DNA of 64,000 nucleotides from IMG/VR virus record IMGVR_UViG_3300046787_000352, positions 2,050 to 66,049 of that record; one strand, written 5' to 3'. Source of the DNA: a virus (lineage: Duplodnaviria > Caudoviricetes). Position numbers and translations under genes: made by a program. Below are positions 1 to 64,000 of this stretch, one piece after another. Every line of letters starts with the position of its first letter. The first letter of the stretch is position 1. The notes beneath the pieces are model-generated. The model saw nothing but the letters and a program-made list of their open reading frames with translations, made no database searches and was not told the origin of the DNA.

Positions 1-928
1 TCTTGCTCGGAACAGCCGTTGGCTTGGCCTCTTCCTTGCGCACGACTGGCTCTTCGCCTTCGTCCTCCGCAGGGGCTGCGGCGGCTTTGGGCTTCTTAGC
101 CTTCGGTGCTGGTGCTGGTGGCTCGTCGTCCTCAGCTTCTGGTGCTGGTGCCGCCTTGGCTGCTTTAGGAGGAGTGCCGCCCAATGGTGCTGGTGCAGCG
201 GTTGCTGCGTTGTCCATCTTGGCCACGGTCATGGTGATCGCTTTGATGGCGTCGTCAGACTTGGCTTGCTTCTCAACTGACTCGTACTCGTCGTCGCTCA
301 ACCAGCGCATAGGCTTGAAGAACAACTTGGGGCTCTCAGACTTGGTGTCGAACTTCATGCGAGTCACGACAGTCTCAGGGTTGATGGTCTGTGCGGCCAA
401 GTAGCGTGCGTACTCTTGCAAGGGGCGATCGTCGCCGACTGCCTTGCCGAAGACAGATGTTGCTGGCAATGCCAACTGCAACACGTCGCCGTCCACGTCG
501 TTGGCCAACACTACAGCAAGACGTTGCTGGTAGCGGCAAGCGCGGCTGTTACCTTGGCCAGAACCAGCAATGTTCTTGGGGCACTCGGCACAGTTGGTGG
601 CTTGCTTGTTCTCGGAGTCAGCGCTAGGCTTCTCACCATCGGGCGACCAGCAGTCAGGTGCGGCCACTGCGTTGGCGTCGTATGTCTTTGCGTAGAACAC
701 GCGGCTGACTTTAGGTGCTGCGTTCACGATCACCACGTCGAGGTAGCGTTCTTCGATTGCAGCAACTTCTTTGCCAGAGTCCACCAGACGGAACACGCCG
801 CCTTTGATGGAGATACGCTTGCCACCACCAACGCCACCACCCGACAGGGCCTTAGCGATTGCGGACAGTTCTGCCTTCTTGGCAAATGCGGGGACGGCTG
901 CGCCGTTGAATAAAGCTACGTTGCTCAT
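1..928 (-). CDS. putative ssDNA-binding/annealing protein (3' end runs off the window; absent from the ORF track)
   Basis: ATG at 928 overlaps the stop of 925..1161 (ATGA); manual translation MSNVALFNGAAVPAFAKK...RISIKGGVFRLV...DCWSPDG...CAECPKN...SGQGNSRACRYQQRLAVVL, then a Pro/Ala/Glu-rich tail; lies in the replication module. Confidence 0.6.
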   Translation of the reverse strand, partial: MSNVALFNGAAVPAFAKKAELSAIAKALSGGGVGGGKRISIKGGVFRLVDSGKEVAAIEERYLDVVIVNAAPKVSRVFYAKTYDANAVAAPDCWSPDGEKPSADSENKQATNCAECPKNIAGSGQGNSRACRYQQRLAVVLANDVDGDVLQLALPATSVFGKAVGDDRPLQEYARYLAAQTINPETVVTRMKFDTKSESPKLFFKPMRWLSDDEYESVEKQAKSDDAIKAITMTVAKMDNAATAAPAPLGGTPPKAAKAAPAPEAEDDEPPAPAPKAKKPKAAAAPAEDEGEEPVVRKEEAKPTAVPSK

Positions 929-1161
929 TTGGTTTCTCCTTTGATGAAATCTAAAAATGCCTGCGCTGTGGTGGTGATGTGGTTGGCTTGATACATGCCG
1001 CCGTTGTTTTTATGGAACGTGATGGCTTGCTCAAGTGCGTTTGAACGAACCCAACTGTCGTTCGCTTGGTTCGCGACTTCAAGTCCAGCGCTGGTTTGTG
1101 TCTCCACAGGCAGTTGCGTGAGCGCTTCGTTAAGCTGCACGTCTTCTTTTTTCTTCGTCAT
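925..1161 (-). CDS. hypothetical protein
   Basis: 78-aa ORF tightly coupled to both neighbours. Confidence 0.65.
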   Translation of the reverse strand: MTKKKEDVQLNEALTQLPVETQTSAGLEVANQANDSWVRSNALEQAITFHKNNGGMYQANHITTTAQAFLDFIKGETK

Positions 1162-1616
1162 TTGGTTGGTTTCCTTACTGAGATTGCGTACTCTGTCATC
1201 GAGTTAAGTCCGGGCGGTACGACACCTGGATGCTCGTCAAGGAACTGCTTCATGTTGGTCTGCGCGATACGCTTCTCAAACAAGTCAAGAGCATCGTTCT
1301 CCATCACGAACGACTTGAACGAATCCCAGTCAGTTGTGTTGTAACGAGTCTTGGTGCTGAGCACCACAGTTCCTTTGTCTGTGCGGACGGAAGACACGCC
1401 TAGCACTAGCATCTGGTCTTTGAGAGCGTTCTTCACAGCCTCTTGCTGTGCCTTGATGTTCTCGACCTGAGTTTCGTACTCGGTGGTCAACTGCTGAATC
1501 TTCGCTTGCATCTTGCGATACACGTTAGCCAGCTTGTCCATGGGGATTACCGACATGTCGTCGTCGTCGGCAGTTTCTTGTTGAGGCGCTACGTCCTCGT
1601 CATCTAGAGCGGTCAT
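1158..1616 (-). CDS. conserved phage replication-region protein (coiled coil plus beta-rich C-terminus)
   Basis: RBS AGGAGAAG; motif SVRTDKGTV...DWDSFKSFV...LFEKRI typical of genes next to phage SSB/helicase. Confidence 0.7.
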   Translation of the reverse strand: MTALDDEDVAPQQETADDDDMSVIPMDKLANVYRKMQAKIQQLTTEYETQVENIKAQQEAVKNALKDQMLVLGVSSVRTDKGTVVLSTKTRYNTTDWDSFKSFVMENDALDLFEKRIAQTNMKQFLDEHPGVVPPGLNSMTEYAISVRKPTK

Positions 1617-1633
1617 TTGCTTCTCCTGTTATG

Positions 1634-1649
1634 TGTCTAGTGTTTGACA
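1634..1649. promoter_or_regulatory. TGTCAA-N4-TTGACA-type inverted repeat (TGTCTA-GTGT-TTGACA)
   Basis: Intergenic; related to sites at 11987, 17539 and 24372. Confidence 0.4.
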
Positions 1650-1685
1650 ATGGTACACGAATTTTTCGTTTGACAACTACCTCCT

Positions 1686-3248
1686 TTAAATATTTTTTAC
1701 TTCGCTATCGAATAAGCCTACAAGCAATCCGTTGTCGTTCACTTTGGTACTCATAGCTTTGAACAACTTCTTTTCGATAGGGCTTGACTCGATGTGGTGC
1801 ACAGTTACTTTGTCTGAGTCTTGACCTTTACGGTCGGCTCGTGCTATGCACTGGATGTACTGCTCGACGCTCATGAGTGGGCCAAAGAACACAACTGTGT
1901 CTGCTGCTGTCAGCGTGATGCCGTGCGCAGTAGCTTGTGGCTGCATGACCAATACACGAATGGTTGGCGTTGTTTGGAAGTCATTGATGATGCGCCCACG
2001 CTTGCTGGCGCTCACGTCACCGTGAATCTGATCTACGCCGTAGCCCTTCTTCGTCAGGTAGTTCACGATGGTGTCGATACTGCTGCGGAACATAGCGAAG
2101 ATGATGACCTTGCGGCTCGTCTCCTCCAAGATTTCCTCAAGCACAGCCAGTCGTGGGCCAGCGTCGAACTCAACAACTTCTTTGTCATCTGTGTACGCAG
2201 CGCCACAAGAGATTTGTAGCAACTTGTTTACAGCAACACCAGCGTTCACCGCTGTGATCGTCTCGCCTGCGGCAGACACCAGCAACTGTTCTTTCAACAG
2301 CTTGTAGTATTTGTTCTGCTGCGGTGTCATAGGCACCTCACGCGTCACGGTGATGACGGGCGGCAAGTCCAAGCACTGCGACTTAGAAAACCTAATAGCG
2401 GGTTGTAGCGCGGCGAAGACAGTCGTCGTAGCGTCGGGCTTCGCTGCCCACTTGAACATCGTGATCTTGTTCATCACCTTGTCGCGCCACGCAGTAAAGA
2501 ACTTGGGCACGCCTGTTGGGTTCACCAACTTGGCCAAGCCGTACGCATCCACTGGAGACTGCGATGCAGGTGTACCCGTCATCATCCACAAGTACGTCTC
2601 AGGCGTCAGAATTGAATTGAGCGCCTTCCAACGATTTGTTGATGGGTTCTTGTATGCGTTCGCTTCGTCCACGATGACCAGATCAAAACGGCCATCACGA
2701 ATGATCTCGCTGGCAATCAAGTTCAAGCCGTCGTAGTTGGTGATGACCAACTCGTAGTCCTGCTGAATCATCTCGATGCGCCGCGCAGCTTGCGTATGGT
2801 GGGCCACGATCGCACTGCGATGAATCACGCTTGAGTTGATGTCGCCCATCCACGCGCTGTGCATGATTGACAGCGGACACAAGATCAAGACACGGCGAAC
2901 TTCACCACGCTTCATCAAGTAGTCCGCTGCCCACAATGCGCTGAGCGTCTTGCCCGTGCCGGGGTCATTGAACACGAACGCACGACGATACATCGTGAGG
3001 AACGATGCTGTCTCTACTTGGTGGCCCATGGGCTTGTAACGGCCCGGCCAGTCGTAGCGTCTCGTGATTGGCGAGGGGACATTCTTGACCCCAAGGTTGC
3101 GAAGCACACGTGCTTCATCTAGGCCCCAGAACACGGCGACTTCGTACGCTCCATCGTTGAAGCCGAGCACCTTGCTCTTGGGGATGACGCTGTACTTGTC
3201 AGGGTTTCTTGTGCGCAGTACAAGCGCTTTGTCGTCAACTATTTGCAT
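1686..3248 (-). CDS. SNF2-family (SF2) helicase
   Basis: Walker A DPGTGKT, Walker B VIVDEAN, MMTGTP, HGITLTAA, QCIARADRKGQ; start placed at MQIVDDK. Confidence 0.92.
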   Translation of the reverse strand: MQIVDDKALVLRTRNPDKYSVIPKSKVLGFNDGAYEVAVFWGLDEARVLRNLGVKNVPSPITRRYDWPGRYKPMGHQVETASFLTMYRRAFVFNDPGTGKTLSALWAADYLMKRGEVRRVLILCPLSIMHSAWMGDINSSVIHRSAIVAHHTQAARRIEMIQQDYELVITNYDGLNLIASEIIRDGRFDLVIVDEANAYKNPSTNRWKALNSILTPETYLWMMTGTPASQSPVDAYGLAKLVNPTGVPKFFTAWRDKVMNKITMFKWAAKPDATTTVFAALQPAIRFSKSQCLDLPPVITVTREVPMTPQQNKYYKLLKEQLLVSAAGETITAVNAGVAVNKLLQISCGAAYTDDKEVVEFDAGPRLAVLEEILEETSRKVIIFAMFRSSIDTIVNYLTKKGYGVDQIHGDVSASKRGRIINDFQTTPTIRVLVMQPQATAHGITLTAADTVVFFGPLMSVEQYIQCIARADRKGQDSDKVTVHHIESSPIEKKLFKAMSTKVNDNGLLVGLFDSEVKNI

Positions 3249-3591
3249 GGGGTGCCAGTATGTAAACTTCTTCGGAGAACTCTTGGTGGTTGCCTTCGCG
3301 CAGCTCTTTACGTTCAAACAATTCGGAGCCAACAAACCACAGGTCTGAGCCGCTTATGTTTGCGACTTCTTCCATGGTTGCAACACTGCCGTTGAATGCT
3401 GCTGTCCAGATGTCGCGTAACACCTGTGTGCTTGAGCTTCGTATTTGTTTGGCTTGCTCTGATTCTGTTGCACGTACATCTTTGTTTTTTGACATTTCCT
3501 GAAACCTATATTTGTTGTACTCCGCAGCAAACAGTTGGTTGAGTTGCGGCATCATTTGTTTGCGCATGGCGCTCATGGTGAGCGGCGGCAT
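3235..3591 (-). CDS. hypothetical protein, divergent member of the DLW-K-G-W paralogue array
   Basis: SSTQVLRDIWTAAFNG resembles the motif in the three neighbouring genes. Confidence 0.6.
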   Translation of the reverse strand: MPPLTMSAMRKQMMPQLNQLFAAEYNKYRFQEMSKNKDVRATESEQAKQIRSSSTQVLRDIWTAAFNGSVATMEEVANISGSDLWFVGSELFERKELREGNHQEFSEEVYILAPHANS

Positions 3592-4112
3592 TACACGTTC
3601 TCCTTCAAACGCAACCAGATGCGGCTGTGCTTTTCCATTTGCTCAAAGCATTTGTTGTTGGTGAGACGCACTTGAATCTCGCCGTAGATGTCGTCCTCTG
3701 CGTAAGTTTGATGCGCTCGAACCCACGCATCGCCGTGCTTGGCCCTCCACAGATCAACGGCTGTTGATAGTGAAACAGAATAAGCGTTGTCGTTGTTGGG
3801 GTCGTACGCGTCAGCGATGGCCTGCATACGTGCCTCCTCCTGTTGCTTCTGGTAGCGCTCGATCATGCGCCACTGCGAGTCCGCATCCATCTCCTCCCAA
3901 ACACGTTGTGCGTTGGGGTCTTGCGCTATCTCGTCATACAACGGTACAGGTATGTCGCTCCCCCGTGGCGCTGGTCGAGACATCGGCCGCAGACCCTGCG
4001 GCGCTTGTTGGTATCCGTTGCCATACATACCCCGTGGGTCGTTCCACCCATGTGATGCGTGCTGCGCTGCTTGTTGCGCGGCGTTGTTCCATGCGTTGTT
4101 AAGTGCGCTCAT
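3591..4112 (-). CDS. hypothetical protein, DLW-K-G-W paralogue
   Basis: AYSVSLSTAVDLWRAKHGDAWV; RBS GGGAGG before ATG 4112. Confidence 0.65.
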   Translation of the reverse strand: MSALNNAWNNAAQQAAQHASHGWNDPRGMYGNGYQQAPQGLRPMSRPAPRGSDIPVPLYDEIAQDPNAQRVWEEMDADSQWRMIERYQKQQEEARMQAIADAYDPNNDNAYSVSLSTAVDLWRAKHGDAWVRAHQTYAEDDIYGEIQVRLTNNKCFEQMEKHSRIWLRLKENV

Positions 4113-4444
4113 ACTTCCTCCCGCAACTTGCGCCATTCGCAGGTCATGTCGTCTTCGAGCATGTGATACTCACGCAGTCGGTACTGAATTAATTCCCACG
4201 TCTCACCATCATCTAGGATGGTTTCATGCACCCACTGCCTGCCAAACTTTGATAGCCACAAGTCGCGCAGTGTTTCGATCGGTGTGTTGTATAGCTCTAC
4301 GTTGTTCGGGTTACTTCCGTCCACCTCTGGCGGTTCTTCCTCATAGACGATTGCCATGGACTTGGCGTACACCTCGGGGCTAATACCGAGCCGCTGAGCG
4401 ACAGCTATCTGCGCTGAGTTAAGTATGATTTTTTTGGTAGTCAT
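4109..4444 (-). CDS. hypothetical protein: scaffold-like N-terminal motif fused to a DLW-K-G-W domain
   Basis: KKIILNSAQIAVAQRLGISPEVYA plus YNTPIETLRDLWLSKFGRQWV; RBS AGGAGAAG. Confidence 0.7.
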   Translation of the reverse strand: MTTKKIILNSAQIAVAQRLGISPEVYAKSMAIVYEEEPPEVDGSNPNNVELYNTPIETLRDLWLSKFGRQWVHETILDDGETWELIQYRLREYHMLEDDMTCEWRKLREEV

Positions 4445-4463
4445 TTGCTTCTCCTGTTGAAAT

Positions 4464-4853
4464 TTATGCTGGCTTGCGACACACGTACGTTGCGCGGTCT
4501 GTCAAGTAATGCTGCTCTACATGGCCTAGCTGTTTAAGTCGCTCACATGCGACTTGCCAGAACCTATCGTCATGAATGGCTGTTAAGTCCACCCACTCGT
4601 TACCCCACTTCGCTAACCACAAGTCACACAGCGTTTGAGGTGAGGTGTTGTACGCCTCGTTCTCTTTCAGCTCGATGCTGTTGGTGTGGTTGCGGATTGC
4701 GGCTGTTGAAGCCCCGAAGGGGCCACCTTGATGCGATGCTGTGTTGTTGATACTGAGCGGTGTGATTGTGCTGGGTGAAGTTGTCATCACCCACGAGCCA
4801 GCAGGCATAGCAGTACCGATCTCCTGCGCCGTAACGCCTATATGCGTGCTCAC
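4464..4853 (-). CDS. hypothetical protein, DLW-K-G-W paralogue
   Basis: AYNTSPQTLCDLWLAKWGNEWV. Confidence 0.65.
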   Translation of the reverse strand: MSTHIGVTAQEIGTAMPAGSWVMTTSPSTITPLSINNTASHQGGPFGASTAAIRNHTNSIELKENEAYNTSPQTLCDLWLAKWGNEWVDLTAIHDDRFWQVACERLKQLGHVEQHYLTDRATYVCRKPA

Positions 4854-5083
4854 TTCTTGTCTCCGCGATTGGCCTTCACGCTACGCACACGCAGGTTCGA
4901 CTTCGCTGACGTGCCGCCGCTCTTGAGTGGTTTGATGTGGTCAACATCTTTACCATCGCCTTTGTGCACGGCACCGCTTTTCTCCATGATGCGTCGTGCC
5001 TTGACGCGCTCAGCGCGTTTGGCGATCTGCTCTGGCTTGCCGTGAAAGTCTTTGTATTCCTGTTTGTAGTCGCGTGTTGCCAT
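4850..5083 (-). CDS. small HNH endonuclease-like protein
   Basis: DVDHIKPLKSGG...NLRV...NRG HNH core. Confidence 0.8.
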   Translation of the reverse strand: MATRDYKQEYKDFHGKPEQIAKRAERVKARRIMEKSGAVHKGDGKDVDHIKPLKSGGTSAKSNLRVRSVKANRGDKK

Positions 5084-5092
5084 GATGGCTCC

Positions 5093-5761
5093 TTAGTGCT
5101 TGGGGTTGAACTCGCAGCCGGTGACCTGACACCATTTGCATAGAGGGGTTTGATTGGGGTTCCACACGTTGTTGGCAAAGCTGGCTTCAAGCCGCGCTGT
5201 GCGCTCACGGTACTTCCACCACGCAGCGTCTGCTTGCTCACGCATCATCTGCATCTTGACTATATCGTTCTTGACGATGAACAGCAACGCTGAGTTGACC
5301 TTGCGGATGTGCGGGAAGTGAGCGAATACCATGATCGACATGAGCACCAACTGATCGCGGTCTGGGTACTTGTTGTTGCCTGTCTTCCAGTCGCCCACCC
5401 ACGCAGTGAGGTTGTCATCATTCACGATCAAGATGTCAGCGATGCCGCGCACCCACACGTCGGGGGACTTCCACTCGCAGGGGTTCAGGTTCACGTCCAA
5501 CGCCATCTCATACTCGGCGAGCTTGCGCCCTTCTTTCTGAATCATGGCGTCGGCCACATCCTTGAACTGAGCGTGCTCAGGAGGGATAGGTTTGCCATCG
5601 CGGATGTACAGCTCCAAGCTCTCGTGCACTTGGTTACCGTAACGTGTTGCCTCAGTCTCTTGGAAGGGGTACTTCTTCAAGACCTTGACCTCGTGGTAAC
5701 GCCGAGCGCAACCCTCAAAGTCTTTTAAGGAGCTGTGGCTCCATGCTGGTTTCTTACTCAT
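5093..5761 (-). CDS. PD-(D/E)xK exonuclease (Cas4/RecB-like, probable Fe-S staple)
   Basis: RGIAD...GDWKTG...QL motifs; N-terminal Cys plus C-terminal CKWCQVTGC. Confidence 0.85.
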   Translation of the reverse strand: MSKKPAWSHSSLKDFEGCARRYHEVKVLKKYPFQETEATRYGNQVHESLELYIRDGKPIPPEHAQFKDVADAMIQKEGRKLAEYEMALDVNLNPCEWKSPDVWVRGIADILIVNDDNLTAWVGDWKTGNNKYPDRDQLVLMSIMVFAHFPHIRKVNSALLFIVKNDIVKMQMMREQADAAWWKYRERTARLEASFANNVWNPNQTPLCKWCQVTGCEFNPKH

Positions 5762-5996
5762 GTTTTTCCCAAACGCGTTTGTATAAAAGAAAGTAGTTCA
5801 GCGCTTTTTGTAGCGTTGTGAACGAGCAATAAGGTGATGACGCACGGGGAGGCTTTATGTACCACTCTCGATCTTCACGATCTTGGTAGCAGTCCCAACC
5901 CGCATACTCGAACAACATCTTTATCGCTTCGTCGTCCAGCTCAGAATCGGGCTGATCGGACTGCATTGCTGAGCCTTGTTGAAAACGCATCGACAA
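5754..5996 (-). CDS. hypothetical protein
   Basis: ORF fills the gap between coupled genes; start uncertain. Confidence 0.45.
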   Translation of the reverse strand: MSMRFQQGSAMQSDQPDSELDDEAIKMLFEYAGWDCYQDREDREWYIKPPRASSPYCSFTTLQKALNYFLLYKRVWEKHE

Positions 5997-6243
5997 ACTT
6001 CTCGTTGGCTTCGAGCTTGCTGCCCATGTCTTCGAGAATGGCGTGAGTCAACTCGTGCCAGAAGGTTGTGTCAATTTCTTTCTCTGGCAGTGGGCGACCC
6101 AACGAGTTGTGTGTGCCGATACGGATGTCGGCTTCGTCGTAGTTGATACCACCCCACACGTGCTTGCCGTTGATCTTGTGCGTAAGACGCTTGGTGACCG
6201 TGTACCACTTCTTGCCGACTTTAATTTTCTTTGGTAGTTGCAT
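5941..6243 (-). CDS. small HExxH metallopeptidase-like protein
   Basis: TTFWHELTHAIL...NEKFVD; RBS AGGAGAG. Confidence 0.7.
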   Translation of the reverse strand: MQLPKKIKVGKKWYTVTKRLTHKINGKHVWGGINYDEADIRIGTHNSLGRPLPEKEIDTTFWHELTHAILEDMGSKLEANEKFVDAFSTRLSNAVRSARF

Positions 6244-6253
6244 TGCTCTCTCC

Positions 6254-8233
6254 TTAATTTTTTGCTAACCCATACCTACGGTGCGCACCACCGTCAGCGT
6301 CCAGAGGGATGCCCTGCATGTAGCTTGGCTCCATGGTCATCTGCGCCAAGACCCAAGTCTTAGCGTCAGCAACTTCTGCATCTGGCACAACCGAAATCAA
6401 TTCGTCGTGCACGGTGCCTTTGACGGGATAGCGTTTGTTCACACGCAGCATCCCATCGGTCATCACAATCCGCGCTGTACCTTGCACCACGTTGTTCGTG
6501 ATCTTGCCTGCGTACAGCTTGGTAGCGTCGGGGCCATAAACCCATTGCGGCCTACCCTTCTCGTCCTTTTCTTGGCGTAGGTTCTTATAGAACACGCTCA
6601 TACCGTTCGGTAGGACAATCTCTTCTTTGCGGAAGGTGATACATTTATAACTGAATTCGTTGCCTAAGTAAAGGCTTCGATGAATCAATTCACCGCACAT
6701 GTCCCAAAAAGCAACAACGGGGTACGCTGTGGCACGGTACTTGTCGATGATCGCCTTGGCCGCCACGCAGTGAATCAACAGCTCCTCGTCTGTGCACACG
6801 CGGGGTATCTCCTCCATCTTCTTGATGTTGTCCTCGTTGTTCAAGAAGCTGTCGATGTACTTCGACGTGACGCCGAGCGCTTTGGCGAAGTCTTTTTTGT
6901 ATCGTACAGGCGGTGCTCCAAGGAAGCCCACCAAGAGTTGCGCTGAGAACGATGCCCAACCAAGGCCATACCCGCAACCAAGCAACGCGCTTTTCGCGGA
7001 CTGCCGTAGGTCTGGGTGAGATTCTTTACTGAGTCCGGGTATGTTGAACATCTGAGCGCCGAACGCCGCATAAGGGTCACCCCCTTCTTTGAAGATGCGC
7101 AACATGTCGTGGTAATCCGCCAGCCACGCAAGCACTCGTGGCTCAATCTGCGAGAGGTCGCCCACCACGAGCTGGTGCCCAGCGGGAGCCATAATTGCTT
7201 TACGAAGGAACGAACCTCGCTTGAGGTTCTGCATGTTGATGGCACTGCCCTTGGACGCTGTCCATCGCCCCGAGAGAGCGCCGTAATACGAGAGCGGTAC
7301 AGGTAACGGGCCGCGTCGGGAGATGTCAAGAAAGCGCTGCGCTCGCGTGCGCTCAGTCGTTGACTTAACTTTAAGGCGAGCCTCGCAAAGTAGGGCGACA
7401 TCTTCATTTTCGCCGTTGAGCATTGCTTGGAAGTGCGCGTCAGTCTTTGCAAGCGCAAGAGTCTGCTTGCCGGTGGTTTTGCTTTTCTTAGTCGGCGCAA
7501 CAACGCCAAGAGATTTAAGAATCGCCTCGAAGTTTTTGTTCGACGCAAGCGCAGCTTCTTCCACGCCGAGCTTTTTAAGTAGGGCTTCACGTGATTCCTT
7601 TTCTGAGTGGAGCGCATCCACCAACATATTGCTGTCAAGTTCAAGAACAGGGTTCGTGAACATCTTTAAGGTCATGTCGATAAGGCGGAGTTCCTTAGAC
7701 GGGTAGCCAACAACAAGACGCTTGAAGATTTCTTCACACAAGAACACGTCGTGCATGCAGTAGTCCGCAAGTTCTTTCTCAATCTGCGGCGTGAGTTCCG
7801 TGAGGCCGTCCGTGGTATGCACGGCCTTGCCCTTCGCTGGGAGCCCGTACTTTTCTGCAAGGGTGGCGAGACTGTTGCCTGCGACAAGAAGCCCTTCGGA
7901 GATGTTGCGTGCACGTGCCATGCTAAGGCTATCGAAAATAAAGCAAGGATGAACGTCGTAAACCCACTCAAGAATGGAAACGTCAAACTGAGCATTGTGA
8001 GCAAGCACAGCAGTGCTGCTCCAATCGTAAGTTGAAAGGATGCGCGGGAGCTCCTCATGGCTGTACCACTGGATGATCTTGTCTGTGCCGTACTCATGGA
8101 TGCAGGCTCCGAAGGCTTTGAATTGTGGGTCACGTATGTACTCCTCTGTTGTCATCTTACGTAGGGTGTAGCCCGAGCTGTCCCACCGAGTTTCAAAGTC
8201 GATGGTCAGCAGTGTTTTGTATGGGGCGCTCAA
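6254..8233 (-). CDS. polA: DNA polymerase family A (3'-5' exonuclease plus polymerase)
   Basis: ExoI TIDFET, AHNAQFD; motif A GDLSQIEPRVLAW; motif B RQSAKSALLGCGYG; motif C TVHDEL. Confidence 0.95.
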   Translation of the reverse strand: MSAPYKTLLTIDFETRWDSSGYTLRKMTTEEYIRDPQFKAFGACIHEYGTDKIIQWYSHEELPRILSTYDWSSTAVLAHNAQFDVSILEWVYDVHPCFIFDSLSMARARNISEGLLVAGNSLATLAEKYGLPAKGKAVHTTDGLTELTPQIEKELADYCMHDVFLCEEIFKRLVVGYPSKELRLIDMTLKMFTNPVLELDSNMLVDALHSEKESREALLKKLGVEEAALASNKNFEAILKSLGVVAPTKKSKTTGKQTLALAKTDAHFQAMLNGENEDVALLCEARLKVKSTTERTRAQRFLDISRRGPLPVPLSYYGALSGRWTASKGSAINMQNLKRGSFLRKAIMAPAGHQLVVGDLSQIEPRVLAWLADYHDMLRIFKEGGDPYAAFGAQMFNIPGLSKESHPDLRQSAKSALLGCGYGLGWASFSAQLLVGFLGAPPVRYKKDFAKALGVTSKYIDSFLNNEDNIKKMEEIPRVCTDEELLIHCVAAKAIIDKYRATAYPVVAFWDMCGELIHRSLYLGNEFSYKCITFRKEEIVLPNGMSVFYKNLRQEKDEKGRPQWVYGPDATKLYAGKITNNVVQGTARIVMTDGMLRVNKRYPVKGTVHDELISVVPDAEVADAKTWVLAQMTMEPSYMQGIPLDADGGAHRRYGLAKN

Positions 8234-8529
8234 TTCATCATCTCCTTTGATGGCGCGTCGGCCATGTTTAAATCCATGAGCGCCATGCCGAGCTTCGACA
8301 CGAGTACGCCTGCCTCCATCTCTGTGCAGTTGATTGTCATAAGCTCAGCCTTGTCGTCTCCGTCTCGGCCAGCAATGATGACTGCACGCCAATCGTTTTG
8401 TAGGTAGCACTCGATGATGCCCTTCACAACCACACGCAGGTGGTCGCGTTGTGGTTTGCTCAGTTTGTCGATCTTCTCCATGAATTCCAGCGCTTCTTTT
8501 GTCTCGCCTATCGTTCGTCGTCCGTCCAT
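8230..8529 (-). CDS. hypothetical protein
   Basis: 99-aa ORF, RBS AGGAG, coupled to polA. Confidence 0.65.
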   Translation of the reverse strand: MDGRRTIGETKEALEFMEKIDKLSKPQRDHLRVVVKGIIECYLQNDWRAVIIAGRDGDDKAELMTINCTEMEAGVLVSKLGMALMDLNMADAPSKEMMN

Positions 8530-8837
8530 TGCATGCTCCTTAAAGTGTCGAGTGTTTCGATTGCTGTGGCCAAGTCGGCCACGTTTGATTCATTGATGAC
8601 CAGCGATATGCCGCCGCTTTCTTGGATGCGCCGCAGGTTGTCTTCCTGCAACGCTGTCGTCTTGCCCTTGCCTGCCTTCGCTTCGATGCCGATGAACAGG
8701 CCGTTCTTGCAAGCCAAGAAATCAGGAACGCCGCTGCTCCCATAGCCCGTACCAAGCGGCATAGCGTAGTATGTCCGTGTGGTGTCCAGTATCTTTCTGA
8801 TCTGCTTCTTTACTTTGGATTCCGGTGTTGCTGCCAA
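8508..8837 (-). CDS. VRR-NUC domain nuclease
   Basis: ESKVKKQI...GVPDFLAC...FIGIEAKAGKG...LQ...GG. Confidence 0.88.
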   Translation of the reverse strand: MAATPESKVKKQIRKILDTTRTYYAMPLGTGYGSSGVPDFLACKNGLFIGIEAKAGKGKTTALQEDNLRRIQESGGISLVINESNVADLATAIETLDTLRSMQWTDDER

Positions 8838-9324
8838 TGTTGTATCTCCCTATTGCTTTGAATTTAATGCGCTCGTCGATGTGTGTTGCTAGGTTGTCTG
8901 CGGCTTCATCCAACACCATACCCGCTATGCTCTTGCCGCGCGACCTAAACCCTGCTGGGTCACTAGCCAACGCACCTGCGTCCATCATCTGACGGAGCAC
9001 TCGGTTTGTTGTCTTGGAGCCAAGGCTGTTCCACGTGTGGCGCTCGATGTACTTGTCCATGTCTTCACCTTGCAGATGAAGCGGCTCGTCGCCCATGAGC
9101 ACCACGCCTTGACGGCGCAAGAAGTCATAGGCTCCTGCCCTACCGCGCAACGCATCCACCTTAGCCTTGGCCTCATCGCGCTCAGCAGTGAGAAAGATGT
9201 TCTTGTCGCGCAACTCCTCGTAGCACTGCTTCCAATATTTCGCCTCTTGGATAGCTTGCTCGCGGTCAGCGACTTTCTTCTCTGCTTGTTTAAGCGCTGG
9301 TTGTTTCCATTGTGCTTTGCTCAC
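8722..9324 (-). CDS. hypothetical protein (coiled-coil N-terminus)
   Basis: 200-aa ORF with RBS AGGAGG; 3' end overlaps the VRR-NUC gene. Confidence 0.55.
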   Translation of the reverse strand: MSKAQWKQPALKQAEKKVADREQAIQEAKYWKQCYEELRDKNIFLTAERDEAKAKVDALRGRAGAYDFLRRQGVVLMGDEPLHLQGEDMDKYIERHTWNSLGSKTTNRVLRQMMDAGALASDPAGFRSRGKSIAGMVLDEAADNLATHIDERIKFKAIGRYNIGSNTGIQSKEADQKDTGHHTDILRYAAWYGLWEQRRS

Positions 9325-9550
9325 GCTGCACCTCCTTGAGTTTCATGTTGTAGTGGAACCACTTCTCTGCGTCTGGGCTGTCCTTCTTGCCTTGACGCAT
9401 CCCGTACTTAATGAGGTTGCCCTTGAGGTAGCCGATGAACTCCTCGCGTGTAAGCAGCGCCTCCATCACAGTCCACGGCTGTACGCTCATGTCCTTGTAG
9501 TGGCTACCGCCTGCTTGAATGTCGTCTGCTTTAATCGTTGTCTCTACCAT
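9290..9550 (-). CDS. DUF3310-like protein
   Basis: GGSHY...FIGYLKGNLIKY..R.GKK...DAEK pattern. Confidence 0.8.
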   Translation of the reverse strand: MVETTIKADDIQAGGSHYKDMSVQPWTVMEALLTREEFIGYLKGNLIKYGMRQGKKDSPDAEKWFHYNMKLKEVQREQSTMETTSA

Positions 9551-9560
9551 GTTGCTTCTC

Positions 9561-9974
9561 CTACAGAATTGGTTTCTTTGCTCTTGAAGGCCTTGTGCGC
9601 TTCTTCGAGGCGTTTGCCCTCCACTCGCGTAAAAGGCCAGTGCGCCGCGAAGGGATTCCCATCTCGGCAGCTATCGTGCTTATCATGCTGTCGCACAGTC
9701 CGAACTTGTTCGCTATGTACGAGTGTTTCTCGCCTTGCCTTAGTAGCGCGGCGATGTGTTGATTGCGCACGAAGCGAATCTTTTTCTTCTCGATTGCATC
9801 GGCGTGTGCCGGTATTACTTTCCTGACTGACTTCCATATACCCTCGTCTACTTCATAGGTTGCGAACTTGTGGTCACACACGGCGCACTTTCGTGTCCTG
9901 CGTGTAACGGTATCAGCGTGTAGGGGGCGTGTCTCCAATACGGATGCCTCACCCCCACATTTAACGCACTTCAT
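9561..9974 (-). CDS. NrdR-like zinc ribbon plus HTH protein (putative regulator)
   Basis: MKCVKCG...ETR...RRTRKCAVCDHKFATYE; C-terminal HSYIANKFGLCDSMISTI helix-turn-helix-like segment. Confidence 0.7.
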   Translation of the reverse strand: MKCVKCGGEASVLETRPLHADTVTRRTRKCAVCDHKFATYEVDEGIWKSVRKVIPAHADAIEKKKIRFVRNQHIAALLRQGEKHSYIANKFGLCDSMISTIAAEMGIPSRRTGLLREWRANASKKRTRPSRAKKPIL

Positions 9975-10257
9975 GTTTGTGTGCCTTTGCTTCTTGTATG
10001 TTTACAAACACGTCACCGCAAACCTTGCAACGCAGTGCGCGTCCCTCGGTCATGCGGTAACTACCTTGACTACGTTGAACGGCGTACATCGTCTTGATGA
10101 TTTCCCATGCGCTGCTCTTGCTCTCGCTGGATGCGCTCGAACTCGTCGTCTTCTGCTTTGGCATCGTCCTGCTTTCTAAAGATGTTGTCGAAGTGTTCGG
10201 AGAACGACTTGTAGTTTGTTGGGCGTTGTTGGGAGCCCTTGCCGCCGTCACCGTGTG

Positions 10258-10641
10258 TCATTTCTTCTTTCCTTTCGGGCCAACATTCTTGGCACCTGCT
10301 TTGTTGTAGATGTGGAACTCGCGTGGTGTCAGGTCTACCTTCAAAGGCTTCGCTGCTTTCGATACACCATGCACGAAGCCGTGCAGTGGATTGGTCTTGC
10401 GCTTCTCTGTAACGTGTTTGCTCAACGTCTCACCTGCACCCAAGCGGGTGTCGTCTGCCTTGATGGCTGTCAGAATCTCAGGCATGTACGTCTTCACGTA
10501 GTCAGGGTGGAACGCATTGATGATGGGTGGTGTTGGGTTGTTCAAAACAAAGCATCCTTTGATGGGGTCATAGGTGGAGAGGGGTTGGTCAGTCTGCACG
10601 TGTTTGCTCCAAACGAATCCACAGCATGAAGCCGAAGACAA
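10258..10641 (-). CDS. hypothetical protein
   Basis: ORF in a co-oriented cluster; start uncertain. Confidence 0.5.
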   Translation of the reverse strand: MSSASCCGFVWSKHVQTDQPLSTYDPIKGCFVLNNPTPPIINAFHPDYVKTYMPEILTAIKADDTRLGAGETLSKHVTEKRKTNPLHGFVHGVSKAAKPLKVDLTPREFHIYNKAGAKNVGPKGKKK

Positions 10642-10792
10642 CAGCCCACACAGACATGACTGCGCGAAGGTCTGCCGTCCAGTCAGCTAAGTCCCAGCTT
10701 GCCGAAGTGAAAGCGCCGATACCATACATGCACGCCATGGTGACGACAAACGGAAAGACTGACTGAAAAGATTTCTCTACGGTGTGTTTCAT
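10589..10792 (-). CDS. small membrane protein (2 TM)
   Basis: Two hydrophobic segments; RBS AGGAGA. Confidence 0.6.
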   Translation of the reverse strand: MKHTVEKSFQSVFPFVVTMACMYGIGAFTSASWDLADWTADLRAVMSVWAVVFGFMLWIRLEQTRAD

Positions 10793-11010
10793 TGTTTCTC
10801 CTTGTGCACGGCGGCTAAGCGCCTGTACCGTGCGATATTGTTTTTTAAGGCGCGGGGTTCTTCCGCGTTCTTGGTCACGAATTGGGGCTCCGGAAACTCT
10901 GCAAAGGTTAACTTGGCATGAGCACCTGCCCTGAATTCAATGTCAATCACGTTGAACCCCGCACGGGAGTAAGCGTCGATCTGCTTACGAAAGTGACGGG
11001 GTATCTCCAT
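10789..11010 (-). CDS. hypothetical protein
   Basis: 73-aa coupled ORF. Confidence 0.55.
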   Translation of the reverse strand: MEIPRHFRKQIDAYSRAGFNVIDIEFRAGAHAKLTFAEFPEPQFVTKNAEEPRALKNNIARYRRLAAVHKEKQ

Positions 11011-11012
11011 GA

Positions 11013-11717
11013 TTAACCCAACATCTTCTTGAGCTCAGCGTGAAGCAAGACTGCCTCGGACAGAGAGATGTTGTCGATGACGTAGGACGCAGTGAGTGCG
11101 ATGCGTGGTGGCTTGACCGCTTCTGGTTGTGGTGCGATGAACGTCTCCATAGGAGGGCGAGGGATGCGGGTGTGCGTTGGCCGTCCGATGCGTTCGCTTT
11201 CTTCCTTGGTTTTCTCCACAGGCAAAGCGGCGATACCATGCGCTTGTGGCGCGGCATCGACATGTTTACCCTTCTTATGGATGCGAATCTTCTTGGCCTT
11301 CTTGTTGGGTACAACGGCTGGGATGTCATCGTACTCAGGCACCCCAACGCTATACACGAACACATCACGCATAGTCAACACGCCACCATGAATACGACGT
11401 TGTGCTTTGATTTGTTTGCGCAACAGCTTGCCGTTGAAATACAGCGTGCTCAAGTGTGTGGATGTTGTGCCGTGATCGAAACCACAATCTGCTAGGTCTT
11501 GCAGCGAACTCTCGGGATTGCCTTTGATGTGGTAGAACAGCTCACGACGTGCGCTTTCATTCTCGGGGGTTGGGCGTTGGCCGCGTGGGTTATGTGTTAC
11601 TTGCATTTGAGTTACCTCGGGTAGTGGGGTTGGTTGTTGCTTCTCTACTTGATGACGACCCAGTGAGTCGTCCCATTCGTTTAACGCTTCTTTGAGCGCT
11701 GTTTGCATGTCTGGCAT
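11013..11717 (-). CDS. hypothetical protein with winged-helix-like central domain
   Basis: LFYHIKGNPESSLQDLA...STHLSTLYFNGKLLR; RBS AGGAGA. Confidence 0.55.
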   Translation of the reverse strand: MPDMQTALKEALNEWDDSLGRHQVEKQQPTPLPEVTQMQVTHNPRGQRPTPENESARRELFYHIKGNPESSLQDLADCGFDHGTTSTHLSTLYFNGKLLRKQIKAQRRIHGGVLTMRDVFVYSVGVPEYDDIPAVVPNKKAKKIRIHKKGKHVDAAPQAHGIAALPVEKTKEESERIGRPTHTRIPRPPMETFIAPQPEAVKPPRIALTASYVIDNISLSEAVLLHAELKKMLG

Positions 11718-11726
11718 TGCTTTCTC

Positions 11727-11948
11727 CTAACGTGTGAAAAGATACCCAATGGCAACGAGCACAGCGACTGCTGTACCCAACTGCACGAGGGTGCGGGTTA
11801 AATCAGAGAACGGTTGTCGGATACCAAGCAGTGCTGCTTGAATCTTCTCCTCGTCCTCCGACATTTGTGCAGGCGGTGGTTGGTATAACAAACCAATCTT
11901 CACTTTGCCTGTGTCATACGGTACGTTTTGTTTCTGGTGCATCACCAC
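11727..11948 (-). CDS. small protein with C-terminal TM helix
   Basis: PYDTGKVKIGLLYQPP motif; hydrophobic C-terminus. Confidence 0.6.
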   Translation of the reverse strand: MVMHQKQNVPYDTGKVKIGLLYQPPPAQMSEDEEKIQAALLGIRQPFSDLTRTLVQLGTAVAVLVAIGYLFTR

Positions 11949-12364
11949 TGCTCCTTATAGGCTTGCATGATTGTTTCTAAATGGATTGTCAAAGATTTTA
12001 CATCGGGTCTGTACGGCTGTACAAGATGGTCAGCAAACTTTTTGTTCTCACGAATACGTTGCCATATCTCCCATGAGACGTTGTGTTTGATGGCAAACAT
12101 AGTCGCTAAGTTCTCACACAACTCGTTGGCCTTGGCACGGTCGTACTCATTGGCCTTGACCTTGAACTTACAACAGATAGCGTAGACCTTCTTGGCGTTG
12201 CCGTTAGGGAATTCCGCAGGGTCACGAGGCATGACGCCCGTGTATGACACCTGTATAGTGCGCATCCCCTTGCTCGCATCCAACGCGCTGAACTTGAACC
12301 AGATGGTGCCAAGGTTGAAACCAATCTTCTGCGCGTCACTCACCCAGATGTCATGGGCTTCCAT
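11942..12364 (-). CDS. hypothetical protein
   Basis: 140-aa ORF, RBS AGGAG. Confidence 0.6.
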   Translation of the reverse strand: MEAHDIWVSDAQKIGFNLGTIWFKFSALDASKGMRTIQVSYTGVMPRDPAEFPNGNAKKVYAICCKFKVKANEYDRAKANELCENLATMFAIKHNVSWEIWQRIRENKKFADHLVQPYRPDVKSLTIHLETIMQAYKEQW

Positions 12365-12367
12365 GTG

Positions 12368-12559
12368 TTACTCCTTCTTCAACTTGGGCAGTGGTGCCCA
12401 ATGCGTATAGAACTTGTCTTTGCCGTTGTACGTACCGTACATGGCCACGCCTCCTGCACCCAACAGTTGAACCTTCACGCCGCGTGGGCATGTGTCGATG
12501 GGCAACCAGAAGTAGTTGTGATCTACGGCGACTGTGCCTGTGCTGTCTAGTTTTGTCAT
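12368..12559 (-). CDS. hypothetical protein (WxPIxTCP...THWAPLP family)
   Basis: FWLPIDTCPRG...THWAPLP, DUF551-like termini. Confidence 0.65.
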   Translation of the reverse strand: MTKLDSTGTVAVDHNYFWLPIDTCPRGVKVQLLGAGGVAMYGTYNGKDKFYTHWAPLPKLKKE

Positions 12560-12855
12560 TGTTTCTCCTCACGTAACTTTGGGTCTTCGTCCACGGCAAT
12601 CAACCCGCGTTCCCACAGGTAGTTGCGCACGTACTCGTCTTCGATTTTCATAGCAACCAATTCACGTGTTGGTGTGCGTGTATTCCACAACTCCACGCCT
12701 TCTTTGTGCCACTTGAAGTCGTCTGGGTAGCTACGCCTGACCTCCATAGATGTGCCGCAACCGCCGCAACTTACTAGCCCCCAGCGGTATGTACTTCCGT
12801 CAGAGAAATCCAACCCCACGTGTCCACAAAAAGGACATGGTTCAATGTGTGCCAT
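12556..12855 (-). CDS. Lar-family (restriction alleviation) zinc-finger-like protein
   Basis: IEPCPFCG...CGGCG...WNTR signature. Confidence 0.7.
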   Translation of the reverse strand: MAHIEPCPFCGHVGLDFSDGSTYRWGLVSCGGCGTSMEVRRSYPDDFKWHKEGVELWNTRTPTRELVAMKIEDEYVRNYLWERGLIAVDEDPKLREEKQ

Positions 12856-12864
12856 ACAACCTCC

Positions 12865-13740
12865 TTAAAAATTAAACTTGCTCAGCAGTGCATCGACTGC
12901 CTTCTTGGTGTCCTGACGGACGGCTTCGTTCTTGCGCAACTCCTGCGGTGTGATGCCCACCAGCAGCTCGGACAGTTCACTGCGCGCTGTCTCTAGTTCT
13001 TTGTCGCCCGTCACGTTCAACGCACGGGTCATGTCGCACAGCTCGATCGCACCAACCACCAACGTGTCATGGAATCGGCGTTGCTTAGCTTCACCACCCA
13101 CGTAGTCGGTCGTCAGTCGGTCGGACATGCGCTTCAAGTGCTCACCAAGACGGCGGCGAATGTCTGCCATGGCAGCATCAACACGCTCAGCGGCCAGCTC
13201 CTCTAGTTTGGCCTTCAACTCGGCCTGTGCTTCGTTGCCCACGTCTACACGGAAGTCACCAGCAGTAGGCACAGGCATGTAGTTGAGACGGAAAGAGAAC
13301 TTACGTGCGATCTCGTTGGCCGTGGGGTATTCGTCGCGCTTGAACATGTCACCCAACGCCATAGCCTGAGCCGTGATTAGTGTGGGGTAGATGTTCAAGA
13401 ACTCCGCGACTAGGCGCTCGAACTCCTCCTCGAACTGCGACATGCGCTCAGCGAAGGCCATGAAGTTGGTGGTCGGCAACAAACGCAAGCCAGAGTCAGA
13501 CCATGGCAACGTGTTGTCATACACATAGGTACGTGCACGATTGACCATAGATTGAATTGTCTCCAACTCATTGCGGCCAGCTAGTAGTGACTTGTTCACA
13601 CGCGCTGCGTCTTTGGCTTGTGCGTTCTTTGACGACACGATCTCGTCAGTGGCTCCCTTGTCTAGCTTGCGTGCTGTCCACACAGAAGCGTTGAACTCGG
13701 CGAGCATTGCGCAGGTTGATATGTTGTACGTTGGTGTCAT
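12865..13740 (-). CDS. DUF3150-like helical protein
   Basis: WTARKLDK...VNKSLL...TLPWSDSGLRLLP...EYP; a family often near phage AAA/VWA genes (recognised from memory). Confidence 0.6.
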   Translation of the reverse strand: MTPTYNISTCAMLAEFNASVWTARKLDKGATDEIVSSKNAQAKDAARVNKSLLAGRNELETIQSMVNRARTYVYDNTLPWSDSGLRLLPTTNFMAFAERMSQFEEEFERLVAEFLNIYPTLITAQAMALGDMFKRDEYPTANEIARKFSFRLNYMPVPTAGDFRVDVGNEAQAELKAKLEELAAERVDAAMADIRRRLGEHLKRMSDRLTTDYVGGEAKQRRFHDTLVVGAIELCDMTRALNVTGDKELETARSELSELLVGITPQELRKNEAVRQDTKKAVDALLSKFNF

Positions 13741-14024
13741 TTTGTTTCTCCTTGGTTAATTAATTCGTCAGCGTACCGCATACGGCACACGTCCAACAAT
13801 GTGTCCATTGTTTGTTGCATGGTTTCTGTGGGTGCGTGATGGTCGAACACGACACGACACACACTCCAGTGAGCTTGCATACGTGCGGCTTTGCATTTCA
13901 CCACGCACACGTGAGACCCAATCCTTGTTGGCACCCAATAGAAACCACGTTCATCTAGGTCGATCATGGTTGGTTCCCAATACCAACTGATCTTCGGCTC
14001 AGTCATCTTTGTACCTTGATGCAA
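13737..14024 (-). CDS. hypothetical protein
   Basis: Coupled small ORF. Confidence 0.5.
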   Translation of the reverse strand: MHQGTKMTEPKISWYWEPTMIDLDERGFYWVPTRIGSHVCVVKCKAARMQAHWSVCRVVFDHHAPTETMQQTMDTLLDVCRMRYADELINQGETK

Positions 14025-14358
14025 GCAGCACGCTCATGATTTGCTCAGGCTTGGTGGCTTCTACTTTATTAAGCAGTCGTTTAATCCACCTGTGAATTGC
14101 CTCGCGGTCCTTCTTGTTGAGTGCGTTCTCCTTGTCCTCGTCTTTCATGTGCACGTGCGGTACGCGATACACCTTGCAGAACCTAGCGGACTCACCAATC
14201 CACAACTCAATACCTGATCGCTCGTGCTTGAGTGTGTAGGTTTCTTTAATCCACGTGTCCGTCATCAGTGCATCACGTAGCTCAAGACCAAGCGCAGACA
14301 TGCCACGCGTCTCACGCCACCACCGAAACCTCACGTAAAGCTCACGCAGTTTTTTCAT
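13999..14358 (-). CDS. hypothetical protein
   Basis: RBS GGGAGAAG before ATG 14358. Confidence 0.55.
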   Translation of the reverse strand: MKKLRELYVRFRWWRETRGMSALGLELRDALMTDTWIKETYTLKHERSGIELWIGESARFCKVYRVPHVHMKDEDKENALNKKDREAIHRWIKRLLNKVEATKPEQIMSVLLASRYKDD

Positions 14359-14575
14359 TTGCTTCTCCCGAAAAAGATTGTTGATAGTGAATTTCACAGA
14401 GAGTGCGCACGTTGGCTAAGTCCTCCGCATCGTTGGTTCCGTCGAGAGTGAACCAAGCTAAGTGCCACGTGTGAATACAGGCGTACCCTTTGCGCGGGTA
14501 TGGCCGCACAACACAATAGCCTTTGAAGTCCCACTCCACCTTTCTGTCCTGCATAAACATGATCTCTTGAATCAC
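14342..14575 (-). CDS. hypothetical protein
   Basis: Coupled small ORF. Confidence 0.5.
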   Translation of the reverse strand: MIQEIMFMQDRKVEWDFKGYCVVRPYPRKGYACIHTWHLAWFTLDGTNDAEDLANVRTLCEIHYQQSFSGEANEKTA

Positions 14576-14796
14576 AGCGATGCCTCCCAGTTAGCGTGGC
14601 GTAGCTCAAGCATGGTGACCACAGTTTGACCTACTCGCACCTTCTCGTCAGGCGTGTACCTGCTAGGCGTAATCACCTGTGCAACCGTGTAGTCCATCTT
14701 GTCCCTCACATGAGCACCAGAACCCGTCACAATAATTTTGAACGGTGGAACCCAATGCTCAACGCTACTGAACTCGTATATTGCTACGTCATCCAT
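14572..14796 (-). CDS. hypothetical protein
   Basis: RBS AGGAGA before ATG 14796. Confidence 0.5.
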   Translation of the reverse strand: MDDVAIYEFSSVEHWVPPFKIIVTGSGAHVRDKMDYTVAQVITPSRYTPDEKVRVGQTVVTMLELRHANWEASL

Positions 14797-15064
14797 TTGG
14801 ATTCTCCTGTGCATAGCGCTGTTCACACAACGCCAGTAGTGATTCGCCTACGGCTTCTTTGTCCTTGGGGTGCACGTACCATGCACGCACGTTCCACCAT
14901 TCTGTATTGGCGCCTCGGTTGGAGTACACATACACGTCGAACAAACTGGTGTTGATGTTGAACTCATACTCAACTGTGAAGGGAGGGCGCGACCATGACT
15001 CACCATCAGCGCTACCATCGGCAGACAGGTCGTCCCACTCCCACTCGATAAGCACCTCGCTCAT
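14789..15064 (-). CDS. hypothetical protein
   Basis: ATGA overlap with the VWA gene stop. Confidence 0.55.
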   Translation of the reverse strand: MSEVLIEWEWDDLSADGSADGESWSRPPFTVEYEFNINTSLFDVYVYSNRGANTEWWNVRAWYVHPKDKEAVGESLLALCEQRYAQENPNG

Positions 15065-16308
15065 GGCTTGATGCGCACAACCTTGCCCGTGTGCGGTACG
15101 AAGTCATCGTTATCTACAACGCCGAACAACACGGGGAGCTTGGGCACCTCATAGTCGCTCTCGATGTAGCCGTCAGTCAGATAGATCACGCACTTAGGTG
15201 TGAGCTTCTTCTTGGCAATGTACTTAGCAACACACGACACGGTGGTGCCGCCGCCACCCTTGGGTGACATGAGCGTAGCGATCTGGTCGTACTGGTCAGG
15301 CTTGAACTCCTGATCGCCGCACACGGATGTGTCCCACCACAACACACGCACACCCTCGGGACGCACACTGCTACAGATACGTGCGATCTCACCGAAGATG
15401 GTCGAGTAGTACGGGTGCATAGAGCCTGACGTGTCACACGCAATCACGATCTCACCGATCGTCTCAGTGAAGTGCGAAGGCATGATGAAGCCTGACGCAA
15501 GCAAGCGTTTGTTGGGAGGGCAGAAGCGCGACTGCTCGTCACCTTGGCACACACTCGACAAGAAGTCACGCAGCGCATCCTGCCAGTTAGTCGCACGCTC
15601 AGCGGCCAGCTCGAAGATGTCACGACCACCAGCACCATTGCCGCGTAGCTTCTGTGCAAGCAGGGCACCTTGATGGTTGGCATCGTCAATGTCCTTAGAG
15701 AGTTTGTTGATCTCTTGCTCGGTCATCTCCTTGTCGTCATCCTCAGCATCGCCGTGCATGTGCTCGTCGAGACACTTGCCTAGCATCTCCTCCAATGCCT
15801 TCTGCATAGCGTCAGCATCTTTCTTCATCTGCTCAGGGTCTTGGCCGTTGGCCTTCATGTCGTCAACCAAAGACTTGAGCACCTGCGGAAAGGACATGCC
15901 CTTGTACTTGGGGTCAACCAATGGGGGCACAGCAGTAGGACGGTCAACAAAGTTGAGCGCAGGGTCAAGCTCCTCGATCAAGCCGTTCACCACGTAGTCC
16001 ATAGCCACGTTACACAGTGGGCCACCGAAGCGATCTTCTAGTGGGCGGTATGCGATGCAGTGCTTGAGTGCAACGTGGAAGTTCTCATGCAACACGAGGT
16101 AGCGCAGTTGCTTGCGCGTCATGTCCTTGATGAAGTCAGCACCGTAGTACTTGTTCTTGCCGTCAGTGCCAGCAGTAGGCAGGTCATCCTTAACGTCAGA
16201 CTTACCCATACAGATGATGCCAGACAGTAGTGCGAAATCTTTGTTACGCATACAGTCGATGTTGACCGCCTCGACGCGGCGGTGTAGTGTCATTTTCTCG
16301 AAGCTCAT
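15061..16308 (-). CDS. metallopeptidase-like plus VWA domain protein (DUF2201-type)
   Basis: LHENFHVALKH (HExxH), NVAMDYVVN, MIDAS DTSGS, GGGGT, YLTDG. Confidence 0.9.
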   Translation of the reverse strand: MSFEKMTLHRRVEAVNIDCMRNKDFALLSGIICMGKSDVKDDLPTAGTDGKNKYYGADFIKDMTRKQLRYLVLHENFHVALKHCIAYRPLEDRFGGPLCNVAMDYVVNGLIEELDPALNFVDRPTAVPPLVDPKYKGMSFPQVLKSLVDDMKANGQDPEQMKKDADAMQKALEEMLGKCLDEHMHGDAEDDDKEMTEQEINKLSKDIDDANHQGALLAQKLRGNGAGGRDIFELAAERATNWQDALRDFLSSVCQGDEQSRFCPPNKRLLASGFIMPSHFTETIGEIVIACDTSGSMHPYYSTIFGEIARICSSVRPEGVRVLWWDTSVCGDQEFKPDQYDQIATLMSPKGGGGTTVSCVAKYIAKKKLTPKCVIYLTDGYIESDYEVPKLPVLFGVVDNDDFVPHTGKVVRIKP

Positions 16309-16324
16309 TTTGTTTCTCCTAGAT

Positions 16325-16338
16325 GGGGCCGAAGCCCC
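16325..16338 (-). other. cUUCGg hairpin GGGGCTTCGGCCCC between the AAA and VWA genes (no U-tract)
   Basis: Identical 14-mer also on + at 33396-33409. Confidence 0.6.
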
Positions 16339-16343
16339 GTTGA

Positions 16344-17468
16344 TTACTTAGTGTTGAACAGGTCACGATGCGCGGCCAGCATCTTGGCAAACTCGCTCAG
16401 TGTCACGAACAGAGACAAGCGTTGGCTGTTGGCCAACGTATTGCAGAACAGTGACTGCATCTCGGTACGCATACGCAACACGTACTTGACCACAGCCTCG
16501 GCCTCGGCACGATTCTCCACACGTGTGATGAACTGATACACCTGCAACAACTGCGCCGTAGGGTTGTCAGACAGCGCCGCCTTATCAGGTGCGGCAACCA
16601 CTGACTCGAACGATGCAATGTCACGACCGAAGCGAATGAACGCACCCATGGCCTCGGCTGTCGCCTCGCCTACTGCACCGACCAACGCTGTCTCCATCGT
16701 GTCGTCGTCAACGATACCGTCACAGGCAGTGATGATGTCAGACGCTGCGTGCAATGAGCGAGGTGATGCGTATGCCAGTTGCATAGAGCGAGGGTTGAAG
16801 ATGTAGCCGTTGTCCTTGTCTTGCTTCTTACCCTCGTGCTTGCCGCCCTTCTCGTAGTCGAGGAAAGAATCCATGACGTTGCTATGTTGTGACACGAAGG
16901 TGATGACCTTCTCGTTGAGGCCACGGTCGATCGCCCAGCTAATCCACTCGTCAGCCGAAGGCTTACGCATCTTGACGAACACCAGACGGTTACGCAAGTG
17001 AGCCTGAATCGAATCGCCTAGACCCTCGGTGCTCAGGTTGGTAGCGCAGAACACAACGCTACCCTCGGGCAGATGGTAGTTACCAACGCGACGCTCATAG
17101 ATGATCGGAGCCAGCACGTTCTTGATGAACTGCGGAGCCTTAGCGATCTCGTCCAAGAAGATCAACACAGGCTTGGCACCATTGACACCTAGCTGATTGG
17201 TCTTGGTCACACCGAAGCGCTCGTTAGGCAACTCACGTGACACACCGTTCTCACGATCGAGGTCGGGCATCCACACGCTACCGTCAGACAGTTGGGTACA
17301 GTCGATTGGGTCAACGGCAATGTGATTGGCAAACTGTGGCATCTTCTTGATGGCATGGAACAGGCCAGTCTTACCGATACCGTTTTCGCCCTCGACTATT
17401 ACTGTGCGCTTGTCACCGATAGCGGCCACGAGGTTAGACACTTGAGAGAATGAGAGAAAGTTACGCAT
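16344..17468 (-). CDS. MoxR-like AAA+ ATPase
   Basis: Walker A GENGIGKT, Walker B IFLDEI, sensor ATN, arginine finger LRNRL, SPRS. Confidence 0.9.
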   Translation of the reverse strand: MRNFLSFSQVSNLVAAIGDKRTVIVEGENGIGKTGLFHAIKKMPQFANHIAVDPIDCTQLSDGSVWMPDLDRENGVSRELPNERFGVTKTNQLGVNGAKPVLIFLDEIAKAPQFIKNVLAPIIYERRVGNYHLPEGSVVFCATNLSTEGLGDSIQAHLRNRLVFVKMRKPSADEWISWAIDRGLNEKVITFVSQHSNVMDSFLDYEKGGKHEGKKQDKDNGYIFNPRSMQLAYASPRSLHAASDIITACDGIVDDDTMETALVGAVGEATAEAMGAFIRFGRDIASFESVVAAPDKAALSDNPTAQLLQVYQFITRVENRAEAEAVVKYVLRMRTEMQSLFCNTLANSQRLSLFVTLSEFAKMLAAHRDLFNTK

Positions 17469-17527
17469 GATGATTTCCTAGAAAGTTAAAAGTTGTTTGC
17501 CACTGAACCGCAGTGGCCACGGTGTTG

Positions 17528-17558
17528 ATTATATCAGAGTTGTCAAAGACTTGACAAC
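17528..17558 (-). promoter_or_regulatory. sigma70-type promoter (TTGTCA-18-TATAAT, extended -10 TGnTATAAT) overlapped by the perfect inverted repeat GTTGTCAA-AGAC-TTGACAAC
   Basis: Minus strand reads gtgTTGTCAagtctttgacaactcTGaTATAAT; directly upstream of the AAA gene. Confidence 0.7.
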
Positions 17559-17561
17559 ACG

Positions 17562-18575
17562 TCATGGATAGGTAGTGATGTTGCTACGAGGCAACACATC
17601 GGCGAACTGAGGTAGCTCGACGGCTTCGGACTGACCGCACAGTGTGGTATGGCGCTTGATGGTTTCCCACAAACGTGCCTCCAATTCTTTCTCAGTAATA
17701 CGTTGCTCTAACTCACTGGGTGTGGTCTGCACTGCACCCGTAGCCACATAGCCCCGACCGCTAACCCAGTTGTGCAGATCGCGGTGTTGTTTGAGTTTGC
17801 CTTCGTTGTGCGCACGATGCGTAGCCATTGACGCGTATACCTTCGGTGCAGTGATACGTAAGAACGAATCAAGCACTGTCTGATTGAAGTCACCATTGAC
17901 CAAGCTCTGCATAGCGTAGCGCTCGGCTGTGTCTGGTGTCGCCTCGTTGTGGAACGCATACATGTAGCTTGGGGAGATGGTTTCCTCACGCTCATAGTCA
18001 GGCAGCTTCATCGCCGCCATGAACAGGATAGCCTGCAACGATTGCTTCACATCCTTGCGGTGTTGTTTGTCTTCGGCGCTCGACTTGCGTGTGTAGTGGC
18101 GTGTGTGACTTGATGCCTTCACATCCAACACGTAGTCATCGAACCACATGTCAACACAGAACTGCTCACCCTTGTCTGTGATGCTGTTGCGTACGTGTAC
18201 TGGCACGATCGCTGTGTACTCCATACCCTCGAACACTGCTTGCGTCTCGAAGCGGCGACCATACCGAAGCACTGACCAACGATACTGATTCGACAAGTTG
18301 GTGTTGCTACCGTTTAGTAGTACGCGGCGGCGTGAGCCCTCTGGTTTGTAGTAGCGTGCCATGGGTGTGCGATACAACATGAGGTCATACCACTCTTGCC
18401 CGTCAGCCTGTGTGTGGTGCTCGATGCGGTAGTGATGCAAGCGTGCGTTGCGTAGTGGCCGCTGGTTGTCTTGCCATGCCCTAGCACGTGGTGGCTTCTT
18501 GGTCTTGGCATAGTACGTCTGTGCAGCTTCGTAGCTGTCGATTAGTGGAAGTGATTGAACTGAATTGCTATACAT
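17562..18575 (-). CDS. hypothetical protein
   Basis: 337-aa ORF, RBS AGGAGA. Confidence 0.7.
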   Translation of the reverse strand: MYSNSVQSLPLIDSYEAAQTYYAKTKKPPRARAWQDNQRPLRNARLHHYRIEHHTQADGQEWYDLMLYRTPMARYYKPEGSRRRVLLNGSNTNLSNQYRWSVLRYGRRFETQAVFEGMEYTAIVPVHVRNSITDKGEQFCVDMWFDDYVLDVKASSHTRHYTRKSSAEDKQHRKDVKQSLQAILFMAAMKLPDYEREETISPSYMYAFHNEATPDTAERYAMQSLVNGDFNQTVLDSFLRITAPKVYASMATHRAHNEGKLKQHRDLHNWVSGRGYVATGAVQTTPSELEQRITEKELEARLWETIKRHTTLCGQSEAVELPQFADVLPRSNITTYP

Positions 18576-18591
18576 GGTTTTCTCCTAGGGT

Positions 18592-18954
18592 TTAAAAAGT
18601 TGTGTGCAGTTGGTGCGTTGCATGAATCATGTCGTACAACTCGTCTGCGTCATTGCCGCCTGCTCTGTATTCTTCGGCTCCGTCTTCACCTATTGCTAGG
18701 AAACGGAAGCTGGCCTCGAATACTTCCTCGGCTTCGGACATGAGTTTGTAGTGCGAAGCTACATCGGGGTAGCTCTCATACCACTTCACATCGTCGATCT
18801 TGAACACGATGTACTTGTCTTCGTGGTCTCGTGTCTCGTTGATTGCCTGTGTCATCCACGCATCGTTCTTGTGCAGCACTACATCTCTGAATGTTGCACG
18901 CTCGTTTGCGTCTTTGAATTGAATGGCGTATGCCACGTCACTGCGGTAGCCCAT
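18592..18954 (-). CDS. conserved phage early protein (MGYRSDV...KWY...IGED)
   Basis: Recognisable conserved motifs; RBS AGGAGA. Confidence 0.7.
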   Translation of the reverse strand: MGYRSDVAYAIQFKDANERATFRDVVLHKNDAWMTQAINETRDHEDKYIVFKIDDVKWYESYPDVASHYKLMSEAEEVFEASFRFLAIGEDGAEEYRAGGNDADELYDMIHATHQLHTTF

Positions 18955-19213
18955 CGGTTTTCTCCTTGGTTAGTTTGTTGATAAGTCTGCGCATACCGAA
19001 CTGCTGATACACGATGTTCGATTTGGTTGCGGGTTTCTTCGGGTCTGCGAGTAGCAACCACATACCACTGCTAGGCCATGCTTCGTAGCGCAACCCGTTG
19101 TGGTCTATGCGAATGTGCTGACCGTTGTTGAACACCTCGTGGTCAATGCCAGCGATGGTGAGTAGTGTTGGGGTGCATTGCACCCACCAGTCTTTGGTTT
19201 CTTTTGCGTCCAT
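18938..19213 (-). CDS. hypothetical protein
   Basis: 91-aa ORF starting just downstream of the palindrome at 19221. Confidence 0.55.
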   Translation of the reverse strand: MDAKETKDWWVQCTPTLLTIAGIDHEVFNNGQHIRIDHNGLRYEAWPSSGMWLLLADPKKPATKSNIVYQQFGMRRLINKLTKEKTDGLPQ

Positions 19214-19260
19214 GTTTTGCGTGGGACACCGTGTCCCACAGAAAGATGTTGATAGTGAAG

Positions 19261-19920
19261 TCAGAGGGTGCGCCCATCCTCGTCAAACTCCCACTCGTTG
19301 TGCTCACACGCGTCAGCGATCTGCTCAGGCGAACACAACCACTCGTACTCCTCCTCTAGTTGCTTGTAACAGCGACGTGCATACTCACCCGCCTCGGTCT
19401 GCATCCACTCATGCAGTGAGCTGAGCAACCCATCTATGTCGATCTCACGCCCGATGTTCTCGACGTTCACACCTTTGAACATGCCGTGTGTTAGTACGTC
19501 AGGCTCGTCTACTGCGCGGTACGTGTAGTCCTCGGGTTCCTCTACCGTAGTGACATGGCCACGGTATTGGCGATTGCTCACGCTCACCCTATGCTGTACC
19601 CAGTCGTCGTCGATCAGGTCACGCAGTATTAGGTAGCGTGCATAGTCGGTGTGCTCAGGTGTGAGGTGTGCGTCAAGAAAGTCAGCGATACGTATTGACC
19701 CATTCCATGAGGCGTAGTCACCCTGTGAGTAGAAGCCTGAGAAATTTATCTCGTCAACGTCGAACCCTTTCTCTGGCCCCTGTGACTTTAGGTCGTCGAT
19801 CGTGAACTCCCACCAGTCGTAGCCCATGCAGTCGTCGCAGTACCACTGGTGCACTCGCTCCTTGGCCTTCTCACTCAGCTCGTTGTACTTGTAAACAAGT
19901 TTCTCTATTACTCGTGGCAT
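19261..19920 (-). CDS. acidic conserved early protein (FSGFYSQGD family)
   Basis: FSGFYSQGDYASW and YKQLEEEYEWL...NEWEFDEDG; RBS GGAGG. Confidence 0.7.
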   Translation of the reverse strand: MPRVIEKLVYKYNELSEKAKERVHQWYCDDCMGYDWWEFTIDDLKSQGPEKGFDVDEINFSGFYSQGDYASWNGSIRIADFLDAHLTPEHTDYARYLILRDLIDDDWVQHRVSVSNRQYRGHVTTVEEPEDYTYRAVDEPDVLTHGMFKGVNVENIGREIDIDGLLSSLHEWMQTEAGEYARRCYKQLEEEYEWLCSPEQIADACEHNEWEFDEDGRTL

Positions 19921-19984
19921 ATCAATCCTCCAAAAATAAAAAGTCAATCAATCGGCAAACCAAAACAAATGTGATGACGGTCAT

Positions 19985-20236
19985 TCATATCTCCTTGTTG
20001 TGCCAAGGTGGTGCCATCATCATGTACCCATGGTCAGGGTATCGCTCACACAAAATCTTGCGGAGGTCGTTGTACTTCTGCATCACCTCGGTGTACTTGA
20101 GGTGAAGCTCCCACACCTGTTCAGGTGTCGCATCGGGGTGGCGCATTAGCTTGAGCACACTAATGCCAATCCCCTTGTGGTGTGCAACGAATTGCACCCA
20201 CATCGTTCGCAGCTCTTTGCTTGGTAGCTTACTCAT
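19985..20236 (-). CDS. hypothetical protein
   Basis: 83-aa ORF. Confidence 0.55.
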   Translation of the reverse strand: MSKLPSKELRTMWVQFVAHHKGIGISVLKLMRHPDATPEQVWELHLKYTEVMQKYNDLRKILCERYPDHGYMMMAPPWHNKEI

Positions 20237-20384
20237 AGTGGCGTAGCGTTATCTTGTGCGCCCACTCACGGCCATGGTCATAGGCCCGCATCAAGCCCCA
20301 GTCTGCGTACCACGTGGTGTAGTGCGAACGGAACTCCCACACCCCATTGATGAAGGCGCGTAGTTTGTAAAGTTTGTATGTCAT
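20229..20384 (-). CDS. small hypothetical protein (51 aa, MTYKLYKLRAF...; absent from the ORF track)
   Basis: ATGA overlap with 20381..20764 and RBS AGGAGAG; manual translation is open to TAA at 20229. Confidence 0.45.
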   Translation of the reverse strand: MTYKLYKLRAFINGVWEFRSHYTTWYADWGLMRAYDHGREWAHKITLRHYE

Positions 20385-20764
20385 TGCTCTCTCTCCTTAA
20401 ATTGTTTTGCTAGGTTATCTAGCTCGTTGATTACGAAGTCGAGGGACTTCCATGTTGCATCGGCGAACGGGTCGTTATCCAATTCGTCGTAGTACACCTT
20501 GCTGTTAGGGCGCACGTCCATGTAGTGCGAACAGTCGAAGCCGAAGCACCACACACCGTCACTCTCTGGGTCTGCATACGTCAGCCCACCATGCACATCT
20601 ACCACGGCATCGTCATAATGTGCGCCGAAGTCAGGGTGTGTGCTTGGTAGGTAGATGTACCCGCACCACGAATCCATCACGGTGCGCCGTCTTGCAAGGC
20701 ACACGAACCCGTGCGACTCAAACAAATGTTCGAGGGGTTCGCTTAGCCAAGGTTCGTTATTCAT
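20381..20764 (-). CDS. conserved phage protein (WCGY...VHGGLTY...GFDCSH)
   Basis: Strongly conserved motif set seen in many phage early proteins. Confidence 0.75.
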   Translation of the reverse strand: MNNEPWLSEPLEHLFESHGFVCLARRRTVMDSWCGYIYLPSTHPDFGAHYDDAVVDVHGGLTYADPESDGVWCFGFDCSHYMDVRPNSKVYYDELDNDPFADATWKSLDFVINELDNLAKQFKEREQ

Positions 20765-21038
20765 CTACTTTCCTTTCTCTCGACACAAGGTCGAGTATGT
20801 CCATGCCTGATCGCATGTCAGGTATATGTTGGTCGTTGATACGGTCGCCACGCAACACAGTTAAGAAGTAATAGCGCCTGTCTCCACTGCTTGACCAGCG
20901 CTGCTCAACGTACCCGAGAGATTCGTTCTGCCTAGTTAAATCAAGCAAGTGCAGACGCAATGTCTTCACCTCGAACAAACCCTCTGGGTTCTTGGCGCTA
21001 CTTAATATGGCGGGGGACAGCATCCATTCGTACTCCAT
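20757..21038 (-). CDS. hypothetical protein
   Basis: Coupled ORF. Confidence 0.5.
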   Translation of the reverse strand: MEYEWMLSPAILSSAKNPEGLFEVKTLRLHLLDLTRQNESLGYVEQRWSSSGDRRYYFLTVLRGDRINDQHIPDMRSGMDILDLVSRERKVDE

Positions 21039-21463
21039 CACCGCACCCAATATGTGTAGGCACCCCACTCCACGGCGGTGTAGTCAGCCTTGAGGTTGTC
21101 GGCTGTCGCCTCCCAGTCAATCACGACATAGGTTGGCATGTTGCGTGGTATAGCGCCCAAGTCATCGGTCAGTTGCTCGGCATACTCCGTCCAGTGCTCG
21201 TCCAGAATCAACTGCACCCCATGGTGCCAGTCGGAGCAGTATTGCTCGGCCTCGTTACAGAATTCTTCGAGCGCCTTGTACTCCTCGCCATGCTCGTCGT
21301 CCCATGCGTCGAGGTTTTCTTGCGCCGCCTCCTTGTCGTCCTCGGTATCGGCTTCGTCCACAGCATCGACTAGCGCCGCCCTGTCTGTGGCCATTTCAGT
21401 TAGTAGCTCGGCCAGCTCGCGGCTGTCGATGGTGTCGTCACCGTTGTAGTTTGTGTAACTCAT
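21038..21463 (-). CDS. highly acidic protein with ArdA-like C-terminus (putative antirestriction/DNA mimic)
   Basis: D/E-rich; EYAEQLTDDLG...YVVIDWEATADNL..DY resembles the ArdA C-terminal YxDYExxxRDL pattern; RBS GAGGAG. Confidence 0.55.
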   Translation of the reverse strand: MSYTNYNGDDTIDSRELAELLTEMATDRAALVDAVDEADTEDDKEAAQENLDAWDDEHGEEYKALEEFCNEAEQYCSDWHHGVQLILDEHWTEYAEQLTDDLGAIPRNMPTYVVIDWEATADNLKADYTAVEWGAYTYWVR

Positions 21464-21657
21464 GCTGTCTCTCCTCGTGATTGAATGTTTGCTTTGATTA
21501 GTACGCCCTGTGCGTACAGGTTGCACGCCTTCTCGAACTCAGGCGTATTGGGGTTCATGAGCGGCATCGCGGCGGCTAGTAGCTCCATGATGCCCTCGGC
21601 TTGGCGCAGTGCCTTGGCACGTTGCTCTGGTGTCTTGATCTGGTTTCTCATTGTCAT
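21460..21657 (-). CDS. hypothetical protein
   Basis: RBS AGGAGA; 65 aa. Confidence 0.55.
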   Translation of the reverse strand: MTMRNQIKTPEQRAKALRQAEGIMELLAAAMPLMNPNTPEFEKACNLYAQGVLIKANIQSRGETA

Positions 21658-21680
21658 GGTTTCTCCTAAACAAGTTGCTA

Positions 21681-21962
21681 CTAGACCGTAGTAGCCACGG
21701 TGGTGGGACAGGGTGTCCCACGGGGTTCTTTCTCGGCATGGCGCACCTCTACTTTGGCATAGCGCACGGCGTCCTCGGGTGTGTTGTGTATTCGTGCCAT
21801 CTTGAGTACCTCGCCATCGGGCCAGTAAATCACTGTGCCCCATGCTCTTTCTTCCTCTGCGGCTTCGGGGCCTGAGTACCACGGGTAGCGATACACCAGT
21901 TGGCACACCACACCACGGTACTCAAACAGGTCGCCCGTGTAGCTGTCTTCGTCGTGTGTCAT
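21681..21962 (-). CDS. hypothetical protein (LFExxGxVC...PEDA family)
   Basis: ATGA-coupled; 3' end reads through the palindrome at 21703 (GTPCPT). Confidence 0.55.
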   Translation of the reverse strand: MTHDEDSYTGDLFEYRGVVCQLVYRYPWYSGPEAAEEERAWGTVIYWPDGEVLKMARIHNTPEDAVRYAKVEVRHAEKEPRGTPCPTTVATTV

Positions 21963-22186
21963 CTGTACGCCCCATTCTTTTCTTGGTTGACCATGACCCG
22001 CGCCATCTTTATTGCGTCTTCTGGCTTGGTGTACCAGTTCGACTGGTTGTGGGTGCCGTCCTTGCGATACATCAAGCCCTGATACCACGGCGGTTGGTTA
22101 GCACTGGTCTGCGCGGTGCGCAAGGCACACACATAGCCGCTATGCTCGAACAGTTCCATCTCGTCTGAATTGAACCTAATACTCAT
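21959..22186 (-). CDS. hypothetical protein (LFExxGxVC...PEDA family)
   Basis: RBS AGGAGAAG immediately after the palindrome at 22202. Confidence 0.6.
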   Translation of the reverse strand: MSIRFNSDEMELFEHSGYVCALRTAQTSANQPPWYQGLMYRKDGTHNQSNWYTKPEDAIKMARVMVNQEKNGAYR

Positions 22187-22224
22187 TGCTTCTCCTTGTT
22201 GGTGGGACAGGTTGTCCCACGGGT

Positions 22225-22878
22225 TTAATCCCACAGCTTCGGCACTCTCAGCTTCCACTGCATCTCTGTGGAGATTGCTCTCCACCGTTCGCCCACGCCA
22301 AACCGTTCGTTGGCCTCGACGTAATCTTGCCACCGTGCGCTAGGCGCTCGGCGTTGTTCTTTCAGGCGCTCCAGTTTTGAGTGGGCGCGGATGGATTCGA
22401 GCATCTCTAGGTAGTATTCGAGATGGTCTTTGGTGTTTGGGCACTGGTTGTACGCCGCGCGTTGGTTGTGCTTACGTAGCTGGTCTTTCACGGCGGCGAT
22501 CTCTTTGCCTAGCGGCTCAAGCATTACGTCCCACGACTCACGATATATCTGGCCCCACCGCTTCGTGATTGCGTCACGCCCTTTGTTTGCTCGGCTTGCT
22601 TCGCGCTTCTCGATTTCTCTATCAACAATGTATTGAGAGAGTTCGCCCGATTTGACCTTGGCCAGTAGCTCGTCGCGGCGTAGCTTGTCGATGGGCTTTT
22701 TCTTGGGCTGACATGATTTGCATCGGCTTGATTCGTACTCAAGGGTGACAGCTCCCGCGAACCCCCAAGCCTTCGACTGCGCCTTGGTGGCTTTGGCTTT
22801 GAATTCAGCGAGGGGTTTGATCGCTTTGCATACGGTGCACATGGCCGCCGCAGGCAGTGATTCCACGTCAATAGTCAT
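22225..22878 (-). CDS. basic zinc-finger protein (CxxC...CxxC)
   Basis: MCTVCKAIKPLAEF...SRCKSCQ; RBS AAGGAG. Confidence 0.7.
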   Translation of the reverse strand: MTIDVESLPAAAMCTVCKAIKPLAEFKAKATKAQSKAWGFAGAVTLEYESSRCKSCQPKKKPIDKLRRDELLAKVKSGELSQYIVDREIEKREASRANKGRDAITKRWGQIYRESWDVMLEPLGKEIAAVKDQLRKHNQRAAYNQCPNTKDHLEYYLEMLESIRAHSKLERLKEQRRAPSARWQDYVEANERFGVGERWRAISTEMQWKLRVPKLWD

Positions 22879-22899
22879 ACTTACTCCTTACGTTTTGCC

Positions 22900-23253
22900 G
22901 TGGGATACCCACTAGGCAAGTTGCAGATACCCACTAAAGCCATGGTGGTGGACAGTATGGTGGGTGATATTTTGAGCCCCGAGTATACATCGTTTTAGGG
23001 GGGGTGTACCCACAAGACCTATCTCGTAGCAAGAACGCTATCGCCAAAAAGGGTAAAAACCTATTTGTATTAACGCCTAACCACACCCACGTGACCCACT
23101 TTATATATATATCTTAATAAATCTATTTATATATATATAGGTGTAGTGGGTGCTGGGTGTGGGTTCGCTAATATCCATGCGGGTTTGAGGGTGGCCCACC
23201 CCTTGTCCACTACTATGGCTTTAGTGGGTATTTCGCCTGTTTCAGGTGGGTAT
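22900..23253. repeat. long imperfect inverted repeat with (TA)n core; candidate origin or structured RNA
   Basis: 22927-22954 versus 23204-23231 match 26/28 as an inverted repeat; inner CCACACCCA..ACCCACT / AGTGGGT..TGGGTGTGG flank TATATA runs at about 23101-23139. Confidence 0.8.
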
Positions 23254-23256
23254 GCC

Positions 23257-23412
23257 TTACCCATGACTTCTCCAAAACAAGTTGGTGGGACATGGTGTCC
23301 CACGGCGTCGATGGTCTGCGATAGCGAGGAGGCGGTGCTCCTCACGCAAGGCGCGCAAGCGCTCACGATACCAAGCCACATAGACGGGCAGTGTGAGGGG
23401 TAGTTGTTTCAT
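23257..23412 (-). CDS. small hypothetical protein
   Basis: ATGA-coupled to 23409..23603; reads through the palindrome at 23285. Confidence 0.4.
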   Translation of the reverse strand: MKQLPLTLPVYVAWYRERLRALREEHRLLAIADHRRRGTPCPTNLFWRSHG

Positions 23413-23603
23413 AGTGCCCCCATCGTGCCGCTGTGGCGGTAGTGTGTGAAGCCTTGCACCAGCGCCCATGCCTTGGCCATCTTGTACAGCGTGTCGTATT
23501 CGTGGCCCTCGAATGTTTTGATTAGCTTGTTGCGGTAGAACAGGTCGAAGGCGTAGCCTGACGAACCCCATGGGTGATACGTGCTGAGCGTGACGGTTTT
23601 CAT
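23409..23603 (-). CDS. small hypothetical early protein
   Basis: RBS GGAGAAG before ATG 23603. Confidence 0.55.
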   Translation of the reverse strand: MKTVTLSTYHPWGSSGYAFDLFYRNKLIKTFEGHEYDTLYKMAKAWALVQGFTHYRHSGTMGAL

Positions 23604-23747
23604 GCTGGCTTCTCCAAAATAGGTTTGTGGGAATAAATGCGCAACGAAGCGCGGTGGACACGGAATGGAACAGCAGTCAGGCGAGGCGCTCCCGCCCTTC
23701 TGCGTAGGTTTTGTAAAACACGTTGGTGGGACACGGTGTCCCACGCA

Positions 23748-24173
23748 TTACGCATTGAGTGCTTTGAAGACAGCGGCGGCACGTTTCTTGTCGCCACCAC
23801 AAGCGGCCAAGAAGGCTTTGAAGGCTTCGCGCTCGGCGGCAGTCACGCGCATCTTGGTTGGCTCGGCGCGTGCTCGCTCGGTGGACTTGAAATGCACCAT
23901 GACGTTGCGCTCCCAAGACTTACGGGCCGAGTCGTTGCGGGTGTCGCGGGTTGATTCGTCGCCGTCATAGAACACGGCAGAGCCTGCGGCGTTCCATGTG
24001 TAGTTGCACTGGTACTTCTTGGCGTGTACCTTGGCCAGTGCCTCTAGTAGCGTGGGACATGGTGTCCCACCGAGCGCGGCGGCGGCTTGGCTTAGTGCGT
24101 CACCGTATGACATGCCAGCCTGCAAGAAGGCTTCGTACTTGGCGGCGATAGATTGAATGTTGATTGAAGTCAT
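23748..24173 (-). CDS. first early gene, hypothetical protein (contains the palindrome at 24052)
   Basis: RBS AAAGGA; 141 aa; basic helical C-terminus. Confidence 0.7.
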   Translation of the reverse strand: MTSINIQSIAAKYEAFLQAGMSYGDALSQAAAALGGTPCPTLLEALAKVHAKKYQCNYTWNAAGSAVFYDGDESTRDTRNDSARKSWERNVMVHFKSTERARAEPTKMRVTAAEREAFKAFLAACGGDKKRAAAVFKALNA

Positions 24174-24456
24174 GATATTTCCTTTGGTTATGTATCAAGC
24201 AGAGAACCATTCCCTACTCGATGCCTCTATTGTATGACAACACGTTTTCAAAAGGGGTTGACAACACCCAAATCGGCCAGTTCCGAACCCCACCTACCCC
24301 CCACATCCCCTTTTTGACGTACCCATGGCCGTCGCGTATGAACACTGTTCCACATCGACTTTCAGCAAATTTGTCAAACACTGTCCACTTATAGCCAAAA
24401 GTATTACATCAAAAATTTTATAAAAAATTGGCCAGGTTTTTGTCAAATGCCAGGCG

Positions 24457-24487
24457 AAAAAAAAGCCCCGGGTTTGATGCCGGGGCT
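24457..24487 (-). terminator. rho-independent terminator-like hairpin on the minus strand
   Basis: Minus strand AGCCCCGG-catcaaac-CCGGGGCT followed by a T-run. Confidence 0.6.
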
Positions 24488-24591
24488 GAATGGGTTTTAC
24501 CCCAGAGGAGAAGCAATGCAGGCAACTGCTTGCCGCACTACCGGAAATGAGTGTACACTCCGCGCATCGAGGTGACAACAGGAGCCTTCGC

Positions 24592-25212
24592 TTGTTTGAA
24601 GATTTGGTGCAATTTAATCCGGAACCCACACCGTCTGGAAACTTCAAGCCCATCGACGAGATGGGGCCAGCTACCGTGCTTGACGCACAGGTGGCTACAG
24701 CTGATTGGCTGGAAGAGATCGGCGCGCCTCCCGATGAGGACGCCCACGCAGAGGCAACGCAAAAGTTGGCCCGGGCTGCGTTCACCGCCATGATTACTGA
24801 CTCGGACGAGGGCACACAGCGCAAAGCGCTCACCACCCTGAAGACACCCGAGGCGGTAAGACACATCACCGGCATGCTGGCAGCCTACGACTGGGAATTT
24901 GTCGAGCAGGCCAAAGAGCTCCGCGGCTACGCCGTGGCGCAAATCTTCGAAGAGACCAAACACCCCGACGCCAAGATTCGACTCAAAGCACTTGAGATGC
25001 TGGGCAAGGTCACGGAAGTGGCGCTGTTCACGGAACGCGTTGAGGTCAAGAAGGCTGAGATGAGCGACCACGAGCTCGAGGCCAAGATCAAAGAGAAGCT
25101 GAACAAGTTCATGAAGGTCGTGGACGTGGTCGATGTAAGGGACGTGTCAGAAGACACCCCGGCCGAAGACCCCACCCCCGCACTCCCCAAACCAGAAACG
25201 GACGACGAGTGA
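24592..25212 (+). CDS. terS: putative terminase small subunit
   Basis: Directly upstream of and overlapping terL; HPDAKIRLKALEMLGK...FTERVEV motif; TTG start after AGGAG (the ORF track starts at 24490). Confidence 0.6.
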   Translation: MFEDLVQFNPEPTPSGNFKPIDEMGPATVLDAQVATADWLEEIGAPPDEDAHAEATQKLARAAFTAMITDSDEGTQRKALTTLKTPEAVRHITGMLAAYDWEFVEQAKELRGYAVAQIFEETKHPDAKIRLKALEMLGKVTEVALFTERVEVKKAEMSDHELEAKIKEKLNKFMKVVDVVDVRDVSEDTPAEDPTPALPKPETDDE

Positions 25213-26750
25213 ACCTTGACGCCCTGACCACGCTTAGTAAGGAGGAGCTATTGGCTCTCCAAAAGGCGTTGCCGACAATGTCGCTCCAAGACAAGATGGA
25301 GCTGTTCGACATGTTGGAGGTGCGCGAGAAGCGCGCCAGCCTGGCGGCCGCCCAAGGGAACATGCTCGGGTTCGCCAACGCCGTCTACCCAGGATTCAAG
25401 GTCGGGCCGCACCACAGGAAGCTGGCCAAGATTTTCCAAGACGTGATCGACGGCAAGAAGAAGCGCGTCATCATCAACATCGCGCCGCGTATGGGCAAGT
25501 CTGAGTTTAGCTCCTACCTGTTCCCAGCGTACTTCCTAGGTAATAACCCTAACAAGAAGATCATCATGGGCACGCACACGGCGGGCCTGTCCGAAGACTT
25601 CGGTCGACGGATTCGAAACCTGCTCGACTCGGAGGAGTACCGTGAAGTTTTCCCCAACACGCAGGTGGCGGCCGACCAGAAGGCTGCTGGTAAATGGTCT
25701 ACAAGCGCTGGCGGTCAGTACTATGCTGCTGGTGTCGGCGGTGCTCTTGCTGGTCGTGGTGCTGACTTGTTCGTTATTGATGACCCGCACTCGGAACAGG
25801 ATGTAAAGACAAACTCGCGCCTGGCGTTCGACACGGCGTGGTCGTGGTTCCAGACTGGCCCCTTGCAGCGTTTGATGCCGGGCGGCGCGATCATAGTCAT
25901 CATGACGCGGTGGAGTCTGCTGGACCTGACCGGCCGGCTGATCGACTACCAGATGAAGAACCCGAACGCGATTCCATGGGAGATCGTGGAGCTGCCAGCC
26001 ATTCTGAACGAGGACACCGAGAACGAGAAATCACTCTGGCCGGAGCAGTGGCCACTGGCGTCCTTGAAGTCGACGAAGGCTTCGCTGGACCCACAGTATT
26101 GGAACGCGCAGTACATGCAGCAGCCCACATCGGACTCAGCTGCCATCGTGTCGAGAAAGAGCTGGCGCATTTGGGAGAGCGACGAGCCGCCCAAGTGTGA
26201 GTACGTCATCCAGAGCTGGGACACGGCCTTTGAAGCCAAGACCCGGTCGGACTATTCTGCGTGCACCACGTGGGGCGTCTTCTATAACGAGGAAGAGAAT
26301 CACACACCGCAGGTCATCTTGCTGGACGCGTTCAAGGACCGCATGGAGTTTCCTGAGCTCAAGGCCGTGGCGCTGAAACACTACCGCGAGTGGGAGCCAG
26401 ATGCGTTCGTGGTTGAAAAGAAAGCCGCCGGCGCGCCCCTCATCCAAGAGCTCAAGAACATGGGCATCTTCGTCCAAGAATTTACACCGAGCCGCGGAAA
26501 CGATAAGATCGTGCGTATGAACGCAGTGGCTGACTTGTTCTACTCAGGTAAAGTCTGGGCACCCGACACGCGCTGGGCGCGCGAAGTGATCGAAGAAGTT
26601 GCGTCGTTTCCGAACGGCGAGCACGACGACTACGTGGACACGACATCCCAAGCATTGCTGCGTTTCAGGCAAGGTGGTTTCATTCCGTTGGACTCCGACG
26701 AGCGTGACGAACCGACATTCTTCAAACGCAAAACTCACGCGTACTACTAG
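25209..26750 (+). CDS. terL: terminase large subunit
   Basis: NIAPRMGKS (Walker A), GRGADLFVIDDP, MTRW, YMQQP, SWDTA, HDDYVD nuclease motif. Confidence 0.96.
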   Translation: MNLDALTTLSKEELLALQKALPTMSLQDKMELFDMLEVREKRASLAAAQGNMLGFANAVYPGFKVGPHHRKLAKIFQDVIDGKKKRVIINIAPRMGKSEFSSYLFPAYFLGNNPNKKIIMGTHTAGLSEDFGRRIRNLLDSEEYREVFPNTQVAADQKAAGKWSTSAGGQYYAAGVGGALAGRGADLFVIDDPHSEQDVKTNSRLAFDTAWSWFQTGPLQRLMPGGAIIVIMTRWSLLDLTGRLIDYQMKNPNAIPWEIVELPAILNEDTENEKSLWPEQWPLASLKSTKASLDPQYWNAQYMQQPTSDSAAIVSRKSWRIWESDEPPKCEYVIQSWDTAFEAKTRSDYSACTTWGVFYNEEENHTPQVILLDAFKDRMEFPELKAVALKHYREWEPDAFVVEKKAAGAPLIQELKNMGIFVQEFTPSRGNDKIVRMNAVADLFYSGKVWAPDTRWAREVIEEVASFPNGEHDDYVDTTSQALLRFRQGGFIPLDSDERDEPTFFKRKTHAYY

Positions 26751-26764
26751 GAAAGATTTAGCAC

Positions 26765-29203
26765 ATGGCCACCAATATCGACAAGGCGCTGTTCCAGCAG
26801 CCTCAAGGTCTCGAAGAACTCGCGCAGGACGAATCGCCGATTGAGATCGAGATCATCGACCCCGAGGAAGTAAAGATCGGCATGGACGGTCTTGAGATCG
26901 ACATCATCCCTGGCGAAGAAACTGACGAAGATTTCAACGAAAACATCGCCGAGCACGTAGACCCTAGTGCCTTGGAGATGCTGTCTGGCGACTTGCTCAG
27001 CGACATCGAGAACGACTTGGCCTCACGCAAGGACTGGGAGAAAGCCTACGTGGAGGGTATCAAGCTCTTGGGTTTGCAGTACGAGGAGCGCACCGAGCCT
27101 TGGAACGGTGCCTGCGGCGTCTTCCACCCGATGATTACAGAGGCTGTGGTCAGGTTCCAGTCAGAGACCATCACAGAGACCTTCCCAGCCCAAGGCCCCG
27201 TGCGCACCAAGATTCTTGGCAAAGAGACACCGACCAAGCAAGAAGCCGCGGTCCGAGTCGAGACCGACATGAACTACCAGTTGACTGAGACCATGGTCGA
27301 GTTCCGTCCTGAGCACGAGCGCATGCTGTGGTCATTGCCGGCCACGGGCTCTGCGTTCAAGAAGGTCTACTTCGACCCAAGCCTTGATCGCCAGACTTCG
27401 ATCTTCATCCCAGCCGAGGACATGATCTTGCCTTACGGCACGTCGGACATCCAGTCGTGCTACCGCGTCACGCACCGCATGCGCAAGACCGAGAACGACC
27501 TCGTGAAGTTGCAGCGCGCGGGCTTCTACTTGGACGTGGAGCTCCCAGACCCAAGCAAAGAGTCGAACGACATCCGCAAGGCCAAGGACAAAGAGACAGG
27601 TTTCAGCGACCTGAACGACGAGCGCTTCGAGATTTACGAGTGCCACGTGGACTTGGATTTGAAGGGCTACGAGGATAAAGACGCAGACGGCGAACCCACG
27701 GGCATCGCTCTGCCGTACGTCGTCACCATGTTGAAAACTGACGGAACCATCTTGGCCATCCGTCGTAACTGGAAGGAAGATGATGAGCTGCGCCTCAAGC
27801 GACAACACTTCGTGCACTACCAGTACATTCCTGGTTTCGGTGCCTATGGCTTCGGTCTGTTCCATCTCATCGGAGGCTACGCCAAGTCGGCCACCAGCAT
27901 CATGCGTCAGTTGGTGGACGCTGGAACGTTGTCTAACTTGCCCGGCGGTCTCAAGTCACGGGGACTTCGCATCAAGGGTGATGACACTCCAATTGCACCG
28001 GGCGAGTGGCGCGATGTAGACATCGGCTCTGGCGCCATGCGCGACAACATCTTGCCGCTGCCTTACAAGGAGCCATCTGGCGTCTTGGCCGCATTGATGG
28101 ACAAGATTGTGGAGGAAGGCCGTCGCTTCGCTTCCACAGCGGACACGAACATCTCCGACATGAGTGGCCAGGCCCCAGTGGGCACGACCCTTGCTTTGTT
28201 GGAGCGTCAGCTGAAAGTCATGACGGCCGTGCAGGCGCGCGTGCACTACGCCTTGAAGCAAGAACTTCAGTTGTTGGCTGAGATCATCCGCGACTACAGC
28301 GACGACGAGTACAACTACGAGCCAGAGAGCGGCAGCCCGCGCGCGAAGAAGTCTGACTACAACCACGTCGACATCATCCCCGTGAGCGACCCCAATGCTG
28401 CGACCATGTCACAGCGCGTTGTGCAGTACCAAGCCGTGATTCAGATGGCCCAGATGGCGCCTGACATTTACGACCTGCCCCAGTTGCATCGCAAGATGCT
28501 TGAGGTGCTGGGCATCAAGAACGCAGACAAGCTCGTGCCTTTGGAAGACGACCAAAAGCCCAAGGACCCAGTGTCCGAAAACATGGCTTTGCTCAAGAAC
28601 GAGCCGGTCAAGGCGTTCATGTACCAAGACCACGAGTCGCACATCAAGGTGCACATGTCGGCTATGCAAGACCCCAACATCATGCAGCTGGTTGGTCAAA
28701 GCCCCAAGGCTGCCCAGATTCAAGCGGCTGCCATGGCGCACATAGCTGAGCACGTTGGCTTTGCGTACCGTCAGAAGATCGAGCAGCAGATGGGCGTGGC
28801 GTTGCCACCCGAGGACGAGAAGCTCCCACCAGAAGTCGAGTTGGCTTTGTCGAGCATGATGGCCCAGGCCGCGCAGCAGGTGTTGCAGCAGAGCCAAGCA
28901 CAGCAGGCTCAGCAACAAGCACAGCAGCAACAGCAAGACCCAGTGGTGCAGATGCAGCAACAAGAGTTGCAGCTCAAGGACCGCGAAGTTGCCGTCAAAG
29001 AGCAAAAGCTCAAGATCGACGCAGCCGCGCAGGCAGACAAGTTGCAGTTGGAGGAGAAGAAGCTGGCTGTCATGGCCGCCGGCCAAGCCGACAAACTCCA
29101 AGCTGACCAAGAACGAGACGGTGTCCGCATGGGCATCGAGATCGCACGAAGCCGCCAGGAGAAGGCGAAGCCACAACAACCACAGGAGAAGCCAGCTAAA
29201 TGA
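26765..29203 (+). CDS. portal protein (P22-like, Q-rich C-terminal barrel)
   Basis: Follows terL; GSAFKKVYFD, YGFGL, LPYKEPS, APVGTTLALLE; long Gln-rich coiled coil. Confidence 0.9.
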   Translation: MATNIDKALFQQPQGLEELAQDESPIEIEIIDPEEVKIGMDGLEIDIIPGEETDEDFNENIAEHVDPSALEMLSGDLLSDIENDLASRKDWEKAYVEGIKLLGLQYEERTEPWNGACGVFHPMITEAVVRFQSETITETFPAQGPVRTKILGKETPTKQEAAVRVETDMNYQLTETMVEFRPEHERMLWSLPATGSAFKKVYFDPSLDRQTSIFIPAEDMILPYGTSDIQSCYRVTHRMRKTENDLVKLQRAGFYLDVELPDPSKESNDIRKAKDKETGFSDLNDERFEIYECHVDLDLKGYEDKDADGEPTGIALPYVVTMLKTDGTILAIRRNWKEDDELRLKRQHFVHYQYIPGFGAYGFGLFHLIGGYAKSATSIMRQLVDAGTLSNLPGGLKSRGLRIKGDDTPIAPGEWRDVDIGSGAMRDNILPLPYKEPSGVLAALMDKIVEEGRRFASTADTNISDMSGQAPVGTTLALLERQLKVMTAVQARVHYALKQELQLLAEIIRDYSDDEYNYEPESGSPRAKKSDYNHVDIIPVSDPNAATMSQRVVQYQAVIQMAQMAPDIYDLPQLHRKMLEVLGIKNADKLVPLEDDQKPKDPVSENMALLKNEPVKAFMYQDHESHIKVHMSAMQDPNIMQLVGQSPKAAQIQAAAMAHIAEHVGFAYRQKIEQQMGVALPPEDEKLPPEVELALSSMMAQAAQQVLQQSQAQQAQQQAQQQQQDPVVQMQQQELQLKDREVAVKEQKLKIDAAAQADKLQLEEKKLAVMAAGQADKLQADQERDGVRMGIEIARSRQEKAKPQQPQEKPAK

Positions 29204-29400
29204 TTTCCGAATTCGCACGCGTACTGCGCGAACAAGTACGCCAAGATATGAACAACTACTGTGACGACCTCGCCAGCGGGGTCTGCCAGTCGTTCGACCA
29301 GTATCAAAAACTCTGCGGTGTGATTCAGGGTCTTGCTATCGCAGAGCAATACATCATCGACCTTGCAAAGAAAGTGGAGAAAGCAAATGACGAATCCTAA
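29200..29400 (+). CDS. small conserved head-module protein
   Basis: YQKLCGVIQGL motif; lies between portal and GroES. Confidence 0.7.
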   Translation: MISEFARVLREQVRQDMNNYCDDLASGVCQSFDQYQKLCGVIQGLAIAEQYIIDLAKKVEKANDES

Positions 29401-29836
29401 CGAAGCGGGTCTCATCCTGCCGCCAGGTATCGCGCTACCAGCGCACATTCAACCGGTCGACGAGCCGGACGAGGGTGCTGACAACGAAACCAAAGCAGGT
29501 GCACTGCCAACGCCAACAGGTTGGAAGCTGCTCTGTGTGGTCCCAGAAGTGGACGAGAAGATTGCGGGCACGTCCCTCGATCTGGTTCGTGACGCTGCAA
29601 GCATGCGTAATGAAGAGCACGGCACCACCGTGCTGTTCGTGCTGCGTGTGGGTCCAGACGCGTACAAAGACACAACCAAGTTTCCGGGCGGTGCCTGGTG
29701 CAAGGAAGGTGACTTCGTGCTCGTGCGTACGTATTCCGGTACGCGTTTCAAAATTTTCGGAAAAGAATTCCGCCTGCTCAATGACGATCAGGTAGAAGCT
29801 GTTGTGCAAGACCCCCGCGGTATCACCCGCGCTTAA
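29387..29836 (+). CDS. groES: GroES-like co-chaperonin
   Basis: PTGWKLL...VLRVGPDAY...KEGDFVL...YSGTRFKIFGKEFRLLNDDQVEAVV. Confidence 0.85.
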   Translation: MTNPNEAGLILPPGIALPAHIQPVDEPDEGADNETKAGALPTPTGWKLLCVVPEVDEKIAGTSLDLVRDAASMRNEEHGTTVLFVLRVGPDAYKDTTKFPGGAWCKEGDFVLVRTYSGTRFKIFGKEFRLLNDDQVEAVVQDPRGITRA

Positions 29837-29845
29837 GGAGAAACT

Positions 29846-30814
29846 ATGAGCCTGAACGACGAGTTCGAGTTCCCGGACGAGATCGAAGAGAAGAAAGCCG
29901 CCACCGGCGGTGAAATCAAATCGACCGAATCCGACGACTTCGAGATTGAAATTGTTGACGACACCCCCGCGCAAGACCGTGGCCGCAAGCCGCTGGAGCG
30001 CGAGGTAGCCGACCCATCGGAAGATGAGATCGAGTCGTACTCTGATGGTGTGAAGAAACGCATCAAGGAGTTAACACATGCGCGCCACGACGAGCGTCGC
30101 GCTAAAGAGGCCATCCTCCGAGAGAAGGAAGAGCTGGAGCGGGTCACACAACAGCTGATTGACGACAACAAGCGTCTCAAGCAGAACCTGCACAACGGCA
30201 CCGAGCAGTTCATGACACAAGCCAAAACACTGGCCGAGTCAGAGCTGGAGGCAGCCAAGCGCAAGTACAAGGAAGCTCACGAGGCGTTTGATGCGGATGC
30301 TATGGTTGAGGCGCAAGCCGCGATGATGGCAGCTCAAATGAAAATGGCTGATGCAAATAAATTTAAGCCAACCCCTTTACAAGAGCGTGAAGTTGAGGTA
30401 CAAACTAGCCATCGCGAACCCCAACGCGTGCAACCGGACGAAAAAACCTTGCGCTGGCAAGCTAAAAACCAGTGGTTCGGTGCTGCGGGGTACGAAGAAG
30501 TTACCAGCTACGCGCTAGGGCTGCACCAAAAGCTAGTGAACTCAGGCATCACTCCCGCGAGTGAGGTCTATTTCGAGCAGATTGATGCTCGCATGAAGTC
30601 AAAGTTCCCTGAGATTCTCGGGGCCGACGAAGACAAGCCACGTACAAGTGAAGTCTCCAAGAAACCAGCGACGGTTGTTGCAGGTGCTACGCGCTCTACG
30701 GGCGCGAAAAAAATCCAGTTGACATCAACGCAGGTTGCCCTTGCGAAGAAGTTTGGACTTACCCCTCAACAATATGCCGCCGAATTGGCAAAAATGGAGA
30801 AATCAAATGGCTGA
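29846..30814 (+). CDS. capsid scaffolding protein
   Basis: Acidic N-terminus, long coiled coil, C-terminal LTSTQVALAKKFGLTPQQYA helix-turn-helix; upstream of the MCP. Confidence 0.75.
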   Translation: MSLNDEFEFPDEIEEKKAATGGEIKSTESDDFEIEIVDDTPAQDRGRKPLEREVADPSEDEIESYSDGVKKRIKELTHARHDERRAKEAILREKEELERVTQQLIDDNKRLKQNLHNGTEQFMTQAKTLAESELEAAKRKYKEAHEAFDADAMVEAQAAMMAAQMKMADANKFKPTPLQEREVEVQTSHREPQRVQPDEKTLRWQAKNQWFGAAGYEEVTSYALGLHQKLVNSGITPASEVYFEQIDARMKSKFPEILGADEDKPRTSEVSKKPATVVAGATRSTGAKKIQLTSTQVALAKKFGLTPQQYAAELAKMEKSNG

Positions 30815-31259
30815 AAACCGTACACCTCGTGAGCTCGCCTCACGCGAAAAAAATGTTCGTGCTGTATACGTACCGCCGACATCTCTGCCCGACCCAACAC
30901 CTGAACCTGGTTATGTGTATCGCTGGATTGCGACTCACGTGCTTGGCCAGGCTGACCCATCCAACGTGTCTCGCAAGATGCGCGAAGGTTGGCAACCGGT
31001 GAAGGCAGAGGACCATCCAGAACTGCAACTGTTCGGTAACGAAAAGTCAGGAAACGTGGAAATTGGCGGCCTCATGCTCTGCAAGATGCTGACCGAACAA
31101 GCCCGTGCCCGCGACGAGTACTACAACCAGCAAGCGCAGAACCAGATGGAATCAGTGGACAACCACTTCATGCGAAACAACGACCCCCGTATGCCTCTGT
31201 TCAGCGACCGCAAGTCGACGACCAGTCGCGGCGGTGGTTTTGGTTCAGGTTCAAAGTAA
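30807..31259 (+). CDS. conserved head-module protein
   Basis: PGYVYRWI...REGWQPV...IGGLMLCK. Confidence 0.75.
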   Translation: MAENRTPRELASREKNVRAVYVPPTSLPDPTPEPGYVYRWIATHVLGQADPSNVSRKMREGWQPVKAEDHPELQLFGNEKSGNVEIGGLMLCKMLTEQARARDEYYNQQAQNQMESVDNHFMRNNDPRMPLFSDRKSTTSRGGGFGSGSK

Positions 31260-31274
31260 CTTAGGAGTCCTTAA

Positions 31275-31895
31275 ATGGCATCTACCGCTTCTCCCTACGG
31301 CCTCCGTGCCGTAAACGAGTTGGGTGGTCTACCTTATGCTGGTAGCACTCGCTCGTTCTTGATTAACCCAGCCGGTTACTCAAACAACATTTTCAATGGC
31401 AGCATTGTTTTTGTTGGTGATGACGGCTATCTGCAACTCGTGACCGGCACTGGTGCTGACGCTACGACTAACTCGTTCCCCGGCAACGGTACCTTGACTG
31501 GTGCAGTTGGCGTGTTCGTGGGTTGTTCGTATGTGAACGCTCAAGGCCAAGTGATCTATTCACAGTACTACCCTGCCAGCACAACTGGTGTGGTTCAGGC
31601 ACTCGTGATTGATGACGACCGCACCGTGTTCCAAGTTCAAGCAGCTGGCGTTATCAGCCAAACTGAATTGGGCAACAACGTGTACTTGGCTAACGCCCAG
31701 TCCACAAGCACTGGTTCGACCACCAACGGCAACAGCAACGTGGCTGTGAACGCTACTGCTATCACTACTACCGCTGCTTTCCGCATCGTTGGTTTTGTGA
31801 ACAGCACAACTTCACAAGTTGGCGACGCGTACACCGACATCTTGGTGAAATTCAACCCCGGCTACCACAGCTATTCCAACGCCGTTGGTCTGTAA
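31275..31895 (+). CDS. putative capsid decoration/minor capsid protein
   Basis: Beta-rich, G/T/S-rich, immediately upstream of the MCP; RBS AGGAG. Confidence 0.65.
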   Translation: MASTASPYGLRAVNELGGLPYAGSTRSFLINPAGYSNNIFNGSIVFVGDDGYLQLVTGTGADATTNSFPGNGTLTGAVGVFVGCSYVNAQGQVIYSQYYPASTTGVVQALVIDDDRTVFQVQAAGVISQTELGNNVYLANAQSTSTGSTTNGNSNVAVNATAITTTAAFRIVGFVNSTTSQVGDAYTDILVKFNPGYHSYSNAVGL

Positions 31896-31906
31896 GGAGT
31901 AAATAA

Positions 31907-32836
31907 ATGGCTATTTCACGCGCACAACTGCTCAAAGAATTGCTGCCAGGCCTGAACGCTTTGTTCGGCATGGAATACGCACGCTACGGCGAAGAGCACA
32001 AAGAAATCTACGAAACAGAGAAATCTGAGCGTAGCTTCGAAGAAGAAACCAAGCTGGCTGGCTTTGGTGCTGCACCTGTTAAGAACGAAGGCTCTGCCAT
32101 CGCTTTTGACAACGCACAAGAAGCGTTCACAGCTCGCTACAACCACGAGACCATTGCGCTCGGCTTCTCCATCACGGAAGAAGCAGTTGAAGACAACTTG
32201 TACGACAGCCTGTCTGCTCGTTACACCAAGTCTTTGGCTCGCGCCATGGCCTACACCAAGCAAGTGAAAGCTGCATCCGTCATCAACAACGGTTTCAGCG
32301 GCAGCTACTTGGGTGGTGACGGTGTGTCATTGTTCGGCGTTAGCTCTGGTGGCTCACGTGTTGGTCACCCATTGGTGAACGGCTCTGTGAACTACAACAG
32401 CCCAACTACCGCTGTTGACTTGAACGAAACTTCGTTGGAAAACGCCGTGATTCAGATCGCTGCGTGGACTGATGAACGCGGTCTGTTGATCGCTGCTAAG
32501 CCAGTCAAGATGGTCATCCCACCAGCTTTGATGTTCGTTGCTAAGCGTTTGTTGGATACCGAACTCCGCGTCGGTACTGCTGACAACGACATCAACGCGT
32601 TGAAGCAAATGGGTGCTATCCCTGGTGGCTACACCGTCAACCACTTCTTGACCGACAGCAATGCCTGGTTCTTGACGACTGACGTGCCAAACGGCTTGAA
32701 GCACTTCGAGCGTTCAGCCCTGACCAACAGCATGGACGGTGACTTTGACACTGGCAACGTGCGTTACAAGGCTCGCGAGCGTTATAGCTTCGGCTGGTCT
32801 GACCCCCTCGGTATGTGGGGCTCTGCCGGCGCCTAA
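31907..32836 (+). CDS. major capsid protein
   Basis: MAISRAQLLKELLPGLNALFG...RYNHETIALGF...YKARERYSFGWSD; followed by a strong terminator. Confidence 0.9.
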   Translation: MAISRAQLLKELLPGLNALFGMEYARYGEEHKEIYETEKSERSFEEETKLAGFGAAPVKNEGSAIAFDNAQEAFTARYNHETIALGFSITEEAVEDNLYDSLSARYTKSLARAMAYTKQVKAASVINNGFSGSYLGGDGVSLFGVSSGGSRVGHPLVNGSVNYNSPTTAVDLNETSLENAVIQIAAWTDERGLLIAAKPVKMVIPPALMFVAKRLLDTELRVGTADNDINALKQMGAIPGGYTVNHFLTDSNAWFLTTDVPNGLKHFERSALTNSMDGDFDTGNVRYKARERYSFGWSDPLGMWGSAGA

Positions 32837-32848
32837 TCGGCGACACGA

Positions 32849-32879
32849 GAAAAGGGACTTCGGTCCCTTTTCTTTTTTG
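32849..32879 (+). terminator. rho-independent terminator after the MCP
   Basis: GAAAAGGGAC-TTCG-GTCCCTTTTC followed by TTTTTT. Confidence 0.85.
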
Positions 32880-32902
32880 TGAAACGGGTGTATATTCACC
32901 CC

Positions 32903-32972
32903 ATCCCGGGGTCTCCGGTGTATCTGACAGTCCCGGCTGACGACATGCAGACAGATACGCCCCACTTGCATG
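32903..32972 (+). ncRNA. candidate structured cis-regulatory RNA (pseudoknotted)
   Basis: GGTGTATCTG/CAGATACGCC stem; inner CAG-TCCCGG-CTG hairpin whose loop complements upstream CCGGG; CATGCA/TGCATG pairing next to the RBS. Confidence 0.4.
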
Positions 32973-32984
32973 TAAGGAAACATC

Positions 32985-33386
32985 ATGGCAAACACCACAT
33001 TCAACGGCCCAGTACGGTCGCAAAACGGCTTCCAATCAATCTCTGTGAACAGCACAACCGGTGCCGTTACAGTCAACTCCGCGTTTGATACCGGTGTTGT
33101 TTTGGGTACTCAATCTTTGTCTGGCGCAGGTGCTGTTGACATCACCAACGCTTTCACCGCTTTGACAACCACTGGCTCAGCCCAAGCGTTGACTTTGGCC
33201 AACGGCTCTGCCGGCGAAGTCAAGATCATCACTCACGTGGTTGACGGTGGCTCTGCTGTGTTGACCCCCACCACAAAAATCGGTTTCTCGACCATCACCT
33301 TCACCGGTGTTGGCGAGTCTGCCATGTTGGTTTACACCGCTGCCGGTTGGGCAATCGTTGCTTTGAACGGCGCTGTTGCAGCCTAA
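32985..33386 (+). CDS. virion structural protein
   Basis: MANTTFNGPVRSQNGF N-terminus, T/G/A-rich; follows the MCP. Confidence 0.7.
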   Translation: MANTTFNGPVRSQNGFQSISVNSTTGAVTVNSAFDTGVVLGTQSLSGAGAVDITNAFTALTTTGSAQALTLANGSAGEVKIITHVVDGGSAVLTPTTKIGFSTITFTGVGESAMLVYTAAGWAIVALNGAVAA

Positions 33387-33429
33387 TCAATCTCAGGGGC
33401 TTCGGCCCCCGTTCTAAAGGAGAATTGAT

Positions 33430-33720
33430 ATGACTATGCAAGGCGACGTAAAAGCCACGCACTTGAGTGCTTCAGGAACTATTTCCAATCAGCGCACACG
33501 TGTCAAAGGCTTTTCTATTTGCGCAACAGCGAGCCAGACAGGCACATTGTTGTTGAAAGATGGCGGCTCGAGTGGTACGACACGGATTGAGATTGACCTT
33601 CCATCAAACTCAAACCCTAACTCGTTCTACGTGGCCATCCCGCAAGAAGGCGTTTTGTTCACAACCGACGTGTATGCCACGTTGACGAACATCGCCAGTG
33701 TGACTGTCTTCTACGGGTAA
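33430..33720 (+). CDS. small virion-associated protein
   Basis: RVKG...IPQEGVLF...VTVFYG; RBS AAGGAG. Confidence 0.7.
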   Translation: MTMQGDVKATHLSASGTISNQRTRVKGFSICATASQTGTLLLKDGGSSGTTRIEIDLPSNSNPNSFYVAIPQEGVLFTTDVYATLTNIASVTVFYG

Positions 33721-33725
33721 CCACC

Positions 33726-33932
33726 ATGAAAGACCCGTTCGCAAACATGGATGAGTCGATGAAGCACGTCCTTGATGGGGTGTCAGTCATCGCAACTGTT
33801 GGAACACTGATCGAAATGCTTCCCTCAATCGCCGCACTTTTAACGATTGTCTGGACGGGCATCCGTATCTACGAGACCAGCACGGTTCAGCGTTTGCTGG
33901 GTCGCAAAGGGGGCGAAGATGGCGAGAGCTGA
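33726..33932 (+). CDS. small membrane protein (holin-like)
   Basis: Hydrophobic LPSIAALLTIVWTGIRIYE; basic C-terminus. Confidence 0.55.
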   Translation: MKDPFANMDESMKHVLDGVSVIATVGTLIEMLPSIAALLTIVWTGIRIYETSTVQRLLGRKGGEDGES

Positions 33933-34002
33933 TCTTCAAAAGGTAAACGTACGCAAGACCCAACACGGGTCAACTCAACTTTTCAAAGAAGGAGGCCACA
34001 TC

Positions 34003-34173
34003 ATGGCTACAAAAAACAACGGCATCACTACTGCCAAAATGGGTAAAGTCAAAACTGCTGCTCCAAGCAAAGATGGTGTTGCCTCCAAGGGTAAAACCAA
34101 AGGCAAGATGATTGCAATGAAGTCGAGCAAGCCTCTGGGCATGTGCGGCGGCGGCATGGCCAAGAAGAAGTAA
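34003..34173 (+). CDS. small Lys-rich protein
   Basis: SD AAGGAGG before ATG 34003 (alternative start 33919); GVASKGKTKGKM. Confidence 0.6.
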   Translation: MATKNNGITTAKMGKVKTAAPSKDGVASKGKTKGKMIAMKSSKPLGMCGGGMAKKK

Positions 34174-34188
34174 TTCAAGGAGGCCATC

Positions 34189-34581
34189 ATGGCAACATCC
34201 GCATTTGGCAAAGCATTTGCCGAGGCCCGCAAAGCGGGCGACAAAGAGTTCAGCTTCAATGGCAAGATGTACACCACCGCAATGAAGGGCGAGAAATCAG
34301 CCCCAGGCGGCCGTGAACCCGTGCACGTCGATGCGGAGGCAGGTATGTCTCGCGGTCGTAAAGACTACGTGACAAGCGGCAAGCAGTCGTTTGACACCGA
34401 GACAGAGAACATCCCGCCAGACATGAGCGCATACAAGCCACGTCGCGCGCCTAAGCCTTTGACGGAAGTCACAAAGCCAGGCACACGCACCAACTACGAA
34501 AACGAAGACGGCATGAAAAAAGGCGGCTCCGTTAAGGGTTGGGGTAAAGCACGCGGCGCGCGCAAAGCGAAGATTTACTGA
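34189..34581 (+). CDS. basic protein (SAFGKAFAEARKAG...F.FNGK.YTT motif)
   Basis: SD AAGGAGG; MKKGGSV near the C-terminus. Confidence 0.65.
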   Translation: MATSAFGKAFAEARKAGDKEFSFNGKMYTTAMKGEKSAPGGREPVHVDAEAGMSRGRKDYVTSGKQSFDTETENIPPDMSAYKPRRAPKPLTEVTKPGTRTNYENEDGMKKGGSVKGWGKARGARKAKIY

Positions 34582-34582
34582 C

Positions 34583-34861
34583 ATGATGGCCAGCCGTGGG
34601 ATGGGGGCCGTGGCCCCCAGCAAAATGCCAAAAGCCAAGACGGTCACCCGCAAGGATGACCCGAACAAGGTTGAGGTGTTTGCCGAGGGCGGCAAAGTAA
34701 ATGCTGCCGGCAACTACACGAAGCCCAGCCTTCGCAAGAAGATTGTGTCGCAGGTGAAAGCCGCAGCCACCCACGGCACCAAAGCAGGTCAGTGGTCTGC
34801 ACGTAAAGCGCAACTCGTTGCGAAAAAGTACAAGGCTGCTGGCGGAGGTTACAAGGATTGA
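34583..34861 (+). CDS. small basic protein
   Basis: NYTKPSLRK...GQWSARKAQL...YKAAGGGY. Confidence 0.7.
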   Translation: MMASRGMGAVAPSKMPKAKTVTRKDDPNKVEVFAEGGKVNAAGNYTKPSLRKKIVSQVKAAATHGTKAGQWSARKAQLVAKKYKAAGGGYKD

Positions 34862-35091
34862 AAGCCCCTCAGAAATCGCTCAAGGATTGGACCGCGCAGA
34901 AGTGGACCACCAAATCCGGCAAGCCGTCTTCCAAGACGGGCGAGCGCTATTTGCCTGAGAAAGCAATCAAGGCTTTGTCGCCTGCCGAGTATGCAGCAAC
35001 CACTGCGGCCAAGCGTAAGGGCAAGGCAGCCGGCAAACAGTTTGTAAAGCAGCCGCCCAAGGTGGCAGCAAAGACCAAGGGGTTCAGATAA
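34858..35091 (+). CDS. small basic protein (DUF5872-like)
   Basis: QKSLKDWTAQKW.TKSGK...GERYLP. Confidence 0.65.
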   Translation: MKAPQKSLKDWTAQKWTTKSGKPSSKTGERYLPEKAIKALSPAEYAATTAAKRKGKAAGKQFVKQPPKVAAKTKGFR

Positions 35092-35348
35092 TGGCTACCA
35101 AGAAGACTCCTTCACTGGCCGTCGGCCGTGGCGAGAAACTCCCAGCATCCAAAGGCGCGGGTCTTACAGCCAAAGGCCGCGCTAAGTACAATGCTGCCAC
35201 AGGCAGTAATTTGAAGGCGCCGCAGCCGCAGGGTGGCGCGCGCAAGAAGTCGTTCTGCGCACGTATGTCCGGTATGCCCGGCCCAATGAAAGACGAGAAG
35301 GGTAAGCCAACTCGTAAAGCAGCGTCTCTGGCGCGATGGAAATGCTAA
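35091..35348 (+). CDS. small basic protein (DUF6321-like)
   Basis: GLTAKGRAKYN...RKKSFCARM...RWKC. Confidence 0.65.
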   Translation: MATKKTPSLAVGRGEKLPASKGAGLTAKGRAKYNAATGSNLKAPQPQGGARKKSFCARMSGMPGPMKDEKGKPTRKAASLARWKC

Positions 35349-36281
35349 ATGGCTAACACCTCCGGAACCACTGGTTTTAACCTTGACTTGACCGAACTGG
35401 TCGAGGAGGCGTTCGAGCGCGTGGGCTCGGAGATGCGCACGGGTTATGACCTCAAGACCGCTCGTCGGTCTTTGAATCTTTTGTTCGCTGATTGGGCGAA
35501 CCGTGGCGTGAACATGTGGACGTTTGAGCAAGGCACGATCAACCTCGTGCAAGGCCAGAACACCTATGCTCTGCCAAATGACACCGTGGACCTGCTCGAA
35601 CATGTGATTCGCACGCAGGCCAACCAGCAGTCGAACCAAGCTGACTTGACGATCACGCGTATCAGCGTGTCGACGTACGCGACTCTCCCCAACAAGCTGC
35701 AACAAGCCCGCCCAATTCAGGTGTGGGTGCAGCGCATGGACGGACAGACCTCGAACACCGGAGCCACGCTTGCAAGCACGATCACCTCGACAGATAACAC
35801 CATCACTCTTGACACCGTTGTTGGATTACCGTCAACCGGTTTCATCAAGATTGACAATGAGTTTATCCAGTACGGGTACATTGACGGCAACACGCTGTAT
35901 AACTGTTTCCGCGGCCAAAACAACTCAACGGCAGCAGCCCATACTGCTGCGGCCATCGTCTACTGGGCCAAGCTCCCAGCCGTGACTGTGTGGCCAACAC
36001 CTGATGGCTCTCAGAGCTACCAGTTTGTGTACTGGCGCATGCGCCGCGTGCAAGACGCCGGCGGCGGTGTGAACGTCATGGACGTGCCCTTCCGCTTTGT
36101 GCCTTGCATGACAGCTGGCCTGGCCTACTACTTGGCGCTCAAGGTGCCGAGTGGTTTCAACCGTTTGGACGTGCTCAAGATGCAGTACGACGAGGCTTGG
36201 GCCACAGCTGCGCAGGAAGACCAAGAGAAGGCTGCCGTGCGCTTTGTGCCGCGTCAGCAGTTCATTGGGGGTGGGTTCTAA
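35349..36281 (+). CDS. head-tail connector/adaptor-like protein
   Basis: EEAFER.G...ARRSLNLLFADWANRG...PFRFVPC..AGLAYYLA. Confidence 0.7.
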   Translation: MANTSGTTGFNLDLTELVEEAFERVGSEMRTGYDLKTARRSLNLLFADWANRGVNMWTFEQGTINLVQGQNTYALPNDTVDLLEHVIRTQANQQSNQADLTITRISVSTYATLPNKLQQARPIQVWVQRMDGQTSNTGATLASTITSTDNTITLDTVVGLPSTGFIKIDNEFIQYGYIDGNTLYNCFRGQNNSTAAAHTAAAIVYWAKLPAVTVWPTPDGSQSYQFVYWRMRRVQDAGGGVNVMDVPFRFVPCMTAGLAYYLALKVPSGFNRLDVLKMQYDEAWATAAQEDQEKAAVRFVPRQQFIGGGF

Positions 36282-36710
36282 GTGGGCAATCGGTTCTCAT
36301 CCGGCAAGAACAGCATCGCCGAGTGCGATCGCTGTGGCTTCCGGTTCAAGCTGCACCAGCTACGTCGTGAGGTCGTCAAGACCAAGAACTACGAGTTGCT
36401 GGTCTGCGGCCCATGCTGGGACCCCGATCACCCGCAGCTTCAATTGGGTATGTACCCAGTGGATGACCCTCAAGGTGTTCGCAACCCGCGTCCTGATCGC
36501 AGCTATGTTTCGTCTGGTACGACAGGTTTGCAGATCATCGACGGCAGCAGCACAAGTCTTGATGCTCAAGGCTTCCAAGGTGAAGGCAGCCGCAACATAC
36601 AATGGGGCTGGGCGCCAGTAGGTGGCTCTAGCTTTTTTGACGACCCACTCACACCAAACAACTTGGCATTGAGCGTGGAAATTGGTACAGTCACCGTAAC
36701 AACGACGTAA
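36282..36710 (+). CDS. Cys4 zinc-binding virion-module protein
   Basis: ECDRCGF...VCGPCWDPDHPQL. Confidence 0.7.
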   Translation: MGNRFSSGKNSIAECDRCGFRFKLHQLRREVVKTKNYELLVCGPCWDPDHPQLQLGMYPVDDPQGVRNPRPDRSYVSSGTTGLQIIDGSSTSLDAQGFQGEGSRNIQWGWAPVGGSSFFDDPLTPNNLALSVEIGTVTVTTT

Positions 36711-36720
36711 GGAGCCGATC

Positions 36721-36882
36721 ATGGCAAAAGTAGACGCAAAGACAGCTGTGCGTAAGCACGAACAAAATATGCACCCCGGCAAGGCACCAACAAAGATGCG
36801 TGCTGGCGGTAAGACCAACAGCGACATGCTGAAAATGGGTCGTGGTTTGGCTAAGATCGCCAACCAAAAAGCGAAAGGCTAA
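36721..36882 (+). CDS. small basic protein (53 aa; absent from the ORF track)
   Basis: RBS AAGGAG; MAKVDAKTAVRKHEQNMHPGKAPTKMRAGGKTNSDMLKMGRGLAKIANQKAKG. Confidence 0.7.
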   Translation: MAKVDAKTAVRKHEQNMHPGKAPTKMRAGGKTNSDMLKMGRGLAKIANQKAKG

Positions 36883-36884
36883 TC

Positions 36885-37088
36885 ATGGCTACCTCAAAGC
36901 AACCACAGAAAAAGCCTATTGCTGCCGCCGGCGTTGAGAAAAACAACACCAAGGCGAACAAAGACATGAACGTGTCTTCGGCTAACCGCCACAGCAATGA
37001 CTACAAAGGCGTCAAGACTTCTGGCATCAAAATCCGCGGTACTGGCGCAGCCACAAAAGGTTTGATGGCCCGCGGCCCAATGGCGTAA
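36885..37088 (+). CDS. small basic protein
   Basis: GIKIRGTGAATKGLMARGPMA. Confidence 0.7.
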   Translation: MATSKQPQKKPIAAAGVEKNNTKANKDMNVSSANRHSNDYKGVKTSGIKIRGTGAATKGLMARGPMA

Positions 37089-37091
37089 AGC

Positions 37092-37805
37092 ATGACCTAC
37101 GACGAACTTTTCGCAAACGTACAGGCGTACACGGAGAACACGTTCCCCGACACGTACCTTGCTGACGGCAGTGTTGTTTCTACGGAGACGCAGATCAACA
37201 CGTTCATCAAGCAGGCGGAGCAGCGCATCTACAACTCGGTGCAGTTCCCTTCTTTGCGTAAGAACGTCACAGGCATCACGACCACCAACAATAAATACCT
37301 ATCGCTCCCCGGCGACTTTTTGTCGACGTTCTCTTTGGCTGTTGTTGCCGACGATGGGAGCTACGAGTACTTGTTGAATAAGGACGTGAACTTCATTCGT
37401 CAAGCGTACCCAAGACCGACGGACACAGCGTTCCCGAAGTACTACGCATTATTTGGTCCAACGACTACAAGCGGGGGCTCACCTGCAATCACAGATGAGT
37501 TGTCCGCTATTCTTGGTCCAACGCCAGATGCAGCGTATGAAGTAGAGCTGCACTATTACTACTACCCAGAGTCGATCGTCGACGCGGCAGACGGGCATAC
37601 ATGGTTGGGTGACAACTTTGACAGCGTGTTGCTGTATGGCACCTTGGTTGAGGCGTACACCTTTATGAAGGGTGAGGCGGACATCATGGCGTTCTACGTC
37701 AAGAAATACGAAGAAGCTCTTGGCTTGGCTAAACGTCTGGGTGATGGTCTGGAGCGCGGCGACGCGTATCGTGACGGACAAACTAAACTGCGAGTAACGT
37801 CATGA
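37092..37805 (+). CDS. tail adaptor/tubular protein A-like
   Basis: FIKQAEQRIY...PKYYA...GPTPDAAY.VELHY...LLYGTLVEAY.FMKG. Confidence 0.7.
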   Translation: MTYDELFANVQAYTENTFPDTYLADGSVVSTETQINTFIKQAEQRIYNSVQFPSLRKNVTGITTTNNKYLSLPGDFLSTFSLAVVADDGSYEYLLNKDVNFIRQAYPRPTDTAFPKYYALFGPTTTSGGSPAITDELSAILGPTPDAAYEVELHYYYYPESIVDAADGHTWLGDNFDSVLLYGTLVEAYTFMKGEADIMAFYVKKYEEALGLAKRLGDGLERGDAYRDGQTKLRVTS

Positions 37806-38230
37806 CCATTGCACAGGGCGCAACCAACACATTCAAGCTCGGGTTGCCGAAAGGCAACTTTGATTTTGACGTGGACACATTCAAGATCGCGCTGTACACC
37901 GGCGCGGCTTCGATCAATTTAGACACCACCGCGTACACGACGGACGGTGAGGTCGTAGCCGCAGGCTACACCGCTGGTGGTGAGACGTTGTCGGTGTCGC
38001 AAGTACCCACGATTGGAAATCAAACCGGTGATGCCACTGTGTATCTGTCGTTTAGCAATGTGACGTGGACTTCAGCGCTCACAGCGCGCGGCGCGTTGAT
38101 TTACAAATCTGGCTCGGGCAACCCGTCCGTTTGCGTTCTTGACTTCGGTGCGGACAAAACTTCCACCACAACTTTCACGGTGCAGTTTCCCGCTGCCACC
38201 AATACAGCGGCGATCATCCGCATTTCGTAA
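37802..38230 (+). CDS. tail structural protein
   Basis: FKIALYT...GYTAGG...TARGALIY...VLDFGADK. Confidence 0.7.
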   Translation: MTIAQGATNTFKLGLPKGNFDFDVDTFKIALYTGAASINLDTTAYTTDGEVVAAGYTAGGETLSVSQVPTIGNQTGDATVYLSFSNVTWTSALTARGALIYKSGSGNPSVCVLDFGADKTSTTTFTVQFPAATNTAAIIRIS

Positions 38231-38239
38231 GGACTCAAC

Positions 38240-38758
38240 ATGCAAGAAACAGCAAAAGCCGGTGGTGTGTTCCACGTTCAGTGCTTGGACAAAGACGGCA
38301 ACCTCAAGTGGGAAACGCAATTCCCCAACCTCGTTGTGAACGAGGGTTTGCAGGACATGAACAACAAGTATTTCAAGGGTAGTGGCTACACTGCGGCTTG
38401 GTACATGGGCTTGATTACAGGCCCCGGCTCAGGCACATCGTTTGCCGCAGGCGACACTTTGGCCAGTCACTCCGGTTGGACCGAGTTCACTAACTACTCA
38501 GGCGGCGTGCGCCCACAGATCACTTTCGGTACGCCGACAACTGCTGACCCATCGGTGGCAACAAACTCGGCTTCCCCAACAGCGTTCTCGATTTCCAGCT
38601 CAGGTGGCGTAGTGGCTGGCGCGTTTGTTTGCTCAGCAACCTCCGGTACGTCTGGCGTGTTGTTTTCCGCTGCCGATTTTGAATCGCCCGGCGACCGTAC
38701 AGTTGTGTCTGGTGACACATTGAACGTCACATACACCTTCAGCTTGGCTGCTGCGTAA
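38240..38758 (+). CDS. tail structural protein
   Basis: NLVVNEGL...GWTE...GDTLNVTY. Confidence 0.7.
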   Translation: MQETAKAGGVFHVQCLDKDGNLKWETQFPNLVVNEGLQDMNNKYFKGSGYTAAWYMGLITGPGSGTSFAAGDTLASHSGWTEFTNYSGGVRPQITFGTPTTADPSVATNSASPTAFSISSSGGVVAGAFVCSATSGTSGVLFSAADFESPGDRTVVSGDTLNVTYTFSLAAA

Positions 38759-38766
38759 GGCACTAG

Positions 38767-39324
38767 ATGTTTAGCGGAGCAGCTTTTGCAGCCGCCCCGT
38801 TCTCTGCAACTGGGTCGAACACATACAACGTAGTTATCCTTGAGGATGCTACTGGTAGCAGCACGTTTGTGGCGAGAGCACGTTTTGCCTCGTCTGTGAC
38901 TGAATCTGCTGAGATGTCCGCGCAGACTTTTGTCGCTGCTTCGGTGTTTGGTGCGTCTTTTGTTGACGCTGCTGAAGGCTCGGACACAATGCTTGTTGCG
39001 CCGTCAGAATTTGGTGCTTCTGTTGCAGAGACAGCCGAAGGCACGGACACAATGCTTGTTGCCCCGTCAGAGTTCAACGCCTCTTTTGTAGACGCCGCAG
39101 AAGCGTCGGATGGATTCGTTGCGTTGGTGATATTCGTTTGTTCGATTTCAGAATCGGCAGATGCAGCAGATCAGATTTTGGCCCGCCTATTGTGGGAAAT
39201 CATCGACGACAGTCAATCAGTTGTTTGGGGCTTGGTGGGTGACTCGCAGAGCACAACGTGGTCTAATATCGACGACAGCGCACCGACAACGTGGTCAACA
39301 ATCCCCACCATTAACAGAGATTAA
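38767..39324 (+). CDS. structural protein with 20-aa tandem repeats
   Basis: FGAS.V..AEG.DTMLVAPSE repeated with a 60-bp period (about 38948-39105). Confidence 0.65.
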   Translation: MFSGAAFAAAPFSATGSNTYNVVILEDATGSSTFVARARFASSVTESAEMSAQTFVAASVFGASFVDAAEGSDTMLVAPSEFGASVAETAEGTDTMLVAPSEFNASFVDAAEASDGFVALVIFVCSISESADAADQILARLLWEIIDDSQSVVWGLVGDSQSTTWSNIDDSAPTTWSTIPTINRD

Positions 39325-39326
39325 AC

Positions 39327-41342
39327 ATGGCTATTGTCGTAAAAGATCGGGTACAAGAAACCTCCACAACTACAGGCACATCTGACTTTGTGCTTGCTGG
39401 AGCGACCCCCGGTTACCAGTCGTTCGCTGCTATTGGCAACACAAATACCACATACTACGCAGCGGTTGACCCCGCCACTGGCGCTTGGGAAGTTGGTACT
39501 GGCACGTACAGTACCACTGGCCCGACTCTCACACGCACAACTGTTTTTGAATCCAGTGCAAGTGGAGCGAAGGTTGACTTTGCCGCAGGTGCAAAGAATG
39601 TGTTCTGCGTTTACCCAGCTGAGCGAGCCATTTACGAAGAGCCTTCTGGCAATACTCTTATTGACGGTGGTCCGCTGACGGTTATCGGTACCGGTGTGCC
39701 AACTTACACCAGCTTCTCGGCTGTTTTGTCCGAGATGTATGGCAACGTGGATACCTTTGCGCAATCTTACGCACAGAACTACAACGACGGGCCAGACGCT
39801 TCGGCGGACATGATTGTCTACCGTGATAACACCGTGGTGGATACGGCCAACTTCATGGACATGGGCATTAACAGCTCAAACTTCTCGTCCGCAACGTACC
39901 CGATTTTTACGCCTAGTTCCATGTACCTGTACGGTGATGGCGGTGAGATGTTTGTTGGTAGCGGCACTGATGATCTTATTTTCTTTACTGGAGGTGTTGA
40001 CACCACTGACGAAGCTGCGCGTTTTGACAAGACTACAAAAGCGCTGACCACAATTGCGGACGTTAACGTTGGCGGTGCTCTGGATGTGATAGGTGCGGCC
40101 ACGTTTGGTTCGACTGTTACCCTAGATGCAGACCCAACTACCGCACTCGAAGCGGCAACCAAGCAGTACGTAGACAACGCAGTGTCAAACGGTTTTCACG
40201 TCCACACCCCCGTGCTCGTGGCTACAACAGGCAACCTCACTGCAACCTATAGCAACGGTACCGCTGGTGTTGGCGCTACTCTAACCAACTCAGGCACACA
40301 AGAAGCTCTTGAGATTGACGGTGTGTCGATGACGGTCGCTGACCGTGTATTGGTGTGGCAACAAAGTGCTCAAGCCCAGAACGGCGTGTACGTCGTAACA
40401 ACCGTTGGTGACGGCTCAACAAACTGGGTGCTGACTCGCGCATCGGATGCGGACACCTACGTGCCACAGTCAGACACCGGCCTTGGTGGCGGAGATTACT
40501 TCTTCGTGTCCAGCGGCGCTACAGAGGGCTTCTCGTCTTTTGTTTGCACGAACGACGGCGCGATTACATTCGGCACTACAGCCATTACATTTGCGTTGTT
40601 CAGTACAGTTCCAGAGTACATCGTCACGGCTCCTTTGAGCCTGACAGGCAACACACTGGCTTTAACTGGCACTGTTGCAGCAACTAACGGTGGTACAGGT
40701 ACAAACACAGTCACGACAGGTGACATGCTCTACGGTTCTGCGTCGAACACTTGGTCTAAGTTGGCCTTGGGTTCCGCATACAAGTCTTTGGTGGTGAACG
40801 GTTCAGGTACTCAGGTGGAGTGGAACGCAGTTGCCTTGAACCAAGCAGGTGCGGTCTCTGGTGCCCTTGGTGCTACGAACGGCGGCACAGGTCAAAGCTC
40901 TTACGCTGTGGGCGACATCCTGTATTCTGGTCTGGCTAACACGTTGAGTAAGTTGGCCGGTAATACATCGACCACCAAGAAGTTCCTTTCCCAAACAGGT
41001 ACAGGCTCTGATTCCGCCGCGCCTTCATGGGATGCGGTTTCGTCTGGGGATATTTCAGGTCTTGGTACGATGGCATCTCAAAATGCCAACAACGTTGCTA
41101 TCACAGGTGGCACAATCAACGGCACAACGGTCGGAGCTTCTACCCCTGCGGCTGTTACGGGTACTGTAGTTTCTGGCACTACATCTGTTGTCGCTGCTAA
41201 TGGCGTGTTCATCAACGATCAGATCGTTAGCTCAAACTTGGCTATTGGTACCGGACAAAACGGTTTCTCGATTGGCCCGTTGTCAGTTGCTTCTGGCGTG
41301 ACATTTAGCGTTGCTGCGGGTCAGCGCCACATCGTTCTGTAA
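39327..41342 (+). CDS. tail fibre protein
   Basis: [13 protein letters not shown]-terminus; AATKQYVD; DRVLV..Q...QNGVY; NGGTG repeats. Confidence 0.8.
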
Positions 41343-41350
41343 GGAAAGAC

Positions 41351-42277
41351 ATGACTACTATTACCGCATCAACATTGGTGAATACAGGGTACGTTGTTGA
41401 GGCCGACGATACCGGCACGCTTGTCTTAAAGACGGGGGCGACTCCCACGACTGCTTTGACTATTAGCGACGCGCAGGTCGTCACTTTTGCGCAGCCGGTT
41501 TCCGGTTCCGGTTCCAACCTAACGTCACTGAACGCAAGTAACTTATCGTCTGGGACGGTCGCCACTGCACGTCTTGGCTCCGGTACAGCAAGCTCGTCTA
41601 CCTACCTTCGTGGTGACAGCACTTGGGCTTCTATTGCATCAAGCCAATGGACAACAACTGGTTCTGACATCTACTACAACACAGGTAACGTAGGTATTGG
41701 TACGAGTTCGCCAAGTTTTTCTGGTTTTGGTTCAAACACAAGTGGTGTTCAAGTAACTAATGGTAATAATGCGGCATTTAAATTAAGTGGTAATGCTGGC
41801 GGTGATTTTTATATAGTTAGTGGCTCAGGACAGCATTGGTTATACGCAACCGGCGCTGTACCAATGTCTTTCTCTACCAACGGCACAGAACAAGCGCGTA
41901 TCACTTCTGCGGGCCTTTTTCAGTTCAACTCAGGCTACGGCTCTGTCGCCACTGCCTACGGTTGCCGCGCTTGGGTCAACTTCAACGGTACAGGTACTGT
42001 GTCGATTCGTGCAAGTGGTAACGTGTCTAGCATTGGTGATAACGGTGTTGGCGACTACACCATAAACTTTTCGTCAGCTATGCCTAATGCAAACTACGCA
42101 TGGTCCTGCGCCGGTAGCAGCTACTTAGATAGCTCAACTACAAACGCCTGTATGGTTGGTAGAACAACAACATCTGAACAAACAGCTGCATCACTGCGCT
42201 TTGACACGGTGCGCTCACAAGGCTCGTCTATGGATAACCAAGATACACCTTTGGTTACTGTTCAAATTATTCGATAA
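41351..42277 (+). CDS. tail fibre/receptor-binding protein
   Basis: GNVGIGT repeat; C-terminal CRAWVNFNG...NVSSI.D.G.GDYTINF domain. Confidence 0.75.
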
Positions 42278-42289
42278 AAAGGACCGACC

Positions 42290-42544
42290 ATGACACAACG
42301 AATCATCTATGAAAACGACGAAGGCGGCGTGGTTGTCCTCATCCCAGCACCAGAAGCTCTTGAGCAATACGGCATCGAAGCCATTGCGTTGAAAGATGTA
42401 CCTGCGGGCAAGCCTTTTAAGATTGTTGCCGTAGAAGAAATTCCATCTGACCGTACTTTCCGTGGCGCATGGGAGGTTGACCCTGCCGCGTTGACTGACG
42501 GCGTAGGTGCTGAATCTGACCAATTTCCAGAGGTGGCTGAATGA
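42290..42544 (+). CDS. putative fibre assembly/chaperone protein
   Basis: IALKDVPAG.PFKIV...IPSDRTFR.AW. Confidence 0.6.
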   Translation: MTQRIIYENDEGGVVVLIPAPEALEQYGIEAIALKDVPAGKPFKIVAVEEIPSDRTFRGAWEVDPAALTDGVGAESDQFPEVAE

Positions 42545-42762
42545 TTACCGTGAACATCGACAAGGCAAAAGACATCACCAAAGACCGTTTGCGTGCCGAG
42601 CGTGTTGCGCTGTTGGCGGCTCAGGACGTTGCGTATATGCGTGCCATTGAATCTGGCCAAGACACCTCAGCTATCGTGGCTGAGAAACAACGTCTACGCG
42701 ACATCACTCAACTGGCCGACCAAGCATCAACACTGGAAGAGCTAAAAGCTCTTGGGGTCTAA
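42541..42762 (+). CDS. putative fibre assembly/chaperone protein
   Basis: LRAER...L...D...KQRLRDIT. Confidence 0.6.
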   Translation: MITVNIDKAKDITKDRLRAERVALLAAQDVAYMRAIESGQDTSAIVAEKQRLRDITQLADQASTLEELKALGV

Positions 42763-42763
42763 T

Positions 42764-43432
42764 ATGGCAGCAACAACACTTCTTAGCGACAACGGTGCAA
42801 GCTCAGGGCTGTCTGGGTACACGCTCACTGGCGGCAGCGACGGCACGTTGGAACTTCAAACCACGACTGCTGGCGGCACCCCTACCACAGCCATAAGCAT
42901 TAGCAACGCACAGGTTGTTACGTTTGTGAACCCGCCTGTTGGTGTTGACGCGTTCCCATCTGGAACGGCGATGTTGTTTCTTCAAACAGCCGCTCCGACA
43001 GGTTGGACAAAATCAACCGCGCATGACAACAAAGCCCTTCGTGTGGTCAGCGGTACCGCAGGTTCTGGCGGTTCGGTGGCGTTCACGACTGCGTTCGCTT
43101 CGCAGACACCTAGCGGCTCCGTATCGGTGTCAGGTACGGTGGGCGCGACAACGCTCTCGACAAGCCAGATTCCAAGTCATAACCACTTAGGTGGACATCC
43201 TAGAGCGAACGGATTTGAGTACAACAACTCCCTATACGGAACAACAACAGCTGGTAGTTATGCTGTATCTTCGCAAGCCAGTGGATACTACACAGGCAAC
43301 TTTGCTTACACGTCATCTACAGGCAGCGGCGGCTCCCATGACCACTCGTTCAGCGGCTCGGGGAGTTTCTCTGGCTCTGCGATCAACTTGGCGGTACAGT
43401 ATGTGGACACCATCATCGCTACAAAGAATTGA
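42764..43432 (+). CDS. short tail fibre-like protein (collar-like domain)
   Basis: FPSGT.MLF.QTAAPTGWTK...TLSTSQIPSH.H...VQYVD.II..K. Confidence 0.7.
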   Translation: MAATTLLSDNGASSGLSGYTLTGGSDGTLELQTTTAGGTPTTAISISNAQVVTFVNPPVGVDAFPSGTAMLFLQTAAPTGWTKSTAHDNKALRVVSGTAGSGGSVAFTTAFASQTPSGSVSVSGTVGATTLSTSQIPSHNHLGGHPRANGFEYNNSLYGTTTAGSYAVSSQASGYYTGNFAYTSSTGSGGSHDHSFSGSGSFSGSAINLAVQYVDTIIATKN

Positions 43433-43434
43433 TT

Positions 43435-43749
43435 ATGAAAATTGAAGCCAAAGCCAACTGCCCACTTGACGGATTTAACCCTTGCCGCAAACTTGACTGC
43501 GCATGGTTTATGCAGATTCGCGGGAAGAATCCGAACACCGGCGATGATATTGACGATTGGGGCTGCTCTATGGCGTGGATGCCTGTGTTGCTTATTGAGA
43601 ACAGCCAGCAGCAACGCCAGACAGGTGCGGCGGTTGAGTCGTTCCGTAACGAGATGGTCAAGTCAAACGAGGTCGGGCAGCGTGTTCTCTTGGCCGCTGC
43701 GGGCGTGCCGCAACAAGCACAACAAATGATTTTGGAGTCCAACAAATGA
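43435..43749 (+). CDS. Cys-rich tail-module protein
   Basis: CPL...C...CAWF...WGC...LLIENSQQQR. Confidence 0.7.
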   Translation: MKIEAKANCPLDGFNPCRKLDCAWFMQIRGKNPNTGDDIDDWGCSMAWMPVLLIENSQQQRQTGAAVESFRNEMVKSNEVGQRVLLAAAGVPQQAQQMILESNK

Positions 43750-44018
43750 AGATCACAATTATTCCTGCGGATGGCGCAGTCTACAAAGACAACGTTTCTT
43801 TCTCTGAGTTAGACCTGTCTTGTGCCCCCGCAGACGTTCACGCCCTGCAATGGTTTGGTGAAAAAGGTTGGATTGAGTTTTCTGTCGATGCAGATTTCAA
43901 TAAGCCAGCGAACCAAAACATCACAGAGCTACCTGTGTGGGTGGCTACCGCCCTTACAAAATGGGATGAGGCGCAAGCCGCTTTGACCCAAGCAACCCAA
44001 GCAACCCAAGAAGGTTAA
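43746..44018 (+). CDS. tail-module hypothetical protein
   Basis: VHALQW...GWIE. Confidence 0.65.
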   Translation: MKITIIPADGAVYKDNVSFSELDLSCAPADVHALQWFGEKGWIEFSVDADFNKPANQNITELPVWVATALTKWDEAQAALTQATQATQEG

Positions 44019-44020
44019 GT

Positions 44021-44572
44021 ATGGCAGTCGTAATTAACGGGTCTGGGAGCATATCCGGCCTAAGTGTCGGGGGTCTACCCGAAGGGGTTGTTACCGTATC
44101 CGATCTGTACGCCACAGGCACGCCAAGCTCTACTACGTTCCTGCGAGGGGACGGTGCATGGGCGCAAGCCGGATTTGAGTCAGGCACGACGTTGGTGTTT
44201 TCACAGACCAATGCCCCTACCGGCTGGACGAAGTCAACAACACACAACAACAAAGCACTGCGAATCGTGTCTGGCACTGTAAGTTCAGGTGGCTCTGTTG
44301 CGTTTACCACTGCGTTTGCCTCACAGGCCGTTGTAGGGACCGTAGGGGACACCACACTTTCAACCGCACAAATGCCCAGCCACTTCCACGGTAACGCCTA
44401 TAACAGCTACGGTGGCGTGTCAGGCCCCGGTTTTTACAACCCTGCGTACTACCCGATTCTAGGGAACACCTCGTCTACGGGTGGAGGCGGCTCACATACG
44501 CACAGTTTTTCTGGCACCGCAATCAACTTGGCTGTGCAGTACGTGGACGTCATCTTGGCCGTAAAAGATTAA
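44021..44572 (+). CDS. short tail fibre-like protein, paralogue of 42764..43432
   Basis: FESGT.LVF.QTNAPTGWTK...AINLAVQYVD. Confidence 0.7.
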   Translation: MAVVINGSGSISGLSVGGLPEGVVTVSDLYATGTPSSTTFLRGDGAWAQAGFESGTTLVFSQTNAPTGWTKSTTHNNKALRIVSGTVSSGGSVAFTTAFASQAVVGTVGDTTLSTAQMPSHFHGNAYNSYGGVSGPGFYNPAYYPILGNTSSTGGGGSHTHSFSGTAINLAVQYVDVILAVKD

Positions 44573-44581
44573 AGGAACACA

Positions 44582-45808
44582 ATGTCTTCAACCTACTCTC
44601 CCGATCTGCGCATCGAACTCATTGGCACCGGCGACCAAGCTGGTGTCTGGGGCAACACAACCAACACAAACCTCGGCACGCTGATGGAGAACGCAATTGC
44701 GGGCTACACGTCTGTCTCTATCATTGCATCGCCCCAAGCCCTAACTGCAAACGACGGTGCGTTGGATGAGGCTCGTTTTGCTGCGGTTGCTTTGACCACC
44801 ACGACAAGTGCCAACTTCACGGTCTGCATCCCACCAAACTCAAAGCTGTACACGTTCTACAACGCGTCGAGCTACACAGCCACGATCACCAACTCCACGG
44901 TGAAGAACGGCATCATTGCAAGCGGTGGCACAACTGTGGCCATCCCTGCGGGTAAAACCATGTCATTGTGGTCTGACGGTACGAACGTTGCGCAGCAAAC
45001 GAACCACCTGATCTCCCCCTCGTTGGTGACCCCTGCGTTGGGCACGCCCGCATCTGGCACATTGACTAACGCAACGGGCCTTCCCCTCACTACCGGCGTG
45101 ACCGGCACACTGCCTGTGGCCAACGGTGGCACAGGCGTGACATCCTCTACGGGTACAGGCAACGTTGTTTTGTCGAACAGCCCTACATTGGTGACCCCTG
45201 CTTTGGGCACGCCATCCTCTGGTACCTTGACAAACGCTACTGGCTTACCGCTGACTACGGGCGTGACAGGCGTGCTTCCTATCGCCAACGGCGGTACAAA
45301 CCTGTCTTCAACTCCTACAAACGGCCAAATTCCTGTGGGTAACGGTACTGGGTACGCCTTGGCAACAATCACTGCTGGTACGGGCGTATCGGTGACTAAC
45401 GGCTCAGGCAGCATCACTGTGGCCAACACCGGTGTTACTTCGGTTAACGGCTCTACCGGCGCGGTGACCACAATGGGTTGGAACGTAACCGCAACCAATT
45501 CAACAATCGGTAACGGCGGTACATACGCTATTCCGAGCAACACCATTTTGATTACCGGGTACATTAACTCTCAGTTCACCGGCAACAACCCTGCTGCGGG
45601 TGATATCACGCTCCAAGATAGCGGCGGCGGTAACCTTGGGACCTACGCATATGGTGGCCAAACGGGAGGCGGTGATGGCGGCGGTGCTTTTTACTTCCGC
45701 TTCCCAGTGACGATTGCTGTGCCTTCTAACGCAACGCAGTTGAGGGTGACCCAAACCTCCGGCAGCAACACTTTCCAACTCGTCATCTTGGCCTACGTAA
45801 CAAAGTGA
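44582..45808 (+). CDS. tail fibre protein with a duplicated ~40-aa repeat
   Basis: G.WG.TTNTNL N-terminus; SP.LVTPALGTP.SGTLTNATGLPLTTGVTG.LP.ANGGT occurs twice. Confidence 0.75.
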   Translation: MSSTYSPDLRIELIGTGDQAGVWGNTTNTNLGTLMENAIAGYTSVSIIASPQALTANDGALDEARFAAVALTTTTSANFTVCIPPNSKLYTFYNASSYTATITNSTVKNGIIASGGTTVAIPAGKTMSLWSDGTNVAQQTNHLISPSLVTPALGTPASGTLTNATGLPLTTGVTGTLPVANGGTGVTSSTGTGNVVLSNSPTLVTPALGTPSSGTLTNATGLPLTTGVTGVLPIANGGTNLSSTPTNGQIPVGNGTGYALATITAGTGVSVTNGSGSITVANTGVTSVNGSTGAVTTMGWNVTATNSTIGNGGTYAIPSNTILITGYINSQFTGNNPAAGDITLQDSGGGNLGTYAYGGQTGGGDGGGAFYFRFPVTIAVPSNATQLRVTQTSGSNTFQLVILAYVTK

Positions 45809-45809
45809 T

Positions 45810-46541
45810 GTGGACCCAATCAGTCTTCTCCTCATGGCGCAGAGTGCTGTCGGTGCTATCCGCGCTGGCTGTCAAATGCTCAGTGAAGGGAAGGCTGAAA
45901 TTGGCAAGTTTAAAAAGCAAGTTGAAGGTGGGGTAGCAGATGCCCGAGCAATCTACAACGAGGTCACAGGAATCTGGGACTGGCTCAAAGGACTCTTCGG
46001 AGAAAAGAAATCACAACCTACAGTCACTGCGCCAGTTGTGGAGAAAGCAGCAGCTCCTGCGCCGACTAAGAAGAAGGTAGCGGAGCCAGAACCAGAACTA
46101 AGCTACGAGGAGTTTCAAGCGCGTGCAGTGCACGACATCTGCGAAAATTTGAAGGTCTACTTTGAAGCTATGAGGCAACTTAAAGCACACTGCCGGGAAC
46201 TTGAAGAACAAGCTCTGACCACAGAGAAAGTTGCCGACAGTGCGATTGATCGAATCGAGATTCAGTGGCAAATGAATCAGCTGTCCGCGCAGTTGAAGCA
46301 GGCCATGATTTGGGGTACGCCGGAGGAGCTGGGTCTTGGTGATATGTACCGAGACTTCCTCACCAAGTACGACGAGATTTTGGAAGAGCAAGAAGCTGCT
46401 CGTGAGGTGAAGCTCAAGAAGGAACGGAACAGCGCATGGCGACTAGAGCACCGCAAAGAAATACTGGTGGCCAAGCTGGGGTACGTAGTGATCGTGTCAG
46501 TGGCGGCCCTGTGGATGACGGGGTTGTATTCCGTTCTATGA
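45810..46541 (+). CDS. coiled-coil protein with C-terminal TM helix
   Basis: MDPISLL amphipathic N-terminus; hydrophobic C-terminus. Confidence 0.65.
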   Translation: MDPISLLLMAQSAVGAIRAGCQMLSEGKAEIGKFKKQVEGGVADARAIYNEVTGIWDWLKGLFGEKKSQPTVTAPVVEKAAAPAPTKKKVAEPEPELSYEEFQARAVHDICENLKVYFEAMRQLKAHCRELEEQALTTEKVADSAIDRIEIQWQMNQLSAQLKQAMIWGTPEELGLGDMYRDFLTKYDEILEEQEAAREVKLKKERNSAWRLEHRKEILVAKLGYVVIVSVAALWMTGLYSVL

Positions 46542-46717
46542 AGGAATTCTGGTACTGGGTATTGATCGTTACGTTTCTAATCGCTTTAAACTTCGCGACG
46601 TGGTTGGGGCTGCTCCACATGGACAAGAAACTAAAACAAACAGAAGCGCTCGTGCTTCGCTTGGAAGATAAGGACAAGAAAAATGACCGCAGAAAAAAAG
46701 ACCCTGACCCGGAGTGA
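46538..46717 (+). CDS. small membrane protein
   Basis: ATGA overlap; N-terminal TM followed by a basic coiled coil. Confidence 0.55.
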   Translation: MKEFWYWVLIVTFLIALNFATWLGLLHMDKKLKQTEALVLRLEDKDKKNDRRKKDPDPE

Positions 46718-47186
46718 GTTGGAAGTCATCATCAAGCGCCGCGCTGCGGTGCTCTTGATTGTCTTAGCCGCGCTGGTAGCCGTTAATAGCTTTTTCAAGG
46801 ACAGCAACTCCGGCCGCATCATGAAGGACATCATCGCCGCCAACAACCAGTGGGCTTGGTACCAAGCCAAGAACGTGCGTGCTGCCATATACAAAACCAC
46901 CGCTGACTTGGTTGACGACAAGAAGTTGTCCCAGCTGTACCATGCAGAAGCACAGCGCATGAATGACGACATGGACAGCATCCGTGCTAAGGCTCAGGCC
47001 TTCGAGCTGGAGCAGAAGTTGCTCAGCATCAAAGCTCCGTACTACACCTACTCAGCCATGCTCATGCAGCTTGGTCTGGTCTTGTCGACCGCAGCTATTC
47101 TTGCTGTGTCTATGCCCTTGTTCTACTCTGCCGTGGCTGTTGGCTCGTTTGGTGTAGGACTGTTTATTGTTGCTTTAGGAGTTTGA
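46683..47186 (+). CDS. DUF4337-like membrane protein
   Basis: AANNQWAWYQAKNVR motif between TM segments. Confidence 0.65.
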   Translation: MTAEKKTLTRSELEVIIKRRAAVLLIVLAALVAVNSFFKDSNSGRIMKDIIAANNQWAWYQAKNVRAAIYKTTADLVDDKKLSQLYHAEAQRMNDDMDSIRAKAQAFELEQKLLSIKAPYYTYSAMLMQLGLVLSTAAILAVSMPLFYSAVAVGSFGVGLFIVALGV

Positions 47187-47187
47187 T

Positions 47188-47664
47188 ATGTTGCCAGTTG
47201 TGATGTCTATTGTTCAGGGCTTGATCGCCAACAACATGCACAAGGTCGCGGATGCCGTGGTCGAGAAGGGTGTCGATTACGTGCAGGACAAGATGGGTAT
47301 CACCCTCAAGCCTGAGCACGAAGCCACCAAAGAGGACTATGAGAAGTGGAACGCAGAGGCAGCCAAGCACGATGAGTTCATGGCCGAGCTCGACGAGAAG
47401 TCTCGCCAGCGTGCCACCGACATGCAGATGAAAGCCATGGAGTCAGACGACCCATTCATCCGTCGCTTCCTGTACTACTTCATCGGCCTGTGGTCTACCT
47501 TCTCCGTGATTTTCATCCCTTGCTTGATCTGGGTTCCTATTCCCGAGAACAACACGCGCTTCGCTGACACCATCCTCGGCTACGTGTTGGGTACGGTCAT
47601 CACCGGCATGTTTGCTTTCTTGCTTGGTTCCAGCCAAGGCTCACGCAACAAGGACAAGAAATGA
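47188..47664 (+). CDS. putative holin
   Basis: Two TM helices, FLLGSSQGS..KD terminus; directly before the endolysin. Confidence 0.65.
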   Translation: MLPVVMSIVQGLIANNMHKVADAVVEKGVDYVQDKMGITLKPEHEATKEDYEKWNAEAAKHDEFMAELDEKSRQRATDMQMKAMESDDPFIRRFLYYFIGLWSTFSVIFIPCLIWVPIPENNTRFADTILGYVLGTVITGMFAFLLGSSQGSRNKDKK

Positions 47665-48323
47665 TTCCAACCAGAGAAATGCTGGCGGCCGTCAAGGTCA
47701 AAGACCCGGACAAGTGGCTGCCCCACATCATCAAGACTTGCGAAGAGTTCGAGATCAACACGCCACAGCGCATCGCCGCGTTCCTGGCGCAGACTGCCCA
47801 CGAGTCGGCCGGCTACACAATGCTGGAGGAGAACCTCAACTACTCTGACGTGACCATGGCTGCTGTGTGGCCCGCGCGTTTTGCTGTGATTGACCCAGCC
47901 ACAAAGAAGCCGAAGAAGGACGAGAAGGGGAAGAACATCCCCAACGCGTTTGCCAAAGCCCTCCATCGCAAGCCGCAGCTCATCGCCAACAGTGTGTACT
48001 CGAACCGTATGGGCAACGGCACGGTTGAGTCTGGTGATGGCTGGAACCACCGAGGAATGGGTCTAAAGCAGTTGACCGGCAAAGACAATCACAAACGCTG
48101 TGGCGACTACCTCGGCGTGGACTTCGTAGCCAGCCCTGTTTTGTTGCTTGAGCCCGAGTACGCCGCGCGCAGCGCAGGCTGGTTCTGGAAGACGAATAAG
48201 CTCAACAGCTTCGCCGATGCCGGCGACATCAAGGGTATGACGAAGGTCATCAACGGTGGTCTAATCGGGTACGAGCAGCGCCAAGCGCTTTATGACAACT
48301 GCTCTGGACAGTGCCGAGCCTAA
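47661..48323 (+). CDS. endolysin, glycoside hydrolase family 19
   Basis: RIAAFLAQTAHES...EENLNYS...RG.G..QLTGK.N...SAGWFW...TKVINGG. Confidence 0.92.
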   Translation: MIPTREMLAAVKVKDPDKWLPHIIKTCEEFEINTPQRIAAFLAQTAHESAGYTMLEENLNYSDVTMAAVWPARFAVIDPATKKPKKDEKGKNIPNAFAKALHRKPQLIANSVYSNRMGNGTVESGDGWNHRGMGLKQLTGKDNHKRCGDYLGVDFVASPVLLLEPEYAARSAGWFWKTNKLNSFADAGDIKGMTKVINGGLIGYEQRQALYDNCSGQCRA

Positions 48324-48339
48324 GTGAGAAAATGCCGCC

Positions 48340-50283
48340 ATGCCTTTACAAAAACTCCAATTCCGCCCCGGTGTCAACCGTGAAGGCACGACCTTAGCTA
48401 ACGAGGGCGGCTGGTTCGAGTGCGATAAGATTCGCTTCCGTTCGGGCTACCCTGAGAAGTTGGGCGGCTGGATTAAAGATACGGGCATCGCTGAATCCAC
48501 TCTACAACCGCCTACTGGCTCTTACTGGGGTGTGGCGCGTTCGATGTGGAATTGGGAATCTTTGGCCGGTAACAACTACCTCGGCCTCGGCACCAACCTG
48601 AAATACTACATCCAGAACGGCCCCGACGGCTTGTTCTACGACATCACACCGATTCGAGACACCAGCACGGTTGCGTCAAACGCGTTTGATACCGTTAACG
48701 GCTCGACGACTGTTGTAGTGAACGACACAGGCCACGGGGCACAAAATGGTGACTTCGTGACGATTTCTGGTGTCGGTGGTGCGGTTAACGGTATTCCCGC
48801 CGCCGCGCTCAACCGCGAGTTCCAGATCACATACATCAACGGTAACGAGTACAGCATTGTTGTGAGCGCACCCGCAACCTCCACAGGTACGGCAGGCGCA
48901 GCAGATTTTGCCTACCAGATTACAACGGGCCTAGACACATTCACTATTGCTACAGGCTGGGGTGCAGGCGGCTGGGGTGGCTCAAACGTTGGCGGCACAA
49001 GTACGGGTTGGGGTGAAGCGGCATCTACTGGTGGTATTGGCCAGCAGCTTCGTCTGTGGAGCCAGTCGAACTACGGTGAGGACTTGATCTTCAACCCACG
49101 AGGCGGCGGAATCTACTACTGGTCGGTCAATGCGAACCCAAACATCTTTGATCGCGGAATTCAAATCACACCGTCAACCACAAGCGATACAACATGCCCA
49201 ACCATCGCCAACTTGGTTATGGTGTCAGATGCGTCTCGCTTTGTGATTGCCATGGGTACCAACGACCCATCCGGTACGCTATTCCCAACTACACAAGACC
49301 CCCTGCTGATTCGTTGGTCGCAGCAAGAAGACTACCAGATGTGGACCCCTGCGGCCACAAACCAAGCAGGTGATTACCGCCTGAGCCGTGGTTCTGAAAT
49401 TGTTGCTGCCCAACAAACCCGCCAAGAAATTTTGGTATGGACTGACGCAGCCGTATACTCTATGCAGTACCTTGGCCCACCATACGTGTGGGGCTTCCAG
49501 ATCATGGGGGACAACATCTCCATCGCTGGGCCAAACGTGGTCTCGGTGGCGAACAACGTCACATACTGGATGGGTACTGACAAGTTCTACATGTACTCAG
49601 GCCGTGTTGAGACACTGCCTTGTTCTTTACGTCAGTACGTTTTCCAGAACATCAACATGGAGCAGTCGTATCAGTTTTTCTCTGGTACGAATGAAGGCTA
49701 CAGCGAGATTTGGTGGTTCTATTGCTCGGCCAACAGCCTTGTGGTGGACCGCTATGTGGTGTTCAACCACCTTGAGCGTACTTGGTATTACGGCACTATG
49801 GAGCGCACCGCTTGGTTGGATAGCCCGTTGCGCGATGTTCCTATGGCTGCTGGCTACAATGGTCAACTGCTGTACCACGAAACCGGTAACGACGATGGAA
49901 CCACTAGCCCTCCTAGCCCTATTGAGGCGTTTTGCCAGTCTTCGGACTTCGACATTGGTGATGGCCATAATTTCGGCCTTGTCTCTCGCATTATTCCTGA
50001 CGTCACCTTTGATGGCTCAGATGTAGTAGACCCAACGGTTGTGTTCACTGTGCGTCCGCGCCAGAACCCCGGCGCAAACTACGGCCGCTCAGATAGCCCT
50101 GATGTGGTCAGCGCCAACAATTACATTGGTCAGCGCACGTACAACGTGCAGCAGTTCACCCAGTATGTCTATGTCCGTGTGCGCGGCCGCCAGATGGCTT
50201 TCCGTGTGGGTTCAAACGAGTTAGGTGTGGCGTGGCAGCTCGGCGCCCCTCGCCTTGATGTGCGTCCTGACGGCCGGAGATAA
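48340..50283 (+). CDS. tail nozzle/tubular protein B-like (P22 gp10-like)
   Basis: Beta-propeller-like Trp-rich protein (IRWSQQE, NQAG..RL, EIWWFY, RTAW) ending in RPDGRR. Confidence 0.75.
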   Translation: MPLQKLQFRPGVNREGTTLANEGGWFECDKIRFRSGYPEKLGGWIKDTGIAESTLQPPTGSYWGVARSMWNWESLAGNNYLGLGTNLKYYIQNGPDGLFYDITPIRDTSTVASNAFDTVNGSTTVVVNDTGHGAQNGDFVTISGVGGAVNGIPAAALNREFQITYINGNEYSIVVSAPATSTGTAGAADFAYQITTGLDTFTIATGWGAGGWGGSNVGGTSTGWGEAASTGGIGQQLRLWSQSNYGEDLIFNPRGGGIYYWSVNANPNIFDRGIQITPSTTSDTTCPTIANLVMVSDASRFVIAMGTNDPSGTLFPTTQDPLLIRWSQQEDYQMWTPAATNQAGDYRLSRGSEIVAAQQTRQEILVWTDAAVYSMQYLGPPYVWGFQIMGDNISIAGPNVVSVANNVTYWMGTDKFYMYSGRVETLPCSLRQYVFQNINMEQSYQFFSGTNEGYSEIWWFYCSANSLVVDRYVVFNHLERTWYYGTMERTAWLDSPLRDVPMAAGYNGQLLYHETGNDDGTTSPPSPIEAFCQSSDFDIGDGHNFGLVSRIIPDVTFDGSDVVDPTVVFTVRPRQNPGANYGRSDSPDVVSANNYIGQRTYNVQQFTQYVYVRVRGRQMAFRVGSNELGVAWQLGAPRLDVRPDGRR

Positions 50284-50285
50284 GT

Positions 50286-50612
50286 ATGGCTCAGAAAAAC
50301 ACCAACCCACCCATGCTGCCGGTTGCTCCGGTCGAGTACAGCCAGCAGTTTATGGACCAGCTCACGAACGTACTTCGCTTGTACTTTGCGCAGGTCAGCA
50401 ACGCGTCGCCAATGCTGGCTTCTTCACAGGGTGTGGGAACAGACACCGTTATTTCTGGGCTGACGTTTGCTGCGCCAGACCCAACCGATAGGCGCTTATT
50501 CACGATTAGTTTGCCGACAGATGCAGACTTTGCGAACCTGCGTTCGGGTGACGTGTACTACGACACTTCTGGTGGCGCAGCCACTAGCTATCCTCTCCGC
50601 ATCAAGGCATAA
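50286..50612 (+). CDS. virion protein
   Basis: LP.AP.EY...LRLYF motif; follows the nozzle. Confidence 0.65.
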   Translation: MAQKNTNPPMLPVAPVEYSQQFMDQLTNVLRLYFAQVSNASPMLASSQGVGTDTVISGLTFAAPDPTDRRLFTISLPTDADFANLRSGDVYYDTSGGAATSYPLRIKA

Positions 50613-50642
50613 TATGCCCAACCCCCAATCTACGAGGCACCT

Positions 50643-52040
50643 ATGAGCCTGCAACACGCTGCACAACATCTTGCATCAAAAGGCCGAGGCCCTGACCGCA
50701 CCCTAGTTCACATGGCGCCTCGTGAGGTGGCCGGTCTTCAAGCCTTGGCTAAAGCCCATGGTGGCTCATTGACGATCAACCCCGAGACAGGTCTGGCCGA
50801 AGCCGGCTTTCTTTCCAACATCTTGCCAACGCTGATTGGTGTGGGTTTGACTGCTGCTACTGGTGGCGCAGCCGCCCCTTGGATGATCGGTGCTGGCGTT
50901 GGCGGTCTTCAAGCAATGCGTACCGGCAGCCTCAAAGAAGGTCTCTTGGCCGGCATGGGTGCGTACGGTGGGGCTGGTTTGGCTAGTGGTTTCACATCCC
51001 TCGGCACTCAAGCGGGAACAAACGCTGCTGCAACAGAAGCCGCGGCCGCCGGCGAAGCAGCTGCCACATCCGCAGGGGAGCAAGCGACTCAACAAGCTGC
51101 ACAACAACAGGCCCAACAACAAGCCATGGCGCAGGCGGGCACTCAATCAGCCGCAGAGTCAGCACGTCTGGCTGCTACTGCACCCCCAACGCTTAGCCCA
51201 GACATCATGGCACAGTCGGCGCGTGATTACGCGGCCGATACAGCAGGCACCGCAGCATCCCCATTCGGTGCCGCTACACAACAAACCATGGCCAACCCAA
51301 TGCAAGCTGGTTTGCAGGCGGCTGCCAATAACCCAAGTGCCTACGTAAATCAAATGGGTGGCGGAGCAAGTTTGGCCAAGACGGGGTTGACAGCTCTTTC
51401 ACCAGCAATCGCCGGCGCGATGACCCCTCAGATGGCAATGCCTGGCGAAGAAAAGTACACCGGCCCGTTGAGTCGTTACAGTATGTCTGAGGACTACAAA
51501 CCTTACGATCAGCAGCAACCCAACCCGTACTACCAAGCGCAGTACCAGAACTACCAGTACGCCGGCGGCGGTCCTATCGAGCAGATGTCGAACGCCAATG
51601 CGCTTGGTGCAAACACAGGATTCCCCGGTGCTGATGTACGCCAAGGTGCGTACGCTACACCATACCAAACACCCATGAGCCAAAACGTGGTTCAGGGCAC
51701 AGCCGACACCGGTGTGAATAATATGACTGGCGAAATGAACTTTGCCGGTGGCGGTGGCGTCTCTGATCTAGGTAGCTACTCAGACGGCGGCCGCATGCTT
51801 AAAGGCCCCGGAGATGGTATGTCGGATTCAATTCCAGCCAAGATTGGCGGTAAGCAGCCAGCTCGTTTGGCTGACGGTGAGTTTGTGATGCCCGCAGACG
51901 TGGTGTCTCATTTAGGTAACGGCTCAACAGAAGCAGGCGCACGCCAGCTGTACAAGATGATGGACCGTATTCGCTCGGCCCGTACCGGCAAGAAAAAGCA
52001 AGCGCCCGAAGTAAATCCTAGGAAGGTCATGGTCGCATGA
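50643..52040 (+). CDS. putative internal virion/ejection protein
   Basis: N-terminal GRGPD..LVH...TINPETGL domain; A/G/Q-rich middle; C-terminal GPGDGMSDSIPA...LADGEFV domain. Confidence 0.65.
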   Translation: MSLQHAAQHLASKGRGPDRTLVHMAPREVAGLQALAKAHGGSLTINPETGLAEAGFLSNILPTLIGVGLTAATGGAAAPWMIGAGVGGLQAMRTGSLKEGLLAGMGAYGGAGLASGFTSLGTQAGTNAAATEAAAAGEAAATSAGEQATQQAAQQQAQQQAMAQAGTQSAAESARLAATAPPTLSPDIMAQSARDYAADTAGTAASPFGAATQQTMANPMQAGLQAAANNPSAYVNQMGGGASLAKTGLTALSPAIAGAMTPQMAMPGEEKYTGPLSRYSMSEDYKPYDQQQPNPYYQAQYQNYQYAGGGPIEQMSNANALGANTGFPGADVRQGAYATPYQTPMSQNVVQGTADTGVNNMTGEMNFAGGGGVSDLGSYSDGGRMLKGPGDGMSDSIPAKIGGKQPARLADGEFVMPADVVSHLGNGSTEAGARQLYKMMDRIRSARTGKKKQAPEVNPRKVMVA

Positions 52041-52498
52041 ACTACACCATCACGCTAGAAAAGTTCACGGAAAACTACAGGGAGCTTGAACCCCTGTATC
52101 GTCAGCACTACGCTGAAATGACGGAACGTCTGGCTGGTGAGGGTGTGTTCTACAGCCCGTACAACCCACGATTGGATAAGTACGGGGAGGCGTGCCAAGG
52201 TGGTTGGTTGTTGAACTTTGTGGTCCGTTGTGACGGTGCGGCGGTTGGGTATAGCAATGTGTATTTGACCAACGACATGCACAACAACGACCTGATCTCC
52301 CAAGAAGACACGGTGTTCGTCCTGAAAGAGCACCGCAACGGAATCGGTAAAAAGCTGGTTCAGTGTGTAGTTGAAGAGCTGCGCTCGCGTGATGTGAAGC
52401 GGCTTATGGTGTCAGCAATGACTGACTTACGTGTGGCTAAACTCTGGAAGCGAATGGGCTTTAAAGAGATGGCCACACAAATGATTTATGAATTTTGA
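52037..52498 (+). CDS. GNAT-family acetyltransferase
   Basis: FVLKEHRNGIGKKL motif A; KLWKRMGF. Confidence 0.8.
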   Translation: MNYTITLEKFTENYRELEPLYRQHYAEMTERLAGEGVFYSPYNPRLDKYGEACQGGWLLNFVVRCDGAAVGYSNVYLTNDMHNNDLISQEDTVFVLKEHRNGIGKKLVQCVVEELRSRDVKRLMVSAMTDLRVAKLWKRMGFKEMATQMIYEF

Positions 52499-52506
52499 GG
52501 TGACTT

Positions 52507-53601
52507 ATGTGCGGTTCTAGCTCTCCAGCAGGTCCATCGTCGTCGACAACCCAAACGTCGAACATCCCCGAATACGCACGTCCGTACGTAGAGACGATGC
52601 TGGGCGCGACCCAGAAGCAGTTGTTTGACACCCAGCAAAACGTGGACCCAACCACCGGCCAGACCTCGACAGAGATCACCGGCATGAAGGGTTACACCCC
52701 GTTCAGCACGGACATGAACCAGTATTTTGCTGGCGCAAGCCCGATGCAGGAGCAGGCGTATCAAGGCGCGGCAAACCTTGGCCCAACACAACAGACATAC
52801 GACGCATCCACCATCGCCGCGCAGGCAGGACTTGGTGCCTTGAATCAGAACTACAACGGCATGCAGGCCCGTTCTCAGAACTTCAACCCCATGTCTGCTG
52901 CGCAGTACATGAGCCCGTACGTTATGCAGTCGTTGCAACCGCAGCTGCAAGAACAAGCGCGTGCATCTCAGATGGCTGGACAGCAACAACAAGCTGAGGC
53001 CGTTGGCCGTGGCGCGTTTGGCGGCAGCCGTGACGCTCTCATGCGTTCTGAGCGCGAGCGCAACTTGGGTATTCAGCAAGGCAACACAATCAGCACTGGT
53101 CTTAACACAGCGTACAACAACGCCCAACAGCAGTTCAACCAAGATCAAGCGCGCGCCATGGCTGCGCAGCAAGCCAATATTGGTCAACAGCAGTTCGGTG
53201 CGAACTTGGGTCTGCAAGGATTGCAGACTGCCAATCAAGCTGCCGGTACTTTGGGTACTTTGGGCCAGCAGCAGTTCGGTCAAGAGCAAGCGGCCATCGG
53301 CCTGCAAAACCAATTGGGTACGCAACAGCAACAGCTGGAGCAGAACAAGATCAACCAGCAGATTCAAAACTACGCCACCCAACAACAGTGGGGCATGCAG
53401 CAACTCTCCAACATGAACGCCATGTTGCGCGGCTTGCCGTTGCAAACCACTTCGACGCAGACATACCAAGCGGCTCCGTCCGCCGTGTCTCAATTGGCGG
53501 GTCTGGGTACTGCTGCCTACGGCGCAAGCAAAATGGCGAAAGGTGGTTCTGTGAACGCCCCGTCTGGCTTGGCCGACTTGGCAATCTACAACATGGGTTA
53601 A
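52507..53601 (+). CDS. putative ejection (DNA transfer) protein, Q-rich
   Basis: YMSPY...GAFGGSR; Gln-rich helical. Confidence 0.65.
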   Translation: MCGSSSPAGPSSSTTQTSNIPEYARPYVETMLGATQKQLFDTQQNVDPTTGQTSTEITGMKGYTPFSTDMNQYFAGASPMQEQAYQGAANLGPTQQTYDASTIAAQAGLGALNQNYNGMQARSQNFNPMSAAQYMSPYVMQSLQPQLQEQARASQMAGQQQQAEAVGRGAFGGSRDALMRSERERNLGIQQGNTISTGLNTAYNNAQQQFNQDQARAMAAQQANIGQQQFGANLGLQGLQTANQAAGTLGTLGQQQFGQEQAAIGLQNQLGTQQQQLEQNKINQQIQNYATQQQWGMQQLSNMNAMLRGLPLQTTSTQTYQAAPSAVSQLAGLGTAAYGASKMAKGGSVNAPSGLADLAIYNMG

Positions 53602-53610
53602 GGAAGAGAC

Positions 53611-55074
53611 ATGCTCAACGTCAATCAGATCACCTCGCAACTGGCCAAGATGCCAGACAACGCGTTGCAGCAGTACGCGACGATGCACAAGGCCGACCCT
53701 TATATGTTGGCCCTGACGATTGCTGAGTCCAACCGCCGCAAAGAGATGCGCACTGCCGCGCAGGGTGCGCAAGGCGCGATGCCTCAACCCAAGGTAGCCG
53801 ACCAAGCCATCGCTGGCATGTCTCCACAACAGCTTCCGGAGAACGTTGGTATCGGCGCATTGCCTGCTGACAACATGAAGGGTATGGCCGCCGGCGGCAT
53901 CGTGGCGTTTGATAACGGCGGTGAAGTGGCTACGTCTCCCGCAGGCGAGTTCTTTGGCGGCATCGCCAACTGGTTTGGTGAAGTGGGTGACCCTGCACGC
54001 AACCCGCGTGCGCAACTGGCTCAGCTACAAACCGAGCGTGCTCGTGCAGAACAAGGTATTTTTGAGGCATTGACACCTTCGCAAAAGGCTGAGCGCAAGG
54101 CCCAGGTCGCAGCGATCGACGCTCAGATCAACAACATGCAACGCCAAACGACGCAAGCTGCTCCCGCAGCTAAGCCTAGCACCGCTGCACCGTTGTTTAA
54201 AGACCCCCGTCGTACGGACAATGCCGCGTCGCCGAATTTTGTTGGTAACAAAACAACAGACACCCCAGACACCAAGAAGGGTTTGGGCGCACTGGCCGGA
54301 GCTTCTGGTGCTGCCAGCCAACAGTCAGGTCTTTCAGGCGGCGCAGGTGGAGCTGGCACATACAAGCCAAGCACACTGGCCGAGATGATGAAGGAAGTCA
54401 GCCCAGAAGTCGAGAAGATGAACGCTGAAGATCGTGCTGCCATGGACCCGTTCCGTAAGCAATTCGAGTCGGAGCGCAGCGACTTGGCCAAGCGTAAAGA
54501 GTCCAACAAGGCAGAAGCTATCTTGGCCGCTGGCCTCGGCATGCTGTCGGGTAACTCTCGCTACGCGTTGCAGAACATCGGCACCGGTGCCCAGCAGGGT
54601 TTGACCTCGTTGAAGGAAGCCAACCGCTTAGACGACGCAGCCAAGCGTGCGCTCATGCAGTCCGAAATGCACTTGGCCCAAGCCGAGATGCAAGGCCGCA
54701 AGGGTAACTTCCAGTCCATGAACCAGTTGGCCAACCAAGCCCGTCAAGAGAAGCAGTTCGCTGTCAGCTCTGAGTTGCAAAAGCAGCAGATCGCCCAACA
54801 AGGCCAGTACTACGGCGCCATGGCGAAAGCTGCGGAAGCTAAAGGCAGCATGGATTCTAAGATGTTGTCAGAGTACCGCCGCTTGCAGGAGTTGGCTGAA
54901 AAGCACGTCAAAGACAACGGCGGCATGGCAATGACCGACGCGCAGCGCAGCGCTATGTACCAAGAGAAGCTGAACGAGTATCTTGCAACAAACCCGTTCA
55001 TGCAAAAACTGGGCGCTGCTCAGGCGGCTGCACCCACCGCTGTTCGTTTAGCCGGACAAAACTATGGTGAATAA
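53611..55074 (+). CDS. putative internal virion/ejection protein
   Basis: MAAGGIVAF motif; helical A/Q-rich. Confidence 0.6.
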   Translation: MLNVNQITSQLAKMPDNALQQYATMHKADPYMLALTIAESNRRKEMRTAAQGAQGAMPQPKVADQAIAGMSPQQLPENVGIGALPADNMKGMAAGGIVAFDNGGEVATSPAGEFFGGIANWFGEVGDPARNPRAQLAQLQTERARAEQGIFEALTPSQKAERKAQVAAIDAQINNMQRQTTQAAPAAKPSTAAPLFKDPRRTDNAASPNFVGNKTTDTPDTKKGLGALAGASGAASQQSGLSGGAGGAGTYKPSTLAEMMKEVSPEVEKMNAEDRAAMDPFRKQFESERSDLAKRKESNKAEAILAAGLGMLSGNSRYALQNIGTGAQQGLTSLKEANRLDDAAKRALMQSEMHLAQAEMQGRKGNFQSMNQLANQARQEKQFAVSSELQKQQIAQQGQYYGAMAKAAEAKGSMDSKMLSEYRRLQELAEKHVKDNGGMAMTDAQRSAMYQEKLNEYLATNPFMQKLGAAQAAAPTAVRLAGQNYGE

Positions 55075-55166
55075 CCCACTTATGTGAGAGAATTCTCCAC
55101 ACAGCGCCTCAGTCTTACCCGCTGGGGCGTTTGCACATTTGATGGGTTACTTTCTGCTGATTGACT

Positions 55167-58100
55167 ATGGCCAAATTCCTGCCCCTGCCTAACGGTTCTA
55201 AACTCGAAGTGCCACCTGGCATGTCTGACGATGAGGCCATGCGCCTTGCGCGCAAGCAGTTCCCGGACCTTTTCCCCAAACAAGGCGGCGTAATGGGGGC
55301 CGTGGGCAAAGGCTTCGAGTCAACCTTGTCTGGTATGCAGACGGGTATTGGTGCCCTGTTTAATCCAGAAGAAGCAGCTCGCGCAGGTGCAGAGCGTGGC
55401 CAAGACATCAACAGCCGCTACGCTGAAGAAGTCAGCTTCGACAAAGTCCGTGAAGCCTACGATAAGAACGGCATCCTCTCCGCCGCGCGCGAAGCGCTTG
55501 GTCAAGTTCCCAAAGCAATCGCTGAGCAAGCACCCAATATGGCTGCCACACTTGGCAGTGCGCGCCTCGGCGCCATGGCGGGTTCACTTGCAGGCCCAGC
55601 AGGTACAGTCGTTGGTGGTGTGGCCGGTGCGCTGGCCCCGTCCCTCTTGCAGCAGTTCGGTGGCAACATTGAGCGTCAACAGGCCGAAGGCGTCCCAATC
55701 AATCGTGGTGCTGCCGCTGCGGCCGCAGTCCCCCAAGCCGCGCTGGATGCCGCTGGTACCTTTATTCCTTTGGGTGGCCAACTGGTAAGCAAGCTGACAG
55801 GCATCCCAATCAAGGGTCTGGCCAACAAGGGTGCAGCCAAACTGGCTGACGAGTCTCTCAAGAAGACGTTGCTCAAAGGTACGGCCGTTGGCGCCTTGGC
55901 TGAAATCCCCACCGAAATCACACAGCAGATGCTTGAGCGCGCGCAAGCCGGCCTGTCCTTGACCAGCCCAGACGCTCTGAAAGAATACGGCGAGACCGCA
56001 TACCAAGTTGGTCTGTTGGCGCCCATCGGTGCCGTCGGTCGCTTCTCGGAGAAGGGCGCAGCCCGCCAACAAATCGCTGACGAGCAAGACGCCAAAGACA
56101 TTGCCGCTGCGGCCGCCGAGGAAGAACGCAAGAACCAGCCCGAGTATTTGCAGAAGCTGTCGGCCGACTTCACCGCTGCGCGTTCACAGATGCAGGACCT
56201 CAACGACCGCATCGACGCAGCCGCCCCACCCAAGAAGCCCGGCAAGAACGCCAAGCCCGAAACAATTCAGGCGTACAAGGCCGCGCGCGCAGCGTATACC
56301 CCTGCTCAGGAAGCCGAGTACAACGAAGCCAAGATGGCCAAGGACGAACTGCTGGGCACCTTCGCCCCACTGCGTGACGAGTTCAATGCGCGCCGCGACC
56401 AGATCAACGAGATGGAGCAGCAGCGCATGAGCGCCATGGAGCAGGAGACTGCCCAGAATCAACCGACAGCCGCCGGAGCAATCCCCAACGCTGACCCACA
56501 ACGAAACGTCGTTGACCTCATGCAGCGTCACGACGCCATGGGTACTCAGCTGGATGACCTGCAAACACAAGCCGCAGAAGCAGCGAAGGCTGGCGACACG
56601 GCCACCATCCTGTCTTTGACTCCGCAGATCAACGCGCTCAAACAAAAGCAAGCCAGCGCGGCCGAGATCATCACACAGATGGGCGGTTCTACCGCCCCAA
56701 CAAAAGAACTGGCCGTCATCGCCGAGAAACAGTTGGCCGATGCACAAGCCAAGATGCTCGCGACACAAAAGGAGCTCATCAAAGCCGCTGAGCTAGGCGA
56801 TACCGCTGCGACCGAGAAGTTGGCTAAGCAGTTTGATGCAGAGAAGCTGAACATTCAAGCGCTGCAAGACAAGACTGCCAAGCAAATGCAGTTGCGCACA
56901 GTTGCTGAAACACCCGCCGGTGAAACGCCAGGCATGTTCGGCGCCCAAGAGAAGCCAGATGAAGTGAAAGCCACTGAGGTCTTGAAAGGCGAAGCCGAGC
57001 GCGGTCTCTATGGCCCAGAAAGCAAAGCCGAGTCGGCCAAGCAAGCGTTCACCGAAGCAGAAGTTGGCCCACGTGGCCAGCTCGAAACTGCACCTGTGAT
57101 GCAGAAGGTCAAGAAAGACAAGGATACGCTCGCCCTGTTCGGTAAAGAGAACCTCGTCAAGACCACGCTGGCTAACCGCGAGTTTGAAAATGGCCCGTAC
57201 AAAGAAGTCACACTGGACGAGCAAGGTCAGCGCAACGTCGAGCGTGAGCGCGTCTTGCGTTTGTTGGAAGACCGTTTTGGTTTGGGCGGCGAAGACAAGA
57301 TCACCGAAGGTCCGTTCAAAGGCGAGACCACGCGCAGCGTGCAGTCCACCCGCATGTATGAGCACCCCATGTTCAAAAAGACCATGGAAGAGATTCAGAA
57401 GCACAAGGACAAGGTCGAAAAGAAGCAGCGCAACGCCAAGAAGTCTTTGTTGGACCAGCTGTATGAGCACGCCAATACATACAACTACATCCACGAGCTG
57501 CAAGGTGGCAACAAGAAGACCGGCGCAGCCGAGTCTCCAATCGCTGCTGTCGCTGACCAACTGGTGAACTTGGCTCCTCCTGCGCAATTCGTTGCGGGTT
57601 TGGAGAAGAAGACACCATACACGTTGGGTCTTGCCAAAAAATCGGCTCTGACAAAATACGAAGCGGTGTTGGCCAAGATCGAGATGGAGCGCAACGCCAT
57701 CGAGAAGCTGTACAAGAACTTGCACAGCGCAGTCGTGAAGATCACCCCACTTGAGAAAGTGGAGTCTGTGCGACAGAAGAAAAAGGACCTGTTGGCTGCA
57801 CAACCAAAGCCCGTCGTGTCGAAGGCCGCCAAGGAAGTCAAGCGCATCAACGAAGGTGACGTGGCCAAAGAAGCGTCTGAGACGCAGACCATGCGTGACT
57901 TGGCCTACATGCTCGGCATGGACACAGACGTGTACGCTCGCGCCAAGAAGCAGCTCGCACAGCGTGGCAAGAAGATTGCCGACCAGCACACCAAGGACTC
58001 AAACGAGTATCGTGAGTTCATCGACTTGGCTCGCCCAGACCTGCGCAACATTGCTGAGCGTGAAGGCGCCAAGACAGACGAGTACAAAGAAGCGCTGGCC

Positions 58101-61100
58101 GAACAGACTGAGTCGCTGAAGAAGTCATATCAGTCCGCCGGCAAGCAAGAGCTGAAGTCGAAGCGTGACAAGTCACCGGTGATGCGCAAGCAGTCCGCTG
58201 CACCTGAGCGTTTTGTGACTGGCTCCCCTGAGAGCAAGGCTCGCGCTGCCGAAAAACAAGCTCGCTACATGCAATCGCTGAACGACGCCTACGAAGCCAT
58301 CCAGTCTGAGAACGACGGCACCTATGGTGAAGGCAACTGGCGCACAGCCCCACGCACTCAAGGCATCAAGCTGGACGAAGCACAGAAAGTCATCGACGGT
58401 TTGAAGTTGCCCAAGGGCATCAAGTTCGTCTACGCCGAGTCGCTGGACGATGCCCCCAAAGAGTTCTACATGGAAGCTGCGGCCCAAGGCTTGAAGCACA
58501 TGGACTTGCTCGACAAGAAGGGTGTGGTCTTGAAGGACGGCACAGTGATTGTCATCGGTGCGCACCACGCCAACGTCAAAGACCTCGAAGCCACCATCGC
58601 TCACGAGTTGATCGGCCACTACAGTGTTCAAGGTTTGCTGGGCAAGAAGGGTATGGCCAACTTGATGGAGACCATCGACACCCAACAGGGTGGCGTGCTC
58701 AAGCTCGCCGATGACCTGGGCGTTGGTATCCAAGTGCGCAACGCGATTGCCGAAGCCAAAGAAGGCGGCGCAAGCGATCTCGACTCCCGCTTTGTCGGCT
58801 TGCAAGAGATGCTGGCCTATGTTGAAGAACAGCGTGTGACCGAGGATTTCTTGGCTAAGGCCAAGCGCTTCATGAAAGAGATCGTCGGCGCTGTGCGCAA
58901 GGCGTTCCGTGACATGGGCCTCCTCAACACAGCCGAGCTCAGCACCAGCGACATGTACAAGCTGTTGCGCGACGCACGCAAGCAATTCAACGAAGGCAGC
59001 ACCGGCGCATACCGTGACCCCAACGGCGGCTTGCTGTTCCGCAGCGGCGCCAAGAGCACGGCCAAACACAGCATCACAGCCAAGCCATCCACGCTCAAGG
59101 ACAAGATCAAGGCAAACTTCTTTGGTCTGGGCGCACGCCAGCAGTTCGTGGACAGCTACGCTTCGATCGACTCGGCCATCCGCGCCGGCATGGACAAGAA
59201 TATGCTGACCTCCATGGAGGGCGAGCAAGCCATGTACTACCTGCGCTTCACTGAGCAGCGTAGCCAATACGTCGGCCAGTTCGTGACGAACGGCCCCGTG
59301 TCGCTTGAGTCACAGAAGACACCACGCGGCACCGAGTACGTGTTCAAGTCCAAGAAAGGCCCGACCTTGATGAAGGTCGCTGAGCTCGCCGGCAAGTCTG
59401 GTTTGGGCAACGAAGCCACCATTGAGGACTACCTGACCTCCTACCTCGTCGGCCAACGTGCCAATGCTGTGGGCTGGAGCAAGCTGGGCAAGAGCGAGAA
59501 GGAAGCTCGCGCCGCTTACCAAGAAGTTATGGGTAAGCTGGCCGCCAACCCCAAGGCCAAGACAGCGTTCGAGGCAGCGGCCAAAGAGTACAAGGCATAC
59601 AACGACGGCCTCATTGACTTCTTGGCGCAGTCCGGCGCGATCAGCCGTGGCAAAGCCGCTGAGTTGAAGTCCAAGCCATACGTGCCGTTCTATCGTGAGA
59701 AAGATGGCAACGTCGAGCTCGTAGTCGATGGTGAGTCTATCCTGCGCATCGGCAACATCAAGAACCAACCACAGCTCAAAGAGTTGCTGGGCGGCGATGA
59801 GAAGGTCATGCCGCTCTACGAGAGCGCTATGCAGAACACCGCCATGATTACGGACATGGCCTTGCGCAACATCAAGACCAAGAACACAGCGTACGCGTTG
59901 AAGAAGGTCGGCATCGTGAGCCGCGTCGGCGACGGCAAAGGCCCTGCTGACCCCAGCATCGTGCGCTTCTTCGAGCATGGCGAACCCAAATATGCGGTCG
60001 TTGACAAAGACGCCTTCGGCATCCCCGCTGAGCTCGTGGTCAAGTCCATGGAGGGCATCGCCACCACCATCCCCGCCGTCGTGCGTTTGATGGGCTACCC
60101 AGCTGACTGGCTGCGCCAGTTCGTGACCCGCAACCCAGCGTACGCTATCCGTCAGACCATTCGTGACCCGTTGTCTGCATGGCTCACCACCGGTACGGAC
60201 TCAATGCCTGTGCTCAGCTCTCTGAAAGAACTCAGCAAGATGGTGGGCGGCCGCAGTGCAGCTGAGACAAAGCTCATGGAGTCTGGTGCGATTAGCAGCA
60301 ACGTGTTTACAGGAGACTCCAAAGACCTGAAGACCTTCCTGCGCGACATCTCTGCTGGCAAGTCTGGTTGGGAGAAAGCCATGGCCAAGCTCGACGCCTT
60401 CGCTTTGCAGGGCGATTCGGCTACCCGCGCGGTGATCTACAACGAAGCGATCAAGCAAGGCATGACCGAGATGCAGGCCCTGACCCGCACGCTGGAGTCC
60501 ATGAACTTCTCACGTCGCGGCTTGTCACCCAGCATGCAGGTGCTCTCCACGCTCATCCCGTTCTTCAACGCACAGATTCAAGGTCTGGACGTGCTGTATC
60601 GCGCCTACAAAGGCCAGATGCCGTTCGAGAAGCAACTCCAAGTGCGTGAGAAGATGTTGAAGCGCGGCACCATTCTGGCAGTTGCCGCCGTGGCCTACGC
60701 CGCGCTCATGCAGGACGACGAAGCGTACAAGAACGCCAAGCCCGAAGAACGTTATGGCAACTTCTTCCTGAGCATCCCGGGCATCGACGAACCGATGCGC
60801 GTGCCACTGCCGTTCGAATTGGGCTACATCTTCAAGGCGCTGCCCGAGGCGATCTACAACATGGCAGTCGGCGACGAGAAGGCCAGCAACGCCATGGCCG
60901 GTATCGGTAAGCTGTTCGCTCAGTCCAACCCGTTTGGTCTGCCCCAAGCCATCAAACCAGCGACCGAAGTCATCCTCGGCAAGTCGTTCTACTCAGGCGA
61001 CATCGAGTCGGCACGTGACAAGCAAGTGCTCCCCACCGAGCGCTACCGCGACAACACGTCTGAGCTGAGCAAGATTATCGGCAGCGTCACAGGCGAAGTG

Positions 61101-61610
61101 GGCCTGAGCCCCGTCAAGCTGGACTACCTGATTCGCGGTTACTTCGGTAGCCTGGGCGTTGCATTGGCCCAGATCGCCAACCCAGTTCTGGCCGCGACAC
61201 CTGAGAAGGAAGTGGCCAAACCAAGCACCAAGGTCAGCCAGATGCCAGTCATCGGTTCGCTTTTCCAACCCATCGAAGGTCGCGGCCCAGTGGACGAAGC
61301 CTACGCCCGTATGGAGGAAATCAAGCAAGCCAAGGGCACCTTCACACGCTTGGTCGAGCAAGGCAAACAAGCCGAAGCCCGTGCGTTCGCTCAGCAGTAT
61401 TCGACAGAACTGGCCATGGCCAGCACATCCGGTGCCGTGTACAAGCGACTCGGCGAGCTGTCGAAGCAAGAGCGTGCGATCAAGGCCAGCGCCAACATGG
61501 ACACACCTCAGAAGGACGAAGCGCTCAAGCGTATCGCCGAGGCCAAGATCAAGTTGGCTCGGATGTTGACTCAGGCTTCCGACCGCGCCGCTGAAACAAA
61601 ACCCCAATGA
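55167..61610 (+). CDS. giant polyvalent (ejection-type) protein with a zincin-like motif and LPD38-like C-terminus
   Basis: N-terminal Gly/Ala hydrophobic region; AHELIGHY; PFFNAQIQG.D and P.PFELG.IFK..PE motifs. Confidence 0.75.
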   Translation: MAKFLPLPNGSKLEVPPGMSDDEAMRLARKQFPDLFPKQGGVMGAVGKGFESTLSGMQTGIGALFNPEEAARAGAERGQDINSRYAEEVSFDKVREAYDKNGILSAAREALGQVPKAIAEQAPNMAATLGSARLGAMAGSLAGPAGTVVGGVAGALAPSLLQQFGGNIERQQAEGVPINRGAAAAAAVPQAALDAAGTFIPLGGQLVSKLTGIPIKGLANKGAAKLADESLKKTLLKGTAVGALAEIPTEITQQMLERAQAGLSLTSPDALKEYGETAYQVGLLAPIGAVGRFSEKGAARQQIADEQDAKDIAAAAAEEERKNQPEYLQKLSADFTAARSQMQDLNDRIDAAAPPKKPGKNAKPETIQAYKAARAAYTPAQEAEYNEAKMAKDELLGTFAPLRDEFNARRDQINEMEQQRMSAMEQETAQNQPTAAGAIPNADPQRNVVDLMQRHDAMGTQLDDLQTQAAEAAKAGDTATILSLTPQINALKQKQASAAEIITQMGGSTAPTKELAVIAEKQLADAQAKMLATQKELIKAAELGDTAATEKLAKQFDAEKLNIQALQDKTAKQMQLRTVAETPAGETPGMFGAQEKPDEVKATEVLKGEAERGLYGPESKAESAKQAFTEAEVGPRGQLETAPVMQKVKKDKDTLALFGKENLVKTTLANREFENGPYKEVTLDEQGQRNVERERVLRLLEDRFGLGGEDKITEGPFKGETTRSVQSTRMYEHPMFKKTMEEIQKHKDKVEKKQRNAKKSLLDQLYEHANTYNYIHELQGGNKKTGAAESPIAAVADQLVNLAPPAQFVAGLEKKTPYTLGLAKKSALTKYEAVLAKIEMERNAIEKLYKNLHSAVVKITPLEKVESVRQKKKDLLAAQPKPVVSKAAKEVKRINEGDVAKEASETQTMRDLAYMLGMDTDVYARAKKQLAQRGKKIADQHTKDSNEYREFIDLARPDLRNIAEREGAKTDEYKEALAEQTESLKKSYQSAGKQELKSKRDKSPVMRKQSAAPERFVTGSPESKARAAEKQARYMQSLNDAYEAIQSENDGTYGEGNWRTAPRTQGIKLDEAQKVIDGLKLPKGIKFVYAESLDDAPKEFYMEAAAQGLKHMDLLDKKGVVLKDGTVIVIGAHHANVKDLEATIAHELIGHYSVQGLLGKKGMANLMETIDTQQGGVLKLADDLGVGIQVRNAIAEAKEGGASDLDSRFVGLQEMLAYVEEQRVTEDFLAKAKRFMKEIVGAVRKAFRDMGLLNTAELSTSDMYKLLRDARKQFNEGSTGAYRDPNGGLLFRSGAKSTAKHSITAKPSTLKDKIKANFFGLGARQQFVDSYASIDSAIRAGMDKNMLTSMEGEQAMYYLRFTEQRSQYVGQFVTNGPVSLESQKTPRGTEYVFKSKKGPTLMKVAELAGKSGLGNEATIEDYLTSYLVGQRANAVGWSKLGKSEKEARAAYQEVMGKLAANPKAKTAFEAAAKEYKAYNDGLIDFLAQSGAISRGKAAELKSKPYVPFYREKDGNVELVVDGESILRIGNIKNQPQLKELLGGDEKVMPLYESAMQNTAMITDMALRNIKTKNTAYALKKVGIVSRVGDGKGPADPSIVRFFEHGEPKYAVVDKDAFGIPAELVVKSMEGIATTIPAVVRLMGYPADWLRQFVTRNPAYAIRQTIRDPLSAWLTTGTDSMPVLSSLKELSKMVGGRSAAETKLMESGAISSNVFTGDSKDLKTFLRDISAGKSGWEKAMAKLDAFALQGDSATRAVIYNEAIKQGMTEMQALTRTLESMNFSRRGLSPSMQVLSTLIPFFNAQIQGLDVLYRAYKGQMPFEKQLQVREKMLKRGTILAVAAVAYAALMQDDEAYKNAKPEERYGNFFLSIPGIDEPMRVPLPFELGYIFKALPEAIYNMAVGDEKASNAMAGIGKLFAQSNPFGLPQAIKPATEVILGKSFYSGDIESARDKQVLPTERYRDNTSELSKIIGSVTGEVGLSPVKLDYLIRGYFGSLGVALAQIANPVLAATPEKEVAKPSTKVSQMPVIGSLFQPIEGRGPVDEAYARMEEIKQAKGTFTRLVEQGKQAEARAFAQQYSTELAMASTSGAVYKRLGELSKQERAIKASANMDTPQKDEALKRIAEAKIKLARMLTQASDRAAETKPQ

Positions 61611-61764
61611 GGCCGTCCTTGACCCCGATGGTGGCTCGGGTGTGAATCCGGAATGGGAGCGCAGCTTTTAGGCCGCGCTCCCTGACTCCGTGAACATCAA
61701 GCGTCGGGACGAAGAAGCTCTCCTGCGGCTGGAGCTTCTCCCAAGGGAAGTGAATCTTCATCAA
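61549..61764 (-). CDS. small conserved protein
   Basis: FPWEKL...SFFVP.LD; coupled to the primase gene. Confidence 0.55.
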   Translation of the reverse strand: MMKIHFPWEKLQPQESFFVPTLDVHGVRERGLKAALPFRIHTRATIGVKDGLIGVLFQRRGRKPESTSEPT

Positions 61765-64000
61765 TGGTGTCCTTTGGGCGGCTTATGTGCATCACGTTGA
61801 CTCGCATGTTGGGGCCGTTCGTGCGCGAGGTCATGTCCTTCTTGATGTAGGTCACGTGGTACTTCGCTTCGAGCTGCGTCTTGAAGTCAGAATACCCGAA
61901 GCTCATGGCCACGCAGTGCTGCTTCAACAGCTGCTCCTCGATGTAGTACTCGATGAACCCGTCCTTCAAGGTGTCATGCTCAACGCGGCCAAGCACCTTG
62001 TTGCGCGTCATCGACTTGTCCACCTCACCGTTGTCACCACGGAACGCTTGGAACCCGCCGTCGAGTTTCTTCACGACCACGAAGCTGCCGTAGTTGTCAC
62101 GGGTGTAGGCGTTCAGCACGTCCTCAGCGTTGCGCTGCGCACGGCCAATGATGCCACGAGCATGCTCAACCAGTTCGCGCAACGCATCCACTATGGCCTC
62201 GGTGGGCAGCGTGATGATGTCAGCGTACTTACTGCCGAGAAGAATCGAAGCCGCCACCGTGGTGGTGCAGGCCGCATGCCAGTAACGCTCGTCGTCCGAG
62301 AAGTTCATGGCCACTTTCAGCTTCTTGTGCACCTTGCTCACCATGGCACGGGCTGTGTCTTGGTTCTTCACCAACCAGCGAACCCACGCTTCACCCGCCA
62401 CGCCGTAGTTGTCGCGCATGGTCTTGATGATGTCGCGCTCGTCGTCAGTAAATAGCAAGGGTTTGTTGGGCGTCCACTCAAGCATACGCAGCATCTCACC
62501 GAACGAGCTGTGCTTGCGCGCGCCAGTCAACAAGTCGAACAAGTGAGTGTTCGATGTCATCGTGGCCGTCATGCACCAGCGGCTGTTGTTGATGCGCTCT
62601 TTGTTGGAGCCGGACTCCATACGCTCCTTACCTTGGCCCTCGGACAAGTCGAAGATCAGGGCAGGCACCCACTCCACGTCGTTGCGGCTCTTGGCCGTCA
62701 TCTCGTCCATGCTCAGGGGCAAACTGTTGAGCAAGCCAGCGCGTTGTTGCAGCGCCACCGGCGAAGTTCCTTTACCTGTTCGGTAATGAATTGGGTGTCC
62801 CCACACGCCAGACTTGGCGTTGAGCGTGAGCGATTTACCTGTGCCCGACTCAGTTGAGCCGATGTGCCAGACGAAGCCGTTGTAGTCCGTGAAGTTCATC
62901 AAGGTAGAGCCGAACGAGTCAACACACAGCGCCAACATCGTGTTCATCTTCTTGGTAATCATCAAGTCCCAATACTGACGCCAGCCGTTGAGCGAGCCCT
63001 TCTGCACTGTGACGCGGTTCAAGTTCTCCAAGCCCGGCATGGGAATGGTTGACTCCTTGCCGTCGGGCGTGAACACGCGGTTGCTGTACACGAAGGAGCC
63101 GTTCTCCTGCCAACCAAATTGCAGCGGAACAGAGATAGCACGTTTGTTCAATGAAGCCTCCTCCACACATGCACGCACGTAGTCGAACAGGTGCTTGTCG
63201 TTGCCTTGGCCGTAGGACGCGATGATGTTGTGGGCGGCCAGTGCTTTCACTGTCTCGTCCTTACTCACCACTGACTTCTGGAGCATGTCGATGGTCACGG
63301 GGCCTTCTGGGCGCAGCGCCATCATGTGAACGGTGTGCTCGCCTTCGAGCTTCAAGATGTCCACCACGAACAAATCGTAGGCCGTGATCTGCACTTCCTT
63401 GCTCGTCTCCTCGCCGTCAACCTTGTCCTTGACCGTGCGGTACACGCCGCCGAACTTGCCGAAGCTGAATCCACGTGGGGGCGATGGGCGTGTGACCGTG
63501 TAGCTGGTGGGTTGCGCGGCCAAGAGTTCTGGGTCAATCTCCTCGCCTTCTTCGGCAGGCACATCGACTTGTTGTTTTGGCACCACAATTTCTTTGGGTG
63601 CGTTGTCGGTCATCACCTCGCGGCCGAGGGCCAACGGGTTCGTGATCTTGCCGTAGTGTGGGCAGCTTTGGCAGACGCCAGGATTCTCGCTGTCCATCTT
63701 CAAGCACGCGTACGGGCCTTTGATTTCGCCGAGCTTCTGGTGCATACGGGCATCGTCGTACGGGTGCAGGCTGCTGAGCCAGATCGCGTGGTCAGGGCCG
63801 TCTTCGCACTTCTGCGTCCATGAGAGCAGGCCGCGCCAGATAGGCTCCATGCCGTCCTCGGTGGCGTTCTCAATGTAGTTTTTGAGCTGTGCGCACCCAG
63901 TGCCCTCGTTGGTCTTGTTCAGAATCAACTCGAACTTGGTGGCGCTGTTCTCCATGAGCTTGACGCCAGACTTACTGGGGGCCTGGTTGGGCTTCTGGCC
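61697..64000 (-). CDS. DUF927-type primase-helicase (5' part outside the window)
   Basis: Cys cluster (C...CLKM...CQSCPH), QFGW, Walker A STESGTGKS, MDEMT, GQGKER. Confidence 0.85.
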   Translation of the reverse strand, partial: GQKPNQAPSKSGVKLMENSATKFELILNKTNEGTGCAQLKNYIENATEDGMEPIWRGLLSWTQKCEDGPDHAIWLSSLHPYDDARMHQKLGEIKGPYACLKMDSENPGVCQSCPHYGKITNPLALGREVMTDNAPKEIVVPKQQVDVPAEEGEEIDPELLAAQPTSYTVTRPSPPRGFSFGKFGGVYRTVKDKVDGEETSKEVQITAYDLFVVDILKLEGEHTVHMMALRPEGPVTIDMLQKSVVSKDETVKALAAHNIIASYGQGNDKHLFDYVRACVEEASLNKRAISVPLQFGWQENGSFVYSNRVFTPDGKESTIPMPGLENLNRVTVQKGSLNGWRQYWDLMITKKMNTMLALCVDSFGSTLMNFTDYNGFVWHIGSTESGTGKSLTLNAKSGVWGHPIHYRTGKGTSPVALQQRAGLLNSLPLSMDEMTAKSRNDVEWVPALIFDLSEGQGKERMESGSNKERINNSRWCMTATMTSNTHLFDLLTGARKHSSFGEMLRMLEWTPNKPLLFTDDERDIIKTMRDNYGVAGEAWVRWLVKNQDTARAMVSKVHKKLKVAMNFSDDERYWHAACTTTVAASILLGSKYADIITLPTEAIVDALRELVEHARGIIGRAQRNAEDVLNAYTRDNYGSFVVVKKLDGGFQAFRGDNGEVDKSMTRNKVLGRVEHDTLKDGFIEYYIEEQLLKQHCVAMSFGYSDFKTQLEAKYHVTYIKKDMTSRTNGPNMRVNVMHISRPKDTIDEDSLPLGEAPAAGELLRPDA

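Follow-up and report, generated by a model that had tools for sequence, protein, structure and literature searches.

An uncultured freshwater phage (Caudoviricetes) carries, among its replication genes, a small gene whose product begins with a stretch resembling the end of a putative scaffolding protein, and we asked why a gene of the replication arm should bear a piece of a head-assembly protein and what that piece might do there. The analysis was performed on a stretch of 64,000 nt (the window) from IMG/VR record IMGVR_UViG_3300046787_000352. The gene encodes a 111-aa protein and is situated between the genes for an exonuclease and a Snf2 helicase, an arrangement that is kept in four loci. 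Both this ORF and the 322-aa ORF of the putative scaffold exist as a first-pass annotation of the window had described them, and the features discussed below are listed in Table 1.

The 111-aa protein and its likeness to the scaffold tail

The AF2 prediction for the 111-aa protein places helices at residues 10-18 and 23-30 of its N-terminal module, which is followed by an acidic linker and by the domain that we call the DLW domain. Ten homologues, 72-79% identical, were found in metagenomes, and among close homologues the module is the best-conserved stretch, with a mean pairwise identity of 91% versus 74-77% elsewhere. Searches against family databases assigned the protein to no family in Pfam (E<=0.1) or PHROG; Pfam searches with 14 members of its own family yielded nothing credible, the ESM Atlas contained no match above 0.78, and a blastn search of window positions 3000-6500 against a phage collection found no relatives. 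Three Gordonia phage matches to the protein, obtained by tblastn against the phage collection, were discarded (E=6). Contigs from RNA libraries span the neighbouring genes, and one contig of 151 nt enters the 111-aa ORF by 18 nt, which is too little to count as transcription of the gene.

Table 1. Features of the window relevant to the 111-aa gene, its sister genes and the head genes.
Feature	Coordinates	Strand	Basis or remark
orf118, weakly DLW-like	3235..3591	-	DLW HMM only 7.4 bits, E 0.001
dlwB, longest ORF 181 aa	3591..4136	-	DLW domain; probable start ATG at 4112
111-aa gene: scaffold-tail-like module, acidic linker, DLW domain	4109..4444	-	ORF, ATG start
DLW domain of the 111-aa protein, residues 51-111, predicted helix-strand-helix-helix-strand-strand, tentatively winged-helix-like	4112..4294	-	AF2 pLDDT 81-89
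Acidic linker, residues 32-50, predicted disordered	4295..4351	-	AF2 pLDDT about 48-53
N-terminal module, residues 4-31, a predicted helix-turn-helix that copies the C-terminal tail of the scaffold	4352..4435	-	Statistics and AF2
Shine-Dalgarno-like AGGAG	4451..4455	-	6 nt upstream of the ATG at 4444, read from the sequence
dlwA, 129 aa, DLW domain	4464..4853	-	DLW HMM 101.7 bits
Putative scaffold, 322 aa, phrog_28737 (function unknown)	29846..30814	+	Lies between portal/GroES-like genes and the major capsid protein gene, a position kept in relatives
C-terminal tail of the putative scaffold, residues 288-318, original of the copied motif	30707..30799	+	Present in all scaffold homologues examined
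Major capsid protein (MCP), 309 aa	31907..32836	+	Pfam Phage_capsid_4 E 3.4e-11; PHROG major head protein

The gapless likeness that the first-pass annotation had proposed between the N-terminus of the 111-aa protein and the end of the scaffold was confirmed. Over 27 residues, 12 are identical and 20 positive, giving a BLOSUM62 score of 67, while the runner-up 27-mer in the six-frame translation of the whole window scores 28 and none of 300 shuffles of the peptide reached 67 (maximum 40). When the 111-aa protein was compared with the whole virus record, the scaffold tail was found with an E value of 8.3e-4, and an HMM made only from the tails of 14 scaffolds gave two matches in the record, the scaffold tail itself (86.2 bits) and the N-terminus of the 111-aa protein (27.3 bits, E 3.5e-7). 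The comparison of profiles using hhalign, with the motif-bearing DLW subfamily on one side and 21 scaffolds on the other, aligned columns 4-34 with columns 288-318 (97.5%, E 8.3e-12). The invariant or near-invariant columns are L8, A16, G20 and Y26/A27 in the DLW subfamily and L12, A20, G24 and Y30/A31 in the scaffold tails, the L, A, G, Y and A columns being spaced 8-4-6-1 in both. A helix-turn-helix is predicted by AF2 in the same register in the two proteins (pLDDT about 67-77 in both), in each case beside a disordered linker. The position of the motif differs: it is C-terminal in the scaffold, a long coiled-coil protein, and N-terminal in the 111-aa protein, which lacks a coiled coil. Judged from the sequences, residues 4-31 resemble the scaffold tail through homology and not by chance. 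The motif regions agree at the DNA level in 42/78 aligned columns (54%), and therefore no recent duplication has taken place; the tail of the phage's own scaffold is not the nearest one, since it has 12/27 identical residues and the tail in record G017 has 15/27.

The 322-aa protein itself is a putative scaffold on the basis of its gene position and predicted architecture. AF2 predicts an acidic disordered N-terminus, helices at residues 67-146 and 150-172, a disordered stretch at 260-286 and, at the C-terminal end, a strand at 289-293 with helices at 294-302 and 307-321. The label of scaffold was not found for this protein in the literature, the word 'scaffold' is absent from the main text of the CRP-901 paper, and no literature on Pag-Yong1 was found. 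A search for short proteins with the scaffold tail (query residues 281-322) yielded 58 matches, all of them collinear C-terminal pieces of scaffolds and none a fusion. The scaffold-tail profile gave 12 matches against 177,635 PDB sequences (E 0.009-2.1), none of which is a scaffold protein.

Sister genes and the variable DLW locus

The 111-aa gene and its three paralogs stand in tandem and have a C-terminal DLW domain in common. This domain, which had been named in the first-pass annotation, proved to be real: the 111-aa protein scores 72.8 bits with the HMM of the DLW family, and the domain is also present in both flanking ORFs, dlwB and dlwA. In a wide structural search with VIA-align the 50 best matches were, with few exceptions, winged-helix domains, but the best Z was only 5.1 (rmsd 3.1, 58 aligned), and a Foldseek search against PDB and BFVD returned nothing at E<=0.001; the predicted fold is weakly suggestive of a winged-helix-like domain. 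A derivation of the DLW domain from MCP residues 53-105 was considered and dropped (hhalign probability 0.15%, E 0.38).

Three segments of the MCP, residues 1-41, 85-130 and 270-309, are copied in the sister DLW genes. In dlwB, whose probable ATG overlaps the stop codon of the 111-aa gene as ATGA, the stretch of residues 10-40 near the N-terminus (4017-4109) is a copy of the C-terminus of the MCP (270-306), with a tblastn E value of 0.006 in the window and a Smith-Waterman score of 63 (z 6.9, 0/300 shuffles), and the profile of this class aligns with the MCP profile by hhalign at 95.5% (E 1.5e-8). Residues 4-46 of orf118 (3454-3582) copy the MCP N-terminus (3-41; Smith-Waterman 60, z 6.1, 0/300), and its ortholog in the closest relative, record G001, aligns with the MCP profile by residues 1-29 on 1-29 (hhalign 92.8%, E 4e-7). 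For the copy of MCP residues 85-130 found in sister DLW genes, hhalign gave 74.4% (E 2.7e-5). No convincing original was found for the N-terminal region of dlwA; a copy of MCP 126-203 was rejected there, with z 3.5 and 2/300 shuffles reaching the score. The names N-arm and spine helix, as used below for parts of the MCP, follow only the usual order of elements in the HK97 fold, because the MCP profile has no match among PDB sequences.

As a control of specificity, 131 N-terminal regions were compared with 12 proteins of the window, and matches with z>=4.5 and 0/60 shuffles were taken as strong. Of the 21 strong matches, 13 were to the MCP and six to the scaffold, with none to eight other window proteins; one match to the portal and one to the DNA polymerase, each from a single representative, were set aside as background. 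Since sister genes carry segments of the MCP, the link of the 111-aa gene to head assembly is stronger.

The fusion of a scaffold tail to a protein that is not a scaffold, for which the first-pass annotation had suggested an HMM search, recurs. Among the best 150 DLW representatives, six bear the N-terminal motif (22.7-45.6 bits, the next one scoring 4.9 bits); these are 37-42% identical to the 111-aa protein and come from clusters that share less than 50% identity with one another. The motif is also present in the syntenic genes of two further loci, L049 and L189. Viral contigs were searched with the 111-aa protein, an alignment and the representatives P0133, P0135 and P0283, and no locus usable for studying co-variation of module and scaffold was found; P0283 was detected in metagenomes on contigs of at most 13.5 kb, and P0136 has one true homologue in viral contigs, on a fragment of 23 kb that lacks a scaffold gene. 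As a separate observation, the fusions resemble different subtypes of tail: P0135 shares 15/27 residues with the tails of DSL-LC04/HTVC027P versus 9/27 with that of the window scaffold, and for P0136 the values are 15-16/27 versus 7-8/27 to the DSL-LC04/HTVC027P tails.

The DLW locus is a hypervariable island. Between L049 and L189, the exonuclease, an HNH-like gene and the Snf2 helicase are 94.5-97.8% identical, whereas identity in the four DLW genes falls to 43-64%. The window and G001 are 97-99% identical in the flanks versus 63-73% in the DLW genes, and G001, whose scaffold is 98% identical, has no 111-aa gene, which is therefore dispensable. Among eight viral records at least 90% complete and five isolate genomes, only the window record has a second copy of the motif, and most of these records and genomes have no DLW genes at all. 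The MCP is 79-99% identical across the phage group, and a search with it returned at least 8,000 clusters, all at E<=1e-10.

Possible functions of the copied segments

We propose that these tandem, fast-evolving early proteins join copies of head-protein segments to a DLW domain and dock on partners of head assembly, a proposal that we hold to have about an even chance of being correct. Each DLW member would consist of an N-terminal head-segment copy, a flexible linker and the common, winged-helix-like DLW domain; the copy would be the tethered helix-turn-helix of the putative scaffold in the 111-aa protein, and the MCP N-terminus, residues 85-130 or the C-terminus in its neighbours. A copied segment may be expected to bind whatever its original binds. 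The 111-aa protein would dock at the site of the scaffold tail, which in a procapsid under assembly is most likely on the inner face or N-arm of the MCP. Its DLW domain would then either travel into procapsids as cargo or, by competing with the scaffold, modulate assembly. In a broader form, which we advance more tentatively and put somewhat below an even chance, the DLW cluster may be an unrecognised phage system, an early array of head-mimic adaptors that address proteins to sites on the head or block these sites against sensors or rival phages. Each tandem gene would show a different contact segment (MCP N-arm, MCP 85-130, MCP C-terminus or scaffold tail), and the modules would be swapped and diversified in an arms-race island.

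Some features speak against docking on the head. The 111-aa gene lies in the replication arm, and its product is therefore possibly made before heads exist. The spine-helix-like copy of MCP 85-130 has no obvious mode of docking on a folded capsid protein, the motif is N-terminal in the 111-aa protein and not C-terminal, and a helix-turn-helix with a winged-helix-like domain is also typical of a DNA-binding regulator. The proposal is further weakened by the scant RNA coverage of the gene, by the closer likeness of its motif to the G017 tail, by the absence of the gene from G001, by the finding of a second motif copy in the window record only, and by the scaffold being itself no more than putative.

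If the protein were such an ordinary early regulator of transcription or replication, both of its domains would bind DNA and the tail likeness would reflect a generic shared fold. The motif does fit the classical helix-turn-helix pattern, the DLW domain resembles winged-helix domains, many of which bind DNA, and the gene stands among replication genes. Some scaffold tails have Pfam helix-turn-helix matches below threshold (best E 0.06, 13.5 bits versus a cut-off of 27; HTH_Crp_2 in 4/14 members), but no curated family rises above it, and the second helix of the motif is acidic or neutral, not basic. The match to the scaffold tail is, moreover, specific, as the sole other match in the genome and at the level of profiles, and DNA binding leaves unexplained the MCP segments that occupy the same position in sister genes and are not helix-turn-helices. 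A plain DNA-binding helix-turn-helix, the case that the first-pass annotation had itself set against its proposal, looks unlikely, and we regard the regulator explanation as a whole as quite improbable. Still less credit can be given to functionless debris, that is, pieces of late genes pasted in frame by chance through illegitimate recombination. Phage genomes are mosaic, the 111-aa gene is dispensable in G001, and its RNA coverage is scant; however, its module is the best-conserved part of the protein, the invariant residues of the scaffold tail have been kept despite divergence to 54% DNA identity, the fusion recurs in frame and at the N-terminus in six mutually divergent clusters, and the gene is preceded by a ribosome-binding site and meets the next gene in a coupled ATGA junction.

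Another explanation, which we consider unlikely although it deserves more weight than these, is that the proteins act as decoys or antagonists. On this view, the segments copied from MCP and scaffold are what host defences that sense capsids recognise as epitopes, or else contact elements in the heads of co-infecting relatives, and DLW fusions made early would occupy or disarm such sensors or competitors. The locus behaves like an arms-race island, the genes are tandem paralogs in the early region and display several different MCP segments, and the T4 internal proteins offer a precedent in that diverse proteins that counter defences are encoded by a polymorphic locus (PMC3012670). On the other hand, the phage is uncultured, with no known host or defence system, one would expect a sensor to be activated, not blocked, by a copy of its trigger, and the similarity of the MCP across the group would leave the head of a competitor almost indistinguishable from that of the phage itself. 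Literature searches found no such mechanism.

Should the copied segments act as addresses, as in the docking proposal, they would provide natural modular targeting to specific contacts of an HK97-fold head, with a logic that is the reverse of that of the T4 targeting sequence and the encapsulin loading peptides, the address being variable and the domain constant. They would also mark which short stretches of capsid and scaffold are functional contact elements in a very abundant uncultured freshwater phage group, for which we know of no structure or genetics, and would supply ready-made tags by which cargo could be brought into capsids. Were the decoy explanation right instead, the genes would embody a new principle of counter-defence or of competition between phages.

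Comparison with known systems

The first-pass annotation had stated that no system of this form is described. Our literature searches, which covered articles without their supplements, likewise found no early phage gene with a scaffold tail or pieces of a capsid protein, but the statement is only partly true because partial precedents exist in CpmB of SaPI1, the capsid targeting sequence of T4 and engineered fusions to the P22 scaffold. In lambda-, P2- and Mu-like phages, nested protease/scaffold genes share, through nested translation, one terminal segment that takes proteins into an HK97-fold shell, and the cargo-loading peptides of encapsulins are short constant peptides that bring different proteins into such a shell; to our knowledge, none of these is an early-gene array copying several segments of a capsid protein. 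The sequences point to the head-segment-copying early genes as an undescribed protein family that imitates head-assembly contacts.

CpmB of SaPI1 shares the terminal capsid-binding motif of the 80alpha scaffolding protein and binds with it to the same site on the capsid protein (PMC5644958). Like CpmB, the 111-aa protein would be a small second protein, otherwise unrelated to the scaffold, that bears the scaffold's terminal motif. CpmB is encoded by a satellite, has its motif at the C-terminus, forms a dimer and redirects capsid size, whereas the 111-aa protein is encoded in the phage's own replication module, has its motif at the N-terminus fused to a winged-helix-like domain and is accompanied by MCP-copying sister genes. 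There is no sequence relation between the two.

[quoted passage not shown] CpmB and the P22 fusion cargo show that a terminal scaffold motif suffices to direct a protein to the capsid protein. Whereas the fusions made with the P22 scaffold are artificial, the 111-aa protein would be a natural counterpart, although the P22 scaffold and the window scaffold tail have no sequence relation detectable by comparison of the tail profile with PDB sequences.

The T4 internal proteins are small and diverse, are loaded into the prohead by a short N-terminal capsid targeting sequence and are encoded at a polymorphic locus (PMC3012670). The DLW array is similar in combining an N-terminal, address-like module, a small protein and a polymorphic locus. 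T4 combines variable cargo with a constant address, which the prohead protease removes (PMC3012670), whereas in the DLW array it is the address-like module, a copy of one head-protein segment or another, that varies and the domain that is constant. PHROG names no dedicated prohead protease among 84 ORFs of the window that were scanned; the MCP has weak PHROG matches, at E 0.00027 and 0.0066, to fusion families that contain a protease.

Gene map and the putative scaffold

The stretch covers bases 2050-66049 of a 66,049-bp IMG/VR record that is rated complete. It occurs in runs from freshwater metagenomes and belongs to a tailed phage with two arms, the replication genes reading leftward and the structural genes rightward. 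The order portal, GroES-like protein, 322-aa protein, two ORFs and major capsid protein (MCP) is also found in five named distant relatives (023Pt_psg01, Pelagibacter HTVC027P, Roseobacter CRP-901, DSL-LC04 and Planktothrix Pag-Yong1). None of the five annotations labels the 322-aa homologue a scaffold, and the word 'scaffold' is absent from the CRP-901 paper. In its AF2 model (mean pLDDT 72.5), the 322-aa protein has an acidic, disordered N-terminus, very long helices at residues 67-146 and 150-172, a disordered segment at 260-286 and, at 294-321, a terminal helix-turn-helix. Gene position and this model together suggest that it is the scaffold.

Features of the phage stretch discussed in the text
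Feature	Position	Arm or strand	Remarks
Snf2 helicase	1686-3335	replication arm (leftward)	
orf118	3235-3591		weak DLW member, 7.4 bits; clearer counterparts in other loci
dlwB	3591-4136		flanking ORF with DLW domain
111-aa gene	4109-4444	minus	start ATG, AGGAG six bases upstream
dlwA	4464-4853		flanking ORF with DLW domain
HNH-like ORF	4850-5083	minus	77 aa, phrog_4590
PD-(D/E)XK-type exonuclease	5093-5761	replication arm (leftward)	
DNA polymerase	6254-8233	replication arm (leftward)	
Large terminase	25209-26750	structural arm (rightward)	
Portal	26765-29203	structural arm (rightward)	
GroES-like protein	29333-29836	plus	Cpn10 E 0.0047; phrog_3188 E 5.7e-7
322-aa putative scaffold	29846-30814	structural arm (rightward)	
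Two unknown ORFs		structural arm	between 322-aa protein and MCP
MCP	31907-32836	structural arm (rightward)	
2149-aa ORF	55161-61610	plus	C-terminal third matches phrog_9854 and phrog_18222, both function unknown

The GroES-like gene directly precedes the putative scaffold gene, and the five isolate relatives all keep this placement. No dedicated prohead protease emerged from PHROG scans, and the MCP matched protease-containing fusion families weakly. Ten clusters of 164-aa proteins (P0330-P0339), on contigs of at most 19.8 kb, are collinear with scaffold residues of about 172-322; instead of being truncated by gene calling, they may come from some lineage whose scaffold is by nature shorter or split. 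The 2149-aa ORF may encode a giant virion or internal protein.

A scaffold-tail copy in the 111-aa protein

Residues 4-30 of the 111-aa protein align to scaffold residues 288-314 with 12/27 identical and 20/27 positive positions (score 67), whereas no unrelated 27-mer from the six reading frames of the window scores above 28 and none of 300 shuffled peptides exceeded 40. A profile built from 14 scaffold tails only had two matches in the record, one on the scaffold tail and one on the N-terminus of the 111-aa protein (27.3 bits, E 3.5e-7), and profile-profile comparison of this module with the scaffold gave a probability of 97.5% (E 8.3e-12, 31 columns). The ungapped likeness that the first-pass annotation had noticed is thus borne out by shuffles, tail profile and profile-profile comparison alike. 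The never-varying columns are identical and equally spaced in the module and tail sets, and in both AF2 models two short helices in matching register adjoin a disordered linker. Since only 42 of the 78 aligned DNA columns are shared, the copy is old. The module is the best-conserved part of the protein, with 91% mean pairwise identity vs 74-77% among ten close homologues (72-79% identical).

No expression of the gene was seen in RNA-library contigs. A 106-nt contig from a mine-drainage metagenome (DNA run X3) spans the motif-coding region, 4338-4443, with 5 differences, so close relatives of the gene occur beyond the habitat label of the source sample.

The DLW family and its head-protein segments

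Behind the module, the 111-aa protein has an acidic disordered linker and a 60-residue DLW domain (pLDDT 81-89, AF2). In a fold search against 48,161 solved chains, winged-helix domains filled nearly the whole top 50; because the best Z was only 5.1, we call the predicted fold winged-helix-like and no more. The stop codon of the 111-aa gene overlaps an ATG (as ATGA, 4109-4112), and the matching ATG is the dlwB start in G001, the record of the nearest relative, which suggests translational coupling and a dlwB of 173 aa, less than the longest ORF. When 1.84 billion representatives were searched by profile, 335 DLW members came up at E<=0.001; Pfam gave no credible family for the 14 members scanned, and the family analyses drew on the best 150.

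The sister genes carry pieces of the MCP in the same position. Residues 10-40 of dlwB match the last 37 MCP residues (tblastn E 0.006 in the window; Smith-Waterman z 6.9, 0/300 shuffles), and orf118 residues 4-46 match MCP 3-41 (z 6.1). The orf118 ortholog in G001 matches the MCP from its first residue (z 10.0; hhalign 92.8%, E 4e-7, 1-29 on 1-29). In two other loci with the cluster, L049 (a 23-kb viral fragment) and L189 (a 12-kb metagenome contig), the genes at the dlwB position match MCP 85-133 (z 9.6 and 5.0, respectively), and the start of L049 orf106 copies MCP 292-303 (z 5.4). Class profiles matched the MCP profile for the C-terminus class (95.5%, E 1.5e-8) and the 85-130 class (74.4%, E 2.7e-5), and some representatives have two MCP pieces before the domain (49-68 with 280-309; 1-24 with 272-300).

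As a control, the N-terminal regions of 131 of the 150 representatives (those to which the pattern assigned 18 or more residues ahead of the domain; the other 19 were dropped) were each compared with 12 window proteins. Strong matches fell on the MCP (13), scaffold (6), portal (1) and DNA polymerase (1), and none on the terminase, Snf2 helicase, exonuclease, GroES-like protein, the two ORFs between scaffold and MCP, or two tail-region proteins. When the same regions were compared by blastp with all non-cluster window ORFs, the MCP accounted for 10 of the 18 matches and the scaffold tail for 6, with 2 elsewhere. In these comparisons the originals of the sister N-terminal parts are head proteins, as for the 111-aa gene, which at the sequence level is one member of a family combining a head-protein segment copy, a linker and a common domain.

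In G001 (scaffold 98% identical), dlwA, dlwB and orf118 lie side by side without the 111-aa gene. L049 and L189 have a motif-bearing gene at exactly the same place and, with the window, bring the count to 3 of the 4 readable DLW clusters. Six of the 150 best representatives matched the tail profile at their N-terminus (22.7-45.6 bits; next best 4.9), and these six share 37-42% identity with the 111-aa protein. Comparable fusions, on which the first-pass annotation had made its idea depend, were thus found in relatives, and the scaffold-tail/DLW fusion is, as these matches indicate, old and recurrent. The scaffold tail was the sole match of the tail profile in all five isolate phages and in all 30 other related virus records, apart from one trivial 11-residue match among the latter; DLW genes were absent from the five isolates and, among ten viral records, present only in G001. 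The MCP family comprises at least 8,000 clusters among the matches listed (all E<=1e-10), and the 111-aa protein 11.

Possible docking, its alternatives and the hypervariable island

Mimicry would be the most economical mechanism, each module binding the partner of its original. In scaffolds, terminal motifs bind capsid protein in P22 (bioRxiv 10.1101/2022.12.13.520362) and 80alpha (PMC5644958), the satellite protein CpmB has the 80alpha scaffold's motif and competes for the same N-arm site (PMC5644958), and man-made fusions to P22 scaffold fragments end up inside capsids (PMC9962691). By analogy, the 111-aa protein should dock on the scaffold-tail site of the MCP and would either load its DLW domain into procapsids or compete with the scaffold. 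Loading would parallel the T4 internal proteins, a diverse group that counters defences, derives from a polymorphic locus and has a common N-terminal capsid targeting sequence (PMC3012670). In 80alpha the scaffold docks on the MCP N-terminus (PMC5644958); since the orf118 module is a copy of this phage's own MCP N-terminus, the array may imitate both sides of the scaffold-MCP contact.

We give docking an even chance. Against it stand the scaffold identity of the 322-aa protein, which we infer; the scaffold of another lineage, whose tail is closer to the copy than the phage's own (15/27 vs 12/27); the dispensability of the gene in G001; its place among replication genes; the internal MCP helix copy, not an obvious binder of folded MCP; and the missing expression signal. 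Our second choice, possible but doubtful, is a decoy or antagonist directed at capsid-sensing host defences or at rival phages, and the hypervariability of the island accords with such an arms-race role no less than with docking. Between L049 and L189, the flanking exonuclease, HNH-like gene and Snf2 helicase are 94.5%, 97.8% and 96.3% identical, vs 64% for dlwA, 43% for the motif gene, 61% for dlwB and 50.5% for the orf118-like gene. Between the window and G001, which lacks the motif gene, the exonuclease (99%) and HNH-like gene (97%) compare with 73% for dlwA, 63% for dlwB and 70% for the orf118-like gene. The HNH-like ORF borders the island with 97-98% conservation, vs 43-73% inside. A generic DNA-binding helix-turn-helix is unlikely, because the MCP pieces at the same position in the sisters are non-HTH motifs; a plain regulator appears improbable, and functionless debris more improbable still.

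The first-pass annotation knew of no described system of this form. Our literature searches likewise brought up no array of early genes in which copies of several different segments of capsid protein and scaffold are joined to a single domain, and the DLW proteins match no entry of the protein-family libraries, so that, by what the sequences show and function apart, we rate the system as categorically new. Partial precedents do exist, with one common feature each: CpmB, the T4 targeting sequence and the P22 fusions, as well as nested protease/scaffold genes and encapsulin loading peptides.

The DLW parts of L189 2086-2436 and of P0141/P0283 (cluster representatives) are about 73% identical, and these two fusion proteins differ mainly in the turn region of the tail-like module, one tail module being of the window-scaffold subtype and the other of a different subtype; the tail-like module may be exchanged independently of the DLW domain.

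Follow-up and report, generated by a model that had tools for sequence, protein, structure and literature searches.

A conserved 19-base palindrome in the early operon of uncultured phages: a candidate transcribed hairpin read by a phage factor

The early operon of an uncultured phage (Caudoviricetes) carries six exact copies of a 19-base palindrome that is a conserved, lineage-specific signal common to many uncultured relatives. The window analyzed here is a stretch of 64,000 nucleotides (positions 2,050 to 66,049 of IMG/VR record IMGVR_UViG_3300046787_000352). The elements are polar, occur only in the transcribed early region, keep the complementarity of their arms and tolerate different loop lengths. 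Our favored reading, which we put at somewhat under an even chance (roughly 45%), is that they are transcribed as hairpins within the early operon and recognized by a phage factor controlling elongation or termination; the parts that we infer are that the active form is RNA, which protein is the reader, and that the output lies in termination or elongation. No matching description of such an element was found in the literature searched.

Copies in the window and among related phages

A window scan for GTGGGACA-N3-TGTCCCAC returned six exact matches (Table 1), versus none in 100 shuffles of the sequence and approximately zero expected. No seventh copy was detected in the window at up to three mismatches and no extra copy across the whole 66,049-bp record at up to one, and lone GTGGGACA half-sites outside the six copies number 2 versus 2.6 expected. 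The first-pass annotation of six invariant copies, with no other full copy, is thus borne out for the 66-kb genome. All six are on the transcribed side, within the first five kilobases of the leftward early operon. Their + strand loops read, in coordinate order, CCG, GGG, GGT, TGG, CGG, and TGG, in agreement with the earlier description of a central G in five of six, and the polar flank G(T/G)TG-site-G described for four copies holds for 4/6. The copies at 24052, 23285, and 21703 fall within ORFs and all three encode GTPCPT, confirming that this peptide is imposed in three ORFs including the first early gene; the copies at 23726, 22202, and 19221 lie near a stop codon or ribosome binding site (RBS). 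Near 23627, the proposed degenerate copy does have the same downstream GGAG context as the 23285 copy, but only a right-arm remnant is present, with no palindrome. Similarly, the adjacent long hairpin that had been suggested to belong to the same system has CCCAC alone in common with the palindromes, and the box of that region is a different one, ATACCCAC. A variable second hairpin comes after several of the copies, and the 91-aa ORF beyond the 19221 copy is absent from one relative, whose contig joins 18954 to 19220.

Table 1. Features of the early region, in coordinates of the window
Feature	Position	Strand	Remarks
Putative sigma-70-like promoter, TTGACA-18-TATAAA	24417..24446	-	Upstream of gene 1, found by eye; no palindrome there
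Gene 1, first early gene, 141 aa	23748..24173	-	Orphan family; predicted homodimer; candidate reader
Palindrome copy inside gene 1	24052..24070	-	Exact match; codons 35-41; most conserved copy of the family
Palindrome copy after gene 1	23726..23744	-	3 nt past the gene-1 stop; terminator-like; tail in the window CAACGTGTTTT
Right-arm remnant TTCCCAC	23620..23640	-	Same GGAG context as the 23285 copy; unmatched at up to three mismatches
Palindrome copy within a 51-aa ORF, in its 3' tail	23285..23303	-	11 nt ahead of GGAG and the next ATG
Zn-ribbon (CxxC...CxxC) and long-helix protein, 217 aa	22225..22878	-	Second universal early gene; alternative candidate reader
Intercistronic palindrome copy	22202..22220	-	4 nt past the stop of the 217-aa Zn-ribbon gene; AGGAG 5 nt on
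Palindrome copy within a 93-aa ORF, in its 3' tail	21703..21721	-	Exact match; followed by a second hairpin
Second hairpin after the 21703 copy	21677-21695	-	Non-conserved; AACTTGTTTA tail
Last palindrome copy	19221..19239	-	21 nt past a stop, 7 nt ahead of the ATG of a 91-aa ORF

Relatives were collected by protein patterns that exclude the palindrome, yielding 50 related viral contigs and, with the window, 51 loci. The element is kept in 47 of the 51 (window included), so that its conservation extends to related phages as the first-pass annotation had anticipated it should. Over these loci the 290,804 nt upstream of gene 1 contain no copy, gene 1 itself contains 44, and the 218,260 nt downstream contain 156; the palindromes occupy at most the first 6.7 kb of the early operon, and in none of the 51 loci does one overlap or precede the promoter. 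Arm sequences stay invariant even between relatives with gene-1 proteins only ~50% identical, and loops and flanks drift. Past gene 1, the loci differ greatly in gene content. An origin as REP/RAYT or integron attC elements is disfavored: bacterial genomes among the matches listed contain mostly single copies at chance level, a search for a tyrosine recombinase was negative, and a single weak match to OrfB_IS605 (E 0.0028) appeared in 1/28 family members.

The copy inside gene 1 occupies codons 35-41 (GGT GGG ACA CCA TGT CCC ACG), and these codons are frozen, whereas other conserved residues of the family use two to six codons. Altered arms in gene 1 bring an altered peptide (GDTPCIT, GGTPCST), and the GAG clade carries a palindrome with a 4-nt loop at the same place in gene 1 within an unrelated peptide, RETSVSH. 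Because the codons are frozen, the peptide shifts with the arms and the GAG clade keeps the palindrome, this copy appears to be under selection at the nucleotide level.

Arm variants, loops and transcriptional context

An RNA hairpin is predicted to form for all six window copies. Searching with the unbiased arm pattern GTGNNACA-N3-TGTNNCAC gave 119 unique matches, in 106 of which both free arm positions are complementary (GG/CC 76, AG/CT 17, AT/AT 8, GA/TC 4, and GC/GC 1). These compensated arm types differ by lineage, usually with one type per genome, a uniformity that can equally stem from co-evolution with a DNA-binding protein. Contigs with two arm types often mix both in one site without pairing; such unpaired combinations are seen in 4/5 copies of locus L101, 4/4 copies of locus L102, and 8 unique contexts with AG/CC arms. 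Arm position 8 varies without compensation (A/A 105, A/G 16, G/A 7, G/G 0), and sense-strand A.C mismatches outnumber G.U, 27 to 8. The unpaired mixed-arm sites, the uncompensated position 8, and the excess of A.C over G.U speak against an RNA hairpin.

Loop length is not fixed and varies between 3 and 5 nt even inside one genome. Counted over unique contexts, the 7-nt arms are separated by 5 nt in 131 cases, by 6 nt in 14, and by 4 nt in 3; seven single contigs contain mixed lengths, and one CUUCGG loop was seen. Among 32 strictly intergenic, non-homologous contexts, sense-strand loop position 1 is C in 27, the mirror position 3 is G in only 9, and the loop center is C in 22 versus G in 8 (p = 0.016). 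The flanks are also asymmetric relative to transcription, the 5' flank being merely C-rich. A varying loop length is more easily accommodated by a hairpin than by a rigid dimer on duplex DNA, and this variability together with the polarity favors a folded, transcribed form over a classical operator.

Copies tend to follow stop codons: 32 of 53 contexts are intergenic, 27/53 begin 2-8 nt past a stop codon that ends an ORF of 45 codons or more, and a TGA lies within the arm in 5 more. Another 8/53 lie 26-57 nt before a stop. These latter copies and the best-conserved one, ~100 nt inside an ORF, count against an RNA hairpin, since ribosomes would melt such a structure within a coding sequence. 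The distance from a copy to the next RBS is broad (0-100 nt), several copies lying 4-12 nt ahead of one. In the relatives, a T-run follows the post-gene-1 copy in 11/13 unique contexts versus 2/44 for other copies. The gap from stem to T-run is 3-4 nt in T-run copies and 7 nt in the window; a gap of 3-4 nt is unusual for strong intrinsic terminators. Set beside an intrinsic terminator, a G+C-rich hairpin with a directly adjoining U-tract, the T-run is largely a property of the post-gene-1 copy and is set off from its stem. Upstream of gene 1, TTGACA-18-TATAAA reads as a probable sigma-70-like promoter, which was missed by the consensus scan because the last base of the -10 is A. That scan of positions 18500-25000 returned three promoter-like sites versus 4.8 expected, none adjoining a copy.

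Candidate readers and competing explanations

In the mechanism that we propose, host RNA polymerase would start upstream of gene 1, and the palindromes would be carried in the leftward early transcript as cis-acting hairpins with a stem of 7-8 bp, GUG-R-N-AC(A), and a sense-strand loop (A)CCN(U). The copy after gene 1 would form the stem of a terminator-like structure, and the remaining copies would stand at cistron ends. A phage-encoded, sequence-specific factor would read the hairpins and thereby set the reach or stability of early transcription, through antitermination or attenuation resembling that of lambda N/nut. This factor would most likely be a homodimer of the gene-1 product, or otherwise the Zn-ribbon protein.

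Only these two families are universal in the early region, and both are orphans: gene 1 is by construction part of every locus, and 38/38 loci having at least 1700 nt downstream contain the Zn-ribbon/helical family. Neither protein contains a helix-turn-helix (HTH) or other DNA-binding family, and no structural match was obtained for either (best PDB match MarR, TM 0.17, E 0.22). No relatives of the gene-1 protein were found in Pfam, PHROG, or PDB. The homodimer model of the gene-1 protein scored 0.70 (best control 0.00), a mark reached by 20/30 proteins solved as one-chain pairs and 1/23 single chains, counts that are approximate owing to the use of our own alignment. At least 94% of contacts agree between dimer runs, with a partner pLDDT of at least 81. 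A symmetric homodimer of this kind, if the model is right, would suit a duplex palindrome. The suggestion in the first-pass annotation of an early regulon tied to gene 1 or the zinc-finger protein is consistent with the universality of both genes; as classical operators, however, the sites are disfavored by their polarity and loop length, and no copy lies at the promoter.

The main alternative is one that we regard as possible though doubtful, in which the palindromes are roadblock ("stoperator") operators in duplex DNA where a phage dimer, likeliest the gene-1 product, would damp or shut off early transcription, including that of its own gene. The 8-3-8 geometry, which places the half-site centers 11 bp apart, is in keeping with this, as are the predicted homodimer and the heterotypic arms of L101, L102, and the AG/CC sites, which resemble half-site mixing; copies inside ORFs pose no difficulty for DNA sites. 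The usual single arm type per genome, differing between lineages, also has a parallel in stoperators, which as outlined in PMC6550527 track their repressors and share one orientation relative to transcription. Against such operators stand the 0/51 loci with a copy over or before the promoter, an arm spacer of 4 to 6 nt within single genomes, a loop and flank polarity that has no role for a symmetric dimer, and the conserved T-run after gene 1, which is left unexplained. Neither gene 1 nor the Zn-ribbon gene offers a DNA-binding family or structural match, and the predicted gene-1 dimer buries a large part of helix 40-53, the one that would have been expected to act as recognition helix. A lysogenic immunity system is excluded because no integrase was found. 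A role confined to the mRNA, with readerless 3'-end stabilizers or processing barriers kept identical by gene conversion, is quite improbable. It accords with copies directly past stop codons, with the stability of the predicted hairpins, and with the variable second hairpin after several of them, yet a purely structural role has no need of arm sequence identity and the arms are invariant. The lineage-wide switches in arm type imply a reader.

The palindromes could also act in DNA exchange, the identical 19-bp repeats serving as crossover points for early cassettes between co-infecting relatives in the manner of PeSL elements or, more loosely, attC; we consider this unlikely as the primary function. 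Gene content is indeed variable downstream of gene 1, and homology between the window and L086 stops 16 nt past the +445 copy and resumes 9 nt before the +2027 copy, so that a replaced module of 1.3-1.6 kb is bounded by two copies. Contigs of relatives cease to match at 19220, 19239, 21703, and 23723, which are palindrome edges, and across 23 loci 91-92 of 774-790 internal homology ends fall within 40 nt of a copy versus 51-52 expected. However, the L086 replacement is the sole clean two-sided case, at least four other indels between close relatives lie away from copies, and the enrichment is modest at 1.8x versus 1.3x at ORF ends lacking a copy; alignment ends are anchored by any conserved island. 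The cassette-boundary reading of the first-pass annotation, with gene content swapping at the sites, is weakly supported, by one module and a small enrichment. Repeats of 19 bp offer little length for homologous exchange, the search for a tyrosine recombinase found none, and exchange does not account for the polarity, for a copy within gene 1, for the T-run after that gene, or for the combination of invariant arms with drifting loops.

Very unlikely, finally, are template-strand extruded hairpin promoters of the N4 type, read by an injected RNA polymerase. N4 promoters are hairpins with a 3-nt loop and central G that are recognized by the virion RNA polymerase, with a hairpin ahead of the first early gene. 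The palindromes resemble them in the central G of the template-strand 3-nt loop in 5/6 window copies, in the several copies 4-12 nt before an RBS, and in the 27 to 8 excess of sense A.C (template G.T) over G.U. In no locus, though, does a copy lie upstream of the first early gene, and distances to the next RBS are broad (0-100 nt). Neither the large proteins nor the genome yielded an RNA polymerase family, the genome by a search in which the control genomes were unable to give a match; the 2149-aa protein matched LPD38 only and resembles no solved polymerase by sequence. The first-pass proposal of N4-like promoters is not supported, given 0 copies in 291 kb upstream, where a sigma-70-like promoter can be read, and no polymerase found.

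Significance and relation to known systems

Early regions of uncultured phages consist mostly of unannotated small genes without known control logic. The 19-nt element and the two universal orphan genes provide a sequence-recognizable mark of the early operon in a large clade of freshwater phages, and the element is a practical marker by which metagenomic phage contigs can be searched for early operons and module boundaries. Its natural specificity variants are a ready means to decide both the reader and the active form, RNA or DNA. A reader that proved to be a new hairpin-binding antiterminator or roadblock repressor would add a family to the short list of phage systems that control elongation, and the several hairpin or operator specificities would then be orthogonal parts.

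T4-type PeSL elements, as outlined in PMC4122927 (see also PMC2839356), combine an early promoter with stem-loop or terminator motifs at indel boundaries. The palindromes likewise are short conserved stem-loop motifs repeated among small variable early genes, and some swaps end there; unlike PeSL elements, they have no promoter consensus beside them and their association with breakpoints is weak. The stoperators of Cluster A mycobacteriophages, in the accounts of PMC6550527 and PMC9283540, are 13-bp asymmetric sites distributed genome-wide in temperate phages and bound by a monomeric HTH immunity repressor. Both they and the palindromes are numerous conserved sites at gene junctions inside transcription units, all oriented alike with respect to transcription, and their motifs are specific to the genome and track lineage, here as five arm types. 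The palindromes differ from stoperators so described in being 19 bp long, with a variable loop, restricted to the early operon, and in genomes with no integrase or recognizable repressor.

The temperate phage phiC31 carries many intergenic copies of a conserved inverted repeat in its early region, which are repressor operators, and the element described here is similarly a highly conserved, multicopy, intergenic inverted repeat of the early region. Lambda N/nut has two boxB sites, each a 5-bp stem with a GNRA-like pentaloop, an adjoining boxA, and an N protein with an arginine-rich motif; its sites stand in untranslated RNA ahead of terminators through which transcription then proceeds. As in lambda, the candidate regulator is the first gene of the early operon and is followed by a terminator-like element, and small hairpins of fixed sequence, differing between related phages, stand just past stop codons. 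In contrast to lambda, copies number 3-6 or more rather than two, stems of 7-8 bp carry an (A)CCN(U) loop, no boxA-like element is seen, one copy lies within the coding sequence of gene 1, and the gene-1 product is a folded, predicted dimeric orphan of 141 aa instead of an arginine-rich peptide protein. These phages may, although we hold this only tentatively, possess a new system of antitermination or attenuation with no relation to lambda N, in which an orphan dimer would read a hairpin written in its own gene that recurs as the post-gene-1 terminator stem and at most early cistron 3' ends, with hairpin and reader switching specificity together between lineages and the hairpins doubling as points of cassette exchange.

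Six palindromes at the start of the early operon

A search of the window with the pattern GTGGGACA-N3-TGTCCCAC returns exactly six matches, at 19221, 21703, 22202, 23285, 23726 and 24052, and none of 100 shuffled versions of the window contains any. No further copy is found in the window at up to three mismatches, or at up to one mismatch in the whole 66,049-bp virus record, which its source rates as complete and linear and of which the window is bases 2050-66049. Arms standing alone show no enrichment, with two outside the six sites and 2.6 expected. The palindromes are real and far from chance. The first-pass annotation is borne out in placing six copies in the early region only, at all coordinates and with no seventh in the record, and likewise in noting a G at the loop centre of five of the six on the plus strand, polar flanks common to four, and the peptide GTPCPT encoded across the site in three ORFs. 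A degenerate copy suspected near 23627 does have the same ribosome-binding context, but consists of a right-arm remnant only.

Genes on the minus strand run from 24173 down to 1, so that the six copies all fall within the first 5 kb of a leftward early operon. This run starts with small ORFs without any family, followed by an ATPase, an HNH protein, a family A DNA polymerase, a PD-(D/E)XK nuclease and an SNF2 helicase, while terminase, portal and structural genes run rightward from 24490. In the polyvalent protein, an LPD38 "large polyvalent protein" domain occupies residues 1853-2031 and the first ~1450 residues are unannotated. No integrase was found in the genome. Upstream of gene 1, the first early gene, TTGACA-18-TATAAA can be read as a putative promoter, and it is absent from the list of the promoter scan. 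The samples containing the sequence are freshwater metagenomes. The terminator-like hairpin between the operons has weak, sub-threshold Rfam matches to small RNAs of Betaproteobacteria/Burkholderia (30.6 bits; gathering score 50), which may hint at the host group.

Features of the window discussed in the text
Feature	Coordinates	Strand or direction	Setting
Gene 1 (141 aa)	23748-24173	minus	first early gene
Zn-ribbon plus long-helix protein	22225-22878		early region; candidate reader
Origin-like region	22900-23256		between third early ORF and Zn-ribbon gene
Strong terminator-like hairpin, 8 pairs (7 G-C) and T7	24464-24487	minus	between divergent early and late operons
2149-aa ORF (polyvalent protein)	55161-61610	rightward	closes structural block

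The origin-like region holds ATACCCAC(TA) boxes in one orientation on its left and inverted on its right, with a (TA)n core between them, and includes 28-nt inverted arms (22927-22954 and 23204-23231, 93% complementary). The core that the palindromes were proposed to share with the adjacent long hairpin comes down to CCCAC, which the arms do have in common with it, but nothing beyond. A further motif, AAC(T/G)TGTTT(T/A), recurs on the sense (minus) strand at 21677-21695, 23274-23284 and 23713-23725, directly after two copies and after a second hairpin downstream of the 21703 copy, followed closely each time by either a GGAG ribosome-binding site or untranslated sequence.

Conservation among relatives and within gene 1

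In the viral contig collection, 81 stretches contain the exact palindrome pattern, 31 of them with two to six clustered copies. Because selection by motif was to be avoided, relatives were also retrieved through gene 1, using the peptide patterns KSWxRNVM and KYxCNYTW, both outside the palindrome. This yielded 50 loci, all set with gene 1 forward, and the element was counted as complementary 7-nt arms with 4-6 nt between them. A scan of these relatives finds the palindrome conserved, in 47 of 51 motif-blind loci with the window included. Upstream of gene 1, 290,804 nt contain no copy; 44 copies lie within the gene and 156 in 218,260 nt downstream of it (counts not deduplicated), the most distant in the 51 loci lying at +6731 from gene 1. 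The four loci without counted copies carry related variants; GTACGACA...TGTCGCAC is found in the related contigs L102/L103 and a CGGGACA core in L135/L136. A large clade of uncultured freshwater phages shares the element.

DNA comparison with GenBank phages gave weak terminase matches only and no near relatives, and the hairpins match no Rfam family at E values up to 5. The literature searches made here gave no description of this element and listed no comparable repeated, conserved palindromes or stem-loops of phage early regions; among the papers listed, text matches to the two 8-nt arms are unrelated primers. Mimicry of a host repeat was rejected because the palindromes in bacterial genomes, among the matches listed, are scattered single copies only. 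Another, G+C-rich phage group (L025, L019, L034, L040, L053, L056, L071) has the same palindrome twice, 218 bp apart; the pair (L025:8190-8430) is intergenic, flanked by a helicase-like gene on one side and a 618-aa gene on the other, and direct and inverted GTGGGAC half-sites surround such pairs in an iteron-like arrangement. The early regions of relatives (L125:11269-11649 and L112:8192-9310) encode a NinX-like protein (PF10765, E 2.4e-23) and an M28/M20-like peptidase, both absent from the early region of the window.

Within gene 1 the palindrome is read as codons GGT GGG ACA CCN TGT CCC ACG, which are invariant or nearly so in 23 distinct gene-1 sequences, whereas the codons of other conserved residues vary, with two to six per residue; these 23 genes come mostly from the motif search, and the motif-blind set gives the same picture. 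Where the arms vary, both arms and the peptide alter together, for example to GTGATACA...TGTATCAC with peptide GDTPCIT in L110-L113 and to GTGGAACA...TGTTCCAC with GGTPCST in L117, and the remaining copies of each of these contigs bear the arm variant of its own gene 1. One clade has the palindrome at the same position with a 4-nt loop; the right arm is then read in another frame, and the peptide is an unrelated one, RETSVSH. Remote members of the gene-1 family have no conserved peptide at this position. Judged from these alignments, selection on the copy in gene 1 is at the level of the nucleotides.

Pairing, polarity and transcript context

An unbiased pattern with only GTG..ACA...TGT..CAC fixed, run over 532 kb, gave 119 unique-context matches, of which 106 are complementary at both free positions of the arms, in five types. 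Eight of the 13 exceptions have AG/CC arms, which leaves an A.C mismatch in the sense-strand stem, and in five of the eight the site is the in-gene copy of a single clade. L101 contributes four exceptions, combining GGA and GGC arms in four of its five copies, and L102 combines GTAC and GTGC arms in four of four. Arm position 8 shows no compensation (A/A 105, A/G 16, G/A 7, G/G 0), which makes a 7-bp stem and a five-base loop, A-C-C-N-Y, the better description of the element. Among unique contexts, 131 have 5 nt between the 7-nt arms, 14 have 6 nt and three have 4 nt; seven single contigs mix spacer lengths, and one loop is CUUCGG. Among such variants, three copies in L133 (-139, +124 and +1662) read GTGAGACC-N4-GGTCTCAC, with loop-closing pair and loop length altered, and three in L097 (+4, +476 and +1941) have a 4-nt spacer between 7-nt arms; canonical copies are present alongside in each of the two contigs.

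Loops and flanks are polar on the sense strand. In 53 non-homologous downstream contexts, loop position 1 is C in 41 and the centre is C in 36 and G in 13; in the 32 that are strictly intergenic, position 1 is C in 27 and the mirror position 3 is G in only nine, with C over G at the centre by 22 to 8 (p=0.016). The element starts 2-8 nt past the stop of a substantial ORF in 27 of the 53, five more have TGA within the arm, and the gap to the next ribosome-binding site is 0 to 100 nt. A T-run follows the copy directly 3' of gene 1 in 11 of 13 unique contexts, as against 2 of 44 for other copies; several copies have a second, non-conserved hairpin downstream. In RNA, all six copies of the window are predicted to form the hairpin. 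We count spacer-length variation, polarity of loops and flanks, the link to stop codons, the T-run and the predicted RNA folding as evidence for a folded, transcribed form.

Candidate readers and competing explanations

Most genomes carry a single arm type, and the palindrome has the behavior of a cis element whose reader is sequence-specific and co-evolves with it; one arm type per genome is explained equally well by a reader of RNA or of DNA. When the ORFs downstream of gene 1 are clustered, gene content proves highly variable, with only two universal early families, gene 1 itself and the Zn-ribbon plus long-helix protein, the latter in all 38 loci that extend 1700 nt or more downstream, counting a ribbon-less subfamily of weak similarity. 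Both candidate readers are orphan families. The Zn-ribbon protein has no family and no structural match. The gene-1 family has only 50 representatives at 50% identity among 1.84 billion proteins, without a homologue by tblastn in 50,697 GenBank phage records (cultured phages), a Pfam or PHROG family, or a fused longer form; its Atlas matches are viral hypothetical clusters only, and Foldseek with the gene-1 model (pLDDT 82.8) returned nothing below E 0.1 in PDB and BFVD. Residues 79-132 show two below-significance resemblances to the TnpB/Cas12 lineage that serve as a lead only, namely a PDB profile match to Cas12g residues 171-223 (E 0.16) and a Pfam match to OrfB_IS605 (E 0.0028) in one of 28 remote family members; both were treated as noise. 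By eye, in a tree-ordered alignment, no clear covariation of gene-1 residues outside the palindrome with arm type was seen.

We favor, at a probability of about 0.45, hairpins that would be transcribed and control termination or elongation of early transcription. That the palindromes are instead duplex operators of a roadblock type is less likely, although several points suit it. The gene-1 protein is a predicted homodimer (score 0.70 versus 0.00 for the best control, contact agreement between runs at least 94%, partner pLDDT at least 81); of proteins solved as pairs of one chain, 20 of 30 reached this mark, as did one of 23 solved as single chains, counts that apply only roughly because the gene-1 run used an in-house alignment. 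Copies inside ORFs and heterotypic arm combinations would also fit a roadblock on DNA, as would the published behavior of stoperators, which PMC6550527 describes as oriented, within transcription units and with motifs that track the phage. However, no copy lies at any promoter, the arm spacing is variable, polarity would be of no use to a symmetric dimer, neither the gene-1 nor the Zn-ribbon protein matches a DNA-binding family or fold, and the T-run after gene 1 is left unexplained.

Recombination, plain RNA punctuation and N4-like promoters are, even taken jointly, less likely still. Comparison of the window with L086, a close relative, shows replacement of a 1.3-1.6-kb module that includes the origin-like repeat region and the Zn-ribbon gene, with homology stopping 16 nt after one copy and restarting 9 nt before another, and four palindrome edges are where contigs of relatives cease to match the window. 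The suggestion that gene content swaps at the sites is weakly supported, by one two-sided module and by a 1.8x enrichment of homology ends within 40 nt of copies (23 loci, internal ends), against 1.3x at other ORF ends; other indels between relatives fall away from copies. We take this association for a by-product of the conserved 19-nt islands rather than the primary function. As for N4-like promoters, the search for a phage-type RNA polymerase found none in the genome, in agreement with the earlier remark that no virion RNA polymerase is evident. The favored reading, transcribed hairpins acting on early transcription, would resemble the lambda N/nut system in its logic, not as a member of it.
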